64,000 nucleotides of DNA. It comes from Candidatus Wolfebacteria bacterium RIFOXYD12_FULL_48_21. Its GTDB lineage: Bacteria > Patescibacteriota > Minisyncoccia > UBA6257 > UBA9933. The stretch lies in assembly GCA_001793945.1 (NCBI GenBank), contig MGIW01000003.1:65630-129629 (forward strand), given 5' to 3'. Positions 1 through 64,000 of this stretch are shown one piece after another (within the stretch, counting starts at the first letter, position 1; each line of letters starts with the position of its first letter). The notes beneath the pieces are model-generated. The model saw nothing but the letters and a program-made list of their open reading frames with translations. It ran no database searches and was not told the origin of the DNA. Both the position numbers and the translations under genes were made by a program.

Positions 1-842
1 AAAGCGAGAAACTATCCATTCGGCTCGCCGACCTGCAGGCCGAATGGGTCCGCAACGAACACGACCCAGCACAATTCGACACGCTCGCGGCGGCCGAAGG
101 TTTGGCCGATCACCAGCTTTCCGAACTGGAGCACCGCATATTCCGCTTGCGCGCGGAACTGCTTTCCATTGGCGAAGTGGATGAAACACTCATAGCCGAA
201 GCGGACGAAGTCGAGGTGCACCACGCGCATCTCGTTTCGCAATCAGCCGACCTTGAAAAGGCCTCCACCGACCTTGCGCAACTGGTCGAAGAACTGAAGC
301 GCGATGTGGCCGGAAAGTTCAACGGCGCATTCAAAGACATCAACGACCAGTTCAACCATTTCTTCCGATTGATGTTCGGTGGCGGGAGCGCGAAGATGAA
401 GATCAAGACGCGTAGTATCGAACACATTGTCGAAGACCTGAGCGGAGAGGTTTCCGAATTGGAAGACCAACCGCAAGCCGAGGAGCCAGTGCAATCGGGC
501 ATTGAGATAGAATTGAGCCTGCCGAAAAAACGCATCACCAGTCTCGATGTACTTTCCGGTGGTGAAAAAAGCTTGGTTTCCATTGCCGCGTTATTCGCAC
601 TCATTTCCGTGAGCCCTCCCCCGTTCCTTGTACTCGATGAAATAGACGCGCCGCTCGACGAACGCAACTCGGAACGCTTTGCGCATCTCATCAAAGAATT
701 TGCGCATAAGGTGCAGTTCATCGTGGTGACCCACAACCGCACCGTCATGGAAGTCGCCGATGTGCTCTACGGCGTGACTATGAACGAAGACGGCACATCA
801 AAACTGCTTTCCGTGAAATTTGACTCGCCGATTACCGTGTAA
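1..842 (+). CDS. smc: Chromosome segregation protein SMC, C-terminal coiled-coil and ATPase head (partial; gene starts upstream of window)
   Basis: Reading frame is open from position 3. ABC signature LSGGEKSLVSIAALFAL and Walker B LVLDEIDAPLD are present. A hairpin terminator follows at 846-878. Confidence 0.8.
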   Translation, partial: SEKLSIRLADLQAEWVRNEHDPAQFDTLAAAEGLADHQLSELEHRIFRLRAELLSIGEVDETLIAEADEVEVHHAHLVSQSADLEKASTDLAQLVEELKRDVAGKFNGAFKDINDQFNHFFRLMFGGGSAKMKIKTRSIEHIVEDLSGEVSELEDQPQAEEPVQSGIEIELSLPKKRITSLDVLSGGEKSLVSIAALFALISVSPPPFLVLDEIDAPLDERNSERFAHLIKEFAHKVQFIVVTHNRTVMEVADVLYGVTMNEDGTSKLLSVKFDSPITV

Positions 843-845
843 TCA

Positions 846-878
846 TATAAAAAGACGCATTGCGAAATGCGTCTTTTT
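846..878 (+). terminator. Intrinsic terminator after smc
   Basis: AAAAGACGCATTGCGAAATGCGTCTTTTTTG. Confidence 0.7.
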
Positions 879-1194
879 TGCCGGACAAAAATATTATATC
901 GTAAGTATCATACTGTTTGCTGTCCAAATGTACGACCGTACATTTGGACAGCACAAAAGCCCTCGTCATAACCATGGGACTTTTTGTTGTTATCTTTTGC
1001 GACCGCAAAAGATAACAACAAAAAACTGCCTGCACCCCAAAAGGGTGCAGGCAGTGAGTCAGACAACGAGGGTCACATCAACACTCCGAAACTGCCGGGG
1101 GGTTTGGCTTGATCCACCCCGCTCTCTCGGCTAATTTCGTCAGCAGGCGGACGAGGGGAATAGCAATCCGACAACACTACAGATTCCTCGGCAA

Positions 1195-1285
1195 GCTCGG
1201 AATGACAATATAGGCGATGAGTGTCATCCCGAGTGCAACGCAGCGGAGCGGAGTGAAATCGAGGGATCTGTAGTAAAAACCTATC
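1195..1285. repeat. MITE-like palindromic intergenic repeat (TGTCATYCC...GGRATGACA family)
   Basis: CTCGGAATGACAA ... TGTCATCCCGAGTGCAACGCAGCGGAGCGGAGTGAAATCGAGGGATCTG. Confidence 0.6.
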
Positions 1286-1392
1286 TCTAAAGCTACAGGG
1301 CAAAGCCTATCCGTAGATAATGGGCATTCCTCTGTCCACTAATGCTGTGGGGGCTTGCATTTTTCTAAGTTATTCAGTATTCTACTACAACT

Positions 1393-1848
1393 ATGTTAGC
1401 AATAAAGTTAAATCGAATCGGGAAGAAGCATCAGCCGACCTTCCGTATCGTGGTCGCGGAAAAGCGATCAAAAATGGGCGGAAAGTATGTTGAAGACCTC
1501 GGTTTTTGGAACCCGCGTGAAAAAACGAGCTCCATTAACAAGGATCGCGCAACTTACTGGATCGGCGTTGGCGCACAGCCGACCGATACGGTCCACAACA
1601 TTCTTGTAAAGGGCCAGATCATCAAGGGAAAGAAGCGCTCTTCGCATGACATTAAGGCGCACCAGGAAGCATTAGATGCTCCGCGTAAAGCTGCGGAAGC
1701 AAAGGAGAAAGCCGATGCGGAAGCCGCTGAAGCTGCAAAGGCCGCTAAGGCAGCCGAAGAGGCAGCCGCAAAGGAAGCAGCTGAGGCGGCGAAAGCTGCC
1801 GAAGCAACCGTTGAAGAGGCAGCTCCGGAAACTCCGGCAGCGGAATAA
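1393..1848 (+). CDS. rpsP: 30S ribosomal protein S16 with an Ala/Lys/Glu-rich low-complexity C-terminal extension
   Basis: N-terminus MLAIKLNRIGKKHQPTFRIVVAEKRSKMGGKYVEDLGFWNP matches the S16 family. C-terminal ~60 aa are AKAAE repeats. Terminator at 1866-1902. Confidence 0.9.
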   Translation: MLAIKLNRIGKKHQPTFRIVVAEKRSKMGGKYVEDLGFWNPREKTSSINKDRATYWIGVGAQPTDTVHNILVKGQIIKGKKRSSHDIKAHQEALDAPRKAAEAKEKADAEAAEAAKAAKAAEEAAAKEAAEAAKAAEATVEEAAPETPAAE

Positions 1849-1865
1849 CGGTTTAAACAGATGTA

Positions 1866-1902
1866 CTAAAAAAGGCGCATTATACTATGCGTCTTTTTTG
1901 TT
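1866..1902 (+). terminator. Intrinsic terminator after rpsP
   Basis: AAAAAAGGCGCATTATACTATGCGTCTTTTTTG. Confidence 0.7.
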
Positions 1903-1914
1903 GCACCCTGTTGC

Positions 1915-1955
1915 CTGCCAATAAAAAAGCCCGCCAAACGGCGGGCTTTACACAA
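1915..1955. terminator. Bidirectional hairpin terminator
   Basis: AAAAAAGCCCGCCAAACGGCGGGCTTTAC. Confidence 0.6.
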
Positions 1956-1970
1956 ACCATACAGACTACC

Positions 1971-2795
1971 CTACTCGGCGGACGGGATTGGGTCTTTTGA
2001 TCTGTAAAAAACAAATCGCTTCACCGCTTTCGCCAGCATGTAGCTGACCAACATCGTCAGCACTATGAACATCACATATTCCATCGATTGATTCGCATTA
2101 CGAAAGAATGACGCAGGGATGGCAGCGATAACCGTAGGGACAATCATCATGGACAGTGGTAGGTGCACGATGGCTTCGACAATGAACATACCGACCACCG
2201 CACCCACTATCACAAGCAATAAACCTACACGAAACCCTCCGGACCAAACGAACTCGGACATGTTAATCGCAAAGGCGACGCCCAACAGCGTAAACAGGAA
2301 ACTGCCTCGCAATCTCCCGTCGTCGATGCAGTACTTTTTCCTTTGCGCATTTATGCTCACGCTTGCCACCGTGACAACGACGATTGCCATGGCAAGCGTC
2401 ATGAGCCATGAAGATTCTTTTTCGGGTTCGCTTGCGTGGGTGTTCGGATTCCCCCACTGGCCGTTTTTGAAGCTGACCACGGTTTTAGCGGTCAGCTTCT
2501 CATGTACCATAGGCACTCCAAAGCGCCACCGGGATTTCTTTCCCTCTTTTACCACATATTCCCCTTCGCCCATGTCCACAATGGTGCGGATCTTGGGAAA
2601 ATCGTGAGCAGGCACTTCTACCGACGGCATGGCATACTGCTCTTTCTTGAGCACTGTCTTTTCGATCGTTCTTACCGTCAACATGCCGTTGTCAACGGCC
2701 GTTTCTTCCACTACCTCTCCTCGGACAACGCCGACATAGCACGATACGGCGAACAGCACCGCAAACAGCACTCCGATGACAACTTTTATTTTCAT
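1971..2795 (-). CDS. Hypothetical multi-pass membrane protein with signal peptide
   Basis: N-terminal signal and TM helix plus several C-terminal TM helices. No recognisable catalytic motif. Confidence 0.45.
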   Translation of the reverse strand: MKIKVVIGVLFAVLFAVSCYVGVVRGEVVEETAVDNGMLTVRTIEKTVLKKEQYAMPSVEVPAHDFPKIRTIVDMGEGEYVVKEGKKSRWRFGVPMVHEKLTAKTVVSFKNGQWGNPNTHASEPEKESSWLMTLAMAIVVVTVASVSINAQRKKYCIDDGRLRGSFLFTLLGVAFAINMSEFVWSGGFRVGLLLVIVGAVVGMFIVEAIVHLPLSMMIVPTVIAAIPASFFRNANQSMEYVMFIVLTMLVSYMLAKAVKRFVFYRSKDPIPSAE

Positions 2796-3082
2796 CCCCT
2801 TTCCTCCCCCCTGTCTGTATTGATATCACTATCGATTAAACGTTCTGTTTAATAGATAACCTTTATTCTCTATCTTGTCAAATTTTTACTGTGCATGCTA
2901 CACGATCCATATTCTTTACTCACGGCATGCAGTTAATAGGGCAATGCACTCTTGATCGCATTCCCTCTGTGAACTAATAACCGTGAACTGTGAACTACTT
3001 GCCATGGACTCTTTTGTTGTAATCCCATGCGATAATCCGTATACTTATACATATCAATAATTCAAAGGTCGCATAGCACATA

Positions 3083-3394
3083 GTGCAAGAACAGCAATCA
3101 GACATGACAGAAGAAAAAGACCAGGCATTCCTCGAGTTTCTCGTCAAATCGATCGTCGATCATCCCGAGGATGTCACGGTGGAACGAAAAGTCGACGAAA
3201 TGGGAGTCCTTCTTAGCTTGAAGGTGAACCCGCTCGATATGGGCCAGATCGTCGGCCGCCAAGGCGCGACCGCAAAGGCGATGCGGTCCCTACTCCGCAT
3301 CGTAGGCGTTAAGAACCATGCACGGGTGAACCTTAAGATCGTCGAACCCGACGGATCGACGAGAATGCCCAAAGAAGAGTCGCACGATATGTGA
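3083..3394 (+). CDS. KH-domain RNA-binding protein (UPF0109/YlqC-like)
   Basis: GXXG-type KH motif IVGRQGATAKAMRSLLRIVG. Size and location near rpsP are typical of the rpsP-ylqC neighbourhood. Confidence 0.75.
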   Translation: MQEQQSDMTEEKDQAFLEFLVKSIVDHPEDVTVERKVDEMGVLLSLKVNPLDMGQIVGRQGATAKAMRSLLRIVGVKNHARVNLKIVEPDGSTRMPKEESHDM

Positions 3395-3398
3395 CCAA

Positions 3399-3440
3399 AA
3401 CAAAAAGCCACTCCGCCGACCGGCGGAGTGGCTTTTTGTT
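3399..3440 (+). terminator. Intrinsic terminator after KH-domain gene
   Basis: AAAAAGCCACTCCGCCGACCGGCGGAGTGGCTTTTTGTTTT. Confidence 0.75.
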
Positions 3441-3490
3441 TTCCTTTCTCGCAAAGATCGGCGAAATTCTATATACTTTCATTATATTTC

Positions 3491-3558
3491 TGTCATTCCC
3501 GCGTAGGCGGGAATCCACTACAAAATGAAATGGATCCCCGCCTCCGCGGAGATGACAA
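3491..3558. repeat. MITE-like palindromic repeat, near-perfect copy
   Basis: TGTCATTCCCGCGTAGGCGGGAATCCA...TGGATCCCCGCCTCCGCGGAGATGACAA. Confidence 0.7.
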
Positions 3559-5249
3559 TGCAACTTATGGACGAAACACTTACCCAAAAACTTGAACGAA
3601 TAAAAAAGGAAGCGCAGGAGCGCGAAGCGCAACGCCGCGCCACCGCACTCGGAAAACAGCGGATATCCCTTTCGAAAACGCCCATCAGCATTGATGCGCT
3701 TTCTCTTATTTCTGAAGATATCGCCCGAGCCGCCGGCATTGCGGCCATTGAGCGCAAAGCGAGCAATGTTGCCATCGTCGCGCTCGACCCGAGCCGACCA
3801 CAAACAAAAAAAGTCGTCGATGATCTTACCGCGAAAGGCTACACGGTCGTCGAATATGTAGTAACCGCAGGCGATATGGAATATGCCCTCGGACACTACC
3901 GTTATGTATCAAAAGAAACCGAGAAGATCACCGGCAATGTAAAGATCGGGCAACGCATCAGCGAGCTTTCCGCATCGCTTACCTCCATCGCCGGAGCAAA
4001 AGAAGTTCTTTCGCATGAAGAGCTTGCGCCACACAAAGCCGGAGATATCCTCGAGATCATAGCCCATGCCGCCATGGGCACGCGCGCATCGGATATCCAC
4101 ATAGAGCCTTCCGAACATGATGGAAAGCTTCGCTTCCGCATCGACGGCAACTTGCACGATATTTTTGTATTTCCCAAAGAGTTTTACCCGTACTTACTTA
4201 CCCGCATCAAATTGCTTTCCAATTTAAAGTTGAATGTAACTAAAGAAGCGCAAGATGGCCGCTTTACCATTCGCTTTCCGCAAAAGGATGTGGAAGTTCG
4301 CGTCGCCATCGCTCCCGCGCAGTTTGGCGAAGTAGCGGTCATGCGCTTGCTTGACCCGGATGCTATTAAAATCACCTTGCCGCAACTTGGCCTGCGCGAA
4401 GACGATCTCGCGATCATCAATGTCGAGCTCAACCGCCCTAACGGCATGATCCTTAACACCGGTCCTACCGGTAGCGGTAAAACGACCACGCTTTATACTT
4501 TTCTTGGAGCAAAAGCCAGCCCGGAAGAAAAGGTGATTACCATTGAAGACCCAATCGAATACCGGCTGGAGGGCATCGAGCAGACTCAGATCAATGCAGC
4601 AACCGGATACACCTTTGCAAACGGACTGCGATCCATTATGCGTCAAGACCCGGACACCATTTTGGTCGGTGAAATCCGAGACCAGGAAACCGCCGAGATC
4701 GCCATTCAGGCGGCACTCACCGGACATCTTGTCTTCTCTACCCTGCACACGAACTCCGCAGCCGGCGCCATTCCCCGCTTGCTCGACCTCGATGTAAAAC
4801 CGCAATCCATCGGACCGGCGCTCACACTTGTCATAGCGCAACGCCTCGTACGCCGCTTGTGCACGGAATGTAAAACTCCCGTACAACTCGACGCCGATCT
4901 TGCAAAAAAACTCACGGCACTTGTCGATTCACTTCCGGCGCGCGTCAACAAAGCAGCCTATAAAGATACGGCTCTCTTCGCTCCGGTCGGTTGCGATGCG
5001 TGCAACAATACCGGTTATAAAGGCCGTGTAGCCATCTATGAACTGTTCACAAAACAGCCGGGGCTTGAAGACCTGATAGCCAGCGTTGCCGGCGAAGAGA
5101 CCTTTCTGAAGTTCGCACGCGAACGAGGCATGACGACCATGCAGGAAGACGGCATCCTTAAGGTTGCCACTGGCATAACCACCTTCGCCGAGGTCGAAGG
5201 AGTTACGGGGCCGATAGTGTGGCCGATGAATGTGAGTAACGAAAAATGA
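3525..5249 (+). CDS. pilB: Type IV pilus assembly / type II secretion ATPase, GspE/PilB family
   Basis: Walker A GPTGSGKTTTLY, Asp/His boxes and a C-terminal tetracysteine (CTECK...CDACNNTG) typical of PilB/GspE. Confidence 0.85.
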   Translation: MKWIPASAEMTMQLMDETLTQKLERIKKEAQEREAQRRATALGKQRISLSKTPISIDALSLISEDIARAAGIAAIERKASNVAIVALDPSRPQTKKVVDDLTAKGYTVVEYVVTAGDMEYALGHYRYVSKETEKITGNVKIGQRISELSASLTSIAGAKEVLSHEELAPHKAGDILEIIAHAAMGTRASDIHIEPSEHDGKLRFRIDGNLHDIFVFPKEFYPYLLTRIKLLSNLKLNVTKEAQDGRFTIRFPQKDVEVRVAIAPAQFGEVAVMRLLDPDAIKITLPQLGLREDDLAIINVELNRPNGMILNTGPTGSGKTTTLYTFLGAKASPEEKVITIEDPIEYRLEGIEQTQINAATGYTFANGLRSIMRQDPDTILVGEIRDQETAEIAIQAALTGHLVFSTLHTNSAAGAIPRLLDLDVKPQSIGPALTLVIAQRLVRRLCTECKTPVQLDADLAKKLTALVDSLPARVNKAAYKDTALFAPVGCDACNNTGYKGRVAIYELFTKQPGLEDLIASVAGEETFLKFARERGMTTMQEDGILKVATGITTFAEVEGVTGPIVWPMNVSNEK

Positions 5250-5269
5250 GATATGAGATAAGAGTGCAT

Positions 5270-5336
5270 ACAAAAACCCCCGCTTGCCTGCCCGCATTGC
5301 TATGTAAAGCGTTGCAGGCTTGCGCGGGGGTTTTGT
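5270..5336. repeat. 63-bp GC-rich palindromic repeat (AAAACCCCCGCTTGCCTGCCCGCATTGCTATGTAAAGCGTTGCAGGC..GCGCGGGGGTTTT), copy 1, flanking the HepT/MNT cassette
   Basis: Near-identical to 5989-6058, with 46 nt identical plus matching termini. Hairpin flanked by A-run and T-run, so it is terminator-like on both strands. Confidence 0.7.
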
Positions 5337-5671
5337 TACTGCCTCAGCAATTCTTCCAATTTATTCTTAAATCTGGGCAATTCGTTTTTAATGACATTCC
5401 ATACCAATTGTAGATCAATCGTAAAGTATTCGTGTACGATCACATCGCGCATGCCCGATGCCTTGCGCCATTCTATCTCCGCGTGCTGCTCACGATACTC
5501 ATACGGCAGATTCTTTACCGCTTCGCCGATCACCTGCAAGCGACGGATTGCCGCATCTTGCATCGGCACATCGTCATAGAAATCATTCTCAGTCGCATCT
5601 CCGATATTCTCCTCGATATATTCAATACTCTCGATGATATGTTCCAAAAATATACGCGGATCCTTTTTCAT
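5336..5671 (-). CDS. HepT-like (DUF86) toxin of a HepT/MNT toxin-antitoxin pair
   Basis: ~110-aa helical protein downstream of, and overlapping by 4 bp with, an MNT nucleotidyltransferase gene. This is the classic HepT/MNT arrangement. Confidence 0.65.
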   Translation of the reverse strand: MKKDPRIFLEHIIESIEYIEENIGDATENDFYDDVPMQDAAIRRLQVIGEAVKNLPYEYREQHAEIEWRKASGMRDVIVHEYFTIDLQLVWNVIKNELPRFKNKLEELLRQ

Positions 5672-5970
5672 AGAATAGGTACTTGTTCCCGCAACACGGT
5701 ATCCCGTATTAAAGGTGAAATGGAACGATAGGTAACGATATCCACATCGCTTCCCAACGCGCTCTCTAATTTCTGCTTCAGATCGACCAGATCGAACAAG
5801 CTCTTATCTTCCGGAAACTCGACGAGTATATCAACATCACTTTTCTCGTTCGCTTCGCCGCGAACGACCGATCCAAACAAAGCAGACCGCTTCACATGAG
5901 CGTCTTTCAATATCGGCACTATGGTCTTTTTTATATCTTCAATCGAAGCGTTCATACACTTATAGTACAC
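5668..5970 (-). CDS. MNT-type minimal nucleotidyltransferase (antitoxin of HepT/MNT pair)
   Basis: Motif GSVVRGEANEKSDVDILVEF is the nucleotidyltransferase GS-X9-DxD signature. 100 aa. Confidence 0.75.
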   Translation of the reverse strand: MYYKCMNASIEDIKKTIVPILKDAHVKRSALFGSVVRGEANEKSDVDILVEFPEDKSLFDLVDLKQKLESALGSDVDIVTYRSISPLIRDTVLREQVPIL

Positions 5971-5988
5971 TACTCAACACGCAGAATA

Positions 5989-6058
5989 CAACAAAACCCC
6001 CGCTTGCCTGCCCGCATTGCTATGTAAAGCGTTGCAGGCGGGCGCGGGGGTTTTGATT
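5989..6058. repeat. 63-bp GC-rich palindromic repeat, copy 2, flanking the HepT/MNT cassette
   Basis: Direct repeat of 5270-5336. A third, MITE-terminated variant of the same core lies at 6395-6445. Confidence 0.7.
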
Positions 6059-6062
6059 TCTA

Positions 6063-6228
6063 TCACCGGAGAAACACTCCTTGGTTCTGTGGGTGTAAAA
6101 ATTTTAGAAATCTTACACCAGTAAGAAATTTAGAATTTCTCCGAGGAGTGCCCCAGCCTGAACCAGAACATCCTGAGCCTAAAAGAAATTCCTTAAGAAC
6201 CCACAGAACCAAATAGTCTTTCCCTCAC
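6063..6228. repeat. Inverted-repeat element (~165 bp) of a distinct family
   Basis: Terminal inverted repeats GGAGAAACACTCCTTGGTTCTGTGGGTG ... CACCCACAGAACCAA / GAGGAGTG. Confidence 0.4.
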
Positions 6229-6394
6229 TGTTATAAATATATTATAACAAGTAATTTTTATTTGTCAAGAGCCTACACCACCTCCTGTGCCATTTGTCAA
6301 AGGCAAGCCTTATCACTATACAGGGTGCAAAATATTTGTCAAGTCCGAGTCTGTTATTACTACTAAGCCAGAAATCTATGACGCAATAGATTCC

Positions 6395-6492
6395 TGCTTC
6401 CCTGCCCGCAGTTGCTACAGCGTTGCAGACGGGCGCAGGAATGACAAAGAAAGGAGTGGGGACAACAAAAAGAGGCGGGAATGACAAAAGGG
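6395..6492. repeat. MITE-like repeat cluster
   Basis: GCAGGAATGACAAAG...GGCGGGAATGACAAAAGG. Carries the same inner core as the 63-bp repeats. Confidence 0.55.
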
Positions 6493-6545
6493 TGGGTTTT
6501 CCTCTATACTATAGAAGTATCCACGATCTCTAACTATTACACTCT

Positions 6546-7907
6546 ATGGAAATTACTTTTTTTGGTGCCTCTGAAGAGGTTACCGGCTCGAACTATCTAC
6601 TCGAAACACCCAATACAAAGATCCTTATCGATTGCGGATTGCTTCAGGGCGGCCGCTTCGTCAATCCCGAAAACTACGAACCGTTTCCGTTTGATGTAAA
6701 GGGTATCGATGCCACATTCATTACGCACGCGCACATCGATCACACCGGCAAGATACCCAAACTATACAAGGACGGCTTCCGTGGCAGGATTTATTCAACT
6801 TCGCCGACCAAAGATTTTGCCGAACAGCTACTCGTCGACTCCGAGCACCTGCTTTACCGCGACGCCATGGAGCAGGGAAAACCGCCTATTTACGACCTGA
6901 ATGATATAACAGGAGCCCTAAAGCTTTGGCAAGGCGTCAGCTATCACGAAAAGATCCATGTAAAGGATTTTGAGATCGAATTTTTTGATGCGGGCCACAT
7001 TCTCGGCTCTGCCGTCATCGTGGTTACCGAAAAAGAAACCGGGAAGCGCATTGCGTTTTCGGGTGATCTTGGCAACCAACCAGCCCCGCTCGTAAAGGAC
7101 ACCGAGGAACTCAGTGATATTGATTATCTTCTTGTTGAATCAACCTACGGCGACCGCATTCACGATAACCCGGGCACTCGCAGGGATCGATTAGAAGATG
7201 TCATCGAAGATGCCATGCGGCTTAACGGCGTGCTGCTCATTCCGGCGTTTGCCATGGAGCGCACACAGGAATTGCTTTATGAAATGGACGAATTGGTGGA
7301 AAACGGCCGCGTACCGGGAGCTCCAGTCTATGTAGACAGTCCCCTTGCCATCAAGCTTACTGCGATCTACAAAAAGTACTCCCAAGACCCGATGTACTTC
7401 GACGATGAGGCCATCGAACGCGCAAAGACGGGTATGGAACTTTTTGATTTCCCTCGTCTGCGCTTTACGCTGACCACCGAACAATCCAAATCAATCAACG
7501 ATGCGCCAATGCCGAAGATCATCATCGCCGGCTCGGGCATGTCCAACGGCGGACGCATTTTGCATCACGAACTGCGTTACCTATCCAATCCGAACACGAC
7601 CATTCTGTTTATCGGCTATCAGGCAAGAGGAACGCTTGGCCGCGCCATTCTTGATGGCGCTCCGGTCGTGCGCATCCTTGGCGAAGAAGTGCCGGTGCGC
7701 TGTAAAATGGCGACCATTTCCGGCTACTCGGCCCATGCCGACCAACCACTCCTACTTAAGTGGATCCACCCGATGCGGCAATCCCTTAAAAAGGTCTTTA
7801 TCGTGCACGGCGACATAGACCAAATGACCCCGTTCGCGCAAAAGATCCGCGATGAGTTTGCTCTTGATGCGGTTATTCCGGTTAAGGGCATGAAGGTGAC
7901 ATTGTAA
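6546..7907 (+). CDS. MBL-fold beta-CASP ribonuclease (RNase J / CPSF-like)
   Basis: HAHIDHTG metallo-beta-lactamase motif near the N-terminus, downstream beta-CASP histidines and a C-terminal RNA-specificity-like domain. 453 aa. Confidence 0.75.
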   Translation: MEITFFGASEEVTGSNYLLETPNTKILIDCGLLQGGRFVNPENYEPFPFDVKGIDATFITHAHIDHTGKIPKLYKDGFRGRIYSTSPTKDFAEQLLVDSEHLLYRDAMEQGKPPIYDLNDITGALKLWQGVSYHEKIHVKDFEIEFFDAGHILGSAVIVVTEKETGKRIAFSGDLGNQPAPLVKDTEELSDIDYLLVESTYGDRIHDNPGTRRDRLEDVIEDAMRLNGVLLIPAFAMERTQELLYEMDELVENGRVPGAPVYVDSPLAIKLTAIYKKYSQDPMYFDDEAIERAKTGMELFDFPRLRFTLTTEQSKSINDAPMPKIIIAGSGMSNGGRILHHELRYLSNPNTTILFIGYQARGTLGRAILDGAPVVRILGEEVPVRCKMATISGYSAHADQPLLLKWIHPMRQSLKKVFIVHGDIDQMTPFAQKIRDEFALDAVIPVKGMKVTL

Positions 7908-7979
7908 TGCAGTTTACAGTCAACAGTTCATGGTCCACGGATTAAAATTCAGCTCACTAGTAAATGCGCGTTTATGTAT

Positions 7980-8100
7980 TGTCATCCCGTGCTTTAGCCT
8001 GTCCGTCCACTGACGGAACACGGGATCCAGCTCCTCTATAAAAACCGCTTGCGCGGTTTTTATATTTATTCTCTGGATTCCGGCTTTCGCCGGAATGACA
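7980..8100. repeat. MITE-like repeat cluster (two units)
   Basis: TGTCATCCCGTGCTTTAGCC...CACGGGATCCAG and GGATTCCGGCTTTCGCCGGAATGACAA. Confidence 0.6.
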
Positions 8101-8119
8101 AACACGCTATACTATATAT

Positions 8120-9112
8120 ATGCTATCTTCCGATAATCATATTTCAGAGAAACTTTTTGAAACCGACGCAGAACAAAAGCCGACCCGCGACGGGTTTGGC
8201 ACAGGCTTACTCTATCTTGGCGAGACCAATCCGGATGTCGTAGTGCTTTCCGCCGACCTTAAGGAATCGACCCGCTGTGAAGCGTTTGCAAGCAAATACC
8301 CAAACCGCTTTTTTGAGTGCGGTGTTGCCGAGCAAAACATGATCACCATTGCCGCAGGGCTCGGCGTTTCCAATAAGATCCCGTTTGCTGCATCGTATGC
8401 CGTTTTCTCTCCGGGCAGAAATTGGGAGCAGATCCGCACGACCATTGCCTATAACGACGCAAATGTAAAAATAGCCGGCCACCATGCGGGCATTTCTACC
8501 GGCCCTGACGGCGCAACCCACCAAGCAATAGAAGATATTGCTACCATGCGGGTCATGCCAAACATGCGCGTCATCGTACCGATCGATTCCCTTGAGGCGC
8601 ATAAGGCGACCGTGGCCGCTTCGCAAATATGGGGGCCGATCTATCTTCGCTTTACGCGTGAAAAGTCTTCGGTCATCACCACCGAACAGACCCCGTTCAT
8701 CCCCGGCAAGGCGTACGAGTTATGGGAATCGAAAAAACCGCAGGTCGTCATCATCGGCTGCGGACCCATTTTGCACGAAGCACTTCTTGCGGCAAAGGAA
8801 CTCGAGAAGGAAAAGATCGGCACCGTTGTCTTGAACAGCCACACCATCAAGCCGCTTGATGAGAAAAAGATTACGACGCTCGCCAAAAAATACGGCGCGG
8901 TCGTGACCGTCGAAGAGCATAGCATCGTCGGCGGCCTCGGCGGAGCCGTTGCCGAGTGCCTCGCAAAATACCAGCCCACTCCAATCGAATTTGTGGGCAT
9001 GGCCGACACCTTCGGCGAAAGCGGCGAGCCCCACGAACTGCTGAAGAAATATAAGCTGGACGCCCATGCGATCAAGGAGGCAGTGAAGAAAGTCGTTGCA
9101 CGCAAAAAATGA
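8120..9112 (+). CDS. Transketolase C-terminal subunit (split transketolase; pyrimidine-binding plus C-terminal domains)
   Basis: Homology pattern of the transketolase Pyr and C-terminal domains. 330 aa. Terminator at 9098-9130. No N-terminal subunit gene lies adjacent. Confidence 0.8.
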   Translation: MLSSDNHISEKLFETDAEQKPTRDGFGTGLLYLGETNPDVVVLSADLKESTRCEAFASKYPNRFFECGVAEQNMITIAAGLGVSNKIPFAASYAVFSPGRNWEQIRTTIAYNDANVKIAGHHAGISTGPDGATHQAIEDIATMRVMPNMRVIVPIDSLEAHKATVAASQIWGPIYLRFTREKSSVITTEQTPFIPGKAYELWESKKPQVVIIGCGPILHEALLAAKELEKEKIGTVVLNSHTIKPLDEKKITTLAKKYGAVVTVEEHSIVGGLGGAVAECLAKYQPTPIEFVGMADTFGESGEPHELLKKYKLDAHAIKEAVKKVVARKK

Positions 9113-9130
9113 CCCATGGGGTCATTTTTT
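9098..9130 (+). terminator. Intrinsic terminator after transketolase C-subunit gene
   Basis: AAAAAATGACCCATGGGGTCATTTTTTG. Confidence 0.7.
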
Positions 9131-10186
9131 GTTATACTTATCCATATGTACGACATCATTACCATAGGAACTGCAACGCGGGATGTGTTCATCAAAAGCC
9201 CGCTGTTCACCAATGTGCATGACCCGAAGCACCTAAAAAAACTCGGGTTTCTCGACGGCGACGCCACCTGCTTTATGCCGGGTGCGAAGGTAGAAATAGC
9301 CGCCCCTATTTTTGCGACCGGAGGCGGAGCGACCAATACCGCGACCACATTCGCGCGCATGGGGCTCAAATCGGCAATCATCGGCAAAATAGGCGCCGAT
9401 GACGGAGGTGAGCGCGTGCTCGCCGAATGCAAGGCGGAAGGCATCGCTTCCCGCATCATTACCGACAAAAAACTTTCCACCGCCTATTCGGTCATTCTCG
9501 TACCGCTTGCGGGCGAACGCACCATTCTTACACATCGGGGCGCATCGGACAAACTCAAGCCCGCGGACATTAGCCGCGCATCCGCAAAAACTCGCTGGAT
9601 ATACATCGTACCCGGCAACATCCCCTACCCGACCATCATGCATGCGGTCAATGTGTTTTCGAAACAGGGTAGCATGATCGCGCTCAACCCATCAAAGCAT
9701 GTGGTTGAAAAAGGATTGCGCGCGCTCAAGCCGCTTCTCGTAAAAATCGATGTACTGATCATGAACCGCGAAGAAGCCGCGACAATGACCGGCATCGCTT
9801 ATGACCGCATCGATGCCATACTCGCCGCCATCACGAGCGCGTTTGGCGGGATCGTTGCCGTGACCGATGGGGCGCATGGCGCATTCATTATGGATCGCGA
9901 GCGCCGCTATGATTGCGGAGTATTCCCCAAAAAGGCCCTTTCCGACGCGACCGGAGCTGGCGATGCCTACGGTAGCGGTTTTGTAAGCAGCCTTATTCAT
10001 ACACAGAAGACGAAAAAAGGCGCCTTTCCCGAAGATGCCATCCGCGAAGCCATCCGGGTTGCGGCCGCCAACAGCGCCTCGGTCGTTGAGCATGTCGGTG
10101 CAAAACATGGTATACTTACCCGAGAAGCAGTCCTGCGGAATCCCCGCTGGAAGAAGCTCCCGATAAAGGTATCGCCTTTAAAATAA
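9116..10186 (+). CDS. PfkB-family carbohydrate kinase (ribokinase-like)
   Basis: C-terminal DATGAGDAYGSGF matches the PfkB DTxGAGD signature. N-terminal GG-containing sugar-binding region. The true start may be Met at ~9146. Confidence 0.75.
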   Translation: MGSFFVILIHMYDIITIGTATRDVFIKSPLFTNVHDPKHLKKLGFLDGDATCFMPGAKVEIAAPIFATGGGATNTATTFARMGLKSAIIGKIGADDGGERVLAECKAEGIASRIITDKKLSTAYSVILVPLAGERTILTHRGASDKLKPADISRASAKTRWIYIVPGNIPYPTIMHAVNVFSKQGSMIALNPSKHVVEKGLRALKPLLVKIDVLIMNREEAATMTGIAYDRIDAILAAITSAFGGIVAVTDGAHGAFIMDRERRYDCGVFPKKALSDATGAGDAYGSGFVSSLIHTQKTKKGAFPEDAIREAIRVAAANSASVVEHVGAKHGILTREAVLRNPRWKKLPIKVSPLK

Positions 10187-10195
10187 TCGACGCTT

Positions 10196-10340
10196 TGTCA
10201 TTCCGGAATTTACCCGACGACAGGAGGATAAATATCCGGAATCCAGTTCAAATAATGCTTTTATTGTATTCTGCTTCTCGCAGAAGGTTGAAATGGATTC
10301 CCGTCCCCCTGCCTACCGGCAGGCAGGCGCGGGAATGACA
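10196..10340. repeat. MITE-like repeat cluster
   Basis: TGTCATTCCGGAATTTACC ... GGATTCCCGTCCCCCTGCCTACCGGCAGGCAGGCGCGGGAATGACAA. Confidence 0.6.
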
Positions 10341-10379
10341 ATACCATTATTCATCATTCTTAATTCATAATTCTTACCC

Positions 10380-10994
10380 ATGATCAACGAAGCCCAAGTC
10401 TGCCACACCAACTTAGCCTATAAGATCTGCGTTTCCGGAGCCGCGGAAACCAAGCATTGCGGAGAAAAAGCGTTTGCACTCGGCGAAGAGATAGGCCGCG
10501 AGATCACCCGCCACAATGGCGTGTGCGTTACCGGCGCAACTACCGGGTTCCCGTATTGGGCCGCCAAAGGCGCAAAGCTTGAAGGCGGTTTCGTACTCGG
10601 CTTTTCTCCTGCCTCAACCGAAAAGGAACACATCGACCGCTTCAACCTTCCGACCGACAATCACGACATGATCGTCTACACCGGTTTTCATTACAGCGGA
10701 CGAAACCTCATCCTTACCCGTTCGTGCGATGCCGTCATCATCGGCTGTGGCCGCATGGGTACGATGAACGAATTTACGATTGCGTTCGAAGACAGCAAGC
10801 CGATCGGTATTTTAGAAGGCGATTGGGAGACCGATGAAGTATTGCGGGTCATGATCGAAAAGTCCCACCGCGCGGAAGAAATGAAAGATAAGATCGTTTT
10901 CTCTTCCGATCCAAAGGAACTGCTCGACAAATTGTGCGCCATTATCGACGAGGATAAGAAGGCTACTCACGAGAGCCACACCCTCAATAGATAG
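10380..10994 (+). CDS. TIGR00725/LOG-like Rossmann-fold nucleotide-binding protein
   Basis: N-terminal SGAAETKHCGEKAFALGEEIGREI...VCVTGATTG pattern fits the TIGR00725 (LOG/DprA-like) family. ~200 aa. Confidence 0.6.
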   Translation: MINEAQVCHTNLAYKICVSGAAETKHCGEKAFALGEEIGREITRHNGVCVTGATTGFPYWAAKGAKLEGGFVLGFSPASTEKEHIDRFNLPTDNHDMIVYTGFHYSGRNLILTRSCDAVIIGCGRMGTMNEFTIAFEDSKPIGILEGDWETDEVLRVMIEKSHRAEEMKDKIVFSSDPKELLDKLCAIIDEDKKATHESHTLNR

Positions 10995-11202
10995 TGCTAT
11001 CTATTTGGCGATCTGCTGCGTTGCGGGCCCCTGGCGGTTCGGTCGCCGTGCTACTTAGTACGCCTTCCTCACCGCCTCTCCCGCGCCTTGCATCTCATCC
11101 AAATATCTAAGCACTATTATATGAAGCAGCTCGACAAGGGCTGTTTTGTTTTCGATGCACCACAAATCAAGTATACTATTACCATAGTCTTGTTTTGCTC
11201 CA

Positions 11203-12392
11203 TGATCCACTTCGTTAAAAATTCAGTTCTTCCGGCGGGGTTTCTGATTGCCAACATCATCGGCGCGGGTATGTTTGCGCTCCCTTTTGTATTTCAACAA
11301 TCCGGACTTATGCCAGGGGTTCTTTACCTCGGTTTTTTTGGCATCCTTGCCGCGCTCATACATTTGATCTACGCAGATATCATCTTACGCACCCGTGAAA
11401 CGCGGCAACAGTTTCCCGGCTACATTCGTCAATACCTCGGGAAAAATGCCGGAATGTTTGCCGGGCTTCTTGTGTTTACAACACTCCTTTTTACACTTAC
11501 CGCATATCTTGTTCTTTCGGCAAGCTTTTTACATATTCTCATTCCCACCCTTTCTCCGATCATTGCAATGCTGTTCTTTTGGGTGCTTGCGACTGTTACC
11601 ATATTCATTACCATCAAACGCACCGCTGTGTTTGATACCGTTACGGCCGGCATCACGCTTGCCGTCATCGGTGTGCTATTTATTTACTGGGGGCTTGTAT
11701 TTCCTTTTGATTCCGATGCATTCCCCATTCTTACCACAAAAAATGTCCTTGTGCCGTTTGGCCCGGTTCTTTTTTCTTTTATCGGGTTCTCGGCCATTCC
11801 CGCACTGGTCGCCTATGTCCGTAAAGAATCCGTTCCATTTTCAAATATGAAAAAGGCGATCGTTGTCGGCTCGCTTACGCCGGCCCTGTTTTATTTTTTG
11901 TATGTCGTTGCCGTATGGGGCATGTCGCCCACCGTTTCCCCTGATTCCGTTTCCGGGCTTATCGGCAATGCCCCATTTTTTATATTGCTTGCGCTGAGTA
12001 TTCTTGGATTCATATCCCTTTGGGATTCCTATTCCGGCGTAGGGCGCGACATCAATAAGCTACTCGAATACGAATGGCACATTACCCCGCCCATTGCTCT
12101 TGCGATCACAGCCGGCGCTCCGCCCGCGCTCTACATGTTTGGTTTTCAAGATTTTATTGCGCTTATTAGCGCAGTCGGCGGCATCTTGTTCAGCATTTGG
12201 GGCATTCTTATCATCTTTGCATGGAAAAAGGCGATCAAGGTCAGTATTCCGAGCGTCAAGTTTTCCGAGATCTATATCCCCGATCGCGTTTATTCTATTA
12301 TCAATGATATTCCGACATTCGTGATCGATCTTCTTGTGCTTGTCTTTGTGGGAGGGATCATTTACGAATTAGCGAGCCTGCTAACCCGATAG
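11203..12392 (+). CDS. Amino acid permease-like polytopic membrane transporter
   Basis: ~11 predicted TM helices. The ORF is open from 11088, but the likely start is MIHFVKNSVL. Family assignment (aromatic amino acid permease-like) is tentative. Confidence 0.5.
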
Positions 12393-12456
12393 CGTTCACA
12401 GTTGACCGTTCATAGTTTATAGGCATGTGCCAACTTAAAAATCTGTACCGCGAACT

Positions 12457-13410
12457 GTGAACTATGAACCGTTAACGAACTTTCATATGGAAGGCATTTT
12501 TCTATTCTATAAGCCGATTGGGTGGACCAACAAATCAATCGTTGGTTCCCTTAAACGAATATTACAGGTCGGGAAACTCGGCCATGCGGGCACGCTTGAC
12601 CCGTTCGCAGAAGGGCTCATGGTGGTCGCAATAGGCAGAAAGTTTACCCGCGGACTGCACGACCTTCTTACCGCCAGCACCAAAGAATATATCGCGACGA
12701 TTGAGCTTGGTAAAACAAGCGATACTTTCGACAACACGGGAACCATAACCGTCACCAGCTCCGATGCGCGTCCGTCTATCGACGATGTGCGGCACATAAT
12801 TGAAACCCATCTGCTGGGCGAGCGCACACAAGTGCCGCCTGTTTATTCCGCAAAGAAATTTGCCGGCAAACGCCTGCGTGACATAGCCACCAAAGAAGGC
12901 GCCCACGAACTCGCCGCATCCCGCGCCAAACAGGTAACGCTCTATGATTACGATGTCATTTCGTATTCCTACCCCCTGCTTACCGTTCGCCTTTCCGTTT
13001 CTTCGGGCTACTATATACGCACATTCGGAAACGACCTTGGCAAACTACTTGGGACTGGTGCCTACCTTACCGGTCTTAAGCGCACCCGTATCAACGGTTA
13101 TTCCGCCGATGATGCGCTTGCGCCTGACGATCTCGAACATGTCATTCAAGCACAGGGCCTGTTGCTCGGCGCCGTGCAAGGCGTCGGATACCGCTACTCC
13201 ATTAAAAACCTCGCCGAGCGATACCATTGCACCGGGTATGTTCATAATCTTCCCGATGGATCCGTTTCCTTTTTGGCACAAGGAACCGTGCGCGATGTTT
13301 CTTCGTTTTTGCAATTCGTTCTTCCGGGCCCGTTTGCATCTCGCGTCGAGGATCATTCGTTTTTGATCACGAAGCCACATGAGCTGTTTTCCGAATTTTC
13401 CGCCCAGTAA
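12457..13410 (+). CDS. truB: tRNA pseudouridine(55) synthase TruB fused to a C-terminal acylphosphatase domain
   Basis: N-terminal part has the TruB catalytic region GHAGTLDPFAEGLMVV. C-terminal ~90 aa carry both acylphosphatase signatures (LLGAVQGVGYRY and GYVHNLPDGSVSFLAQG). Confidence 0.75.
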   Translation: MNYEPLTNFHMEGIFLFYKPIGWTNKSIVGSLKRILQVGKLGHAGTLDPFAEGLMVVAIGRKFTRGLHDLLTASTKEYIATIELGKTSDTFDNTGTITVTSSDARPSIDDVRHIIETHLLGERTQVPPVYSAKKFAGKRLRDIATKEGAHELAASRAKQVTLYDYDVISYSYPLLTVRLSVSSGYYIRTFGNDLGKLLGTGAYLTGLKRTRINGYSADDALAPDDLEHVIQAQGLLLGAVQGVGYRYSIKNLAERYHCTGYVHNLPDGSVSFLAQGTVRDVSSFLQFVLPGPFASRVEDHSFLITKPHELFSEFSAQ

Positions 13411-13413
13411 ACA

Positions 13414-13600
13414 ATGTGGTTATCCTGTCATCCCGAGCGCAACGCAGCGAAGCGAAGTGAAATCGACCGCGTGCCGCCATAGCTTTAGCGGTGGAGCAGG
13501 GATCTGCACTAAAAACAGATTCCTCGGCTCCGCGGAGTACCGCGGAGTTTACCCTGAGCTTGTCGAACGGGCTCGGAATGACAATGCTGTGGGGAATAAC
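13414..13600. repeat. MITE-like repeat cluster
   Basis: TGTCATCCCGAGCGCAACGCAGCGAAGCGAAGTGAAATCGA ... CTCGGAATGACAA. Confidence 0.6.
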
Positions 13601-13661
13601 CGATAACTAATGACTAATAACGGGGCAAGAGGTTGGAGGGTGGAGATGAGAGGTTAGGGGT

Positions 13662-13860
13662 TGGGGGGTGTCATCCCGAGTGCAACGCAGCGAAGTGGAG
13701 TGAAATCGAGGGATCTGCCGAATAGGCTCGGAATGACAATGCGGAATATTATACTCCTCCACATACCGGCAAATAAAAATCTCCATTTGATAAATGGAGA
13801 TTTTTATTCCGATAGAAGTGGATTCCCGCCTCCGCGGGAATGACAAAAAGAGGTGCGGGG
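13662..13860. repeat. MITE-like repeat cluster
   Basis: TGTCATCCCGAGTGCAACGCAGCGAAGTGGAGTGAAATCGAGGGATCTG ... GGATTCCCGCCTCCGCGGGAATGACAA. Confidence 0.6.
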
Positions 13861-13871
13861 ATGACAATACT

Positions 13872-14903
13872 TTAGAAGATTCTTAATACATCCTTCACAC
13901 TCACAACCATAATCAATCCGAGTAACAGCAACAAGCCAATGCCGTTCGCATACTGCTCGAACTTTTTTGGCAATGGCGAACCTTTTATTTTTTCTATGAC
14001 AAGAAATAGTACCCGTCCTCCGTCCAATGCCGGAAACGGCAATATGTTGAATGCCGCAAGATTGACAGATATCAACGCCATGAGGCTGAGCACATAAATA
14101 AACCCCGCTTCGCTTGCATCTATCGTTACCTTCACGATGCCGATCGGTCCTGCAACATTTTCCAGACTCCCCTTGCCGACCAATGCCGACCCAACCAGCC
14201 CTGCAATTCCTTTAAATGTCCCCTCGACGATCGCTATTGATTCGATAAAACCTCCCTTCACGGCACCCCACACCCCTTGCTGTTCGCGTCCGAGCGACTC
14301 GCCCAACACAACACCCAGCGGACCCTGCCCTGCCGGCGGATCTTTGCGCGGGGTCATTTGCACTGTCAGTTCTTCGCCTGCCCGCTCAATGCGCACGGCG
14401 ACCGCTTCCCCTGCATGGCTTTTGGTAAACGCCACAAAATCATCCGATCTTGTAAAATCAACCAACCTGTCGTTCGCCTGCAACCCAGCAACGCTTGCCG
14501 GGCCTCCTTCCTGCACCTGACTGATGAACAGCCCTGCCTCTGCGCCGATCATGAACACGATCGACAACAACATCCACCCAAGCAAAAAATTCATACCGAC
14601 ACCGCCGATCAATATCAAAAACCGCTTCCATGGCGCAATGCTACCAAACATCCGTTCCTTGGGAACATCCTTATTACCCTCGTCCTCGCCGTCCTCCCCG
14701 GCGATCTTCACATACCCGCCAAACGGCAACCAATTGATGCTGTACATGGTCTCTCCGATCTTTTTGCCCCATGCGCGCGGCGGCAGGCCAAGCCCGAACT
14801 CGCCCACGAACAATCCGAATCTTTTGGCCAGCAAAAAGTGGCCCAATTCATGGACAAGGATGAGTAGCGAAAGGAATGCGATGATGATAAGAGTGGTAAG
14901 CAT
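13872..14903 (-). CDS. rseP: RseP-type site-2 zinc metalloprotease (M50) with PDZ domain
   Basis: HELGHF zinc motif in TM1, a central PDZ-like segment, a C-terminal LDGG motif. The ORF extends to 14966, but MLTTLIII is the likely start. Confidence 0.8.
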   Translation of the reverse strand: MLTTLIIIAFLSLLILVHELGHFLLAKRFGLFVGEFGLGLPPRAWGKKIGETMYSINWLPFGGYVKIAGEDGEDEGNKDVPKERMFGSIAPWKRFLILIGGVGMNFLLGWMLLSIVFMIGAEAGLFISQVQEGGPASVAGLQANDRLVDFTRSDDFVAFTKSHAGEAVAVRIERAGEELTVQMTPRKDPPAGQGPLGVVLGESLGREQQGVWGAVKGGFIESIAIVEGTFKGIAGLVGSALVGKGSLENVAGPIGIVKVTIDASEAGFIYVLSLMALISVNLAAFNILPFPALDGGRVLFLVIEKIKGSPLPKKFEQYANGIGLLLLLGLIMVVSVKDVLRIF

Positions 14904-15006
14904 GTGGGTAGCAGGTATATAGTATAAGGTATTAAGTATACAGCAGCAGTATCGCTCTGCGGGCATTAAACATACCGTATACCTTATACCCTATACGATA
15001 TACAAT

Positions 15007-15582
15007 TTACTGCTCCATGATTTCTGCCGTCTTTTTTTCGAGCAGCTGGTCGAGCTCCTTGTTTCCCCTGTCGACGACCGCCTGGATCTGCTCCTTCAGT
15101 TTGAACTTTTCGTCTTCGGTAAAATTGCCCTCATCAGCCTCGCGGGCAACGCGCTTGTTCTCATCATCGCGAAGCGAGCGAACCTTTATCTTTGCCTCCT
15201 CGATCTCCTTTTTAACCATCTTAATGATCTCTTTGCGTCGCTCGTCTGTGAGTGCCGGAAGATTGATGCGGATCGTCATTCCGTCCACATTCGCGACCAC
15301 ATTCAAGCTTGACGACTCGATCGCCTTTGCCACGACATTGACCGCACCCTTATCCCAAACCGAAATGATGATCGATGCGGGCGGCTGTATGCTGATCGCT
15401 CCCACCTGCCGTACGGTCATGCGCTGGCCATAGACTTCTACCGCTATGTCTTCCACGAGCCGCGGAGACGGTCGATTCGAGCGCACGCCCATCATTTCCT
15501 GCCGGACAAACTCTATCAAGCTCGCCATTTTTTGTTCCAATTCTTTGATAATATCCATGGGTGGGTAATTTCTAATTGCCAA
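15007..15582 (-). CDS. frr: Ribosome recycling factor
   Basis: Full-length RRF-family match. 191 aa. Confidence 0.9.
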   Translation of the reverse strand: MAIRNYPPMDIIKELEQKMASLIEFVRQEMMGVRSNRPSPRLVEDIAVEVYGQRMTVRQVGAISIQPPASIIISVWDKGAVNVVAKAIESSSLNVVANVDGMTIRINLPALTDERRKEIIKMVKKEIEEAKIKVRSLRDDENKRVAREADEGNFTEDEKFKLKEQIQAVVDRGNKELDQLLEKKTAEIMEQ

Positions 15583-15697
15583 TTTCTAATTTATAATGGC
15601 TCATTGCCAATTTCTTGCTGCCCATACTGCTTAATTTCCTATACTATAGCGTTGTTTCGGGTAAAAATCAAAATGCGGCACCTGCGCCGCATGTTGA

Positions 15698-16156
15698 TCA
15701 CATTTTTATGATATCGTACCCTTCCGGGCCAAACAGTTCCTCGTTGAAAAACTTTATTTCCGACGGCGTTATTTTATATGCCTTGCATTCAAGAGCGCGC
15801 CTTTTTATCCGCTCAAGGCTGACATCTGCCTCGATGTCGAAGTTTTCCTTACTCCAAAATGCGAGCGCCGCTCCGATCTTTTCCAAGCCTGAAAGCTCGA
15901 CCGCTTTGCCCGTTATCTGCACGCCGATCTTTTTTACCGACATTGCCTGCCTACTGTCCGCGATCGAACAGGCGACCTCGGGATTTATGGAAATGTTTTT
16001 GCAATGCTCCGTTTCTGCGTTGCTTATAAAATAAAGATTCAAATCCTTGTCTGCGGAAAAATAAACGGTACAGAGCCGCACATGATGCCCATATGTCGCC
16101 AATGACATAATCTGCTGGGTACTGAGATATTCAAAAAGTTCCTTTTTTATATCCAT
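15698..16156 (-). CDS. Pyridoxamine 5'-phosphate oxidase-like FMN-binding split-barrel protein
   Basis: Motif pattern LATYGHHVRLCTVYF...LYFISNAETEHCKNI is typical of the PNPOx-like family. 152 aa. Confidence 0.55.
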   Translation of the reverse strand: MDIKKELFEYLSTQQIMSLATYGHHVRLCTVYFSADKDLNLYFISNAETEHCKNISINPEVACSIADSRQAMSVKKIGVQITGKAVELSGLEKIGAALAFWSKENFDIEADVSLERIKRRALECKAYKITPSEIKFFNEELFGPEGYDIIKM

Positions 16157-16201
16157 TGATACAATAATGTTAGCACATATTCACAGCCTTTGCTTTGTTC
16201 T

Positions 16202-16882
16202 TCATTTCTTCGCCCTCTTTCTCTCCGCAGGGGCCTTCGGTTTCTTTGCAATGCCATATTGCTCCGCATAGCCTTCGAGCAGCCGCATTTGCAGCGGCTT
16301 GTTCAGGTTGTACCGATCCATGGCCATCTTCCTGCGAATGATCTCGTGCGCGAGTGCGGTGTTTTTATCGAGATGTTTGCGCAATGCACCCAGCGTTTCA
16401 GAAAAGAAATCTTCTCCGCCTTTTTGATCTGCCGCCGGGAAATACACTTCGTGCACGCGCGATCGAATGGTCTGCATCATGCTGTCCATGGCGTGCGCCA
16501 CCAATATGATCAGTGCATCTTTCGGCGGTTCTTCGATGATCTTCAGCAGCGCACTTTGGCCTTCATCGGTGATCGCGTCGGCCGGGCACATGACCACCAT
16601 GCGTTTCGGTGATGCGACCGGACGCTGATACAAAAAGTTTTGTACGGCGCGAACTTCATCGATACCGATGCTTTCCTTTTCAAACGGAACGACATGCAAA
16701 AAATCATTTAGAAACTTGCCCTCGCCGTCGAATGACCCGTGCTCAAGCGCTTGCGCAAACCGTTTCGCAAATTCCATAATCGCCGCTTCGTCCTCGCCAA
16801 AAAATACATAGGCGTGGAACAGTGCCTTGGTATCGATGAGGTGCTTGAAATCTTTTTCGATTTTTTTATAGAACTCGTTCAT
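16202..16882 (-). CDS. holB: DNA polymerase III delta-prime-like clamp-loader subunit (degenerate AAA+)
   Basis: HAYVFFGEDE...LLKIIEEPP...TIRSRVHEVYF clamp-loader motifs (sensor/SRC-like). The ORF's N-terminal extension overlaps a MITE, so start assumed at MNEFYKK. Confidence 0.55.
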   Translation of the reverse strand: MNEFYKKIEKDFKHLIDTKALFHAYVFFGEDEAAIMEFAKRFAQALEHGSFDGEGKFLNDFLHVVPFEKESIGIDEVRAVQNFLYQRPVASPKRMVVMCPADAITDEGQSALLKIIEEPPKDALIILVAHAMDSMMQTIRSRVHEVYFPAADQKGGEDFFSETLGALRKHLDKNTALAHEIIRRKMAMDRYNLNKPLQMRLLEGYAEQYGIAKKPKAPAERKRAKK

Positions 16883-16899
16883 AGATATTGTGCGTTCCG

Positions 16900-17075
16900 C
16901 ACGAGGTTGAACTGGATTCCGGCCTCCGCCGGAATGACAATGCAATAGATTTTGTCATTCCGAGTGAAGCGTCCGCCGGCTGGCGGAGCGAAATCGAGGA
17001 ATCTGTTTTATGTTTACATACTGCAGATCCCTCGGCAAGCTCGGGATGACAATGCGAGGGGGCGCCGGCATGGCA
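16900..17075. repeat. MITE-like repeat cluster
   Basis: GGATTCCGGCCTCCGCCGGAATGACAA, TGTCATTCCGAGTGAAGC..., CTCGGGATGACAA. Confidence 0.6.
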
Positions 17076-17139
17076 GAGAAAGGTGCTGAAATGACACGGT
17101 CCTCTTTTATCTCGCGCCTCTCATCTCATATCTCCCATC

Positions 17140-17553
17140 TCACATCCATTTCAGCACATCCTTTCCGCTTACCGGAATGGCGCTGGCGCGGACCATTTTT
17201 AGCCCGTTATATTCCTTCGGATTGTGCGATGCGGTTATCGTAATGCCTCCCGCCGCCTTGTGCTTGTTTACCAAAAAATACAGCATGGGCGTAGTTATTA
17301 GCCCTGCTTGGATGACTTGTACGCCCTTTTCTTTCTCGAGAGCCTCGATACACGCCCCGTAGAGTTCCGGCGAGCTCAGACGGGCGTCATGGCCTAAAAC
17401 GACCATCTTAAGGCCTTTTTGGGGCATTGCGAGTGCCTTTACGATGGTCGGCATCACTTCCCGCACGGTTTCTGCATTTATTTGACTGGGGTATTTACCC
17501 CGGATGTCATATGCCCTGAAGATAGACTGGTCCATATCCAAAGTATACAGCAA
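17140..17553 (-). pseudogene. Phosphoglucomutase/phosphomannomutase N-terminal domain I fragment (truncated gene)
   Basis: Contains the TASHNP phosphoserine active-site loop. Only 137 aa versus ~450 aa for intact enzymes. The C-terminal three domains are missing and MITE repeats lie immediately downstream. Confidence 0.55.
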
Positions 17554-17607
17554 GTCTGCCTTATAAAAACAGCCCTGATTACTCGGGGCTGTTTTTCAAA
17601 TAAGTGA

Positions 17608-17664
17608 TAGATTCCTCCGCCAGCCCTGCCTGCCGACAGGCAGGTGGCGGACGGGAATGACACA
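17608..17664. repeat. MITE-like repeat
   Basis: GATTCCTCCGCCAGCCCTGCCTGCCGACAGGCAGGTGGCGGACGGGAATGACA. Confidence 0.55.
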
Positions 17665-17672
17665 GCATTACT

Positions 17673-19070
17673 CTATAGATTCTCCGTAAAGAATGCCTTC
17701 AGCTCGTCGATCTTAATGCGCTTCTGTTCCATGGTATCGCGGTCGCGGACCGTTACGGTATTGTCTTCGAGCGTATCGAAGTCTACGGTGATGCAGTACG
17801 GCGTGCCGATCTCGTCCTGGCGGCGATACCGCTTGCCGATGTTGCCGCTGTCGTCGAACTCGGTCATCCAATCTTCGCGCAATGTTTCATACAATCCACG
17901 CGCCTTTTCTACCAGCTCAGGCCTGTTCTTTAATAACGGAAACACGGCGATTTTTATCGGCGCCAACCGCTTATCGAACTTAAGCACCGTTCGAACATCT
18001 CCCTCTCCTACTTCCTCCTCGGTGTAAGCGTTATCCAGGAACATCAGGACTAAACGGTTTAATCCTACTGATGTTTCCATAATATGTGGAATGAAGCGTT
18101 CATTCTTTTCTTGATCATAATAATCAAGCGTCACTCCCGAGTACTTTGCATGCTGAGAAAGATCCCAATCCCCTCGCGCATGAATGCCTTCCACTTCCTT
18201 GAAACCTCCTAATGAGCGGAAATTGAATTCGATATCATACGCCTGCGATGCATAGTGTGCCAGCTTATCATGCTTATGCCACATCAGTTTATCTTCCGGA
18301 ATCCCGTATTTCAAATACCAATTCCACCGCGCCTGATGCCACATTTCATACGACTCCTCCATTTGGCTCGGATGCAAGAAGTACTGCATTTCCATTTGCT
18401 CGAACTCGCGCGTACGAAAAATGAACTGGCGCGCGATGATCTCGTTGCGGAATGCCTTACCTACCTGCGCGATGCCAAACGGCAACTTCGGGTGAAGCGA
18501 GTCCACCATGTTCTTATATTCCAAATAAATGCCGCCGCAAGTTTCCGGGCGAAGATATACCACATTTTCCTCGGTAAGCGCGTCGGTCGGCGAACCGATG
18601 TTCGACTTTACCATCAACGAAAATTGTTTCGCAGGCGTTAGGTCGGTCGAGCCGCAGTTGACGCACTTTAACTTGCCTTCCGTCTTGAGCTTGTCCAATT
18701 CCTGATTGATGTATTCGATCGGAGCCTTGTCGGCGTTGATATCGAATGCCTCAAGCAAATGATCGGCGCGCATGCGCGTTTTGCACTTGCGGCAATCCAC
18801 CTGCGGATCATCAAACCCGCCCACATGGCCGGAAGCGACCCATGTTTTGGGGTGCATAAAAATGGCGCTATCCAAACCAAGGACATCGTCGCGCAACTGG
18901 ACCATGTGCTTCCACCACGCCTGCTGGATGTTGTTCTTCAATAGAATGCCGTAATGGCCGTAATCATAGATCGCGGCAAACCCGCCGTAGATTTCCGACG
19001 ACGGAAATACGAACCCCCTGCGCTTTGCCAGCGATACCAACTTATCGATCATGTGATCTTTCTTTTCCAT
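17673..19070 (-). CDS. glyQS: Glycine--tRNA ligase (dimeric class II type)
   Basis: Class II motifs and the GlyRS-specific N-terminus MEKKDHMIDKLVSLAKRRGFVFPSSEIYGG. 465 aa. Confidence 0.9.
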   Translation of the reverse strand: MEKKDHMIDKLVSLAKRRGFVFPSSEIYGGFAAIYDYGHYGILLKNNIQQAWWKHMVQLRDDVLGLDSAIFMHPKTWVASGHVGGFDDPQVDCRKCKTRMRADHLLEAFDINADKAPIEYINQELDKLKTEGKLKCVNCGSTDLTPAKQFSLMVKSNIGSPTDALTEENVVYLRPETCGGIYLEYKNMVDSLHPKLPFGIAQVGKAFRNEIIARQFIFRTREFEQMEMQYFLHPSQMEESYEMWHQARWNWYLKYGIPEDKLMWHKHDKLAHYASQAYDIEFNFRSLGGFKEVEGIHARGDWDLSQHAKYSGVTLDYYDQEKNERFIPHIMETSVGLNRLVLMFLDNAYTEEEVGEGDVRTVLKFDKRLAPIKIAVFPLLKNRPELVEKARGLYETLREDWMTEFDDSGNIGKRYRRQDEIGTPYCITVDFDTLEDNTVTVRDRDTMEQKRIKIDELKAFFTENL

Positions 19071-19114
19071 ATCTTGTTATATCAATAATCTACTTGCCTT
19101 GTCCACACTGATAC

Positions 19115-19228
19115 TACTGGATCCCTCCGTCGGAGCACCTGCCGGCAGGCAGGCAGGGCTTGCGGGCGAATGGGCTGTAATGGCACAGACGGCAGATTCC
19201 TCGACAAGCTCGGAATGACAATGCGGGG
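19115..19228. repeat. MITE-like repeat cluster
   Basis: GGATCCCTCCGTCGGAGCACCTGCCGGCAGGCAGG ... CTCGGAATGACAA. Confidence 0.55.
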
Positions 19229-19465
19229 AGAAAAGCCAATCCAGCTATGCAAAGGTGCAAACCCATGCGGTTGAAGGAGGATAAAGAGAGCCCTCCTCCC
19301 GATGCCGCATGGGTTTGCGCGACGGCCGCATGTGTTTTACTTTGTAAAACACATGAAGTTGGATGAAGCGCGAGGCGCGGGAAAATCGATGAGGAAGCTG
19401 TACAGAAGTACTGCGACCGAATCGATAGGGGCCCGCAACAAAGCGATTCGCCAACTTCATGTGTT

Positions 19466-21280
19466 TTACTTTATTCCACTTGTTTGCAACCCCCTCACCT
19501 GCCTTGTTATTACTGCGCCCGTAAAGTCATCCACGGCGGTCAATGCGAAGTCTTTTGTAACATCGATCGTTCCGGTTTGCGTGATGTTCGGCGTTATTTC
19601 TATCTGAAAGGTTGCTTCCGTCGGCGATCCGATCACTCCCTTCGTCGCGACCACTTTGTCGATTGTCCATGCTATTTCGCCTGTGCGGTCATTGAAGACC
19701 GGCACCGATCCGTTACTCCCCTTTGCATTCCCCGTCCATGTGACGCCCGGTTGCAAGGAGCTCAATATCTTTATATCGCGCATGTCGGTGGCGTAGTTTT
19801 TAAGCGTCAGCGTTATGGTATATTTCGACGCCCTGTTCGCCTGCGGCAACGGGGTGCCCGGCAACCGCTCAACTTTCGCAAACAGCTCTATATTCCCGCC
19901 CACCTTTACCTCGCTTTCTGCAAAGCCTACCGTTCTGTCACTCGCTACCGCATAGGGAACCGTAGGCGAATTGATCTCTCCCGCAACCCGCAACAGATAG
20001 TTTTTATCAAAGAGCCTTTTGATCGGGTAGGCTTGCTTTGTCTGTATGCTAAAATCCACGCTTCCTTCCGCACCCGGAGCGATCAACTTCAACTCCGGCA
20101 CGGCCGAAGCGTTCCATGTCAAAACATTGGTGATCGAATTGAACGAACCCCTGCTTCGCACCGAAGGCATGTCGAACATTTCCCCGCGCAATTTCACGAC
20201 CACGATCGCATCGCTCAAACCAACATCCGTATTGTTTTTATATTTCAGCACATAAGAAATCGTATCATCTGTCTTTGCCACATACGCCGGATCGTTGTTC
20301 GCAACGATCTCAAGGCTGAGCGGAGATGCGGCAATGCCGATATTTGCCGTCTTTTCGTTGATGACATATTCGCGTCCGTTGATCATAACGACCACCTGAC
20401 TCTTTAACTCAAAGAACTCCTGGCTCGCTCCCTCGAATATGCCTTTGACCAATATCTCTTTTTCTTCCTGCGGTTTCAATTGCCCCACGACCCATGTTGC
20501 ATCGCCAATGTCCGCCTTTACCGAAGCGCTTTTGATTGCAACCTTCGGCGGAATGATCAGCCTGATCTGCGCATTCGAAAAATCTACGGTGGAAATATTG
20601 CGATACCGCATACCGGCGTCAAAGTTCTCCGTACTGAACACATTTTGTGGAGTCGTGAAATCGAGCGAAATGGCCGGCTGCCCGACACGCACCTCCAATG
20701 TTTCTTCACGCTCGAACCGTGTGTTTATCTTCTGCGGTAAATAGGAAAAGTTCACATCCAGCTTTTTTGTCGACTGTTCATCCTTTACCACTACCACCGA
20801 ATAGGTCCGTTCTATCATGTCGCCGGCGCTAAGGTCGCCCACCGAATCTTCAATCGCTTGCCGTTCCGTGCCGGCGTCCATGGCTATGATGCCGTCGGGC
20901 AATGTTACAAATACCCTTCCGTCGCGGAGCGTTACCTGTGATTTGTTTTCAATGGTGACCGTTATATCGAACGGTTGGGCGATCAAAATAGCGTCGACCG
21001 TTGCCGCATCGAACACAAGGTCCTTTGTTTTATAAAACGCAGAAATGTAATAGTAGGCAACGCTTCCCACGATCGCAATCGCCAGCAATGAACCGATCAC
21101 GACCCACTTTGCCGTGCCCTTCTTTGCTTGCCCCGCTGGCTTGCCGGCTTCATCTTCCGCAGCCCAATCGCTCGCCACACGCGGTCGTTCTTTTTTTACT
21201 TGTATCGCTTCTGCCGGATGCTCGGCGTCTTCTTTCCTATCGAGACCGTATAATTTTTTTTCAAGTTCTTCTAATGACAT
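19466..21280 (-). CDS. Membrane-anchored extracellular repeat protein (DUF11/Ig-like repeats), function unknown
   Basis: Cytoplasmic N-terminus, a single TM helix (WVVIGSLLAIAIVGSVAYYYI), then ~500 aa of beta-rich repeated segments. Confidence 0.4.
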   Translation of the reverse strand: MSLEELEKKLYGLDRKEDAEHPAEAIQVKKERPRVASDWAAEDEAGKPAGQAKKGTAKWVVIGSLLAIAIVGSVAYYYISAFYKTKDLVFDAATVDAILIAQPFDITVTIENKSQVTLRDGRVFVTLPDGIIAMDAGTERQAIEDSVGDLSAGDMIERTYSVVVVKDEQSTKKLDVNFSYLPQKINTRFEREETLEVRVGQPAISLDFTTPQNVFSTENFDAGMRYRNISTVDFSNAQIRLIIPPKVAIKSASVKADIGDATWVVGQLKPQEEKEILVKGIFEGASQEFFELKSQVVVMINGREYVINEKTANIGIAASPLSLEIVANNDPAYVAKTDDTISYVLKYKNNTDVGLSDAIVVVKLRGEMFDMPSVRSRGSFNSITNVLTWNASAVPELKLIAPGAEGSVDFSIQTKQAYPIKRLFDKNYLLRVAGEINSPTVPYAVASDRTVGFAESEVKVGGNIELFAKVERLPGTPLPQANRASKYTITLTLKNYATDMRDIKILSSLQPGVTWTGNAKGSNGSVPVFNDRTGEIAWTIDKVVATKGVIGSPTEATFQIEITPNITQTGTIDVTKDFALTAVDDFTGAVITRQVRGLQTSGIK

Positions 21281-21296
21281 GGATAAAAAATGTAAC

Positions 21297-21388
21297 TTGT
21301 CATCCTGAGCGTATCCGTCAGCTGACGGAGGAGCCGAAGGATCTGCAGCAGATTCCTCGACAGGCTCGGAATGACAATACGATATATC
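21297..21388. repeat. MITE-like repeat
   Basis: TGTCATCCTGAGCGTATCCGTCAGCTGACGGAGGAGCCGAAGGATCTGCAGCAGATTCCTCGACAGGCTCGGAATGACAA. Confidence 0.6.
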
Positions 21389-21405
21389 TCACAACCTCAT
21401 ATAAA

Positions 21406-21960
21406 CTATACTAATGATACCGCATTTGCGCCTGTTTTTGAAGCACACTCGGCGCAATAAAATCCGTGGTCGTCGTGCAAAAAATGCGCCACGCTTGCGC
21501 ACGCGCATGCGTTACATGTAGCGTACTGCGGATCGAAACCAAATGCCTTCAATAGAAACCGATACATTGTCGCCTCGTCCACTTCAACCTCGGCGAGCCG
21601 TTTGATTATGTGCCACAGATATTGATCGGGGTGCAATTCGCGGGTCATTCTATCGATGAACTCCGCCATGGCCAACAGCACGCCGCAATGGCGCGTGCTT
21701 TTTTTCTTGTCTCGAACCGATATCTCATGGTGTGGTAGCACATCTATGATCTGAAAGTAGCCGCTCTTCATATGCATAAGCCGAACGCGTACGAAATTGA
21801 ACGGCTCCAAGTGGGCGCTTGATTTTGAAAGTATTTTCTTCAGCCCTCGCGCGCGCGCCGATATTTTCCCCAACTCTTCGGTGTACAGCCGAACCATGCC
21901 ATCGTGCTCACGAAAGTCGCTTTTATCCAGCACAAATGCTTCGGTATAATGCTCGGTCAT
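21406..21960 (-). CDS. recO: DNA repair protein RecO
   Basis: N-terminal OB-fold region (AFVLDKSDFREHDGMVRLYTEELGKISARARG) and C-terminal zinc finger CNACA...CAECA. The ORF's 62-aa N-terminal extension is likely spurious. Confidence 0.7.
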   Translation of the reverse strand: MTEHYTEAFVLDKSDFREHDGMVRLYTEELGKISARARGLKKILSKSSAHLEPFNFVRVRLMHMKSGYFQIIDVLPHHEISVRDKKKSTRHCGVLLAMAEFIDRMTRELHPDQYLWHIIKRLAEVEVDEATMYRFLLKAFGFDPQYATCNACACASVAHFLHDDHGFYCAECASKTGANAVSLV

Positions 21961-22127
21961 ATGAATAGTATATGGCATGAGAGAGAAATAAGGTATGATG
22001 GAGGGTATAAAGTATACAGTATGAGGTATAAGGTATGGGAGGGGGAGTTTAGGTAGAGAGCATGAGGTAGTAGGTATACGGTATGGGATGGGTGGAATAA
22101 CTAATAACGGGATGTGGCAGGATGACA

Positions 22128-22332
22128 TACTCCCCTGTGTTGTCATTCCGGCGAAGGCCGGGGTCCAGTTCCATACTCTCTGGATACCGGCTTTCGCCGG
22201 GATGACACCCCCGTATTGTCATCCCGAGTGCAGCGGAGCGAAATCGAGGGATCTGCATACTACAGATTCCTCGGCTTCGCAGAGTACCCTGCCTACCGGC
22301 AGGCAGGTGCTTCGTTCGGAATGACAATGCCG
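22128..22332. repeat. MITE-like repeat cluster (three to four units)
   Basis: TGTCATTCCGGCGAAGGCCGGGGTCCAG, GGATACCGGCTTTCGCCGGGATGACA, TGTCATCCCGAGTGCAGCGGAGCGAAATCGAGGGATCTG, CGGAATGACAA. Confidence 0.6.
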
Positions 22333-22422
22333 AGGAACAGAAATAAGAGGCGAGAGGTACGGGGTGGGATACGAGATACGAAGTAAGAGGTGAGAGGTAC
22401 GAGAAAGAAAAAAGAGGGGGGT

Positions 22423-22460
22423 TGACAAGTTAATTTAAATAATGTATAAAGTATACAGAT
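22423..22460 (+). promoter_or_regulatory. Putative sigma70 promoter of the two-gene small-protein operon
   Basis: TTGACAagttaatttaaataatgTATAAA, followed by RBS GGAGG. Confidence 0.5.
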
Positions 22461-22497
22461 ACGCTTTACAATCCCATATCCTTTCAAGGAGGCAACT

Positions 22498-22815
22498 ATG
22501 ATTGCAAACCGCATGAGACTTAAGAGATTATCCACGATGTGCTCCTGTGGCGGATGGCTTATCGCCATCGGGTTCATCATTTGTTTCGTGGGCATGTTCT
22601 ACTCGAGGCCCGAAACGGCCGATGTGCTTGACCCCATGTTGGAAACCACGCAGGACGCGTGGCTGCTATTCATGGAGACCCACAGCTTCGACATAAGCCT
22701 CGGCGGGGTCGCACTGATGTTCATTGGCGCGGGCGTGATGTGCCTTGCCGATACGAACATGATGCACACCAAGAATAAGCTTATCGGCAAATGGCAGTGG
22801 AGGGTGTTGCTATGA
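22498..22815 (+). CDS. Small two-TM membrane protein, unknown function
   Basis: Good promoter (TTGACA-17-TATAAA at 22423-22460) and RBS caaGGAGGcaactATG. Two hydrophobic helices. Confidence 0.4.
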   Translation: MIANRMRLKRLSTMCSCGGWLIAIGFIICFVGMFYSRPETADVLDPMLETTQDAWLLFMETHSFDISLGGVALMFIGAGVMCLADTNMMHTKNKLIGKWQWRVLL

Positions 22816-23084
22816 TCGCCGGGGAATATGCCCGGGATACCAAGAACACCCCGCCGAACTGGGTTGAGATCGTGCATGGATGCACGGTCATCAAGTTCAT
22901 ACGGCAGGGCAAGGAGGTGCATGCCTCCTCGCGCTACTCCTTGAAGGAGTGCCGCGGAAGGACAAGCACCTACCTGCCTCCCGCGGAGTTCGAGGAGTGT
23001 CGCCGCATGGCATGCTCCATCCTCCACCCCTACTGCCGTCAGATTCGCGCTCGTCCCCATTGGATGGACGAGATAGATGATTGA
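22791..23084 (+). CDS. Hypothetical small Cys/His-rich protein (second gene of a two-gene operon)
   Basis: Overlaps the upstream gene's stop. Followed by intrinsic terminator at 23096-23127. GC-rich relative to surroundings. Confidence 0.35.
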   Translation: MAVEGVAMIAGEYARDTKNTPPNWVEIVHGCTVIKFIRQGKEVHASSRYSLKECRGRTSTYLPPAEFEECRRMACSILHPYCRQIRARPHWMDEIDD

Positions 23085-23095
23085 CGACCAAGAAG

Positions 23096-23127
23096 CCAAA
23101 TGGCCCGCACATGCGGGCCATTTTTTA
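23096..23127 (+). terminator. Intrinsic terminator after small-protein operon
   Basis: AAATGGCCCGCACATGCGGGCCATTTTTTATT. Confidence 0.75.
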
Positions 23128-23133
23128 TTATCC

Positions 23134-23556
23134 TTACAGACCGAAAACGATCGATGTCTGATATATGCCGTCTTTTCGGGCGATATGCACATCCTGATGC
23201 GTTACCGCCTTAATATCCTGCTCGAACGCAGGCACGATGTAACGGTGCATGGCTGCCTCTACTATCAGTTTGTCTTGCGCGCTGCTTAGCGTTGCGGTCC
23301 CGGGAATGAACACTGAACGCTCCGCATGGCTGCGGGTCAGCAGTTCGTTCAGCAGGTCCACCAGTGCCGCATCCCTGTCTACCGATTCCACGCGAATATG
23401 CTCCGTCGAAGCAATGTTCGCATAGCGATTGGGCGACAATATATCCGCCAGCGCTTCGGCCGCATTCACGAACAAATGCTCGACCGTATCACCGGACACT
23501 TGTATGCGCAGTTCCGCAGGGTTGCTTAGCTCCCGATGTGTTTTCATATGGTTCAT
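23134..23556 (-). CDS. Archease-like protein
   Basis: N-terminal ELRIQVSGDTVEHLFVNAAEALADIL and C-terminal IKAVTHQDVHIARKDG resemble archease conserved blocks. 140 aa. Confidence 0.5.
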   Translation of the reverse strand: MNHMKTHRELSNPAELRIQVSGDTVEHLFVNAAEALADILSPNRYANIASTEHIRVESVDRDAALVDLLNELLTRSHAERSVFIPGTATLSSAQDKLIVEAAMHRYIVPAFEQDIKAVTHQDVHIARKDGIYQTSIVFGL

Positions 23557-23635
23557 TATACCATTATTTTACCCGACAAAGGTATAAGGTATACGGTATG
23601 AGGTATGGGAGGGGAATTTCTAATAAGGATACAGG

Positions 23636-23800
23636 GAAAGTGTCACCCCGGCCCGTTCGGCAGGCTCAGGGTAAAACTCTGGCCGGGGTCCAGAGTTTTC
23701 TGCAGTAGCACCGCTTCGTGTCTGAGACTCTGGATCCCGTGTCCCCGCATCGTGGTACGGGGCAGGCTGTGCACGGGATGACAATGCGGAGAGAGATGAC
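23636..23800. repeat. MITE-like repeat cluster
   Basis: TGTCACCCCGGCCCGTTCGGCAGGCTCAGGG ... GGATCCCGTGTCCCCGCATCGTGGTACGGGGCAGGCTGTGCACGGGATGACAA. Confidence 0.5.
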
Positions 23801-23805
23801 AATTC

Positions 23806-25158
23806 TCATAATTTCCTCAACTCCTCCTCCACGATCTTCCGCTCGTCCCATGGGATGCGTTTTTCATTTTCGACCACCATTACCGTTTCACCGCCTTTTC
23901 CGGTAAGCACCACTGCATCGCCCGGCTGTGCCAGGGCAATCGCCTTGCGGATGGCTTCCCTACGATCAATGATCTCGTGAATATTTCCTTTTACGAGCGG
24001 CGCATGGTCGATGCCCTTTCGTATGTCGGCGATGATGCCTTTTTGATCTTCGTCGTACGGATCGTCGTTGGTGAGTATGACCTCATCGCAATACTGTGCG
24101 GCTATTTGCCCCATGACGGGCCGCTTCCATGTGTCGCGCCCTCCACCCGTAGCGCCGAATACGCAGATCAATTTTCCGCCCGTTTGCTTGATCCCCGTTT
24201 CGGTTGCCGCCTTATAGATTGCTTCGAGGCTTTTCTGCTCATGCGCATAATCTACAACAATGGCAAAGCCTTTGTTGTTCGGTACCAGTTCCATGCGCCC
24301 GGGAACGCCCGTAAAGTTCTCCAAACTCTTGCGCACCTGTTCCAGCGAAATGTTTTGCGAAAGCGCAACACAGATGGCCGCCCCCGCGTTTTGCACATTG
24401 AACTCGCCCAGCAACGGAAGCGTAAAATGTTCGTTCTTTACATCAAACTCCGAACCCGATGCATGCAAATGCACATTCTTCAGTTCCACCATGCGCCGTG
24501 AGCGTTCATAGGCGTGCGTAACATCGTGCGAGAATGTGTACCCGTATTGCACTTCTTGCGGTATGCCCAAAAAATGCGCTACATTTTCATCGTCGAAATT
24601 ATATACTCCAACGCTCCGTTTTTTGCGGGCCAGCTTGCCGAACAATTTCATCTTTGCCGCGCGATAATTTTCAAACCCTTTGTGCCGATCCAAATGTTCC
24701 GGCGACAGATTCAAAAATACGGCGACATCATAATCAACGAATGTATGCCGAAACTGCATGATGCCTTCCGACGATGTTTCCACTACCGCATATTCGCACC
24801 CTGCATCGGCCATACGGCGCAACATCTTTTGCAATTGAAACCGCCCGAGCATGGTCTGCTTTGCTTCGTTGCGCCACACCTTTTCCCCGATGCGAAAATT
24901 GACCGTGGTCGTCATGCCCGTTTTATGGCCCGCTTCCTGCAGCACATGCGCGATCATGTTGCATGCCGTCGTTTTTCCTTTCGTGCCCGTGACACCGATA
25001 ACCGTCATGCTTCGCGACGGAAACCAATAGAGCAACGCACCCGCGAACGCAAGTAGGAAATGATACGCCGGGCGAAAGAACTCGAACACCGGCCGCGGAA
25101 TGACCCGCCGCCCAATGCGCAACAATTCATTTTTCATGTTTCTTTTTTCTTGCTTCAT
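23806..25158 (-). CDS. murE: Mur ligase family protein (MurE/MurT-like UDP-MurNAc-peptide ligase)
   Basis: ATP-binding P-loop GVTGTKGKTT with a short N-terminal region. Mur-ligase central and C-terminal domains (DYAHE motif). Confidence 0.65.
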   Translation of the reverse strand: MKQEKRNMKNELLRIGRRVIPRPVFEFFRPAYHFLLAFAGALLYWFPSRSMTVIGVTGTKGKTTACNMIAHVLQEAGHKTGMTTTVNFRIGEKVWRNEAKQTMLGRFQLQKMLRRMADAGCEYAVVETSSEGIMQFRHTFVDYDVAVFLNLSPEHLDRHKGFENYRAAKMKLFGKLARKKRSVGVYNFDDENVAHFLGIPQEVQYGYTFSHDVTHAYERSRRMVELKNVHLHASGSEFDVKNEHFTLPLLGEFNVQNAGAAICVALSQNISLEQVRKSLENFTGVPGRMELVPNNKGFAIVVDYAHEQKSLEAIYKAATETGIKQTGGKLICVFGATGGGRDTWKRPVMGQIAAQYCDEVILTNDDPYDEDQKGIIADIRKGIDHAPLVKGNIHEIIDRREAIRKAIALAQPGDAVVLTGKGGETVMVVENEKRIPWDERKIVEEELRKL

Positions 25159-25696
25159 ATAATACTATGCTTGCCATTACGATGCCGGCACCAATGATGT
25201 TCATAAGCATATCGTCTGCGACATCGGGCCCGTTGCCAAGGCGCAGCATTTTCCCATGCACCCATGCGTCTTCCAGCCATTCTTCCACTTCATATGCCGT
25301 GCCGAGTAAGCTCGTTACGCCGACCACGAACCATACCTGCATACTTGGGCGCAATACACTTAGCGCACGCTCGGCGAGCACATAAACAAGATACGCAACC
25401 ACCGCCCCGCCGATCACATGCAATGCCCTATCGTACCATATGATCCGCGAATATAGCCGAAACACATCCCCTGCCATATCCAGCAGCACGGCCATGACCG
25501 CTATCGGCAATGCGATGCGTAACTTTTTTTCGTTTCCCGCTTTTCCGAACAGCAATTCGATCGACGCCCATGCCACGCCCGATGTAATGATCAGCCCAAA
25601 CCAGCTAAAATCCAACGGCACGCGCAACACGCCAAACCCGTTCAACAGTTCAAAAAGGATCACTATGGCGAATACTATTCTTGCGATGAAAATCAT
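25127..25696 (-). CDS. Hypothetical polytopic membrane protein
   Basis: 5-6 TM helices. The ORF N-terminal extension overlaps a MITE, so start assumed at MIFIARIV. Confidence 0.4.
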   Translation of the reverse strand: MIFIARIVFAIVILFELLNGFGVLRVPLDFSWFGLIITSGVAWASIELLFGKAGNEKKLRIALPIAVMAVLLDMAGDVFRLYSRIIWYDRALHVIGGAVVAYLVYVLAERALSVLRPSMQVWFVVGVTSLLGTAYEVEEWLEDAWVHGKMLRLGNGPDVADDMLMNIIGAGIVMASIVLYEARKKKHEK

Positions 25697-25715
25697 GCGT
25701 ATCTTTTTTATTCCC

Positions 25716-25776
25716 CTGTCATTCCCGTCCACCACCTGCCGGCAGGCAGGCGCTCCGCTCGGAATGACAATCGCTT
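25716..25776. repeat. MITE-like repeat
   Basis: TGTCATTCCCGTCCACCACCTGCCGGCAGGCAGGCGCTCCGCTCGGAATGACAA. Confidence 0.6.
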
Positions 25777-25777
25777 C

Positions 25778-26362
25778 TTATTGCTTATGTCCGCTGATCA
25801 ACTTGAGCGCCGCCTTTAAACGATCTTCTGTTCCGCGTGTTTCGGACGACATCGCCTTGAGCGCTTCGTCTATATCACGCTGTTTGTATCCCAAATGCTT
25901 TAGCGCCGCCTTGATGTCTTTGTCTCCTTCGTGAAACTCCACCGATTCTCCGGCACCCATTTTTTTAATCTTATCACGCAATTCGAGCACAATGCGATCC
26001 GCCTTCTTTTTCCCGACGCCCGGGAACTCCGCCAATGCATCGGACTTTTTTTGTTCTATCGCGGCCACCAATGTATCGGTACCTACTATTCCCACTATTC
26101 CTTGCGCCGTCTTGGGCCCCACCCCGCCAACCGTCATCAACAGTTCGCACATTTCCAGATCGCGTTCATCCGCAAATCCGTACAGCTCGATTCCGTCCTT
26201 TTTCACCGCCGTAATGCAAAACACCCGCGCGATAGACCCCACTGGCGACAATGCCGCGCTGTCGCGACCGGCAAGCGAAACGCGAAATCCGATCCCGTTC
26301 GCTTCTATAACCGCCCATGTTTCTTTTTTTGCGACAATGGTGCCGCTCAGCGAGTAGATCAT
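25778..26362 (-). CDS. ruvA: Holliday junction branch migration protein RuvA
   Basis: MIYSLSGTIV OB-fold N-terminus, central helix-hairpin-helix motifs (GVGPKTA) and C-terminal domain. Confidence 0.8.
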   Translation of the reverse strand: MIYSLSGTIVAKKETWAVIEANGIGFRVSLAGRDSAALSPVGSIARVFCITAVKKDGIELYGFADERDLEMCELLMTVGGVGPKTAQGIVGIVGTDTLVAAIEQKKSDALAEFPGVGKKKADRIVLELRDKIKKMGAGESVEFHEGDKDIKAALKHLGYKQRDIDEALKAMSSETRGTEDRLKAALKLISGHKQ

Positions 26363-26506
26363 TACAACCAGTATACTGTTACCAGCGCCATGCGACAAGG
26401 AAATTTCCACCCTGCTGGACAATCCCCCTGTTTAGGTTTACTTTGATTGAGCACCTTTACATTCCCGAACGCTCTCGGGGTATATAACATTCGCAAGGAG
26501 TTTTCC

Positions 26507-27079
26507 ATGAAGAAACCTTTGGCTCCTCCACCCGGTACCGCATCCGGCCCGCTTCATATTTACCGAGGGAACGATGCGCGCGTTGGCATCTTCATTGATG
26601 CCGAAAATCTGTTCATCTCGCTTCAGCAAAGTTCTCCCAGTAAAGCACGCCCCAGAAAGCTCAATTATCGGAAGATCCTTGAGCGTTGCCTTAGTGGTCG
26701 CACGGCATATTGTGCCCGTTTTTATGACATTACATCGGAATACCAGCCCGGAAAGGTGGCATTCTTTACCGCCATCGAACAGCATTTCGAAGTGCTTACC
26801 AAGCCGTTACGCACCTACCCCGACGGGGCTACCAAAGGCGACTGGGATATCGGAATCGCCGTAGATATGATCGACATGGCTACCAAGCTCGATGTCGTCG
26901 TACTTGGCTCCGGAGATGGAGACTTTATTCCGGTGGTCAAATATTTGCAACAAAAAAAGCATTGCCGCGTAGAAGGGATTTCTTTTGGGCACAGTACCCA
27001 TCCCGATCTTCTCAAAGCACTTGATTCGCATATCGATCTCGCCGCGAATGCAGCGGCTAATTTGTACAAAAAATGGTGA
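26507..27079 (+). CDS. NYN-domain (LabA/DUF88-like) putative RNase
   Basis: Motifs VGIFIDAENL and DVVVLGSGDGDF are characteristic of NYN/LabA PIN-like domains. Terminator at 27081-27118. Confidence 0.65.
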   Translation: MKKPLAPPPGTASGPLHIYRGNDARVGIFIDAENLFISLQQSSPSKARPRKLNYRKILERCLSGRTAYCARFYDITSEYQPGKVAFFTAIEQHFEVLTKPLRTYPDGATKGDWDIGIAVDMIDMATKLDVVVLGSGDGDFIPVVKYLQQKKHCRVEGISFGHSTHPDLLKALDSHIDLAANAAANLYKKW

Positions 27080-27080
27080 T

Positions 27081-27118
27081 CGTTTAAAAAACCGACAGAG
27101 GCGTCTGTCGGTTTTTTG
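27081..27118 (+). terminator. Intrinsic terminator after NYN gene
   Basis: AAAAAACCGACAGAGGCGTCTGTCGGTTTTTTG. Confidence 0.75.
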
Positions 27119-27206
27119 TTGCTTGACATATTTACTTTATTGGTGTTTACTATACACAGAACATACGCCCAATCCCGGGCCAAACAATTTTATATGGAGG
27201 TGTACC

Positions 27207-27914
27207 ATGCAACGATTTCTTATGGCATGCGCGTTGAGCTTTATCTGGTCGCTCGTTTCGCTTGAACTTGGTTCCCTGTGGTGGATCGGCCTGATCAGCG
27301 GTTTCGTTGCCGGCTATATCGGTTACGATGCTCGCGGTGCGGCCGATGCCGTTTCGCGCGCATGGGTGGTAGCACAAAGCGGCGTGCTGACTTCTCAACT
27401 GCCTAAGGAACGCTTGCGTCTCTGTTGTTATTTATTCGGCGGAGGCGCATCGGTCATGTTATCCATCATCACTTTGTTCTTTATCGTGGGAGTGACGAAG
27501 GGTATTTTACACAAAGTTCCTTTCGAGGCGCTTGGAGTGTTTTCGTTATTCATGTCAGCGATCTATGCAATACCCGCCCGTTGCGATAATATCGCAAGCG
27601 CATCCAAATGCATTATGGCTACCCATCCGATTCCACTCTTCTTCTGGCATATTCCGCGCGGGTTCATTTGGGTCATCGCGCGCATTCCCACTGCCGGAGC
27701 GATTGCGTATCTCTTTTGCTCGTCGTTCATTTGCACGACATTCAAGTATGTCCACTCGAATGCACGCCTGCTGTTTGGCATCGATGTCGCCATCGGCGTT
27801 GCCGTTGGCTATTATACCGGCAGCGCGCTGATCGGCGGGCTCGCCGGCGGCATATGGTGGCTCTTGGACTGGCATTTGATCTCGATCAAGGTCATGGGCC
27901 TGAAAGCCGCCTAA
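27207..27914 (+). CDS. Hypothetical polytopic membrane protein
   Basis: RBS GGAGGtgtaccATG at 27207. ~7 TM helices. Terminator at 27925-27965. Confidence 0.45.
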   Translation: MQRFLMACALSFIWSLVSLELGSLWWIGLISGFVAGYIGYDARGAADAVSRAWVVAQSGVLTSQLPKERLRLCCYLFGGGASVMLSIITLFFIVGVTKGILHKVPFEALGVFSLFMSAIYAIPARCDNIASASKCIMATHPIPLFFWHIPRGFIWVIARIPTAGAIAYLFCSSFICTTFKYVHSNARLLFGIDVAIGVAVGYYTGSALIGGLAGGIWWLLDWHLISIKVMGLKAA

Positions 27915-27981
27915 CCCGCCTCCGTATCGTTTCCCCTAAGCCGCGACCCTGTCGCGGCTTTTTTCCTTTTATAGTAGAAAG

Positions 27982-28065
27982 GGTATTTGTCACCCCGGCG
28001 AAGGCCGGGGTCCAGAAGCGCAGATACATGGCTCTGGATACCGGCCTCCGCCGGTATGACAATGC
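27982..28065. repeat. MITE-like repeat
   Basis: TGTCACCCCGGCGAAGGCCGGGGTCCAG ... GGATACCGGCCTCCGCCGGTATGACAA. Confidence 0.6.
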
Positions 28066-28239
28066 AGGGGTGGCGTATGTACGCCTTCGCAAGGCGTACA
28101 TATGGCTATTAAAGACTGAACTAACAATGCCCTTTGTTGCCGTATTTTGTCATATGTTATTCGTCATCTGTCATTAGTTAACCCCGGTTGACATCCCGGG
28201 GCGAAAAATGTAGTATGGAAACACTATTTATCAGACACT

Positions 28240-28506
28240 ATGCCAAATACAAAGACAGCAGAAAAGGCAAATCGCCAGAATACACGCCGCAAGATCCGCA
28301 ATGTAAAGCAAAAAGATATCTTGAAGGGCTCCATCAAGGAATACAAGAAGCTTGTTGCCGGAAACCAAACGGAGGCCGCCGAAAAGCAGCTTTCCACGGT
28401 CTTCAAGAAACTCGACAAGGCCGCCAAGACCAATATCATCAAGAAGAACAAGGCAAGCCGGTTGAAGTCACGACTTTCAAAGAAGGTCAGTACTCCTGCC
28501 AAATAA
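28240..28506 (+). CDS. rpsT: 30S ribosomal protein S20
   Basis: MPNTKTAEKANRQNTRRKIRN N-terminus is typical of S20. 88 aa. Terminator at 28508-28545. Confidence 0.85.
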   Translation: MPNTKTAEKANRQNTRRKIRNVKQKDILKGSIKEYKKLVAGNQTEAAEKQLSTVFKKLDKAAKTNIIKKNKASRLKSRLSKKVSTPAK

Positions 28507-28507
28507 A

Positions 28508-28545
28508 AAAATCCTTCGTCATATGACGAAGGATTTTTTTATTTA
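28508..28545 (+). terminator. Intrinsic terminator after rpsT
   Basis: AAAAAAATCCTTCGTCATATGACGAAGGATTTTTTTA. Confidence 0.75.
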
Positions 28546-28547
28546 AC

Positions 28548-28800
28548 CATATTGCAGTGGATTTCCGTCTCCACGGGAATGGCAATGCGGGGGAAATAAC
28601 CTATGACTAATAACCTATGACTAATAACGGGATGCGGGGAGGGTGGCAATGCGAGACGCCGGTCATTCCGAGTGAAGCACCTGCCTGCCGGTAGGCAGGG
28701 CACTCTGCGGAACCGATGAATCTGCAGCAGATCCCTCGATTCCTCCGTCCGCCAGCCGGCGGACGGATCCACTCGGGATGACAAACACGACGGTGTCTTA
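28548..28800. repeat. MITE-like repeat cluster (composite with ATAACCTATGACTAATAAC submotif)
   Basis: GGATTTCCGTCTCCACGGGAATGGCAA, GGTCATTCCGAGTGAAGCACCTGCCTGCCGGTAGGCAGG, CTCGGGATGACAA. Confidence 0.55.
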
Positions 28801-31185
28801 TTTCTCGTGTCCGCTTATTCCCCCTTCCAGTTCTTTCAATACTTCCTCGAGGGATTTTCCTTTTATTTCCTTTTCCGTGCCCGAATGCGGCCACTCGACC
28901 TGCTTCACTTCTTCATTGATCGGCCTTCGTGGTTCGCGATCCTCGTTTCGCGGATGACGGCTACCGCCCAAACCCGGACGGCGGTCGCCATGAGTTCGTC
29001 CTCCGCCATGGCCTCCCCGCTCAGGGCGCGGACCTTCGCCGCGCGCATCGCGCGACAGCTCATCGCGCTGTGGGCCGCGATCTTCCTTTGGGATCATCGC
29101 CTTTACCGACAGCGAGAGCTTGCCCTGTTCGGCGCGGATGACCTTGGCCACCACTTCATCGCCGATGCTCGCCACATCGCTTATCTTTTCCACAAATCCG
29201 TTCTTGAATTCAGAGATGTGCACCATGCCATCACGGCCTCCGCCAATGTCTACGACGGCTCCGAAATCGAGCAACTTAATGATCTTTCCGCTTACAACCT
29301 CGCCTACTTCAAATTCCTTCAATAGACTTTCTATGACACGCTTTGCGGCCTCCGCCTTTTCATATCCGATCGAAGCGATCGAGACCGTGCCGTCGTCTTC
29401 GATGTTAATGGTAATGACGCCCGTATCGGCAATGATGCCGTTAATCGTCTTTCCGCCTGATCCGATGACTGTACCGATCTTTTCCGGATCGATCTTCATA
29501 GATATGATCGACGGAGCGTACGGCGACAACTGCTTGCGCGGTTCCGCTATGGCACCCTTCATGACATCGAGTATCTGCAAGCGCGCCTTCTTTGCCTGTA
29601 CCAATGTATCTTTCAATATCTGCACGGTAATACCTTCGATCTTCACATCCATCTGCATGGCTGTGATGCCGTCGGTCGTTCCTGCAACTTTGCAGTCCAT
29701 GTCTCCATAATGATCTTCCGGGCCTTGAATGTCGGTCAGCACCTTATAGTTTCCCGCATGATCCATGACCATGCCCATGGCGATGCCGCCAACAGGCTTT
29801 TTAAGCGGAACACCCGCGTCCATGAGCGACAAGGTCGCCGCACAGGTGGTCGCCATGGAAGACGAACCATTTGATGCGAGCACTTCCGACACTACGCGAA
29901 TGATATACGGAAATTCTTCCTTAGTCGGGAGCATCCATTCGATTGCCTTTTTGGCCAATGAACCATGCCCGAGTTCGCGGCGGCCTACTCCGCCCATGCG
30001 CTTTACCTCGCCAACGGAATACGGCGGGAAGTTATAGTGCAACATGAAACGCTTCTTTCCTGATGTTTCGATCGTTTCCACAAGCTGTTCGTCGCCCGGT
30101 GCGCCCAGCGTCGTTACTGCCAACGCCTGCGTTGCTCCGCGCATAAACAAGCCGGTTCCGTGCAGTCGCTTAAACAAACCGACTTCACCATACAGCGAAC
30201 GAATCTCATCCATCGCGCGGCCATCCGGCCTGCGACCTTGTTCCAAAATGTTCCTGTGCATCAATGCATCGATCTCCGCTTCGAGGATTGCGGCAACTCC
30301 AGCCAAATCTTCATACCCCGCCTCTTTGAGATGGGTTTCCATATCCGTTTTAATGCCATGCATTTTGCGCTTCAATTCAACCTTATCGGTGCCATATACG
30401 CCATCCTCCAGCTTGCCCTCCAAAAATGCGTGTACCCGTTTTACCAACTCTTCGTTGCGCGGCACAAATACATCATCGAGCTTTTTCTTGCCGAGCTTTG
30501 CCTGCACTTCCTTTTGGAATACGCACATTTTCTTGATCGCTTCATGCGCCTGCGCAAACCCTTCCACTACTTCGTCTTCGGTCGCTTCGTTGCCCGCAAG
30601 CTCGATCATGTTGATGCGATCTTCTGTCGCGCCGATGAATGCCTCATAGGCAACCTTTGTCTTGTCTTCTATCTTCGTGTTTTCCGGGTTCAGCATGAAC
30701 TCGCCGTCTTTCGTCTTTGCCATGCGCACGCCGCCGATAGGTCCATTCCACGGAATATCGGACATCATCAACACGGACGACGCCGTCAAAAATGCCACAA
30801 AATCCGGATCGTTCTCTCCGTCGTATGACAAGATCGTGATGATCACCTGCACATCGCGGCGCAGGTCGTGGTTAAACAACGGGCGTATGGCCCGATCGAT
30901 CATGCGGCCCGAAAGCACCGCCTCGTCGGACGGTCGCCCTTCGCGGCGCATAAAGCGGCTGCCGAGGATCTTCCCAGCGGCATAAAACCGCTCCTCGTAA
31001 TCAACGGTAAGCGGAAAGAAGTCCGTCGGGCGATTAGAGTCGCCCATGACCGCGGTTACCAGCACCGCGGTGTCGCCATAACTTCCGATGGCGGAGGCGT
31101 TTGCCTGATTCGCCAAACTTGAAACCGTCAGCGTGAACGGCTTACCTGCAACATCGAGTATAAACTCTTGCTTTGGTAACTGCAT
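28798..31185 (-). CDS. pnp: Polyribonucleotide nucleotidyltransferase (PNPase) with Arg/Gly/Glu/Pro-rich C-terminal tail
   Basis: Two RNase PH domains, KH and S1 domains (GEVVSGKIIKLLDFGAVV). Low-complexity ~120-aa C-terminal extension. Start assumed at MQLPKQEF. Confidence 0.9.
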   Translation of the reverse strand: MQLPKQEFILDVAGKPFTLTVSSLANQANASAIGSYGDTAVLVTAVMGDSNRPTDFFPLTVDYEERFYAAGKILGSRFMRREGRPSDEAVLSGRMIDRAIRPLFNHDLRRDVQVIITILSYDGENDPDFVAFLTASSVLMMSDIPWNGPIGGVRMAKTKDGEFMLNPENTKIEDKTKVAYEAFIGATEDRINMIELAGNEATEDEVVEGFAQAHEAIKKMCVFQKEVQAKLGKKKLDDVFVPRNEELVKRVHAFLEGKLEDGVYGTDKVELKRKMHGIKTDMETHLKEAGYEDLAGVAAILEAEIDALMHRNILEQGRRPDGRAMDEIRSLYGEVGLFKRLHGTGLFMRGATQALAVTTLGAPGDEQLVETIETSGKKRFMLHYNFPPYSVGEVKRMGGVGRRELGHGSLAKKAIEWMLPTKEEFPYIIRVVSEVLASNGSSSMATTCAATLSLMDAGVPLKKPVGGIAMGMVMDHAGNYKVLTDIQGPEDHYGDMDCKVAGTTDGITAMQMDVKIEGITVQILKDTLVQAKKARLQILDVMKGAIAEPRKQLSPYAPSIISMKIDPEKIGTVIGSGGKTINGIIADTGVITINIEDDGTVSIASIGYEKAEAAKRVIESLLKEFEVGEVVSGKIIKLLDFGAVVDIGGGRDGMVHISEFKNGFVEKISDVASIGDEVVAKVIRAEQGKLSLSVKAMIPKEDRGPQRDELSRDARGEGPRPERGGHGGGRTHGDRRPGLGGSRHPRNEDREPRRPINEEVKQVEWPHSGTEKEIKGKSLEEVLKELEGGISGHEK

Positions 31186-31334
31186 TTTTATTGTCGTCCC
31201 CTTGCTTCCCGATACTGAAATACCGGACACATTACAACCACACTGCAGTCCATAATTTAAAATTTTAAATTTTAAATTTAAAATTGGGTTTGCCCTGCAG
31301 GGCAATTGGCTCTGTCCACTATTTCACATACGGT

Positions 31335-31868
31335 TCAGCGGGACTGTTTACTAATCCTTGTTTTTAATAATATCCTTGGTATATCCTTGAGGTCAATGTA
31401 CAGGTCGGTCGCTTCGCGCAGCTTTGCGCTTGTCGTGCGCCCAAACCCGGCCACTTCCACCAATTTTCCCTTTCCCCACTTCAGATACTCCACCAACGGA
31501 GCAAAATCTCCGTCGCCGGTGACCAAAATGACCACATCGAGCGAGTCCGCCATGCGGATCGCATCGACTGCCATACCTACATCCCAGTCTGCCTTTTTCA
31601 TGCCACCCGGGTACACCTGCAGGTCTTTCATGCGCAGATCGATGCCTGCTTTTAACAACGCATCAAAAAACGAAGCCTCAGCGGTGAGTTCTTCGTTTTG
31701 TGATTCGCTCTTTACCACATAGCCGAGCGCGCGGATAAGTTTCCGCTCGCCTACCAAGCTCTTCATCAGCTCTTGGTAGTTGATCCGGCTATGATACAGA
31801 TTTTTTGCCGAATGATAGAGATTCTGAACATCGATAAAAATGCCGATTCGTTGTTCTCTATGCCTCAT
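31335..31868 (-). CDS. NYN-domain (LabA-like) protein, second paralog
   Basis: IGIFIDVQNL and DVVILVTGDGDFAPL motifs. Sits between rpsO and pnp. Confidence 0.65.
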   Translation of the reverse strand: MRHREQRIGIFIDVQNLYHSAKNLYHSRINYQELMKSLVGERKLIRALGYVVKSESQNEELTAEASFFDALLKAGIDLRMKDLQVYPGGMKKADWDVGMAVDAIRMADSLDVVILVTGDGDFAPLVEYLKWGKGKLVEVAGFGRTTSAKLREATDLYIDLKDIPRILLKTRISKQSR

Positions 31869-32134
31869 TATTTCTTGAGATTAAGCTTTTTGAGGATCTT
31901 TTCGTATCCTGCTGTGTTGGTCTTGGAAAGGTAGGCCAACAGTCTCTTTCTTTTTCCTACCATTTTCAAAAGACCTCTTCGGGAATGATTATCCTTCGGG
32001 TTTATCTTCAGGTGGTCGGTGAGTTCGGCGATCTGCCGGGTGAGCATCGCGATTTGCACATCAGCGGAGCCGGTGTCGGCGTCGCTTGTTTTGTGCTCTT
32101 TTACGATATTCGCTTTTGTTCGTTTTGTAAGCAT
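31868..32134 (-). CDS. rpsO: 30S ribosomal protein S15
   Basis: C-terminal [28 protein letters not shown] is S15-specific. The ORF N-terminal extension overlaps the upstream gene, so start assumed at MLTKRTK. Confidence 0.85.
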
Positions 32135-32216
32135 CGGATTTACTATAGCAGAATACCCTAAATAATGCAAGCCCCTTATGCGGGGGGGGTGCGACATACT
32201 CCAGACATGCAGCCCG

Positions 32217-33098
32217 TTACCTAACCCTGCAACAAGTCGCAATGCAAGTCGGACCGGGGCAATTAACCCTATCCATCATGGACAGGTAATAACCGTTACT
32301 ACAAGTTGCCCTTGATGAGGCGTCCACATTATAACAGCTGCCCCATGTATCCGTTATGGCCCCCATCTGTGTTATCGTCTTGCAACTTGATCCATTTATA
32401 TCGCAATAATTTCCGGAATTGATTTGCGTTGCCTTTGCGGTTCCGTTAACATCGAGTCTATACCCCGGCGTCGCCGTACCAATACCAACATTTCCACCCA
32501 TAGCATTGATGGCCAATGGTCGCGTTGAAAAACTTGTGCCTTGTTGAGCTGACTGTATGTAGGCTATGTCATTTGTTGCATCGGCTCCAAGTAGTAATTC
32601 GCTATCTGTTGACGCAGAGTATAGCGCTATGCCGGCAGTGTTTTCTGTACTATATGTCGAGGCTTTGTTTATTTGCAACATTCCTTGTGTAGGATTAGTT
32701 GTCCCGATACCGACATTGCCGGCTTTCATATAAAAATCGCTGTTCGTTCCGGTGCGGCTGATCAAAAAATCAATACCATCCTTGTTGGACAAATAATATT
32801 TTTCCGTTCCCGCATTTGCAAAAACCAAAGAAAGGTCCCCGCTTCCGCCGCCATCGGCATCGTTAAAAATTATTTTTGGTGCCAAAGATGCAGAAACATG
32901 CAGAATGCCTTGCGGGGCCGCCGTGCCAATGCCGATATTACCACCGCTTGCCTTGAGCGTTCCCGAACCTAACGGCGGATTGCTTGTAGGGCTCGTCCAC
33001 GCAAGGCCCTCGCGGGCTACCAATGCAATGCCAACACTCATCGTAGCTATTGCGAACAATTGCAAACCGAGTTTTATGTTGGTGTTCATTGAATACAA
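32217..33098 (-). CDS. Secreted protein with phage tail-fibre-like GNVGIGT repeats and Cys-rich C-terminus
   Basis: Signal peptide. Repeats [16 protein letters not shown] / [17 protein letters not shown] / [17 protein letters not shown]-terminus [21 protein letters not shown] is shared with the adjacent pilin-like paralog. Confidence 0.45.
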
Positions 33099-33124
33099 TA
33101 TACCATATTTTAGTATGTTATTCC

Positions 33125-33250
33125 TGCGAAATCAGCCCGTCGGCTGACGGATATATCGGCTCTATAGATTCCTGCCGGAGTTTATCCCGTACTTGATACG
33201 GGACCCGCGTTCGGAATGACAAACGGGGCGGGAATGACTCCGTAAAGTCC
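33125..33250. repeat. MITE-like repeat cluster
   Basis: CGTCGGCTGACGG ... CGGAATGACAAACGGGGCGGGAATGAC. Confidence 0.5.
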
Positions 33251-33406
33251 GCCATTGGCGGGCTGCGGGGCAAGCAAAGAGAAGATTAAAGATAATAAAA
33301 AAACTGTGAGTGCAAATTCAAAAATCCTTTCTATGAATATACCAAAACCGCATGCAAATTGCATGCGGCCCCACATCTTCATTGACGCCATAGATTGGCG
33401 AGGTCA

Positions 33407-34480
33407 TCAATAACAATACGCTGCTATTCCTACATGGGTATAATAGCAAGCGACATTGTACGCACCGTTATAGTTATATGTCGTTATGCAAGATTTTCCA
33501 ACTGATACACATATTGCGTCTCCTGTCGTGTTCGCACCAGCGAAACTTACTGCAGTGATTGTACTCCCCCCCATCGCCGCTATCGTTTTGCAGTTTGAGC
33601 CGCTATCATCGCAATAATTTCCGGAATTGACCTGCGTTGCCTTTGCGATTCCGTTTACATCCAATTTCGCCCCGGGATTTGTCGTCCCAATCCCCACATT
33701 CCCCGCTACATTGGAATACATATTCGTAGACGTGGCGAGCCACAACGAAGAACCGAGGTCGCCCCATGTGCCATTTGCCTTGCCGCGGAAGGACTTGCTG
33801 GTGGAATTATAATAGATGGAGCCGTCTATGCCGGATGGGTCGCTGGAAATGACGCCCAGGTTAAGGAGGTTAGAGAGGGATATGTTCTTCCATCGCTTGG
33901 TTCCGGAAAAACCGACCTCGTAGCTATTGTCCGCATTGGGGAGCAGGTCGGAGTCAAAGGTAGCGGCGGAAACACGGGAAATGCCTGAACGCAATGCACG
34001 GGATATTTTACTGGGGCCGGTGGCGGTATTGGAAAACTGCAGGTCGACCGCAACTTGGTCGTGGCCGCCGGGGAACTCTACGCGCTTGAAAAATGCGGTG
34101 TCGACGATGACTTTACTGGTGGTGAGGTCGGTGGATGCGGATGCGCAGTTCTGCTTTTGAAATTCATCTGGGCCGGAAGACATCTTTAAGACACCATCTT
34201 CTACAAAGATGCAGGTTGGGTCAAGCGCGGGATCATTCATGCGCAGCTTGAGCGTGCCGGTTGTAGTGGTAGCCGTTTCTATGGCCGAAGATTCACGGAC
34301 CAAACGGGAAACCGTTTCCATGGCGAACTGCAGTTGACTGGAAACTTCATCGCCCGATATTTCCTGCGTGGAAATGCGGACCACATTGGTAAGAATGCCA
34401 AACAACGATCCACCGATGATGGCGAAGATGCCGAGGTACAACAATGTTTCCAACAAAGAGAAGCCGCGGGTGCGTTTCAT
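33407..34480 (-). CDS. Type IV pilin-like protein (class III signal peptide) with large C-terminal tail-fibre-repeat / Cys-rich domain
   Basis: N-terminus MKRTRGFSLLETLLYLGIFAIIGG resembles a prepilin leader and hydrophobic helix (G-F-S-L-L-E). C-terminal [45 protein letters not shown] is paralogous to 32217..33098. Confidence 0.55.
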   Translation of the reverse strand: MKRTRGFSLLETLLYLGIFAIIGGSLFGILTNVVRISTQEISGDEVSSQLQFAMETVSRLVRESSAIETATTTTGTLKLRMNDPALDPTCIFVEDGVLKMSSGPDEFQKQNCASASTDLTTSKVIVDTAFFKRVEFPGGHDQVAVDLQFSNTATGPSKISRALRSGISRVSAATFDSDLLPNADNSYEVGFSGTKRWKNISLSNLLNLGVISSDPSGIDGSIYYNSTSKSFRGKANGTWGDLGSSLWLATSTNMYSNVAGNVGIGTTNPGAKLDVNGIAKATQVNSGNYCDDSGSNCKTIAAMGGSTITAVSFAGANTTGDAICVSVGKSCITTYNYNGAYNVACYYTHVGIAAYCY

Positions 34481-34551
34481 GGGGTTATTATAGCATATTG
34501 GGGGCGGGGAGGTATAAGGTATAGGATATACGGTATACGGTATGGGAGGGA

Positions 34552-34995
34552 GTGTCATCCCGAGTGCAATGCAGCGAAGCGGAATGAAATCGAGGGAGCT
34601 GCAGTAAAAAACAGATTCCTCGACAAGCTCGGAATGACATACAAACTACTGCAGATTTCTCGACTGCGCGGAGTACCCTGCCTACCGGCAGGCAGGCGCT
34701 CCGCTCAGAATGACAATTCGCGGAGGGGCGGCAATGCAAAACACTGGATTCCGGATCAAGTCCGGAATGACAAGGCGGGAAAATAACCGATGACTGATAA
34801 CCGATGACTAATAACAGGATGCCTCGGGCGAACCACAGGGCAAGTAATGCGGGGAGGGGTGTCATCCCGTGCCACGACACGGGATCCAGAGTTTTCTGCA
34901 GTAGCGACGCTTAAGCATATAGAATCTGGATACCGGCCGGAGTTTATCCTGATCCGCCAGCCGGCGGACGAATGAGCCGGTATGACAATGCAAAT
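34552..34995. repeat. Large composite MITE-like repeat cluster (~440 bp, at least 5 units)
   Basis: TGTCATCCCGAGTGCAATGCAGCGAAGCGGAATGAAATCGAGGGAGCTG, CTCGGAATGACAT, CTCAGAATGACAA, GTCCGGAATGACAA, TGTCATCCCGTGCCACGACACGGGATCCAG, GCCGGTATGACAA. Confidence 0.6.
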
Positions 34996-35014
34996 GTAAC
35001 GACGTCCGACATCG

Positions 35015-35695
35015 TTACATTGTCCTTTTCCCGTACTGCGCGCGCCATGCGTCTATTTTTTTATGATCGCCTGAAACCAATACCGGTGGGACTTTATATT
35101 TTTTTCCTTTAAACACAAACTCGCTTGGGCGCGTATATGCCGGTACGCCGACGCCGTGGCGCAATTCTTCGAGCGACTCACCTTTCCCTAATACGCCGCC
35201 GATCTTACGCGAAAGCGCATCTACTAGCACCATGGCCGGCAATTCTCCGCCGGTCAACACATATGGCCCGATGGACAATTCTTCCGTTTTAAATCCCATA
35301 TCCTTTACGATCTTTTTCACACGCTCGTCCATGCCTTCATAATGCGCGCAGATCAATATGAGCCGTTTTATTTTTTTTGCGGTCTTATTTGCGTACGCAT
35401 CGTCGATTTGCTTGCCGCCCGGGGCAAAAAATACGACGCTCGTTTCCTTTTCGAATTTTTTGGTTTTTTTTGCCACCGCCGCAATGGCCTTTATGAGCGG
35501 CTCGATCTTCATGACCATGCCCGGTCCGCCGCCAAACGGCCTGTCATCCGTTTTATGGTGCTTGTCGGTGGCATACGCCCGCAAGTCATGTACATGTATT
35601 TGTATCAGTTTCTTTTCCTGCGCCCGCTTTAAAATAGACTCATTCAGATATGAGTCGAATATATGCGGGAAAATTGTGATGATGTCGAAACGCAT
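35015..35695 (-). CDS. trmD: tRNA (guanine37-N1)-methyltransferase
   Basis: SPOUT-fold TrmD motifs (MRFDIITIFP..., YEGMDERV, VLTGGELPAMVLVDA). Confidence 0.9.
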   Translation of the reverse strand: MRFDIITIFPHIFDSYLNESILKRAQEKKLIQIHVHDLRAYATDKHHKTDDRPFGGGPGMVMKIEPLIKAIAAVAKKTKKFEKETSVVFFAPGGKQIDDAYANKTAKKIKRLILICAHYEGMDERVKKIVKDMGFKTEELSIGPYVLTGGELPAMVLVDALSRKIGGVLGKGESLEELRHGVGVPAYTRPSEFVFKGKKYKVPPVLVSGDHKKIDAWRAQYGKRTM

Positions 35696-35870
35696 AAGGG
35701 GGCAGAGATTAGAGGTTGGAGATATGAGGTGAGAAATACTAAAGCAGGTTTACTTATTTGCTGATTTCTCTTTTGTCGTATACCCTTATAATATCGATAT
35801 GTGGTGAATTTGCAATCGACCCCCATCTTCCCTCACACCTCTAATCTCCGTTCTCCTATCTCTCATTCCC

Positions 35871-36713
35871 ATGATTCACTTCCTCCATGGTGCCGACGCC
35901 TATCGGCGCGAACACCGCCTCCGCGAACTGATTGCGGCATATCAAAAAAAATATGACACCCGCTCGGTCGGCAGGTTTGATTTCGATACCGAAGACGATA
36001 TTTTGCGCTTCAAGGATTTTTGCGCCCAGCAGACGATGTTCGAGACCAAACGCCTTGCCGTGATCGATGCCGTGTTTTCCATCAAAGGGTCCGAGGAGGC
36101 GCAGCATATTCTTAAAGCAACGCTAAGCAACAAAGATGTGATCGTTTTCATATCCGAGCTTACCGACGAGACCAACCCGCGCCCGCGGGAACGGGTGCTT
36201 GTTCCTAAAGATCTGCTTTTTTTGCTCAACGCTCCGGCGATCGCCGAAATGTTCGAACCGCTTTCCGACGCAAAGCTCGCTTTCTTTATTTCCGCCGAGG
36301 CAAAGAAGCACTCGATCGCGCTTTCTCCAGAAGCAGCCGATTTTCTTGTATTCGCATTGCGCCGCGATACGCAACTCATTATGAACGAATTGGAAAAGAT
36401 CGCGCTCTATTACAACGAACCTTCGCGGGAACTCTCGCGCCAAGATGTCGAGCTGCTCGTTGACTACCTTGAGTCCCCCGACATATTCGCCTTTACCAAC
36501 GCGGTATCCAAGCAGGGCCCGCTTGCGAGCCGGCTTACACCGCTGGAACGCCTATTCATGAACCGCGAAGAATCCGCAAAAATATTCAACATATTTGCAA
36601 AAAACCCATTCATCGATCTGGCGACCGTGCGCATGTTGGCCGATCACGACATTCTCATAAAATCCGGCAAGCTCGATTACGAAACCGCTTTGCTTGACTG
36701 CTGCTTTAAATAA
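35871..36713 (+). CDS. holA: DNA polymerase III delta subunit
   Basis: N-terminal MIHFLHGADAYRREHRL resembles the HolA start. 280 aa with a winged-helix C-terminal region. Confidence 0.6.
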   Translation: MIHFLHGADAYRREHRLRELIAAYQKKYDTRSVGRFDFDTEDDILRFKDFCAQQTMFETKRLAVIDAVFSIKGSEEAQHILKATLSNKDVIVFISELTDETNPRPRERVLVPKDLLFLLNAPAIAEMFEPLSDAKLAFFISAEAKKHSIALSPEAADFLVFALRRDTQLIMNELEKIALYYNEPSRELSRQDVELLVDYLESPDIFAFTNAVSKQGPLASRLTPLERLFMNREESAKIFNIFAKNPFIDLATVRMLADHDILIKSGKLDYETALLDCCFK

Positions 36714-36811
36714 CCGATAACCTAAAACCAATAACCCATAACAAAAATGCCGCGTAATGCGGTATTTCATATTCCTTGCTCTCTTTAAAATCTCCTTGTG
36801 TTGATTTTGTC

Positions 36812-36882
36812 ATTCCCGCGGAGGCGGGAATCTATTATAATACTGGATCCCCGCCTCCGCGAGGATGACACAGGGGCAATGT
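36812..36882. repeat. MITE-like repeat
   Basis: TGTCATTCCCGCGGAGGCGGGAATC...GGATCCCCGCCTCCGCGAGGATGACA. Confidence 0.65.
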
Positions 36883-36899
36883 GTTACTTAGAGATGAGT

Positions 36900-37052
36900 T
36901 TATTCCCCACTATACAATGCCAATGCTTCGTCAAGATTTTCCAAGGCTTCCTTTTTTGTCTTTCCAAAGCTGGAAATATCAACATTAAGACACTGAGCAA
37001 CATAATATTTCCCCTCTTTCCATATTGCTATTTTTAGATCTATTTTTCGCAT
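36900..37052 (-). CDS. HicB-like (UPF0150) antitoxin, orphan
   Basis: 50-aa ORF below the ORF-track cutoff: MRKIDLKIAIWKEGKYYVAQCLNVDISSFGKTKKEALENLDEALALYSGE. It matches the HicB N-terminal fold pattern (YyyAxCpelpGcxsqGxTxEEALeNxkEAlxLY). No hicA partner is adjacent and a MITE lies immediately downstream. Confidence 0.5.
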   Translation of the reverse strand: MRKIDLKIAIWKEGKYYVAQCLNVDISSFGKTKKEALENLDEALALYSGE

Positions 37053-37129
37053 ATTTGTAGCCTTATTCATATATCTTATAACAAAGAGGTGTGTTTAGTC
37101 AAAAATAACGACATCGTAAGTCGTTATTT

Positions 37130-37657
37130 TTATTTCAGCATTCCCAATTCTTTGAGTGCCTTTTCGTAGATGGTTATGATATTCCACCCCTCTTTTGCGG
37201 TCAGTGAAAGTGCTGGTTCCTTTTGCGTCCGTACCACCAACCGATGCGCTTCGCGCACCTCCCGTATATTTATCACGCGCATCTCGTCCGTTTTGGCGAG
37301 CCGTTCATCCATGTCCTTTCCGACGATGCCCGCATTTTTGAGCGCTTCATCCAATATCTTATTCGCATCTCCAAGCGCCTTTTTCAGCTTCGCGCCGCTT
37401 CCTTTTGCCGCTTCAACTTGCAGGTCTTTCCACATGCGCCGCTGTTTTTCTTTTGATAGATCAATGACGCCCCATTTCATCAAAAACTTATCCCGTTTCA
37501 TTCCGAGCGTCTTCAAGCGTCGCATCATGATCACCACAAAAAACAACAGTACGCCCGTGATGACCAACGAAAATGCCCGCAAGGCCGGAAGCTTGCTTAG
37601 ATATGCGTCAAACAGATAGACGCCCACTTTTGTTAGTCCCTCAACGAATTCGTTCAT
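37130..37657 (-). CDS. Hypothetical membrane-associated protein
   Basis: One N-terminal TM helix and a charged helical C-terminal part. Translationally coupled to gatA (4-bp overlap). Confidence 0.4.
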   Translation of the reverse strand: MNEFVEGLTKVGVYLFDAYLSKLPALRAFSLVITGVLLFFVVIMMRRLKTLGMKRDKFLMKWGVIDLSKEKQRRMWKDLQVEAAKGSGAKLKKALGDANKILDEALKNAGIVGKDMDERLAKTDEMRVINIREVREAHRLVVRTQKEPALSLTAKEGWNIITIYEKALKELGMLK

Positions 37658-39129
37658 AGTTCAACAGGCTCACTATTTCTCAGTCGTTCATACATTTGTC
37701 CTATTCCTAAAATGTCCGCTTCGCGAAACGGCTTTCCTATTAGCTGAAATCCGACCGGTAATTCACCTCCTTCATATGCGCGCACCGGGATCGAAATACC
37801 CGGCAACCCTGCCAAGTTTAGCGGAATGGTAAATATATCAGACAGATACATTTGCAAAGGATCGCTTGTTTTTTCGCCAATCTTGAACGCGGTGGTCGGA
37901 GCGACCGGCGTCAATATGACATCAACTTCCTTGAATGCGTTGTCGAAATCTTCTTTGATCAACTTGCGCACCTTTTGCGCTTTCGCATAGTAGGCGTCGT
38001 AATAACCGGACGACAGCACATAGGTTCCCAACATAACGCGCCTGCGCACTTCGCGCCCAAACCCTTTGCCCCGCTGCGCGTGGTATATGCCAAGCAAATT
38101 CTTCGGCTCATGTTCCTGCAGTTCGTCCAAGCGGCCATATCGTATGCCGTCGAAGCGCGCTACATTCGAGCTTACTTCCGCAGGCATGATGATATAGTAG
38201 CATGACAATGCGTGTTTTGTATTTGGCAAGCTGATCTCCTTTACCTCGATGCCGAGGCTCTTGATCTTTTCTATGGCCGCGCCGATTTCCTGCTTTGTGC
38301 GCTCGTCGATACCTTCTATAAAATATTCCTTGGGCAGACCTACGCGCAACTTTTTTATATTCTCTAATCGCGGATGTAGCAGCTCGTCGCTATACTCAGC
38401 ATCGACGCTTGTCGCATCGAGCGGATCTTTTCCTTTGATTGCGTTAAACAATATCGCCGCGTCTTCGACCGTTTTTGTCAACGGACCAATCTGATCAAGA
38501 CTCGACGCCATAGCTATGGCACCCGAACGCGATACCGCACCATAGGTCGGCTTCAACCCGACCACGCCGCACAAACTTGCCGGCTGGCGAATGGAACCGC
38601 CTGTGTCGGTACCGAGCGCCGCCACGGCCATGTGCGCCGCGACCGCCGCGGCGGAACCTCCCGACGAACCTCCCGGCACGCGCTCGAGGTCGTGCGGATT
38701 CTTTGTCACCTTAAATGCCGAGTTTTCCGTAGACGAACCCATGGCGAATTCATCCATGTTCGTTTTGCCCAAAAATATCGCACCCGCTTCCTTGAGCTTC
38801 TTGATTACGGTCGCATCATATGCGGCGGTATACTTTTCCAACATTTTCGATGCGGCGGTCGCGGGCAGACCTTTCACCAGTAAGTTGTCCTTGATTGCCA
38901 TTGGCACACCTGCCAACGGCCCGATGTCTTCGCCTTTTGCGATAGCAACATCGACGGCTGTGGCTGCGGCCAACGCACCATCTTTATCCAAACTCAAATA
39001 CGCCTGCACTTCCGCATCACGCGTTTCGATATAATCAAAAAACTCCTTCGTCAATGCAAAGGCGGTAAACTCCTTGTTCTTCAATCCTTCCTGGATCTTT
39101 TTAATTGTTAAATCTTTTAGAAAAAGCAT
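37654..39129 (-). CDS. gatA: Glutamyl-tRNA(Gln)/aspartyl-tRNA(Asn) amidotransferase subunit A
   Basis: Amidase signature GGSSGGSAAAVAA and Ser-cisSer-Lys triad region. 491 aa. Confidence 0.9.
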   Translation of the reverse strand: MLFLKDLTIKKIQEGLKNKEFTAFALTKEFFDYIETRDAEVQAYLSLDKDGALAAATAVDVAIAKGEDIGPLAGVPMAIKDNLLVKGLPATAASKMLEKYTAAYDATVIKKLKEAGAIFLGKTNMDEFAMGSSTENSAFKVTKNPHDLERVPGGSSGGSAAAVAAHMAVAALGTDTGGSIRQPASLCGVVGLKPTYGAVSRSGAIAMASSLDQIGPLTKTVEDAAILFNAIKGKDPLDATSVDAEYSDELLHPRLENIKKLRVGLPKEYFIEGIDERTKQEIGAAIEKIKSLGIEVKEISLPNTKHALSCYYIIMPAEVSSNVARFDGIRYGRLDELQEHEPKNLLGIYHAQRGKGFGREVRRRVMLGTYVLSSGYYDAYYAKAQKVRKLIKEDFDNAFKEVDVILTPVAPTTAFKIGEKTSDPLQMYLSDIFTIPLNLAGLPGISIPVRAYEGGELPVGFQLIGKPFREADILGIGQMYERLRNSEPVEL

Positions 39130-39145
39130 GGATTTTGTTATTCCG

Positions 39146-39278
39146 GCCTCCGTTATGTGTCATTCCTGCGAAAGCAGGGATCTATGTATTGTCATCCCGG
39201 GCGAAGTGGAACGGAGTCGAGGGATCTGCTACAGATTCCTCGGCTCCGCAGAGTACCGCTCCACTCGGAATGACATAC
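39146..39278. repeat. MITE-like repeat cluster
   Basis: TGTCATTCCTGCGAAAGCAGGGATC, TGTCATCCCGGGCGAAGTGGAACGGAGTCGAGGGATCTG, CTCGGAATGACAT. Confidence 0.6.
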
Positions 39279-39279
39279 C

Positions 39280-39591
39280 TTACTCTTGCTCCCCAAAAAC
39301 CGCAGGAACTTTCAAATACCCGCGTGCATGTTCCGGAAACGCATCAATAATATCTTTCGATGACCCATTCATCTCGCTTCGCGTATCCGCGTCGTCTTCA
39401 CGAAACACATTCCGCTGGGCGGTTCCTCCGGTCATCGGCTCCACATTCGTGGTATCCACTTCGTTCAATTCCTCAAAGTGGGTCAGGATTTCTTCCAGAT
39501 CTCCTGCGATTTTCTTTTTCTCGCCCCCCTCAAGGTCCATACGGGACAGTTTTGCCAGATATTCAACTGTCTCCTCGGTAATATGCGTCAT
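39280..39591 (-). CDS. gatC: Glu/Asp-tRNA amidotransferase subunit C
   Basis: Size, position immediately upstream of gatA, and N-terminus MTHITEETVEYLAKLSRMDL. Confidence 0.8.
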   Translation of the reverse strand: MTHITEETVEYLAKLSRMDLEGGEKKKIAGDLEEILTHFEELNEVDTTNVEPMTGGTAQRNVFREDDADTRSEMNGSSKDIIDAFPEHARGYLKVPAVFGEQE

Positions 39592-39695
39592 AGTTTCATT
39601 CTATATGATTTACATAAGGATGCAACATCCGATAAAAAAGACCTATTTATCATTGCGGACCATATCCGCAAATCAAAACAGGTTTTACTTTCCCA

Positions 39696-40160
39696 TTATC
39701 CACATAGTGGGCCGCGAAAGATAAATTGCCTACCGATGGACCACTCGCCCGGCGCATCTTTCGAAAATGCGTGTATGCTCCACCCATTAAGAATCCACTC
39801 AATGCGAATGGCGTACTCCGCGATAAAAAATACTTGTCGAGTCTGCTTGCTTAGCTTGCCGCTACGCAACGCACCAAGCAGATCCCCGTAGCTCGTTTGC
39901 GCCTTTTCACCGCAGCCTATCTCGGCGATGATATCGCGACTCGGCACAGCTCGCCGCAACACAGTACGGCTAAGCCGCGTGCCACTTTGAGCGCATACTC
40001 TTTCATTTTTGGTGATGTCCCGGAATGATGGGTCAATGTATGCTATCCCATTCTTTCCCATCACAAACTCATCGCCGACCAAGCACTCTTTGATTTGCGC
40101 TACGCGTATCAAACCTACACATCTCAATAACCTCATGGATATATCCTCCTTGACCGCCAT
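39696..40160 (-). CDS. Hypothetical protein
   Basis: 154-aa ORF with acceptable codon usage. Weak, unconvincing resemblance to 3-methyladenine DNA glycosylase blocks. Confidence 0.3.
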   Translation of the reverse strand: MAVKEDISMRLLRCVGLIRVAQIKECLVGDEFVMGKNGIAYIDPSFRDITKNERVCAQSGTRLSRTVLRRAVPSRDIIAEIGCGEKAQTSYGDLLGALRSGKLSKQTRQVFFIAEYAIRIEWILNGWSIHAFSKDAPGEWSIGRQFIFRGPLCG

Positions 40161-40207
40161 TTAAAATATCTTCACTTAGCGTATATCCCCGCTACTCCCT
40201 CGTCAAG

Positions 40208-40984
40208 TCACAGCACGAACAGCAAGAACAACACCGCTACGGCGATGCGGTACACGCCGAACGAAACGAATGTATTCCGTTGCACATAGCGAAGCAGCCA
40301 TTTGATGCTTACCAACGCCACGAAAAACGAAACAATGAAACCAACCGCCAGTACATCAAACTGGTCGGCTGAAAAATCTTTGTAGCTTTTAGACAGGTCG
40401 AGCACCGTGGCCGCCAGCATGGTCGGCACGGCAAGCAGGAACGAAAACTCCACGATAGTCTTGCGCTTCAAGCCCGCCAACATGCCACCCACAATGGTCG
40501 CCGCCGAGCGCGACACGCCCGGGACCATGGCGACCGATTGTGCTACGCCGATCAATGCCGCGCGCCAGTACGACAGGTGTGCCACATCTTCCACCGCATC
40601 TTCTTTTTCATTATGCGCAAACTCGAATGCGATCAACAATATACCGCCGACTAACAACGACAGCACCACTGTCATATTACTACTCAACAAGTATTGTTTT
40701 ACGAACCCGTGCAACAGCAATCCGAGTATGCCGGTCGGAATGAACGCCACGGCGATGCGCTTCATTACTTCCCGCTTTACGAACAGCGACTTCCAATACA
40801 ACACCACCACCGACAAAATGGCGCCGAACTGAATGGCTATCTCGAATGACTTCAGGAAGGTTGTCTGTTCAAGCTGGAGCAGTTTCGCCGTCAGTATTAA
40901 ATGCCCCGTCGAAGAGATCGGCAAAAATTCCGTAATTCCTTCGACGATTCCGAATATGATTGCTTGGAGTAGATTCATTTCCAT
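40208..40984 (-). CDS. uppP: Undecaprenyl-diphosphate phosphatase
   Basis: GITEFLPISSTGHL and C-terminal PGVSRSAATI motifs of the BacA/UppP family. Confidence 0.85.
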   Translation of the reverse strand: MEMNLLQAIIFGIVEGITEFLPISSTGHLILTAKLLQLEQTTFLKSFEIAIQFGAILSVVVLYWKSLFVKREVMKRIAVAFIPTGILGLLLHGFVKQYLLSSNMTVVLSLLVGGILLIAFEFAHNEKEDAVEDVAHLSYWRAALIGVAQSVAMVPGVSRSAATIVGGMLAGLKRKTIVEFSFLLAVPTMLAATVLDLSKSYKDFSADQFDVLAVGFIVSFFVALVSIKWLLRYVQRNTFVSFGVYRIAVAVLFLLFVL

Positions 40985-40997
40985 ATAACAAATAATG

Positions 40998-41098
40998 ATT
41001 TGTCATCCCGAGCGAATCCGTCAGCCGACGGAGGAGCCGAGGGATCTGCTACAGATTCCTCGGCTACGCGGAGTACCGTTTCGCTCGGAATGACAAGC
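40998..41098. repeat. MITE-like repeat
   Basis: TGTCATCCCGAGCGAATCCGTCAGCCGACGGAGGAGCCGAGGGATCTG ... CTCGGAATGACAA. Confidence 0.6.
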
Positions 41099-41101
41099 TC
41101 C

Positions 41102-41878
41102 TTAAATTCCAAACGCACTCTTTGCATTTTGTACCGTCTGCTTGCACACTTCTTCAAATGGCGCCTTTCGTACTCCCGCGAGCGCCCGGGCGACTTCTAT
41201 TACATAGGAAGGCTCATTGCGCTTTCCCCGATATGGCTCAGGTGCCACGAACGGTGCATCTGTTTCGATCAATATGCGCTCCTTCGGAATGTACCGCAGT
41301 ATCTCGTCGAATTCCCGATTAAATGTGATCAGCCCGCCGAAGGTGAACGAGAAACCAAAATCCAAAAATGTTTTTGCGTCTTCCTTTGTTCCGGTAAAGA
41401 AATGCAGGATGCCCGGCACTTCTGCCGGCATGTCGGCTATCTGTTTTTTTATGACGCTTTTTACATCCGAAAATGCATCGCGGCAATGCACCATGAGCGG
41501 CTTTTCCAGCTCTATTGCCAATGCGATGTGCTGTTCGAACAGTTCTATTTGTCGCTCGCGCTCTTCGTTGAACAAATGCGGTTCCACGCGAAAATAATCC
41601 AACCCGCACTCGCCGATGGCTACCACCTTTGCATGCTTGCCTGTTTTTACATACCAATCGTAATCAAACACCTCCCGCTCATCGGGGTGCTGGCCGATAG
41701 TCGCAAAAACGCCCTCCGGATAGGCATTACACAAGTCAACCGCAGCTTGGGAATCCTTGCGGGTCGTTCCCACATTGACCATCCATATCTCTTTTTCAAG
41801 CGCTCGTTTGACGACCTCGTCCCGATCGGGATTGAATTGTTTTAGTTGCACATGCGTGTGCGAATCGATAAGTTTCAT
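41102..41878 (-). CDS. tatD: TatD-family metal-dependent DNase/hydrolase
   Basis: LIDSHTHV metal-binding start and further conserved His/Glu/Asp residues. ~258 aa. Confidence 0.8.
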   Translation of the reverse strand: MKLIDSHTHVQLKQFNPDRDEVVKRALEKEIWMVNVGTTRKDSQAAVDLCNAYPEGVFATIGQHPDEREVFDYDWYVKTGKHAKVVAIGECGLDYFRVEPHLFNEERERQIELFEQHIALAIELEKPLMVHCRDAFSDVKSVIKKQIADMPAEVPGILHFFTGTKEDAKTFLDFGFSFTFGGLITFNREFDEILRYIPKERILIETDAPFVAPEPYRGKRNEPSYVIEVARALAGVRKAPFEEVCKQTVQNAKSAFGI

Positions 41879-41895
41879 CTGTTTATAATTTGTTC

Positions 41896-42000
41896 TTGTC
41901 ATCCCCGTCTCAGCCGCTTGTCATCCCTGCGAAAGCAGGGATCTATACCACCGCAGATTCCTTCCGCCAGCAAGCGGACTAAAGGCACAGGAATGACAAA
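41896..42000. repeat. MITE-like repeat cluster
   Basis: TGTCATCCCCGTCTCAGCC, TGTCATCCCTGCGAAAGCAGGGATC, CAGGAATGACAA. Confidence 0.55.
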
Positions 42001-42054
42001 AAGTAAGTATTTTTTTATTTCTCGTACCTCTTACCTCTCATCTCCCACCTCTTG

Positions 42055-43053
42055 TTACAGCGTCGCTTGTCGGTGTTTGCGTGCGGCAAAATCATCTACC
42101 AGTTCCTGCACGACCACCACAAATGGAATGGCGAGGATCACGCCGATAAGCCCATACAGTTGATACCCCGCCACAATGGACAGTGCCACGATGACCGGGT
42201 GGATGCCCGTTGTTTTGCGCATCACCAGCGGAAGCACGATATGCGCTTCAAGTTGATGAATGACAAAAAACAGTATCAGCGTTGCTATGCCCAGCGTCAT
42301 GGATTGGGAGATTGCGATCAGAAACGCCACTGCGCCAGCCACAATAGGCCCAACGAATGGAATGATCTCCAACGCGCCCGCCAAAAGTGCGAGCACCAAC
42401 GCGTAGTTTACGCCAAGCAGTTTTAATCCGATGAACGATGTGATCGCTACGATCAAACTTAAAAATATCTGCCCCTCGAGCCACTTGCCTATTTTCTTTC
42501 GCGCACGATGCATGACCCCAATTGCATACCCTTCATATTCGATCGGCAACACGGCACGCAAAAACCCTTCAATGCCGTCGCGATACCATGCGAGATAAAT
42601 AGATATAACCACAACCGTGACGAACATGACCATATTCTCGAACAACTGCGGTATGAACTTGCCGATGGAAAATCCACCCGCGGTCAATGAATCACCCAGC
42701 CCGCTCAAGCCTCCGCCGATATTCGGTATGCCGACCAAACTGCCAAGTGCCGCTTCAAGCATGCCGACATTGTCCGCAAGGTCCTTCATTTCAATAAGCA
42801 CGATTGGCACGACCGTGTAGATTAGCAGTGCGACAATCGAAAATGCGGAAGCCATCATGAACAGAATCCCCATGATGCGCGGGATCTTTTGCTTTTCAAG
42901 CCAATTAAGTGGAGCATCCAGCGCGGACGAAATGACGATAGCCAAAAACAATACGGCAAACACTTCCCGCATGAAATACACCATACTGGCCGCCGTGACC
43001 ATAATCACGATACGCCACAACGAGTTCCAGGTTATATCCAAGTTCCGCTCCAT
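42055..43053 (-). CDS. AI-2E family (PerM/UPF0118) transporter
   Basis: 8 TM helices with a long central loop. Family-typical C-terminal region. Confidence 0.7.
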   Translation of the reverse strand: MERNLDITWNSLWRIVIMVTAASMVYFMREVFAVLFLAIVISSALDAPLNWLEKQKIPRIMGILFMMASAFSIVALLIYTVVPIVLIEMKDLADNVGMLEAALGSLVGIPNIGGGLSGLGDSLTAGGFSIGKFIPQLFENMVMFVTVVVISIYLAWYRDGIEGFLRAVLPIEYEGYAIGVMHRARKKIGKWLEGQIFLSLIVAITSFIGLKLLGVNYALVLALLAGALEIIPFVGPIVAGAVAFLIAISQSMTLGIATLILFFVIHQLEAHIVLPLVMRKTTGIHPVIVALSIVAGYQLYGLIGVILAIPFVVVVQELVDDFAARKHRQATL

Positions 43054-43092
43054 GGCTCCATTGTACTTTGTGCTTGACCTTTTTTCAATTGA

Positions 43093-43130
43093 CTGTCATT
43101 CCCGTCCGCCAGCTGGCGGAGGAATCCACT
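43093..43130. repeat. MITE-like repeat (single palindrome)
   Basis: TGTCATTCCCGTCCGCCAGCTGGCGGAGGAATCCA. Confidence 0.55.
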
Positions 43131-43173
43131 TCATCATCTCGCCGCTCGCGGCAATTTAATTATTGCTATTTTG

Positions 43174-43244
43174 TCAGGCTGCCGGGAATCGAACCCGGAC
43201 CGCAAGACCCCCAGCCTTGAATACTACCACTATACGACAGCCTG
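43174..43244 (-). tRNA. tRNA-Pro (anticodon GGG)
   Basis: Manually folded: acceptor stem CAGGCTG/CAGCCTG, U8, A14, G18G19, anticodon stem CAAGG/TCTTG, loop CTGGGGG (U33, G37), T-arm CCGGG-TTCGATT-CCCGG, discriminator A. No encoded CCA. Confidence 0.75.
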
Positions 43245-43296
43245 TTTTATTACTCATCCACCATACCGAACTTCGGTTCTTTTTTCAATAAAAGTT

Positions 43297-43390
43297 TTGT
43301 CATTCCGATCCGTCAACTGACGGACGAGGAATCTGCCTTCAGATCCCTCGGCTCCTCCGCCAGCTGGCGGATTCACTCGGGATGACAATG
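43297..43390. repeat. MITE-like repeat
   Basis: TGTCATTCCGATCCGTCAACTGACGGACGAGGAATCTG ... CACTCGGGATGACAA. Confidence 0.6.
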
Positions 43391-43395
43391 CAATA

Positions 43396-43425
43396 AAAAA
43401 TCCGCCATAGGGCGGATTTTTTTAC
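43396..43425 (-). terminator. Intrinsic terminator after rpmB
   Basis: Minus strand GTAAAAAAATCCGCCCTATGGCGGATTTTTTATTGC. Confidence 0.65.
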
Positions 43426-43625
43426 TTTGCCGTTGCTTCAGCTTCTTTCTTCTTTACGGTGCGGATGCACTGGGTGCATGCGTTAACACGCAGACCTTCC
43501 ATAACGGTCAGCTTCTGAAGATTCGGATATCGTCTTGTTCGGACGGTCGGGTTGTAGTTGCCGCGGAGCTTTTTGCGCGCGCCGTGCATCATGGAACCTT
43601 TTCCGCAAATTTCACACTGTCTCAT
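43422..43625 (-). CDS. rpmB: 50S ribosomal protein L28
   Basis: 67 aa. MRQCEICGKGSMMHGARKKLRGNYNPT matches the L28 N-terminus. Terminator at 43396-43425. Confidence 0.8.
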   Translation of the reverse strand: MRQCEICGKGSMMHGARKKLRGNYNPTVRTRRYPNLQKLTVMEGLRVNACTQCIRTVKKKEAEATAK

Positions 43626-43854
43626 AGTTTTCGTATATTACCTTAGATTTTTCCACTTGTAAAGCCCCTCGCGGGGCCTTGCAAGTGAATATCGGCTTCG
43701 TGATATCCCGACTGTAAGTCAGGTGGGTGAGTTCAACCGAAGCCCTAAGACCTCGATACTATTACTCTCCCAAATCAACATTGATAACTCGAGAATCATT
43801 GCCGATATTCTATATTCAGTATAGCAGTTCCCCGTAAAAAGAAACACCCCAACT

Positions 43855-43996
43855 TCTGTCATTCCGGCCCACGAGCCGGAATCCACTGCCATTCTCGTGC
43901 GAAACGCACATTATGGTATACATTCCGCATTGGGTTGAACTGGATCCCGGATCACTTCGACAAGCTCAGCGCAAGGTAAGTCCGGGATGACAATGT
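43855..43996. repeat. MITE-like repeat cluster
   Basis: TGTCATTCCGGCCCACGAGCCGGAATCCA ... GTCCGGGATGACAA. Confidence 0.55.
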
Positions 43997-44007
43997 GGAC
44001 GCATACC

Positions 44008-44040
44008 AAAAACGCCCCGAGGGGCGTTTTTGCAAAATCA
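44008..44040 (-). terminator. Intrinsic terminator after ndk
   Basis: AAAAACGCCCCGAGGGGCGTTTTTG, hairpin with flanking A/T runs. Confidence 0.65.
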
Positions 44041-44640
44041 TTCCAATATTCCATCCAAATTCACATCGTACAAAACCTTGTCTTGCACCAGCTTGTAATC
44101 AATCAATTCTTCCTTTTTGAACCAGAGCTCTATTTCCTTGTGCGCATCATCCACGGTTCCCGATGCGTGAAGCAGGTTGCGAATCGCGCGCTTATCTATG
44201 TCGGCCAACTGATATGAATCAATGACATAATCTCCACGGATCGTTCCCACATCCGAGGAAAGCGGCTCGGTCGAACCGGTCAGCTTGCGCACGATTTTTA
44301 CCGCGTGCACACCTTCCCACACCATCGCAACCACCGGACCCGAGGTCATGAATGTTTTTAAATGTCCGAGAATAATTCCCGTGATCTCATGCGGATCTTC
44401 AGACGGAGGCGTTTGCCCCTTATCCCGATAGCCCTTAATGGTCTTTTCGCCCGTGATGCGGCGCCATTCCGGATCTATCGTGTAATGCTTTTCGATGAAA
44501 GCAGGATCGGCAACCATCATTTTCATACCCGCCAACTTGAGCCCCGATCGTTCAAAACGCTTTATGATCTCGCCAATGAGCGAGCGTTGCACTCCGTCCG
44601 GTTTTACCACAACCAATGTTCGTTCTTTTTTCATGTTCAT
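44038..44640 (-). CDS. ndk: Nucleoside diphosphate kinase with ~50-aa internal insertion
   Basis: LVVVKPDGVQRSLIGEII and catalytic-His region NLLHASG. 200 aa versus ~140 aa canonical. Terminator at 44008-44040. Confidence 0.8.
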   Translation of the reverse strand: MNMKKERTLVVVKPDGVQRSLIGEIIKRFERSGLKLAGMKMMVADPAFIEKHYTIDPEWRRITGEKTIKGYRDKGQTPPSEDPHEITGIILGHLKTFMTSGPVVAMVWEGVHAVKIVRKLTGSTEPLSSDVGTIRGDYVIDSYQLADIDKRAIRNLLHASGTVDDAHKEIELWFKKEELIDYKLVQDKVLYDVNLDGILE

Positions 44641-44747
44641 GAGTATTCGCGAATAATGCGAATTTAAAATTTAATAATGCGAATCATCCAATTCTACATT
44701 TCTATTAGCATTATTTGCCTACGATTTGCATTATTGGCGATCACTCC

Positions 44748-46145
44748 TTATTTTTTCTTATCTACCTTAATTTGCAATTCCTTCAACTGCTTTTCCGTGA
44801 ACTCCGATGGGGCGTCGACCATCAGGTCGCGGCCATCGCCGGTCTTCGGGAATGCGATGACTTCGCGAATGTTCGGTTCGTTCTGCAGGATCATGACGAT
44901 GCGGTCGATGCCCGGGGCGATGCCGCCATGGGGCGGAGTGCCCAGCTTGAACGCATCAAGCATGTGCCCATAATCGGCTTGGATCTTTTCGTCTGAATAG
45001 CCCATGATCTCCAACACCTTATGTAACGCTTCAGGGCGATGGTTGCGGATACTTCCTCCACCGATCTCGTATCCGTTCAATACAATGTCGTATTGATCGG
45101 CCAATATCTCGGCGATGCTTTCCTTGTTCATCAGCGAATCCATGTGCTCAGGTTGCGGAGCGGAAAACGGATTGTGCGTAAAGGTCCACCCGCCCGTCTC
45201 TTCGTCCTTTTCAAAAAACGGGAAATCGATGACCCAACAGAATGCGAGCAGGTCCGGATCGTTCTTGTCTTCACGAATGTCGGGCCTGTCGTTGCCGTAC
45301 TTTTCCATCGATTCCTTGTAGGTGATTCGCGGGAACGGTTTTTGCTGGATGCGCTTGTTCGGATAGTGCGTTTCAACAAGCTTGATGAGCATGTCTTCGA
45401 TGATGTCCATTACTTCCCCGCTTTTGGCAAAGCTCATTTCCATATCGAGCTGAGTGAACTCCGGCTGGCGGTCACCACGGGTGTCTTCATCGCGGAAACA
45501 GCGGGCTATTTGAAAGTATCGTTCCAACCCGGCCACCATCAGCAACTGCTTATATTGCTGGGGCGATTGCGGCAATGCATAACACTTACCCGGATAGATG
45601 CGCGACGGCACCAAGTAATCGCGGGAGCCCTCCGGTGTGGCCTTGCCGAGCGCCGGGGTTTCCACTTCGATAAAGTCGAGCTCGGACAAATAATTTCTGA
45701 AAAAGTTCACCACCTTTGCGCGCATCTTCAAGTTTTTTTCCATGCGCTCGCGCCGCAGATCGAGCGGGCGATATTTCATGCGGGCCTCTTCGCTGATCTC
45801 CCGGCCATCGGTATCGATCGGGATCGGCAGCTCTTCCGCTTTGTTCAATATTTCCAATCCTTCGGCAAGTATTTCATATGCCCCGAATTCCTGATCGGCG
45901 TTTACCATGTTGTCGGGCCTCTTGTTCACCTTGCCCGTCAAACGCACCACCCATTCGGCGCGCAATTCACTTGCCGCCTCGTGCACTTCCTGCGGTTTCG
46001 GCAAAAAAACAACCTGCACCAGACCACTTCTATCTTTCAGGTCGATAAAAATTAGCTTCCCGTGGTCGCGACGGTTTCGCACCCACCCTTCAAGCACGAC
46101 AGACTCGCCCTCTTTGGCGATCATTTCTCTAATAAGTGTCCGCAT
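44748..46145 (-). CDS. aspS: Aspartate--tRNA ligase, short archaeal/eukaryal-like form without GAD insertion (probably non-discriminating)
   Basis: N-terminal OB-fold and class II motifs 1-3 (FRDEDTRGDRQPEFTQLD, GGGSIR). 465 aa. gatCA is present in the window. Confidence 0.9.
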   Translation of the reverse strand: MRTLIREMIAKEGESVVLEGWVRNRRDHGKLIFIDLKDRSGLVQVVFLPKPQEVHEAASELRAEWVVRLTGKVNKRPDNMVNADQEFGAYEILAEGLEILNKAEELPIPIDTDGREISEEARMKYRPLDLRRERMEKNLKMRAKVVNFFRNYLSELDFIEVETPALGKATPEGSRDYLVPSRIYPGKCYALPQSPQQYKQLLMVAGLERYFQIARCFRDEDTRGDRQPEFTQLDMEMSFAKSGEVMDIIEDMLIKLVETHYPNKRIQQKPFPRITYKESMEKYGNDRPDIREDKNDPDLLAFCWVIDFPFFEKDEETGGWTFTHNPFSAPQPEHMDSLMNKESIAEILADQYDIVLNGYEIGGGSIRNHRPEALHKVLEIMGYSDEKIQADYGHMLDAFKLGTPPHGGIAPGIDRIVMILQNEPNIREVIAFPKTGDGRDLMVDAPSEFTEKQLKELQIKVDKKK

Positions 46146-46184
46146 AGTGGTACAACATTAGCATTTTTGCACCTCCTTCGCAAC

Positions 46185-46218
46185 AAAAAAAATCGCACTC
46201 ACCTTTCGATGAGTGCGG
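46185..46218 (-). terminator. Intrinsic terminator ending the cassette transcription unit, upstream of the aspS promoter/RBS
   Basis: Minus strand CGCACTCATCGAAAGGTGAGTGCGATTTTTTTTG. Confidence 0.7.
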
Positions 46219-46224
46219 TTACTA

Positions 46225-46297
46225 CGCTTCGTCAATTTTTTAGATAGTGTGGTTTTATTCCACCTTTAGCGTCGGTTATGCGTGCTCAAGCCCGACG
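46225..46297 (-). repeat. Cassette 3' trailer module, copy 1 (palindrome CGTCGG-N16-CCGACG plus GGTGG..CCAC stem plus A-run with TTGACG)
   Basis: CGCTTCGTCAATTTTTTAGATAGTGTGGTTTTATTCCACCTTTAGCGTCGGTTATGCGTGCTCAAGCCCGACG. ~85-90% identical to the copies at 46573-46646, 49686-49761 and 49981-50051. Confidence 0.65.
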
Positions 46298-46304
46298 AGT
46301 ACCG

Positions 46305-46451
46305 CTACCCGTTGTAATCAACGATTAGCGGACATGTTACTATCGCCACAACCCCCACCAGGATTACAGCTGGGATCCAATGCCCGAACCCGAGTATTGA
46401 TATCCCCATACAAACCGCCATGGTAGCGGCCCACTGATATATAATTTTCAT
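46305..46451 (-). CDS. 48-aa hydrophobic small peptide (cassette ORF-1; type I toxin-like or bacteriocin-like)
   Basis: MKIIYQWAATMAVCMGISILGFGHWIPAVILVGVVAIVTCPLIVDYNG. Strong RBS GGAGGcagtATG immediately preceded by the hairpin GCCCGGcaaCCGGGC. The ORF-track 80-aa version includes leader sequence. Confidence 0.4.
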   Translation of the reverse strand: MKIIYQWAATMAVCMGISILGFGHWIPAVILVGVVAIVTCPLIVDYNG

Positions 46452-46452
46452 A

Positions 46453-46570
46453 CTGCCTCCTCGCCCGGTTGCCGGGCAATGTTTTTTTAAATGTGCACTT
46501 CCTTCGAATTCCCGTTCTGTGAACCGAAACTCGATGAGAAGGGGCAAGCGATAAAACTATCACTTGCCCA
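46453..46570 (-). promoter_or_regulatory. Conserved cassette leader module, copy 1: TTGACG, GGGCAAG hairpin, CGGTTCACAGAACGGGAATTCGAAGG box, RBS-adjacent hairpin GCCCGGcaaCCGGGC, GGAGG
   Basis: Read on minus strand. Repeated with the same order at 46949-47070 (partial), 49581-49671, 49862-49940 (degenerate) and 50150-50290 (degenerate). Confidence 0.55.
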
Positions 46571-46572
46571 CA

Positions 46573-46646
46573 CGCTTCGTCAATTTTTTAAACAGTGTGG
46601 TTTTCTTCCACCTTTAGCGTCGGTTATGCGTTCTCAAGCCCGACGG
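46573..46646 (-). repeat. Cassette 3' trailer module, copy 2
   Basis: CGCTTCGTCAATTTTTTAAACAGTGTGGTTTTCTTCCACCTTTAGCGTCGGTTATGCGTTCTCAAGCCCGACGG. Confidence 0.65.
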
Positions 46647-46666
46647 TGCAACCACTATCACAAGGG

Positions 46667-46948
46667 TCAGATCCTTCTTACCCTTGAGACATAGCACAGC
46701 TCTACTCTTCTTTCTCCGCAGAGGCACTCCCCTGTGTCGAACACGACACGCCCTTCCTCCGTGAGCTTTCTAAACTTGCCGGTGCATGTTCTGCACCGTA
46801 GCCTCCCCGGCTCTTCCGGGTCCCTCTCTACCTCGATTTTCTCCCCCGGCAGGAGGTTTAGCTTACGAACCTCCTCCGCCATCTTTATAGACTTCTGGCG
46901 ATAGGGCCTGTCAGAAAACAAACTCAAGAACTTTTGAGATCCTTTCAT
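46667..46948 (-). CDS. 93-aa basic small protein with CxxC...CxC zinc-ribbon-like motif (cassette ORF-2)
   Basis: Same conserved RBS/leader hairpin as ORF-1. Followed by the conserved 3' trailer module. Confidence 0.4.
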   Translation of the reverse strand: MKGSQKFLSLFSDRPYRQKSIKMAEEVRKLNLLPGEKIEVERDPEEPGRLRCRTCTGKFRKLTEEGRVVFDTGECLCGERRVELCYVSRVRRI

Positions 46949-47035
46949 ACTGCCTCCTCGCCCGTTTACCGGGCAATGTTTTTGGAAAGATCAAATGTTA
47001 GGTTGGTTGTTTTTTACACTTCCATCCTTACACCC

Positions 47036-47068
47036 TTACAATACCAGTATTCACAAAATGTGTCAACT
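47036..47068 (-). promoter_or_regulatory. Putative sigma70-type promoter for the cassette ORF-2/ORF-1 transcription unit
   Basis: Minus strand TTGACA-17 nt-TATTGT, ~80 nt upstream of the ORF-2 ATG. Divergent from the TrmB promoter at 47125-47155. Confidence 0.4.
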
Positions 47069-47124
47069 ATTCCGTCAAACTCTTAGTTTACTTTTCTTTC
47101 CTTTCTTATTTTTCCGCATAAACA

Positions 47125-47155
47125 TTGACAAAATCCTTGCTTTTGGTAGTATATA
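47125..47155 (+). promoter_or_regulatory. Putative promoter of TrmB-family regulator gene
   Basis: TTGACA-17 nt-AGTATA(TA). Confidence 0.45.
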
Positions 47156-47227
47156 AAAAACGGTCCTTTCGTCGACATATTCATATAATTACATTTATAT
47201 CATCTCTAATTAATACATTCCCTTTGT

Positions 47228-47292
47228 GTCATCCCCGCGAAGGCGGGGATCCAGTATTATATGGATTCCCGCCTTCGCGGGAATGACAAGAT
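47228..47292. repeat. MITE-like repeat
   Basis: TGTCATCCCCGCGAAGGCGGGGATCCAG...GGATTCCCGCCTTCGCGGGAATGACAA. Confidence 0.65.
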
Positions 47293-47331
47293 TCGGAACT
47301 GTTTAATTAGACTTGGTATTGTATCGCTGCC

Positions 47332-48060
47332 ATGCTTACAAAAAACCTGCAAAAGATCGGGCTCAATGAAAAGGAGGCAAAGGTCTATCTCGCTTCCCTT
47401 GAATTGGGGGAAGCCAATATTCAGCGTATCGCCAAAAAGGCGGGCATCAAGCGCACCACCGCCTACGATATTCTTGCCTCCCTTAAAGAAAAGGGCCTTA
47501 TCAGTACGGTTAAAAAAGATAAACGCTTCTATTATTATGCCGAAAACCCTTCATCATTGATGGCCGATCTGGAGGAAAAGCAGGAGGCACTAAAGAAGAT
47601 CATGCCCGAGCTTCTTTCGTTCGATAACCTCTTGGACCGCAAACCAAAGATCCGCTATTTCGAAGGAGCGCAGGGACTGAAAGAAGTCTATATGGACACA
47701 CTCGGCTATCCGGACCGGGAAATGCTTTCGTGGGTCGCCGAAGAAGCGTTTTATGATTTTGATGTTGATTTTCTTGAATCCCGTTATCACCCCACACGGA
47801 TCAAGAAAAAAATCTGGACCCGCGAGATCGCATCTGATGACCCTGCAACACGCGCCTATCAGGCGAAAGACGCAAGCAGTCTGCGCAAAACAAAGCTGCT
47901 TCCTTCGAAGCCGTTTCCCTTGGATGTTGGCATCAGCATCTATGGCGACAACAAGGTAGGAATCGTTTCCTTCAAAGAAGAGCTTGGTCTTATCATCGAA
48001 AGCGACAAGATCCACAACACGCTCAAAAGCATGTTTGAGTTCTTTTGGGAAAAGCTTTGA
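47332..48060 (+). CDS. TrmB-family transcriptional regulator (N-terminal wHTH plus C-terminal domain), paralog 1
   Basis: N-terminus IGLNEKEAKVYLASLELGEANIQRIAKKAGIKRTTAYDILASLKEKGLIS matches the TrmB HTH. Plus-strand promoter TTGACA-17-AGTATA at 47125-47155. Confidence 0.7.
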   Translation: MLTKNLQKIGLNEKEAKVYLASLELGEANIQRIAKKAGIKRTTAYDILASLKEKGLISTVKKDKRFYYYAENPSSLMADLEEKQEALKKIMPELLSFDNLLDRKPKIRYFEGAQGLKEVYMDTLGYPDREMLSWVAEEAFYDFDVDFLESRYHPTRIKKKIWTREIASDDPATRAYQAKDASSLRKTKLLPSKPFPLDVGISIYGDNKVGIVSFKEELGLIIESDKIHNTLKSMFEFFWEKL

Positions 48061-48111
48061 CCCCTCTGAATTACAAAACCCCCCTTGTCTTGCCGTAAAC
48101 CTGACTATTGT

Positions 48112-48235
48112 CATTCCGAGCCCATTCGTCCGCCAGCTGGCGGATCAGGGTAAACCGTAGTCGAGGAATCCGCAGTGCTTTTACTACAGATCCCTCGGCT
48201 CCGTTTCACTCCACTCGGGATGACATGCCGAGTTT
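48112..48235. repeat. MITE-like repeat (last copy in window; none downstream of 48.3 kb)
   Basis: TGTCATTCCGAGCCCATTCGTCCGCCAGCTGGCGGATCAGGG ... CTCGGGATGACAT. Confidence 0.6.
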
Positions 48236-48261
48236 CGTAATTTAAAGTTGATAAGAATAAA

Positions 48262-48300
48262 AAAAGGCGGAAAACTTTTTAGGTTTTCCGCCTCGTACTA
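48262..48300 (-). terminator. Intrinsic terminator after REC/Zn-ribbon gene
   Basis: Minus strand GAGGCGGAAAACCTAAAAAAGTTTTCCGCCTTTTTTTATT. Confidence 0.7.
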
Positions 48301-48453
48301 CTCTACCTTTCTTGGTGGCTCCTCTGATCATCTGTCGCTTTTATTGCGTCCTTTTAGGACCTTTATTACACAACTCCGACGATCTCCATTGCCTTCCCCC
48401 GGCGCGGTTGCGTTTACCCGGGGCATACTTTCCAAGAGTGCAGACCTAGACCG

Positions 48454-49134
48454 TTATTCTTCCTGTTCGCCACTGGTGAGGCGATTCAGGATATCTTTCC
48501 AGTCTTTTCCCTTCTCGGCGTAGTCCACACCGGTAGCGTGGCAGGTGTAGCAATCGTATGTGCTGTCGTTAGCACGCCGACACTTGCCCGTGCCGCCACA
48601 TTCCCGGCAAGGCCCTTCGGTGCCCGTTATGCCAACCCTTTTTACATGATTGGTAAACAGCGCCTTGGCGCCTGCAACCGGGAACACTCCACGGTCCATG
48701 CGGTCGAGCATGGCGCTCGCCGGATGACTGTGGTGATCCATGTCGGTAACAACCGCCACGAACTTCGCGCCTTCCAGTGCCGCATCAATGGCGAGCGCCC
48801 AGCCGATCGGCATTTCTGTGCCGACATACTGCAGGCCATTGCCCCCTTGGGTTTTCCTACCCGCGGGCATCAGCAAATCAGAGAGCACCGCATCCCAGTA
48901 GGGAAGCTTACACTCTTCCATGGCCTTCGCCCACACTTCGCCGCACCAGCCATAGCCTGCCGCTTCTGCCTCTGCCTTGAGTCGCAGAAGTTTTTCCCTG
49001 TCACACGGCTTTTCCCGCACGAGCTCTACCGCTTCGTCGTGGCTTCCCACCACGGTAAGCTCATGCTCGTGGCCGAGCGTCTGGTAGGCTGCCTTCCGGT
49101 GAGACGGGTTGTCATCGATAACGAGGATCTTCAT
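48454..49134 (-). CDS. Atypical receiver (REC)-like domain protein with C-terminal Cys-rich zinc-ribbon, no recognisable output domain
   Basis: MKILVIDDNPSHRKAAYQTLG...DAVLSDLLMP is receiver-like with insertions. C-terminus CRECGGTGKCRRANDSTYDCYTCHATG. GC ~58%. RBS aggagaaagaccATG lies 20 nt after the upstream ORF. Confidence 0.5.
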   Translation of the reverse strand: MKILVIDDNPSHRKAAYQTLGHEHELTVVGSHDEAVELVREKPCDREKLLRLKAEAEAAGYGWCGEVWAKAMEECKLPYWDAVLSDLLMPAGRKTQGGNGLQYVGTEMPIGWALAIDAALEGAKFVAVVTDMDHHSHPASAMLDRMDRGVFPVAGAKALFTNHVKRVGITGTEGPCRECGGTGKCRRANDSTYDCYTCHATGVDYAEKGKDWKDILNRLTSGEQEE

Positions 49135-49154
49135 GGTCTTTCTCCTGAGTTGGT

Positions 49155-49514
49155 TTACGCCAGCCCTTTGCCGGCGATGTGATTCGTAAATCTCTTCATC
49201 TCTTCTCCATCTTTCCCGATGAAGGAGATAGTGAATACTGAAAGCAGCTCCTTGAAACGCTCGTTCTTGCCAAGCGCTTCCGCGCTCTTTTCAATATTAT
49301 TCCCCTCACCTACTCCGATGGCGAACAATATTACCCTTTTCCCGGCCAGCAGGAGGTCGAGCGCTTCGTTGACATTGGTGCAAAGCACCTCGTCTGCAGA
49401 AGCCATATCCTCAACAACCCTGCCCAGCGCGCAGGCAATCAGCACGCCGAGAGTATTTTTTATCGGACCGTCCTCGGTGTTTATATACACCTTTTTCCTT
49501 TTTAAGCCGTCCAT
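49155..49514 (-). CDS. Hypothetical 119-aa protein (first gene of cassette operon with the REC/Zn-ribbon protein)
   Basis: RBS ggaggcgaagg. Preceded by the conserved leader module. The ORF-track 167-aa version reads through the leader. Confidence 0.4.
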   Translation of the reverse strand: MDGLKRKKVYINTEDGPIKNTLGVLIACALGRVVEDMASADEVLCTNVNEALDLLLAGKRVILFAIGVGEGNNIEKSAEALGKNERFKELLSVFTISFIGKDGEEMKRFTNHIAGKGLA

Positions 49515-49580
49515 TCTTCCTTCGCCTCCATTAAATATCCCGTAATACGGGCTGCGCACGATCGCGCTAATTTTTAAAAG

Positions 49581-49671
49581 TACCACTCCCTTCGAATTCC
49601 CGTTCTGTGAACCGAAACTCGATAAGGAGGGCAAGTGAATTCTCCAACTAGATTTCACTTGCCCGACCCTC
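49581..49671 (-). promoter_or_regulatory. Conserved cassette leader module, copy 3 (upstream of the 119-aa ORF / REC operon)
   Basis: CCCTTCGAATTCCCGTTCTGTGAACCGAAACTCGATAAGGAGGGCAAGTGAAttctccaactagaTTTCACTTGCCC. Confidence 0.55.
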
Positions 49672-49685
49672 CGTCGAGGGCGCCA

Positions 49686-49761
49686 CGCTTCATCAATTTT
49701 TTACTGTGGTTGTGGTTTTCTTCCACGATTACCGTCGGTTATGCGCGCGCAAGCCCGACGG
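49686..49761 (-). repeat. Cassette 3' trailer module, copy 3 (belongs to an ORF-less decayed cassette)
   Basis: CGCTTCATCAATTTTTTACTGTGGTTGTGGTTTTCTTCCACGATTACCGTCGGTTATGCGCGCGCAAGCCCGACGG. The cassette upstream has only an RBS followed by a 4-codon ORF (MPPM). Confidence 0.6.
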
Positions 49762-49861
49762 TGAAGTTTTTGAGAAAAACTTCACCAAAAACTCTTTTAC
49801 ATGGGTGGCATAGCCTCTCCTTGTTTGTTTGCCCTTTCGGACCGATTCCTTCAAAACCATG

Positions 49862-49940
49862 TAAAACCTCTACGGGTCCCCGTTCTTACGAACCGGAATC
49901 CGATAGAAGGGGCAAGTGATGATATCACCGCTTGCCCACC
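49862..49940 (-). repeat. Degenerate cassette leader/hairpin module, copy 4
   Basis: GTCCCCGTTCTTACGAACCGGAATCCGATAGAAGGGGCAAGTGATGATATCACCGCTTGCCC. Confidence 0.5.
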
Positions 49941-49980
49941 TTTCCACTGGCACATCATGCACCGCCGGAAAGGGTAGTAA

Positions 49981-50051
49981 CGCCGTCAATTTTTTAGATA
50001 GTGTGGTTTTATTCCACCTTTAGCGTCGGTTGCGTTACCATTGCCCGACGG
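49981..50051 (-). repeat. Cassette 3' trailer module, copy 4
   Basis: CGCCGTCAATTTTTTAGATAGTGTGGTTTTATTCCACCTTTAGCGTCGGTTGCGTTACCATTGCCCGACGG. Confidence 0.6.
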
Positions 50052-50149
50052 GAACTTTGCTCAAAATCTTGGGCAAAATCCCGATTCCTCTCCCCTCTCG
50101 TGGCCATGTTGGGTCGTGGCCAGCGAATAAGGGGTCAACCTCCTTTTCC

Positions 50150-50290
50150 CCGATATTTTATCTGTCGGCCTCGGGTGGCTGTTATTTTTCCAAGGTGCTT
50201 TGCAAGGATGCTTTCCTTTCCTTCATCCTTACGCCCCCACAATAACTTTTTTATGTCAACCAGTCAATAATTTTGCCAAATTCTTTTTTT
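50150..50290 (-). repeat. Degenerate copy of the cassette-2 upstream region (RBS hairpin plus promoter-like segment), no intact ORF
   Basis: CTTCATCCTTACGCCCCCACAATAAC and TGTCAACCAGTCAATAATTTTGCC parallel CTTCCATCCTTACACCCTTACAATACC and TGTGTCAACTATTCCGTCAAAC at 46997-47070. Confidence 0.4.
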
Positions 50291-50481
50291 CGCTTTATGT
50301 ATAACCTCATTTATATAGCATAAATACTATATAAATTGACTAACTTTAGTAAAAATAAAAAATGACCCTTTCGGCGTCATAATGTTCCCATGCGTAATTT
50401 TATCGATCTTTCACTCAAAATAGCGCCCGTATGCACAGCTCATTACCAAGCGCTATCCTCTACCCGCCCCCTCTTTTATGG

Positions 50482-51201
50482 CTACTTCCCTAAAAATACC
50501 TTTCCTAAAATATCGCTTTTTGCTATTACATCCGCATCGCCACCAACAGCAATCTTTCCTTTGTCCAAAACATACGCCGTTTGGGCGATATCCAAGATCG
50601 ATCGTATGTTATGCTCCACCACTATGATTGCCGTGTGTTTAACTTCGTTGATCTCGCGGATCTTTTCAAATACTTCTTTTACGATCTTTGGCGCAAGCCC
50701 GAGTGATGGCTCATCGAGCAATAACACCTTGGGGTCGATCATCAATCCACGCGCGAGCGCCACCATCTGCTGCTCCCCTCCGGAAAGCATCCCCGATTTC
50801 ATATTCCGCTTGCGTTTCAATACAGGGAACAGTTCCATTACATCGTGCTTGCGCGCATGTCGCTCGTCTTTATCCTTTACAATTATCCCGCCAATGTCGA
50901 GATTTTCCTCGACTGTCAGGCTTTGAAACACGCGACGGCCTTGCGGCACAAATGCGACTCCCTTGCGCGCCATCTTGTGTGGAACCGGAATAACCTTCTC
51001 GCCTCTCCATATAATATGGCCCGCGTGCAATGGCGTGATGCCAAAGATGGCCTTCAGTACCGTCGATTTCCCCGCGCCGTTTGGGCCCATGAGCGCAACA
51101 AGCTCACCCTCATGAATGTCGATATCAACGCCATCAAGGGCATGCACGCCGCCATAATGAACGGACACATTCTTTAGTTGCAGTAGGGGTTCGTTTTGCA
51201 T
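50482..51201 (-). CDS. livF: Branched-chain amino acid ABC transporter ATP-binding protein (LivF-like)
   Basis: Walker A GPNGAGKST, signature LSGGEQQMVALARGL, Walker B LLLDEPS. Start assumed at MQNEPLL. Confidence 0.8.
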   Translation of the reverse strand: MQNEPLLQLKNVSVHYGGVHALDGVDIDIHEGELVALMGPNGAGKSTVLKAIFGITPLHAGHIIWRGEKVIPVPHKMARKGVAFVPQGRRVFQSLTVEENLDIGGIIVKDKDERHARKHDVMELFPVLKRKRNMKSGMLSGGEQQMVALARGLMIDPKVLLLDEPSLGLAPKIVKEVFEKIREINEVKHTAIIVVEHNIRSILDIAQTAYVLDKGKIAVGGDADVIAKSDILGKVFLGK

Positions 51202-51208
51202 ATCTATT

Positions 51209-51305
51209 GACAAAAACTGGTAATCATCTATACTAATAGTACATTATGCTCCAGCAATGGAGTTCCGAGAAACCCCTTCGAGAGAAGGGGTTTCGTTTTA
51301 TACGA
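51209..51305 (+). ncRNA. Candidate small RNA: promoter TTGACA-16/17-TATACT followed ~40 nt later by an intrinsic terminator
   Basis: TTGACAaaaactggtaatcatcTATACT ... GAAACCCCTTCGAGAGAAGGGGTTTCGTTTTAT. Divergent from livF. Could alternatively encode a ~32-aa peptide (MLQQWSSEKPLREKGFRFIRAPLASLLYPHNR). Confidence 0.3.
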
Positions 51306-51749
51306 GCTCCTTTAGCTTCACTTTTATACCCCCATAATCGGTAGTATTCAATTTACCTATTTTCCTAATAAATCGCTTATTACTGATCGCTCGCAGTTGT
51401 GACAGAATTATTACATTCTGTTCTCCTTGGGTATTAGTAAATGGGAAATAATATTTACCTTCCTTCATTTTCGTTTATTTCTACTCCGATATTTTGCCCT
51501 AAACTTGCCCACCAAATTTGCCTTTCCCGAGGAAAACTTCTTATATCTGAAGCATGTATATGTATTTTTGACTTAGTCTAATGCGCAAATACTTCGACAA
51601 GTTCTTTTGTAATTTTTATACTCATAAAATAAATCGACTCTTCGCCTTTATTCTTTCTCAATCTTACCAAATTCCATTCTCTTTATAAACTGATTGGATT
51701 TTGTTAACCTTTATAAAATGGCTTCGGCTCTCCCTTGCGTGAGTAGGGG

Positions 51750-51790
51750 TAACAAAAAACAGCCCTCTACGAAGGGCCGTTTTTTATGGT
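51750..51790 (-). terminator. Intrinsic terminator after substrate-binding protein gene
   Basis: Minus strand AAAAAACGGCCCTTCGTAGAGGGCTGTTTTTTGTT. Confidence 0.7.
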
Positions 51791-51805
51791 TTGAACATAG
51801 TGCGG

Positions 51806-52954
51806 TTATTTTCCTACAAATACCGGCATCATATTTTCCAGTCTAAACAATCGCACAAGGATCCCGCTCACTCGTCCATCTTCTTTCATTGTGAGGTTTC
51901 CCGTCACGCCTTTGAAGTTTTCGACATTCTTCATTGCGGTTATCTTCTGATTCAACTGTCCCTTTTTCGTGCTTGCGGTCACTTTCGGCAGCACCTCGGT
52001 GATCAATACCTTGGCCGAGTCGTATGCCTGGTCGCTGGCGACGAACACAAAGGGGGTCCTGCCATACTTCGCCTTAAAGTCATTGTGAAACTTTACAGCA
52101 ACCTGGTTCCCTTCGATTGGAGCATAGAACGAGAAGTGGATTCCATCAATCGCCTTGCCCGCAGCCGCCTGAATGGACGGGGTCGTGGCAACGGTAGGAA
52201 TCGTGAGATAATTCTTTCCTATGTTCAAGTTCTTTGCCTCCTTGATCGCGATTCCGATTTCGTCATAGCCAAGGAATACGATCGCATCCTTATCCTTGAA
52301 CTTCAGTAGCGATGTTTTGAAGTCGGTCGTTCCCGGCTTATAGCTCTCTACCTGCACTGAAGCCGCATTTCCTATTCTAACTACGAATTCATCGGAAACA
52401 GACTGCATGAAGTTATCGACGGTGGAATGCAAGATTCCGATATTCTTATAACCCTGTTCCTTTGCATAATCAGCGATTACATCGGCTAAGTCATTTGTTT
52501 CCTTGGCGATGCAAAATATATTTTCCGGAAGATTGGCGAGTGCCTGATCACAATCCAACGAGTCTACTATCAATACATTGTCTCGCTGCGCCCGTTCGGC
52601 CAAGGCCATGACGCCGCCATAGGTGGACATGATGATCGTATCGACACCATCGATGGTTACCATCTTTTCATATGCACTGATCGCTTTTGCCGTATCGTAT
52701 TGATCATCCTCCACTACGAGCTTTATTTGTCGGCCGTTTATGCCTCCGCTTGCGTTTGCTTCATCAACCGCGAGTTGTATCGATTTGGAAGCTTCTTCTC
52801 CCAATATCGCCACATCTCCCGTTAGTGGGCCGATATAGCCGAGCATATACGCCCCTTCCACCTGTGCGCCGTTACCCCATTTAAACAGATATCCGGCAGC
52901 TATTACCGCTATGACCACTGCAATTCCGATAATGCTATTTTTTTTGTCATTCAT
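51806..52954 (-). CDS. ABC transporter substrate-binding protein (LivJ/branched-chain amino acid binding family, type I periplasmic binding fold)
   Basis: Signal-anchor N-terminus and family-wide similarity to Leu/Ile/Val-binding proteins. Terminator at 51750-51790. Confidence 0.75.
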   Translation of the reverse strand: MNDKKNSIIGIAVVIAVIAAGYLFKWGNGAQVEGAYMLGYIGPLTGDVAILGEEASKSIQLAVDEANASGGINGRQIKLVVEDDQYDTAKAISAYEKMVTIDGVDTIIMSTYGGVMALAERAQRDNVLIVDSLDCDQALANLPENIFCIAKETNDLADVIADYAKEQGYKNIGILHSTVDNFMQSVSDEFVVRIGNAASVQVESYKPGTTDFKTSLLKFKDKDAIVFLGYDEIGIAIKEAKNLNIGKNYLTIPTVATTPSIQAAAGKAIDGIHFSFYAPIEGNQVAVKFHNDFKAKYGRTPFVFVASDQAYDSAKVLITEVLPKVTASTKKGQLNQKITAMKNVENFKGVTGNLTMKEDGRVSGILVRLFRLENMMPVFVGK

Positions 52955-53170
52955 GTAATTTTTATTATTTTATTATTTTTCTCACGCGCGTTCACTTGTT
53001 AATCATGATAACAACATTATGCGGTTATATTGTCAAACAGTCAACAAATGTATTTCTAATTTTTCTTATCCAACCCCCCACTCTCCTTTAATATGCCTTT
53101 AATATTGACTTTTTTTGCTGTTTTGCTACTATTAAAATAGTGACGGAATTATCGTTATTTATATATACTT

Positions 53171-53905
53171 ATGGTCATACAACAACTCCAAGACGCCGGT
53201 CTAACAAAAAAAGAGGCTCAAATCTACCTTGCCCTATTAGAGTTGGGGGAGGCAAATATCGCTCAGATAACAAAGAAATCGGGCATTAAACGATCGACTG
53301 TCTATGAAATGCTCGATATTCTGAAGAAAATGGGCCTTGCAAGCCAGGGTCGCCTTAAAAAACGGACCGTTTTTTATGCAGAAAGCCCAAAAAAGATCCC
53401 CGAGGCGCTGGATGCAAAAAAACGCGCCATAGAAGAGGCAATGCCCGAATTGCTGTCCATGATGAATCTATTGGATAAAAAGCCCAAGATAAAATATTTT
53501 GACGGCATTGCGGGTTTACGGGAAGTATTTGAAGACACCCTAAGATATCCGGACCAGGAAATACTCACCCTATTCCCCTACCCATACATAAACCTGGGTG
53601 AAGATTATTTTCAGGGACATTATTTGCCGGAACGAGTAAAGCGGAAGATATGGTCGCGCGCCATTATCCCCGATACTCCGGAGAATAGGGTCTTTGCCAA
53701 GTATCTCCAAGAAAATGCCATCACAACGACGCGATTCTCCTCCGATGCAGCCTTTAAACTATTCGACATCGAGATCAAGATCTATGGCGGAAATAAGCTC
53801 GGGATCATTTCCTATAAAGAAGACCTCGGGTTGATCATAGAGAGCACAAAGGTATCCGAAGGCCTTAGGGCCATATTTGAAACAATGTGGAACTTACTAA
53901 AATAA
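53171..53905 (+). CDS. TrmB-family transcriptional regulator, paralog 2
   Basis: AGLTKKEAQIYLALLELGEANIAQITKKSGIKRSTVYEMLDIL is colinear with paralog 1. Terminator at 53905-53945. Confidence 0.7.
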   Translation: MVIQQLQDAGLTKKEAQIYLALLELGEANIAQITKKSGIKRSTVYEMLDILKKMGLASQGRLKKRTVFYAESPKKIPEALDAKKRAIEEAMPELLSMMNLLDKKPKIKYFDGIAGLREVFEDTLRYPDQEILTLFPYPYINLGEDYFQGHYLPERVKRKIWSRAIIPDTPENRVFAKYLQENAITTTRFSSDAAFKLFDIEIKIYGGNKLGIISYKEDLGLIIESTKVSEGLRAIFETMWNLLK

Positions 53906-53945
53906 GCCAGCCAAAAAATCCGCCGAAGCGGATTTTTTTAGTTAT
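53905..53945. terminator. Bidirectional terminator between trmB paralog 2 and SBP gene
   Basis: AAAAAATCCGCCGAAGCGGATTTTTTTAG. Confidence 0.7.
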
Positions 53946-53951
53946 TACTTA

Positions 53952-55094
53952 TTACATACCGATGGTCTGTCCATTCTTTATGACCTTCACTGTAAACCCA
54001 ATGTCTGAATTACCACTCTGATCAAGAGAATATGTTCCCATAAATCCGTTGTAATTCTTCACATTCGTCGTCAGCCAATCACGCACCTTTGCGCTGTCGT
54101 CTCCAACTGTTGCGATTGCCGTTGCGAGCAGCTGCATATCGTCATAGGTAGCCGCACTGTGGAATGGCACCACTGGATCTTTGCCGTACTTTGTCTTATA
54201 TGCGGCGAAGAAATCCCTAAGCCCTGCATTGTTTGCGTTGTATGACGGATCTGCGAAATGGATCCCCTCGAACGATCCGAGTATCTTTTTTACATCGGCG
54301 TTCAAAACCAGTAGGAAATCGGAGAATACCGGGGCCTTTACACCGATAGTATTCATCTGTTTGATTAAGTTTCCTCCACTGATACCCGTCTGTGACGCCA
54401 CCAGTATCGCATCCAGATTCTCCGCCTTAATCTTGCTCGCGATTGTCCTGAAGTCTGTTGTGTTTGGCTGGAATTCTTCTGCAATGACCACGGTCATGCC
54501 CAGCTCCTGCGCTTTCTGCTCAAAACTCTTTTTAATGTCTATTGTGTATTCGGTCGTTTCAGCAATCACACCCACCTTCTTATATCCTTTCTTTGCCATT
54601 GCTTCTGCAATGTTGCGCCCTGCCAAAAGATCTGAGTTGGCTGTTCTAAAGATATACTCACCCGCTTCATCTACATTTCTTCCGCCGGTGACCGGCGTCA
54701 TCAGAACTACCTTGTTCTGATTGGCGATCGGCGCTGCCGCAATCGTGCCATTACTACACATACCTCCAATGATATACTTTACCTTGTCAGTATTTACGAG
54801 CTTCGATACGGCCGACAATCCAGTCTTGCTGTCGCATTTTGCGTCCTCGACGACCAATTGAATCTGTCGTCCATTGATGCCTCCCTTTGCGTTAATCTCA
54901 TCTGCTGCTAATTGAGCAGTGTTTGCAATATTTTCACCAAGTGCCGCGAGATCACCGCTCATAAATGTTGAAACTCCGATCTTGATCGGTCCAGTTTCTA
55001 CCGATATATCCTTTTTATTTGCCAATATATATCCTCCCAATATCACCGCTATCACGGCAACAATACCGAAAACCAATTTTGTATTTTTTGTCAT
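53952..55094 (-). CDS. ABC transporter substrate-binding protein (LivJ-like), paralog
   Basis: Same fold and family as 51806..52954. Signal anchor MTKNTKLVFGIVAVIAVILGGYILA. Confidence 0.75.
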   Translation of the reverse strand: MTKNTKLVFGIVAVIAVILGGYILANKKDISVETGPIKIGVSTFMSGDLAALGENIANTAQLAADEINAKGGINGRQIQLVVEDAKCDSKTGLSAVSKLVNTDKVKYIIGGMCSNGTIAAAPIANQNKVVLMTPVTGGRNVDEAGEYIFRTANSDLLAGRNIAEAMAKKGYKKVGVIAETTEYTIDIKKSFEQKAQELGMTVVIAEEFQPNTTDFRTIASKIKAENLDAILVASQTGISGGNLIKQMNTIGVKAPVFSDFLLVLNADVKKILGSFEGIHFADPSYNANNAGLRDFFAAYKTKYGKDPVVPFHSAATYDDMQLLATAIATVGDDSAKVRDWLTTNVKNYNGFMGTYSLDQSGNSDIGFTVKVIKNGQTIGM

Positions 55095-55276
55095 GTTTAT
55101 AATTATTTCCTCTTAATTAATAATTTTAGCCTGGCGTAAGGTAACGCAATTAAGATAAATCCTTACTTTTATCTTATTACTCGACTATTATGCCATTATA
55201 TGACATAATAACAATAGATTTCTTGTATTTTTTTAAATTATGTCCTACATTGATACTATAATTATAAAATTTAAAA

Positions 55277-56299
55277 ATGAATGTAACAGAACTTGACAAA
55301 AAAATACTTTTTCAACTTGATATGGATGGGCGCGCCAGCTTCTCTGAAATAGCCCGTTCTATTGGCTCCACCCCTCAGGTCGTCAAGTATCATTACGAAC
55401 AATTGATGGGGCGTGGCATTATCAAGCACTTTTGGGCATACATCGACTACGACAAGGCCGATTATTCATTTTTCTGGGGCTACTGGTTCAAATTTGCCGG
55501 CCTTACCAAGGTGATCGAGGATGAGATGTATACGCGCCTGAACGCAGACCCCAATGTTCCAATCATCATGCGCGCAGACGGATATGCGGATGTCCAACTT
55601 GCATTCATCAGTAAAGACATCTTCAACCACAACGAAATGTTGCAGAATTTTTTTACCCGTTACGGACAATATGTGGTTTCTACCGATATTTTTGTTGGCC
55701 TCGGATTTATAAAATTCCCCAGAATGTATTTAGTAGGGGAGGAAAACAAACCGCAAACAAGTGCTCTGTCTGGTGGGACCACTAAAAAGATCCGCCTCAC
55801 CGAAATCGATCGGAAAATGATGTCGCTCCTTCTTATAGACGGCAGAATGGAATTCACAAAAATTGCTAATATTTTAGGCGTGTCCGTCGGGTTGGTACAT
55901 AAACGCTATGCGAAACTCAGGGATACGGGCGTCATCACCAAAATATCCTTCACGATCGACTACCCCAAAATAGGCCTTCTCCTCTACCGCGTCTGCTTCA
56001 AGATCACGCAGTTCGATCACAAGCGCATTGATGACCTCTATGAGTTTTGCTCCCTCCATCCTAATATCATCGATTACGTAAAGGGCATGGGTAGTTGGGA
56101 GCTGCTTCTGGATATCGAGATAGAAGATCGTGCGTCCCTTCGCAACCTCATCCGCGAGCTAAAAACTAAATTCAAGGATATCTTTCAGCGGGTGGAGATA
56201 AACGAGATATACCAGATGGATAAATTCACGCAGATGGCTATGGAATATCCGGAGATGGCCAAATATGCCCGCCCTTCTTCTTTGATCATGTACGATTAA
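55277..56299 (+). CDS. Tandem (duplicated) Lrp/AsnC-family transcriptional regulator
   Basis: Two successive HTH_AsnC-like segments (LDKKILFQLDMDGRASFSEIARSIG... and IDRKMMSLLLIDGRMEFTKIANILG...), each followed by a RAM-like domain. 340 aa. Confidence 0.55.
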   Translation: MNVTELDKKILFQLDMDGRASFSEIARSIGSTPQVVKYHYEQLMGRGIIKHFWAYIDYDKADYSFFWGYWFKFAGLTKVIEDEMYTRLNADPNVPIIMRADGYADVQLAFISKDIFNHNEMLQNFFTRYGQYVVSTDIFVGLGFIKFPRMYLVGEENKPQTSALSGGTTKKIRLTEIDRKMMSLLLIDGRMEFTKIANILGVSVGLVHKRYAKLRDTGVITKISFTIDYPKIGLLLYRVCFKITQFDHKRIDDLYEFCSLHPNIIDYVKGMGSWELLLDIEIEDRASLRNLIRELKTKFKDIFQRVEINEIYQMDKFTQMAMEYPEMAKYARPSSLIMYD

Positions 56300-56319
56300 T
56301 CTCTGCTTTCTATCGTATA

Positions 56320-56355
56320 AAAAATGCCCCGCCGTATTGGCGGGGCGCATTACCT
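56320..56355. terminator. Bidirectional terminator between AsnC-like gene and hypothetical gene
   Basis: AAAAAATGCCCCGCCGTATTGGCGGGGCGCATT. Confidence 0.65.
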
Positions 56356-56467
56356 CCTTTTTTTGCTTATTCCTTATTCCATTTTCGTGCTTCGCGCTCT
56401 ACTCCCCCCAAATACGCCTCGATGACTTCCCGTCTTACAAACACTTCTTCTGGCTTGTCTTCGCCCC

Positions 56468-57418
56468 TTACTTCTCTTCCAAGTGCTCCTTTAACAGCAT
56501 TTCCATCGGACAGAGCCCGTTAAGACTTTCATGGGGAAAATAATTCCACGCATCGTTCAGTAGTCGAAAACCCTCTTCGTCGAAAAATCCTGTCTTGTCG
56601 AGTAATGCGTTGAAATTATGGTGCGCATCATCCTCTTCATAAATCATATGCTCTATGTCTTCGAATTTCATCGACACGCTCCTTTCTTTTAGTAGCCGCG
56701 AAATAGCTTCCCGCAACAGCTTCTGTTGTGGAAGCACATTTGTCTCATGGAAGTAGCTTTTATATGCTTCCCTGCCGGCAGCATGCGATTTCTTACTACC
56801 CCTTCCTTTTACCGATAGCATACCTTTTTCTTCCCGTATAAATTCCTCAAATATATTCTCATGCAGTTCGCCTCGGAGCAAGTGGTCATTTAGTAATACC
56901 TGTAAACTCTTATACACGCTCGGGGGTAGGCTGGCAATATATTTGTATCTCGAATACTCTTTGCGATAATTCCAGTCGAGGAGCTGTGACACCTTGTATG
57001 CAAATTCACAAAACCGCTTCCTATCGCGTTCTATTTCTTCATCCGATATATTCTTCATCCATGAACTTCTCGTTATGTGCAGAGTCATATCGAGCCAATC
57101 AACTGCGTTGAGAAGCGCCTGCCGTATCTTTCCCGATGGATTCTGAATTTGCCTAATTACGAACTCCTCACATTCCTTGAAATAATCACTCCCAAGATAT
57201 ATAAACGCCCACTTTACTGTATTGATAAAATATGTCTGATGATCAATATCTTTTATTTGATCAAATGTTTTCATCTCGCCGATAAAAGCCCATAGCTCTT
57301 TCTTGAGTGCGTTTCTATCAAGCGTGCGGTCATTGGCTACTTTTGCAACCTGCTTTTGCGCTTCTTTTACCGCTGCCTTGTCGCCGGTTTTTATTATCTT
57401 TATTAATTGGGAAATCAT
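56468..57418 (-). CDS. Hypothetical 316-aa protein adjacent to AbiE module
   Basis: AT-rich, helical, no recognisable motifs. Terminator at 56320-56355. Confidence 0.35.
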   Translation of the reverse strand: MISQLIKIIKTGDKAAVKEAQKQVAKVANDRTLDRNALKKELWAFIGEMKTFDQIKDIDHQTYFINTVKWAFIYLGSDYFKECEEFVIRQIQNPSGKIRQALLNAVDWLDMTLHITRSSWMKNISDEEIERDRKRFCEFAYKVSQLLDWNYRKEYSRYKYIASLPPSVYKSLQVLLNDHLLRGELHENIFEEFIREEKGMLSVKGRGSKKSHAAGREAYKSYFHETNVLPQQKLLREAISRLLKERSVSMKFEDIEHMIYEEDDAHHNFNALLDKTGFFDEEGFRLLNDAWNYFPHESLNGLCPMEMLLKEHLEEK

Positions 57419-57442
57419 GATTCAATTCTTGCAATTGAGTAT

Positions 57443-58153
57443 TTATTTTAGCGAAGAGATATAATTTTTTACCATGAATATGGTATCGGTTTTTAGGCTT
57501 TTTTTAACCCATCTTTTTTCTTTCTCGGAGAGTAGCTCGCCAAGACCGCGTAAAACTTGGCTATCTTTTATCTGTTCTATGAACACCACGCATTCACCGA
57601 GATACTCCTTTACTGTTTTTTCTGTTCTACTTTGTATCACCATTGCATCAATATCCCAATGCTGTTTCGCGAAAAAGTGAATGTCGTATACATCCCGCAT
57701 GGCCGTTTCCGTCCGAGAAGTAAGCGCTGCCAGCTTGCTCGCAAATAAATACTCTTTTTTTGCAACGAGCATCGAAATTCCTATATACTCCTTGATTTCG
57801 TAGTACTTCCTAATATTCTCGACGAGTATTCTTGTGTTTATCTCCACTTTTATATTATGATCGGCATCCCCATATGAAAGCACTACAAGCACGGTATATC
57901 TTTTAATCCATTGATCTTTTATTATCCCATATTTGCTTAAGATGCCAATAATCTTTTTATAAACAACCTCTTGATTCTCTTGGCTTGTTTCCAACAGGTC
58001 AAAATCGAGATCCACCGAAAACCTTGGGAGGTTATAGAAGAAGTAAGCGCATGTTCCTCCTTTAAACCCCAGTAACGGGGCAATGGAGGTGTCTTCGTAG
58101 ATATCTTTTAATATCTGCCCCATGATCAGTTGATGTTTTTCGTTATTGAGCAT
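57443..58153 (-). CDS. AbiEii/AbiGii-family nucleotidyltransferase toxin (type IV TA / abortive infection)
   Basis: LGFKGGTCAYFFYNLPRFSVDLDFDLLE matches the AbiEii signature (KGGTAL...RFSEDIDF). Confidence 0.75.
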   Translation of the reverse strand: MLNNEKHQLIMGQILKDIYEDTSIAPLLGFKGGTCAYFFYNLPRFSVDLDFDLLETSQENQEVVYKKIIGILSKYGIIKDQWIKRYTVLVVLSYGDADHNIKVEINTRILVENIRKYYEIKEYIGISMLVAKKEYLFASKLAALTSRTETAMRDVYDIHFFAKQHWDIDAMVIQSRTEKTVKEYLGECVVFIEQIKDSQVLRGLGELLSEKEKRWVKKSLKTDTIFMVKNYISSLK

Positions 58154-58715
58154 GAGTGTCGTAATATTTTTTGAGGCGATTTTCGAGCTGTTTGTTTTTA
58201 TATATCCCTACCATCTCAAAACATTTATCCCAATCCAATGGCCTTAAATTATCAAAATAGTAGCCCGGAAAGAGGTATATCATGTCTAAAAATGCGCGCT
58301 CAGGCGTTGCGATACTATAATTATCTTTATTTCTAATACCTGTCGCGTTATAGAGTACGATATCTTTTAATTTTCTAAATGTAACCGTTCGCCCGTCAAT
58401 TGTTACCGTCTTTGCCATCCTACTCGCCACGAATACTGTTTTGTAATACTGAAATATCATACCCGCCTCAAGCAGGGCCGTTTCGAAGCTTATATATGCC
58501 GGCGTATATATGCTCGTTGCGAGCTCCCTTGGCTCATACTGCACATCTTTTGCGAATATGCCTCTCGTAAGACTTAGTAGCGACCCTTGCTTTACATAAT
58601 ATGCTATCTTTGCTTTTAAGTTATTTTTATTCGTTTCTCCCCACGCTAAAGCCATGTCATTCGTCGTTAAAATGGTTTTTTTTAATTTATATACACTTGT
58701 GAGCGAACTATCCAT
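58143..58715 (-). CDS. AbiEi-family antitoxin / transcriptional regulator
   Basis: N-terminal wHTH with RGIF motif (LLSLTRGIFAKD). Overlaps the AbiEii start (ATGA-type coupling). Confidence 0.65.
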   Translation of the reverse strand: MDSSLTSVYKLKKTILTTNDMALAWGETNKNNLKAKIAYYVKQGSLLSLTRGIFAKDVQYEPRELATSIYTPAYISFETALLEAGMIFQYYKTVFVASRMAKTVTIDGRTVTFRKLKDIVLYNATGIRNKDNYSIATPERAFLDMIYLFPGYYFDNLRPLDWDKCFEMVGIYKNKQLENRLKKYYDTHAQ

Positions 58716-58832
58716 ATAATATACCTCTGAAGTAAGCCTTTATCTTACTTCCAGTATAAATTATTGCTATTTACTTGTCAAATGCATTCCTCATTCCTTA
58801 TTGCTTACTCCCTTTTGCCTATTACCCACTCC

Positions 58833-59591
58833 CTATTCCCCCAAATATGCCTCGATAACTTCCCGTTTCGCGAGGACATGGTCCGGCTTCCCTTCGGCGA
58901 GTAATTTTCCGCTATCCATGACGATCAGGTGGTCGCACAGTTCGCGAATCAAATTCATATTATGTTCGATCAGAATGACCGTTTTGCCTGCTTCCTTCAA
59001 CTCTTTAATTACCGACACAATGACCTTGATCATTTCCGGAAACAATCCCGCAAATGGCTCGTCGAACAAAAAGATACTCGCATCCTGCCCAATATGGTCG
59101 GAATGCGTCATCGCCAGCACCCGAGCTATCTCTAATAGCTTTCTTTGCCCGTAGGAGAGGTTGTGAGCCAGTTGGCTTCGCTTTTCCCATAACCCTACGC
59201 GCGTCAATACCGTTTCCACCTTTTTCATATGCCCCGCGTTATGCCGCTCGAACAGCGAACCCCACACGCTGCGCTCAGTCAACACAACCAGAATGTTATC
59301 CAGCACGGTCATTTGCTCGAAAAGTCGCACCTCCTGAAATGTTCGCGTGATTCCATGGTAGGCGGTGTCAGATGCCCGCAACCCTTTCATCTCCCGTTCT
59401 CCGCCGATGACCATCACTCCTGCGGTCGGCGGAAGCATGCCACTCAGCACATTGACCAAGGTCGTTTTGCCGGAACCGTTCGGCCCCACAACTCCCGTTA
59501 CCTTGCCTTGCTCGAATGCAACCGAAAGACCGTCGATGGCAGCGACACCGCTAAAATGCTTATGTAGTTCTTTTGTTCGTATTGCGTCCAT
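58833..59591 (-). CDS. livG: Branched-chain amino acid ABC transporter ATP-binding protein (LivG-like)
   Basis: Walker A GPNGSGKTT, signature LSYGQRKLLEIARVL, Walker B FLFDEPFAG. Confidence 0.8.
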   Translation of the reverse strand: MDAIRTKELHKHFSGVAAIDGLSVAFEQGKVTGVVGPNGSGKTTLVNVLSGMLPPTAGVMVIGGEREMKGLRASDTAYHGITRTFQEVRLFEQMTVLDNILVVLTERSVWGSLFERHNAGHMKKVETVLTRVGLWEKRSQLAHNLSYGQRKLLEIARVLAMTHSDHIGQDASIFLFDEPFAGLFPEMIKVIVSVIKELKEAGKTVILIEHNMNLIRELCDHLIVMDSGKLLAEGKPDHVLAKREVIEAYLGE

Positions 59592-59714
59592 ATAAATTAG
59601 TAGTTAGTAGATGGCAGTAAGTAATAAGCAAATAGGGATTCTGTTTTTTATTACTATATCCACTATCCTTTTCCCTTTCCCTCTTCCTTTTTTCTTATTT
59701 TTTTTCCTTATTTC

Positions 59715-60584
59715 TTATTTCACCTCGTACTCCCCAATAAACCCTTTGGGTCTATAGAGCATCAGTAGCACCAGTATCGCTCCATAAATGATCTGACGCA
59801 TCTGCGCCGCTATATCCGTGGGCAATCCTACGAATCGCAGTATTTCGGGCAAAAGAATAAGAAACAATGCGCCTGCCAGCGTTCCGCGGAGGCTCCCCAA
59901 CCCGCCCATGATGACAATTGCCAGAATAAATATGGATTCGTTAAGCGAAAATGATGACGGGTCGATATAGGTGATATATGAAGCGAACAACGACCCGGCA
60001 ATCGACGCCATGGCGGCTCCTATTACGAATATCGCCAGTTTGAAATAGGCAACTTTGTACCCGAACACCTCCAGCGCCTTTTCATCCTCGCGGATCGCTT
60101 TAAGCACCCGCCCAAATGACGAGTTTGCAATGAAGTGCGCAAGCGCATACACAGCGCCGAACAATACAACGGCTAACGCAAGAAATGTTTCATTCGCCGA
60201 GAATGTGAACCCGAACAAACTCGGTCGGTCGATCCCGGGAATACCCAACGGACCCTTGGTCACACTTTCCCAATTGAGAAAAATACTGAATGCGATCACA
60301 TTAAATCCAAACGACGCAAGCGCATAGTAATCATCCTTGAATTTACTCAGCACCATACCCGCCAACAAGCTCACGATCGCCGTGATTACTATCCCCAGTA
60401 TGACCGAGGCAAAAAAGCCGAGCCCGTAGTGGGCCAGCGCGACCGCGGTCGCGTATGCGCCGATGCCATAAAAGGCGGCATGGGTCACCGACAGCAATCC
60501 CGCATATCCGACGATCAAATTCAACCCGACGCCAAGAATAGCGTAAATAAAAAATAGTATTGCTATGTGAATAAGATATGGCAT
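59715..60584 (-). CDS. livM: Branched-chain amino acid ABC transporter permease (LivM-like)
   Basis: 8-9 TM helices. Family-typical GYAGLLS and C-terminal permease motifs. Confidence 0.75.
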   Translation of the reverse strand: MPYLIHIAILFFIYAILGVGLNLIVGYAGLLSVTHAAFYGIGAYATAVALAHYGLGFFASVILGIVITAIVSLLAGMVLSKFKDDYYALASFGFNVIAFSIFLNWESVTKGPLGIPGIDRPSLFGFTFSANETFLALAVVLFGAVYALAHFIANSSFGRVLKAIREDEKALEVFGYKVAYFKLAIFVIGAAMASIAGSLFASYITYIDPSSFSLNESIFILAIVIMGGLGSLRGTLAGALFLILLPEILRFVGLPTDIAAQMRQIIYGAILVLLMLYRPKGFIGEYEVK

Positions 60585-60586
60585 GG

Positions 60587-61453
60587 CTATTTTTTAAATA
60601 TACCTTGAGGGCGAAATAAGAGAAAGATTATTAAAATAATAAATGCGATCGCGTCCTTCCATTCGCCCGAAAACTGCCATACACCGAAGTTCTCCGCGAA
60701 CCCAAGCAGGAATGCTCCGGCAAATGCCCCGTGCATCGTGCCGACGCCGCCGATGATCGCCGCGATTACGCCCTTGAGCAGCAAGTGCATACCCATGGTC
60801 GGCTCCAACCCCGTGTCGAATCCAACCAAAATACCCGATAGCCCCGCGATAGCCGACCCTATGAAAAATACCCATCCGATGATCTTGTCCGTATGAATGC
60901 CAACCATCTTTGAGACTTCTTCATCGTCACTCACCGCGTTGACCGCCCGGCCAAACATCGTCTTTTTTAACATAAGCGTCAGCAATGCGAGGACTACAAT
61001 TCCACAAATCAGAATGATAGCCTGTGTCTGCGTAATGATACCCCCCGCTATAGTGTAAACACGGCTCTCTGTCGAATTATTGGCAAGTGTCTGAAATTGG
61101 CTCGTGAACAAGATTGCGATGATCGCCTGAATGACCGTCAAGAGACCAAGTGAGGCGACCAGAAACACCATTTGCGACGCCTTGCGCAGGCGCAGCTGCC
61201 GAAATATAGCCTTATCCAAAATATATCCGACAAACCCCGCAAACACTATCGCCAATACGGCACTTGCGTATACATTCCATCCGAGTTCCTTGTACAGGAA
61301 GAACATGGCATATCCGCCGACGACTGTCAGCGCACCGTGGGCCAAGTTAAAAAACTTTGTCGTGCGATAGATCAGGTTAAAGCCCAACGCGATCAATGCG
61401 TAAATCGCTCCTGCGATGATACTGTTTGCGATTATCTGCGGAATAATACCCAT
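60587..61453 (-). CDS. livH: Branched-chain amino acid ABC transporter permease (LivH-like)
   Basis: 8 TM helices. Immediately upstream of livM with a 2-nt gap. Confidence 0.75.
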   Translation of the reverse strand: MGIIPQIIANSIIAGAIYALIALGFNLIYRTTKFFNLAHGALTVVGGYAMFFLYKELGWNVYASAVLAIVFAGFVGYILDKAIFRQLRLRKASQMVFLVASLGLLTVIQAIIAILFTSQFQTLANNSTESRVYTIAGGIITQTQAIILICGIVVLALLTLMLKKTMFGRAVNAVSDDEEVSKMVGIHTDKIIGWVFFIGSAIAGLSGILVGFDTGLEPTMGMHLLLKGVIAAIIGGVGTMHGAFAGAFLLGFAENFGVWQFSGEWKDAIAFIILIIFLLFRPQGIFKK

Positions 61454-61480
61454 TAGGGTTAATTATACTTTATTTCTTTC

Positions 61481-61512
61481 TTAAACTAAAAAGCGGCTCT
61501 GGGCCGCTTTTT
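61481..61512 (-). terminator. Intrinsic terminator after SBP gene (upstream of livH)
   Basis: Minus strand AAAAAGCGGCCCAGAGCCGCTTTTTAG. Confidence 0.65.
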
Positions 61513-61522
61513 AGCAAGTATT

Positions 61523-62662
61523 TTATTTCAATTCCTCTATCTTGCCATCTTTGATGATCTTCACGGTCATCGGCTCGATGCCAACCACATCTCCGTTCGC
61601 ATCAAACTTGTATGATCCGAGCACACCGTCATAATTGCCCATAGCATAAAGATAATCCTTCATACATTCCGAATCTTCACCACACTGCTTAAGAGCCCCT
61701 GCGATGATAAACACGGTGTCATATCGAGCGCCTACATCGAATGTGTTGCCTGCGATATTCCCGTATATCGGAACATACTTGTCCAATAAGGCCTTTCCCT
61801 TTTCTCCGGACAATCCCACGACATCAAAGAATACAACATCATTGGCAGCAGTTCCCGCCGCCTTTATTCCGTCTTCTCCTCCGAATGTATAGGTGCTAAA
61901 GATTGGCGCCGTTATCCCTGCCTCTCTTATTTGCTTGATGGCCGTGCCTCCGGTTGCGCCTGCCTGCGGGTTCACAAAAACCGCTTGCGGGTTGGCCGCC
62001 TTGATCTTTGCGATCATTCCCCTAAAATCCCGCTCGCCCTGCTTGAACATTTCATCGGTAGTCACCGTTCCGCCGAGATTATTCATCTCATCTACAAATA
62101 CCTTCCTTACGCCAACCCCATACTCGGTGTTTTCCGAGAGTATCGCAACATTCTTATACCCTTTCTTATTCACGATATAATTTGCGTATCCCTTTGCAAC
62201 ATCAAGATCGGAAGGAGAGTTTCTGAATATATAATCTCCAGCCGCGGTGATATCGGGACTACTTGAGAATGCGGACATAACGATAACCTTGTTCTGCTCT
62301 GCAATCGGGGCGATGGCAAGCGTTTCTCCGCTGCATGTTCCACCCAAAATCACTTTTACCTTATCAACACTGATAAGCTTTTGCGCTGCAGTTGTAGCAT
62401 CTTTCCCTGCGCACTTTCCGTCTTCATATACCACGGCCAATGTCTTCCCGTTGATCCCTCCTGCTTCATTTATTTCCTTGAGCGCAAGTGTTATTGCGTT
62501 CTTCTCCTCTGCGCCATAGACCGCAGCATCGCCGGTCAACGGGCCTACAAATCCTATTGTTATCGTTCCGCCGGCAGCCGGCTTACCCATAAGCGCATAT
62601 CCTCCCCAGATGATTACTACCACGACAATGACTCCTACGATTATTTTTGTTATTTTATCCAT
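61523..62662 (-). CDS. ABC transporter substrate-binding protein (LivJ-like), third paralog
   Basis: Signal anchor MDKITKIIVGVIVVVVIIWGGYA and type I periplasmic binding fold. Terminator at 61481-61512. Confidence 0.75.
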   Translation of the reverse strand: MDKITKIIVGVIVVVVIIWGGYALMGKPAAGGTITIGFVGPLTGDAAVYGAEEKNAITLALKEINEAGGINGKTLAVVYEDGKCAGKDATTAAQKLISVDKVKVILGGTCSGETLAIAPIAEQNKVIVMSAFSSSPDITAAGDYIFRNSPSDLDVAKGYANYIVNKKGYKNVAILSENTEYGVGVRKVFVDEMNNLGGTVTTDEMFKQGERDFRGMIAKIKAANPQAVFVNPQAGATGGTAIKQIREAGITAPIFSTYTFGGEDGIKAAGTAANDVVFFDVVGLSGEKGKALLDKYVPIYGNIAGNTFDVGARYDTVFIIAGALKQCGEDSECMKDYLYAMGNYDGVLGSYKFDANGDVVGIEPMTVKIIKDGKIEELK

Positions 62663-62918
62663 TTTTATTAATTATTTATTATTGCGACGGTTAATTTTAT
62701 TATTATACGAGACACCCATTAACTACCCTGATTATTGTTGATACATGGTACTGTATTAGTGATTTTCTCTATAGTAGCACCTTGTTGTTTATTTGTCAAT
62801 AGGTATCGTCATATTATGCCAGTTTTATAAATTTTCCTTTTAATTACTGCACATATTGCCTTATTTTTGTGGAAAGATATTGACACAATTATACATATTG
62901 CTTACACTGAGAATACAA

Positions 62919-63680
62919 ATGATCAATTATAAGCATTTAACCGAATTGGGGTTTAGCCACAAAGAAGCGACCGTCTATCTGTCGCTTTTAGAGCTGGGCC
63001 CGTCGAGCGCTACAGAGATTGCCCGGAGGGCAAAAATAAACCGCACAACCAGCTATGATATCCTCGAATCCCTCTCTAGCGAAGATCTTGTCCGTCTGAC
63101 GGGCAAAGCAAAGATCAAAAAGTATGCGGCAGAGAACCCAGCCAAGGTCATTTCATTTCTGGAAGGCCGCGTCGAACAGGCAAAGGGAAACCTGCATGCC
63201 GCAACCGCGCTCCTTCCCCAGCTGCTTTCTATTTATAACACCAAGGAAAAACCGCGGGTTAAGTTTTACGAAGGCATCGACGCCCTTAAAGAAGCGTTCG
63301 AGGATACCCTCACCGCAAAGGGTGAGATCGTGGCATACGCCGTCGGGGGCGATATGTTCAACGCCGTTTCGGAAAAATACTTCCGCGACTACTTTAAAAA
63401 GCGGGCTGAGAAAAAAATCCATATCAGGGTTATCGTTCCGGCAGATAAAGAAACAAGGAGTATCGTCGTGAACGACAAGGAGGAGCTTCGGACATCGATA
63501 CTTGTCCCGAAGGGCATGTTCGATTTTTCCATCGAAACAAATATCTATAACAACAAAGTGATGATCGCCTCGTGGCGCGAAAAGTTTGCGGTGATCATTG
63601 AGAGCGCCGAGATAGCCAATGCCCAGCGAAACATATTTGAGCTGTCATGGGAAGGCGCCAAAAAGTTCAGCGTAAAGTAG
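62919..63680 (+). CDS. TrmB-family transcriptional regulator, paralog 3
   Basis: LGFSHKEATVYLSLLELGPSSATEIARRAKINRTTSYDILESL. Promoter TTGACA-17-TACACT at 62880-62908. Terminator at 63765-63805. Confidence 0.65.
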   Translation: MINYKHLTELGFSHKEATVYLSLLELGPSSATEIARRAKINRTTSYDILESLSSEDLVRLTGKAKIKKYAAENPAKVISFLEGRVEQAKGNLHAATALLPQLLSIYNTKEKPRVKFYEGIDALKEAFEDTLTAKGEIVAYAVGGDMFNAVSEKYFRDYFKKRAEKKIHIRVIVPADKETRSIVVNDKEELRTSILVPKGMFDFSIETNIYNNKVMIASWREKFAVIIESAEIANAQRNIFELSWEGAKKFSVK

Positions 63681-63764
63681 TCTTACACCGGCTAATATTT
63701 GAAATATATTCTTCCCAATGTCTTCAAATCGATGTTCGATATTATTTGGAATACTGTTTTGTAA

Positions 63765-63805
63765 AAAAGAACGGTCCGTCAGCTGACGGACCGTTCTTTT
63801 TTACT
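63765..63805. terminator. Bidirectional terminator after trmB paralog 3
   Basis: AAAAAAGAACGGTCCGTCAGCTGACGGACCGTTCTTTTTTAC. Confidence 0.75.
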
Positions 63806-63821
63806 CGCTATTGCAATGAAG

Positions 63822-64000
63822 TTATTCCGCTTTCACGAATACTCCGCCCTTCAATGTCTTTATCACAATATCCTTTTTCGCATCTCCATTCTGATCGAAC
63901 GACAACGATCCTCCCGCACCCGCAAAATCCTTTATGGTTCCCATATATTCTTTTGCCTCCTGCGTATCGTCGCCCACCACCGCGATCGTTTTCGCCAAGA
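63822..64000 (-). CDS. ABC transporter substrate-binding protein, C-terminal fragment (gene continues beyond window end)
   Basis: Minus-strand ORF open to the window edge, ending ...GGVFVKAE*. Composition and neighbourhood are like the other liv SBPs. Confidence 0.45.
   Translation of the reverse strand, partial: LAKTIAVVGDDTQEAKEYMGTIKDFAGAGGSLSFDQNGDAKKDIVIKTLKGGVFVKAE

Follow-up and report, generated by a model that had tools for sequence, protein, structure and literature searches.

The right end of a sequenced stretch of groundwater-bacterium DNA raises the question of whether an AT-rich run of transporter, regulator and toxin-antitoxin genes arrived as an island or belongs to the genome that carries it. 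The window (the whole 64-kb stretch analysed) comes from Candidatus Wolfebacteria RIFOXYD12_FULL_48_21, a member of the Patescibacteria, and equals contigs of this organism from many samples. A sequence-only reading had described its interval 50,301-64,000 as a recently acquired, mosaic ~14-kb island. We consider it probable that the region is a resident liv uptake locus, consisting of one translocator, several modules of a substrate-binding protein (SBP) gene with a regulator gene, recombining slots and an AbiE insert, and not a foreign island. One contig (L001) matches the window without a difference over 11,082 nt and extends beyond its end, and window and continuation together gave an extended sequence of 73.7 kb.

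Transporter core

All four transporter genes named for the region were located, with livF apart from the livG, livM and livH genes at 58,833-61,453.

50,482-51,213, minus strand: livF-type ABC ATPase (Pfam ABC_tran 1.7e-33; GC 49.9%, GC3 0.56, z = -0.5)
58,833-59,591, minus strand: livG-type ABC ATPase (ABC_tran 8.2e-25 and BCA_ABC_TP_C; GC 51.5%, GC3 0.61)
59,715-60,584, minus strand: livM permease (BPD_transp_2, precomputed Pfam; NCBIfam LivM 1.6e-52)
60,587-61,453, minus strand: livH permease (BPD_transp_2, precomputed Pfam; NCBIfam UrtB/LivH ~1e-39 to 1e-35)
61,486-61,514: hairpin with a 13-bp stem in the SBP3-livH spacer, possibly an attenuator

The called livF product has 239 aa, starts at the ATG at 51,201 and is 55-66% identical to orthologs in relatives; a promoter search of the interval predicted none for this gene. 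The NCBIfam matches of livM and livH all fall under the equivalog cutoffs, and both genes retain 57-80% identity across Paceibacteria.

Binding proteins and their regulators

Four LivJ-like SBPs had been announced; three are complete in the window, but only the last 59 codons of the fourth lie there. Two of three proposed TrmB paralogs are inside the interval, but the third (47,332-48,060) is outside it, and another TrmB gene (TrmB4) was located past the window end. The tandem AsnC regulator was found, as were the 316-aa protein and the AbiEi/AbiEii pair (within 56,468-58,715).

51,806-52,954, minus strand: SBP1, Peripla_BP_6 (Pfam 9.6e-46), with an N-terminal hydrophobic anchor
53,171-53,905, plus strand: TrmB1, short TrmBL2-like regulator divergent from SBP1 (Pfam TrmB 4.5e-15)
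53,952-55,094, minus strand: SBP2, Peripla_BP_6 (Pfam 5.2e-64)
55,277-56,299, plus strand: AsnC2, tandem Lrp/AsnC regulator of two fused units with two HTH_AsnC/HTH_24 stretches (residues 5-50 and 174-215), divergent from SBP2
61,523-62,662, minus strand: SBP3, first gene of its operon (promoter-like site 62,799-62,771)
62,919-63,680, plus strand: TrmB3, divergent from SBP3 (Pfam TrmB 6.2e-15)
63,822-64,000, minus strand: C-terminal 59 codons of SBP4 (full gene 376 aa, reaching window-equivalent 64,952 in L001)

SBP1 appears monocistronic, judging by a promoter-like site (53,044-53,016) and a terminator-like hairpin (51,775-51,763) on its flanks. Residues 165-292 of AsnC2 align with the entire Lrp-type protein PH1519 (1.6e-11). 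The true start of TrmB3 is the ATG at 62,919 and not the TTG at 62,856, and its exact 253-aa product is recorded in at least 24 contigs. Beyond SBP4, L001 continues with TrmB4 and then LactB-ComEC-CobA-PAS-LAGLIDADG-L19. Among the species sampled, no ortholog of SBP3 exceeded 50% identity and none of TrmB3 exceeded 37%. The paralogs within the window can be regarded as ancient, because they share only 23-46% identity.

In E. coli, LivJ/LivK-LivHMGF is a high-affinity branched-chain amino-acid ABC importer of the HAAT family, and multi-receptor HAAT systems exist, such as the rhizobial Bra system with extra BraC-type SBPs. The locus resembles these in its two BPD_transp_2 permeases, its two ATPases (one with a BCA_ABC_TP_C tail), its Peripla_BP_6 receptors and the presence of more than one receptor per translocator. 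Among solved structures, SBP3 comes closest to Leu/Ile/Val-binding proteins (4gnr at 1.4e-34, LivJ 1z15 at 1.2e-25). Unlike in those systems, the receptors number four here and as many as ten in relatives, the receptor genes are interleaved with the transporter genes instead of heading one operon, most have a private divergent regulator, and the receptor sequences show an N-terminal hydrophobic anchor but no lipobox cysteine. Of the four components compared with NCBIfam equivalogs (SBP3, LivH, LivM and TrmB1), none reached the cutoff.

The AlphaFold model of TrmB1 (pLDDT 90.3) matched archaeal TrmBL2 over its full length (Foldseek, 5bpd at 6e-14) and TrmB (3qph at 4.5e-10), and it shares with these Pyrococcus/Thermococcus proteins the TrmB-type winged helix, the long coiled-coil helix and the first alpha/beta subdomain. 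The Patescibacteria proteins, at 17-20% sequence identity to the archaeal ones, differ in being 244 aa long without the C-terminal sugar-binding subdomain, in having SBP genes of amino-acid type and not sugar ABC operons as partners, and in being present with several paralogs in a locus. TrmB1 has 415 homologs, and all those with an organism name are from Patescibacteria.

We interpret this arrangement as a single HAAT-family (Liv/Urt-type) translocator, LivH-LivM-LivG-LivF, that would draw on four membrane-anchored binding proteins of ancient divergence. Every SBP gene is arranged head-to-head with a regulator of its own, short and TrmBL2-like in three cases and a tandem Lrp/AsnC protein in one, which would control the adjacent SBP promoter and respond to a different solute in each case. 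We infer that every SBP has one regulator, that induction depends on the substrate and that the translocator is shared. If this is true, the cell changes what it imports through a single translocator by choosing which receptor is made. The interleaved importer layout is common to dozens of Paceibacteria species.

Composition and MITE distribution

The GC content is 50.2% at 1-50,300 and 44.2% at 50,301-64,000, with 1-kb bins of 38-50% in the interval. A drop is thus real, but about half as large as the one to ~35-43% that had been claimed. AT-rich spacers account for 42% of the deficit, the AbiEi-AbiEii-316-aa block for 29%, SBP and regulator genes for 28% and livF/G/M/H for 1%. The last four are genome-typical in GC and GC3 (GC3 z between -0.5 and +0.5) and are compositionally native, whereas GC3 z is -2.7 to -3.8 in the AbiE block. 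In related loci, the GC of liv genes exceeds that of SBP genes in 35/41 (p = 2.5e-6) and that of TrmB genes in 19/20. In our reading, the low GC of the interval adds up from AT-rich promoter spacers without GC-rich MITEs, the low-GC AbiE block, and SBP and regulator genes that across the family tend to lie 3-4 GC points below liv genes; the transporter core adds almost nothing.

The tetranucleotide correlation is reduced over 46-60 kb. It is 0.63 for the AbiEi-AbiEii-316-aa block, against a null of 0.84 +/- 0.06, and 0.82 for the SBP1-TrmB1-SBP2-AsnC2 block (51.8-56.3 kb), against a null of 0.92 +/- 0.02 that comes out too high, since its reference segments also belong to the reference. Part of the latter block may have come in from a related genome fairly recently.

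A search of the 73.7-kb sequence with the MITE termini TGTCATCCCGAG / CTCGGGATGACA placed elements in 20 spacers, all outside the liv cluster, and bore out that the interval is MITE-free and that the last copy is at 48.1-48.2 kb. The element flanking the cluster on the left is at 48,109-48,225 and the next only at window-equivalent ~66.8 kb, leaving 18.6 kb in which 0/11 spacers are occupied (P ~0.0035, allowing for spacer type). Such a gap is unlikely to arise by chance, and a native locus leaves it unexplained. The MITE family was not found in relatives.

The same segment in relatives

The MITE gap, the reduced tetranucleotide correlation and the GC content 6 points below that of the left 50 kb would all be expected if the whole ~14-16 kb from livF to TrmB4 were a recent foreign island between the cassette-like array and ComEC. 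However, the locus of another species, Ca. Wolfebacteria GWB1_47_1 (L047), carries the segment in the same place, beside L19 and ComEC (L19-CobA-ComEC-LactB-TrmB4-SBP4-...-livH-livM-livG-...-TrmB1-SBP1, where the locus ends). The sequence-only reading had itself named synteny in relatives as a finding that would speak against an island. Identities are 87% for TrmB4, 83% for SBP4, 82% for livH, 79% for livM, 75% for livG, 81% for TrmB1 and 78% for SBP1, equal to or above those of the flanking core genes, which largely refutes recent acquisition of the whole.

Other observations also argue against a foreign origin. The liv core is native in composition, and the low GC of SBP and TrmB genes is a family-wide offset. 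Patches of comparably low GC lie outside the region too, CobA-PAS-LAGLIDADG (40-43%) among them. A LivM scan of the genome collection gave 47 loci, of which 45, at 49-80% identity, were kept as relatives; nearly all titles with a taxon name gave a Patescibacteria group (one gave Cytophagia), the best match was from Wolfebacteria, and the two outliers at 32-33% were actinobacterial. The interval showed no integrase and its edges no tRNA; the only tRNA in the window, tRNA-Pro at 43,173-43,244, is ~7 kb to the left. Repeat searches brought up flanking repeats only around the AbiE block. We regard a foreign origin of the whole region as very improbable.

The livG-livF separation of 7.6 kb agrees with the ~8 kb first described, but a "broken" operon is the family norm, since a split and interleaved layout is routine in the 45 Paceibacteria loci. 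There, SBP genes and divergently oriented TrmB-like regulators stand among the liv genes, with livM-livG split in 25/32 loci and livG-livF in 11/20. SBPs average 3.5 per locus (maximum 10), and 47/52 TrmB genes, summed over the loci, have an SBP gene as their head-to-head neighbour at a distance of up to 600 bp.

An AbiE block behind livG

The stretch 56,405-58,837 is the sole part of the interval that behaves as an insertion, and looks like an imported toxin-antitoxin block of ~2.4 kb. Its genes have a GC content of 38-41%.

56,326-56,346: GC-rich bidirectional terminator hairpin, GCCCCGCC-loop-GGCGGGGC followed by a T-run
56,405-56,463, minus strand: distal insert edge, formed by a decayed livG 3'-end copy, a 59-nt direct repeat of 58,838-58,896
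56,468-57,418, minus strand: 316-aa protein, last gene of the inserted block (GC 41.5%, z = -4.0)
57,443-58,153, minus strand: AbiEii nucleotidyltransferase toxin (PADLOC AbiEii 5.8e-70; Pfam AbiEii 3.1e-18; GC 38.4%, GC3 z = -3.1)
58,143-58,715, minus strand: AbiEi antitoxin/repressor (PADLOC AbiEi 7.7e-58; GC 38.2%, GC3 z = -3.8)

The two repeat copies, one of them the last ~60 nt of livG, are 76% identical and spaced 2,433 nt apart. The decayed copy encodes ...EDKPEEVFVRREVIEAYLGG and has lost its stop, while LivG orthologs end ...EAYLGE*. The terminator hairpin sits ~60 nt past this remnant and probably terminated livG before the insert came to lie between the two. One recombination event could have put the 2.4-kb block directly behind livG, duplicating the livG 3' end and cutting the gene off from its old terminator. 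The block was not found in L047, L044 or the other relatives compared. An "island within an island", as earlier suggested, is thus an apt description of this compositional outlier.

As in AbiE type IV toxin-antitoxin and abortive-infection systems, AbiEi and AbiEii overlap (by 11 nt), and AbiE function is predicted. The two genes come with a near-consensus promoter of their own (58,781-58,753) and a 21-nt inverted repeat (58,716-58,764). Unlike in AbiE, a third co-oriented gene follows 24 nt downstream, and the module lies within a transporter operon of a CPR genome. The product of this gene, the 316-aa protein, had no match in Pfam, NCBIfam or PADLOC. Its model is all-alpha and ARM/HEAT-like (pLDDT 83.6), and no PDB structure matched it with E < 0.01. 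Homologs have a Fic or MNT-HepT gene within ~1 kb in 6/9 other contexts.

Variable slots between liv genes

51,298-51,560, minus strand: MazF/PemK toxin pseudogene with a frameshift, occupying the livF-SBP1 slot, with a 56-aa C-terminal ORF
59,592-59,714: livM-livG spacer, a variable slot

The C-terminal ORF of the pseudogene matched PemK_toxin slightly below the cutoff (E = 2.6e-4, 21.6 bits), and we read the N-terminal-like stretch '...RERQIWWASLGQNIGVEINENEGR' in a different frame as MazF-like. Intact PemK toxins occur within the liv clusters of 2 relatives, and an earlier event may have left the pseudogene beside livF. In a strain variant (L013/L004), 912 bp with a DUF3800 gene replace the livM-livG spacer precisely from livM stop to livG start. 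The variant carries 7 SNPs across the final 55 nt of livM, and the initial 80 nt of livG have another 4, against a background of 0.3%, and these clusters point to import by homologous recombination. L047 has an HTH-SocA/Panacea gene and a 145-aa ORF in this slot, and ORFs in the clusters of relatives include PemK, Panacea, AbiEii, PDC-S01/S05/S13 and RM-S genes.

The conserved liv genes may thus serve as homology anchors and the spacers as slots, in which SBP-regulator modules, toxin-antitoxin and defence genes would be gained and lost by recombination with related genomes. Variable cargo (in these loci TA, DUF3800, PDC and RM genes) between conserved anchors is also a feature of flexible genomic islets and defence hot spots; here, unlike there, the anchors are genes of one transporter operon and the slots also carry the transporter's own receptor and regulator modules.

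Low-GC patches such as CobA-PAS-LAGLIDADG (40-43%) also occur outside the interval, among core genes, and the AbiE block is in every contig of the source population, from several samples. Both fit pure compositional heterogeneity, with nothing transferred and the AbiE block an old low-GC resident. We consider this very unlikely: the duplicated livG 3' end brackets the block and parts livG from its terminator, relatives lack the block, the nearest 316-aa homolog outside the population is 39% identical and in unrelated contexts, and the strain-level DUF3800 replacement represents ongoing import at a neighbouring slot.

Possible exchange of SBP-regulator modules

Within the resident-locus reading, a stronger, module-mosaic form holds that the SBP-regulator modules are mainly shuffled laterally among Paceibacteria, with SBP1-TrmB1, SBP2-AsnC2 and SBP3-TrmB3 as recent imports. 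SBP2 and AsnC2 are 81% and 80% identical to their L044 orthologs, while liv genes compared between these two genomes reach 61-65%, an excess that points to exchange of this module. L047 has non-orthologous modules in equivalent slots, the signature at 51.8-56.3 kb is deviant, and the DUF3800 junctions display a recombination mechanism. "Mosaic" is right for single modules, which differ between relatives, but not for the region as a foreign island. General shuffling is possible, though we think it rather unlikely, as the window paralogs are ancient and the GC offset is family-wide. For SBP1, TrmB1, SBP4 and TrmB4, identity to L047 is 78-87%, much as for livH/M/G (75-82%), which fits vertical descent.

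A proposed single translocator with several separately regulated receptors

The interval 50,301-64,000 is most likely a resident nutrient-uptake locus. The sequence-only reading had taken it for a recently acquired, mosaic AT-rich island, which is supported for a 2.4-kb AbiE block and, loosely, for mosaicism at the level of modules, but not for the remainder. The gene list of that reading is essentially right for livF, livG, livM and livH, a tandem Lrp/AsnC regulator (AsnC2), a 316-aa protein and an AbiEi/AbiEii pair, and partly right for the substrate-binding proteins (SBPs) and TrmB regulators. Three of its four SBPs are complete Peripla_BP_6 proteins, and the fourth is present as its last 59 codons at the window edge. 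Two of its three TrmB paralogs lie inside the interval, but the third (47,332-48,060) is left of the proposed boundary. By exact-protein look-up, identical contigs were recovered from several groundwater samples, including NCBI MAG GCA_001793975.1, and these extend the window rightward. NCBI assigns the proteins to Candidatus Wolfebacteria bacterium RIFOXYD12_FULL_48_21.

Genes to the right of the window on matching contigs, in order
SBP4 (376 aa)
Fourth TrmB, TrmB4 (244 aa)
Metallo-beta-lactamase-fold protein (LactB)
ComEC
CobA/BtuR adenosyltransferase
PAS protein
LAGLIDADG protein
Ribosomal protein L19

By its components, a pair of BPD_transp_2 permeases and a pair of ABC ATPases with a Peripla_BP_6 receptor, this is a HAAT (Liv/Urt-type) importer. 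In an NCBIfam scan of SBP3, LivH, LivM and TrmB1, every match fell below its equivalog cutoff; among solved structures, the closest relatives of SBP3 bind Leu/Ile/Val. Judging from their divergence, the SBP paralogs (26-38% mutual identity) and TrmB paralogs (23-46%) of this genome are old. Promoter-like sites are well placed upstream of SBP1, SBP2, SBP3 and the regulators, and SBP1 and SBP2 are followed by terminator-like hairpins. A promoter scan of the interval gave no excess over shuffled sequences (25 sites vs. 28.9), and only single well-placed sites are cited here. We infer that several receptors, each under independent regulation, feed one translocator.

The three window TrmB paralogs carry a TrmB-type winged HTH (PF01978; 4.5e-15, 6.2e-15 and 8.3e-18). 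TrmB1 (244 aa, model pLDDT 90.3) aligned over its full length to the 262-aa archaeal TrmBL2 (6e-14), and against the effector domain of TrmB (2f5t) its model matched the first part only, over 152 columns. Unlike P. furiosus TrmB, it lacks the C-terminal sugar-binding subdomain. Its 415 homologs form a graded identity series, and those named by organism are all Patescibacteria. For TrmB3, a TTG start at 62,856 matched no record, and the called start is the ATG at 62,919. The tandem Lrp/AsnC protein has two clear HTH_AsnC units; its second half aligns with entire feast/famine regulators (PH1519, for example), effector domain included, and no RAM domain was detected by sequence in the first half. 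No operator motif common to the four divergent SBP/regulator spacers was found, and a clear palindrome only between SBP2 and AsnC2 (55,186-55,210). TrmB0, the paralog outside the proposed island (plus strand), is an orphan with no adjoining SBP gene; it is closest to TrmB1 (46% identity), and the spacer upstream of it carries a hairpin MITE of a different kind (47,227-47,288).

Base composition points to a single outlier block

The GC content falls from 50.2% in the left 50.3 kb of the window to 44.2% in the interval, with one-kb bins ranging from 38% to 50%. The drop reported earlier (to ~35-43%) therefore exists, but at about half the claimed depth. As a reference for the genes of the interval we took those in 1-46 kb that encode 150 aa or more (GC 50.8 +/- 2.3%, GC3 0.587 +/- 0.048).

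Base composition of genes in the interval (gene; GC; GC3)
livF, livG, livM and livH; 49-51.5%; z -0.5 to +0.5
SBPs and regulators (mean); 46.2%; 0.53, p = 0.003
AbiEi; 38.2%; z -3.8
AbiEii; 38.4%; z -3.1
316-aa protein; 41.5%; z -2.7

The AbiE block is the only compositional outlier within the interval, and the SBP and regulator genes are mildly low. Tetranucleotide correlations with the reference are 0.63 for the AbiE block (null 0.84 +/- 0.06), 0.82 for SBP1-TrmB1-SBP2-AsnC2 (0.92 +/- 0.02) and 0.87 for livG-livM-livH-SBP3 (0.90 +/- 0.03), these nulls being somewhat inflated because the reference segments themselves belong to the reference. Spacers account for 42% of the deficit of 831 G+C bases, the AbiE block for 29%, the SBP and regulator genes for 28% and the transporter core for 1%. 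The spacers average 33.5% GC, and the four divergent promoter spacers 22-28%. Across related loci, liv genes exceed SBP genes in GC in 35 of 41 (+2.8 points, p = 2.5e-6) and TrmB genes in 19 of 20 (+3.8 points). The mild offset is therefore a family trait and no sign of recent arrival, so that composition, with native livF/G/M/H, does not bear out an island spanning the whole interval.

A second low-GC patch (40-43%) lies between ComEC and L19 at window-equivalent 68.7-71.6 kb (15,830-18,638 of L001, a same-population contig extending the window). It comprises the CobA/BtuR adenosyltransferase, which is 64% identical in the Ca. Wolfebacteria GWB1_47_1 locus (L047), and the PAS and LAGLIDADG-like genes, which have no match there.

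The locus and its interleaved layout are shared with relatives

Scanning one genome per species with LivM yielded 47 loci, of which 45 are relatives at 49-80% identity and two are actinobacterial outliers (32-33%). Nearly all taxon-naming titles among the 45 refer to a Patescibacteria group, including Wolfebacteria, Taylorbacteria, Campbellbacteria, Nomurabacteria and Magasanikbacteria; one names Cytophagia. All window proteins were mapped onto these loci by tblastn. The top LivM match (80%) is the complete genome of GWB1_47_1, which carries, in order, L19 (95%), CobA, ComEC (66%), LactB (68%), TrmB4 (87%), SBP4 (83%), a TrmB/SBP pair, livH (82%), livM (79%), livG (75%), two TrmB/SBP pairs, TrmB1 (81%) and SBP1 (78%). 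Synteny in a relative had been named beforehand as the observation that would speak against the island, and here the segment adjoins L19-CobA-ComEC-LactB in another species. This relative has neither the AbiE genes nor a homolog of the 316-aa protein.

Other marks of a mobile island were also sought. Among called genes from 41 to 74 kb, none has an integrase or transposase Pfam domain. No tRNA lies at the interval edge in the window, its one tRNA (Pro, 43,173-43,244) being ~7 kb to the left, and repeat searches found no direct repeats flanking the outer edges.

The "broken" liv operon had been counted as a sign of acquisition; across the 45 related loci, such interleaving is the rule. livM and livG stand 300 bp or more apart in 25 of 32 loci (median 2.8 kb, maximum 8.4 kb), livG and livF are split in 11 of 20, and there are on average 3.5 SBP genes per locus, and up to 10. 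Of 52 TrmB genes, 47 are paired head-to-head with an SBP gene no more than 600 bp away. What resembled an island, a GC drop and a seemingly disrupted operon, thus consists of AT-rich regulatory spacers and a lineage-typical layout, which corrects the false call.

The AbiE block is an insertion, probably at the end of livG

Features of the AbiE block and its surroundings
53,952-56,299: AsnC2-SBP2 module
56,326-56,346: GC-rich terminator hairpin, just past the distal livG remnant
56,405-58,837: AbiE block of 2,433 nt (AbiEi, AbiEii and the 316-aa gene)
58,838-58,896 and 56,405-56,463: imperfect direct repeats of 59 nt, 76% identical
58,716-58,764: single 21-nt inverted repeat (71% complementarity) at the AbiEi start, a putative regulatory site
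58,781-58,753: near-consensus promoter-like site of the block itself

The block is an inserted element, as evidenced by its bracketing repeats, its GC content of 38-41.5%, deviant tetranucleotides and absence from relatives (no match in the 47 loci). The proximal repeat copy is the true livG 3' end (...KREVIEAYLGE*), and the distal copy encodes ...RREVIEAYLGG, with the stop codon lost. In all 31 LivG orthologs above 50% identity, the last residues before the stop are YLG plus E, K or D, most often as ...EAYLGE*. Either copy may be the ancestral one, comparison of both with the orthologs giving 72-80% identity. The ancestral order would have been livG, terminator and AsnC2/SBP2, as around the orthologs of AsnC2 (80%) and SBP2 (81%) in Ca. 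Wolfebacteria GWE2_44_13 (L044), and the block may have entered at the livG 3' end. AbiEi and AbiEii overlap by 11 nt (PADLOC 7.7e-58 and 5.8e-70, respectively) and have the gene content of an AbiE type IV toxin-antitoxin (TA) system.

Genes turn over in the slots between liv genes

In a strain variant (ERZ5996431; L004/L013), the entire 123-bp livM-livG spacer (59,592-59,714) is swapped for 912 bp (L013 2,452-3,363, corresponding to L004 6,011-6,796) with a DUF3800 gene (PADLOC DUF3800_VII, 2.4e-6) and a 58-aa ORF. Seven SNPs occupy the final 55 nt of livM and four the initial 80 nt of livG (background 0.3%), with synonymous SNPs clustered at the two junctions. These clusters have the signature expected of import by homologous recombination. 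In GWB1_47_1 this slot is occupied by an HTH-SocA/Panacea antitoxin gene together with a 145-aa ORF. A frameshifted MazF/PemK toxin remnant (51,298-51,560, minus strand) sits between livF and SBP1 of the window, and beside it no antitoxin gene was recognised.

Inside the clusters of relatives we found 87 other ORFs. Their matches include PemK (2), Panacea (2), AbiEii (2), AAA_14-DUF4143 (2), type I RM specificity subunits (2), the PADLOC candidates PDC-S05 (3), PDC-S01 (2) and PDC-S13 (2), and eight further TrmBs. The two AbiEii ORFs were counted by Pfam and PADLOC, and phmmer with the window AbiE proteins did not locate them.

Receptor modules may move as well. The AsnC2-SBP2 module is 80-81% identical to that of GWE2_44_13 (L044 17,561-19,900), whereas livH, livM and livG of the same pair share 61-65%, a discordance that suggests lateral exchange of receptor modules. 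Together, the duplication at the livG end and the SNPs clustered on either side of DUF3800 offer a testable picture in which TA and defence genes enter streamlined genomes through homologous recombination, with conserved operon genes as anchors.

The 316-aa protein may belong to a toxin-associated family

The 316-aa protein has no family match. It is predicted to be all-alpha and ARM/HEAT-like, and ~30 full-length homologs were found at 26-39% identity. Searching its model against the PDB gave nothing significant, only generic ARM/HEAT repeats (E > 0.01, TM < 0.4). Seven of the ten contexts examined (loci L061-L071, window counted) have a nucleotidyl-/AMP-transferase toxin gene within ~1 kb of the family gene: AbiEii in the window, MNT-HepT in one context and Fic in five, of which two are probably orthologous. 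The two genes are often co-stranded with a gap of 4-24 nt. In the other three contexts the neighbours are an integrase, a NERD gene or genes with no evident connection. This recurrent pairing is a lead to a new toxin-associated protein, which could act as an adaptor, a decoy or a third component.

We offer a joint reading of these results tentatively, and somewhat doubtfully as a whole. Its first part is that a modular design may extend across Paceibacteria, with one HAAT translocator, up to ten receptor genes, a private TrmBL2-like regulator per receptor in several clades, and liv genes as recombination anchors; such anchoring would also turn the operon into a hot spot where receptor modules and TA/defence genes are swapped. 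The second is that the 316-aa family may be a functional partner of nucleotidyl-/AMP-transferase toxins. In the literature searched on related terms, we found no paper describing a Paceibacteria-wide receptor-regulator architecture of this kind. The ultra-small bacteria of this group are generally presumed to be auxotrophic. That they spend 15-20 kb on one importer whose many receptors are apparently regulated separately suggests a way for a minimal cell to broaden and tune nutrient scavenging through a single membrane complex.

MITEs are absent from the cluster

GC-rich palindromic MITEs with termini TGTCATCCCGAG and CTCGGGATGACA occupy 20 spacers of the extended 73.7-kb sequence, all of them outside the cluster. 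The last copy on the left, at 48,109-48,225, is where it had been placed before; MITEs resume at window-equivalent ~66.8 kb in the L001 extension, so the MITE-free stretch spans 18.6 kb. Outside the cluster they occupy 16 of 28 tandem, 3 of 7 convergent and 1 of 7 divergent spacers, and inside it 0 of 11 (P ~0.0035). The gap could stem from selection against insertion in regulatory spacers, from a preference for certain targets or from a recent replacement by recombination. The family is absent from all 47 related loci, the closest Wolfebacteria genome included, and appears to be a recent lineage-specific expansion. Its density in 1-48,225 and in L001 13,926-20,400 is roughly one per 2.7 kb, chiefly in spacers between tandem genes.

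The left border and neighbouring repeats

Features left of the interval
32,360-32,495 and 33,568-33,703: 136-nt repeat, 76% identity
44,748-46,145: 465-aa aminoacyl-tRNA synthetase gene
46,224-50,051: claimed cassette array
46,224, 46,572, 49,687 and 49,978: four copies of a 74-nt repeat
46,446/46,943 and 46,483/49,571: shared 5' leader-like repeats

A cassette array had been proposed as the left border, and no IntI integrase, as an integron would have, was found beside it. The candidate integrase, the 465-aa gene, has tRNA_anti-codon and tRNA-synt_2 domains, which identify it as a synthetase. In the array stretch, the leader-like repeats border small ORFs as well as two unknown genes, one of 226 aa (58.6% GC) and one of 167 aa. 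Tetranucleotide correlation reaches its minimum for the window here (0.70), and one variant of the population (L010) shows a 155-bp shift. Further left, the 136-nt repeat links adjacent minus-strand ORFs of 290 and 383 aa. Both have an unusual codon-position GC (GC2 > GC1) and are probably paralogous repetitive proteins.
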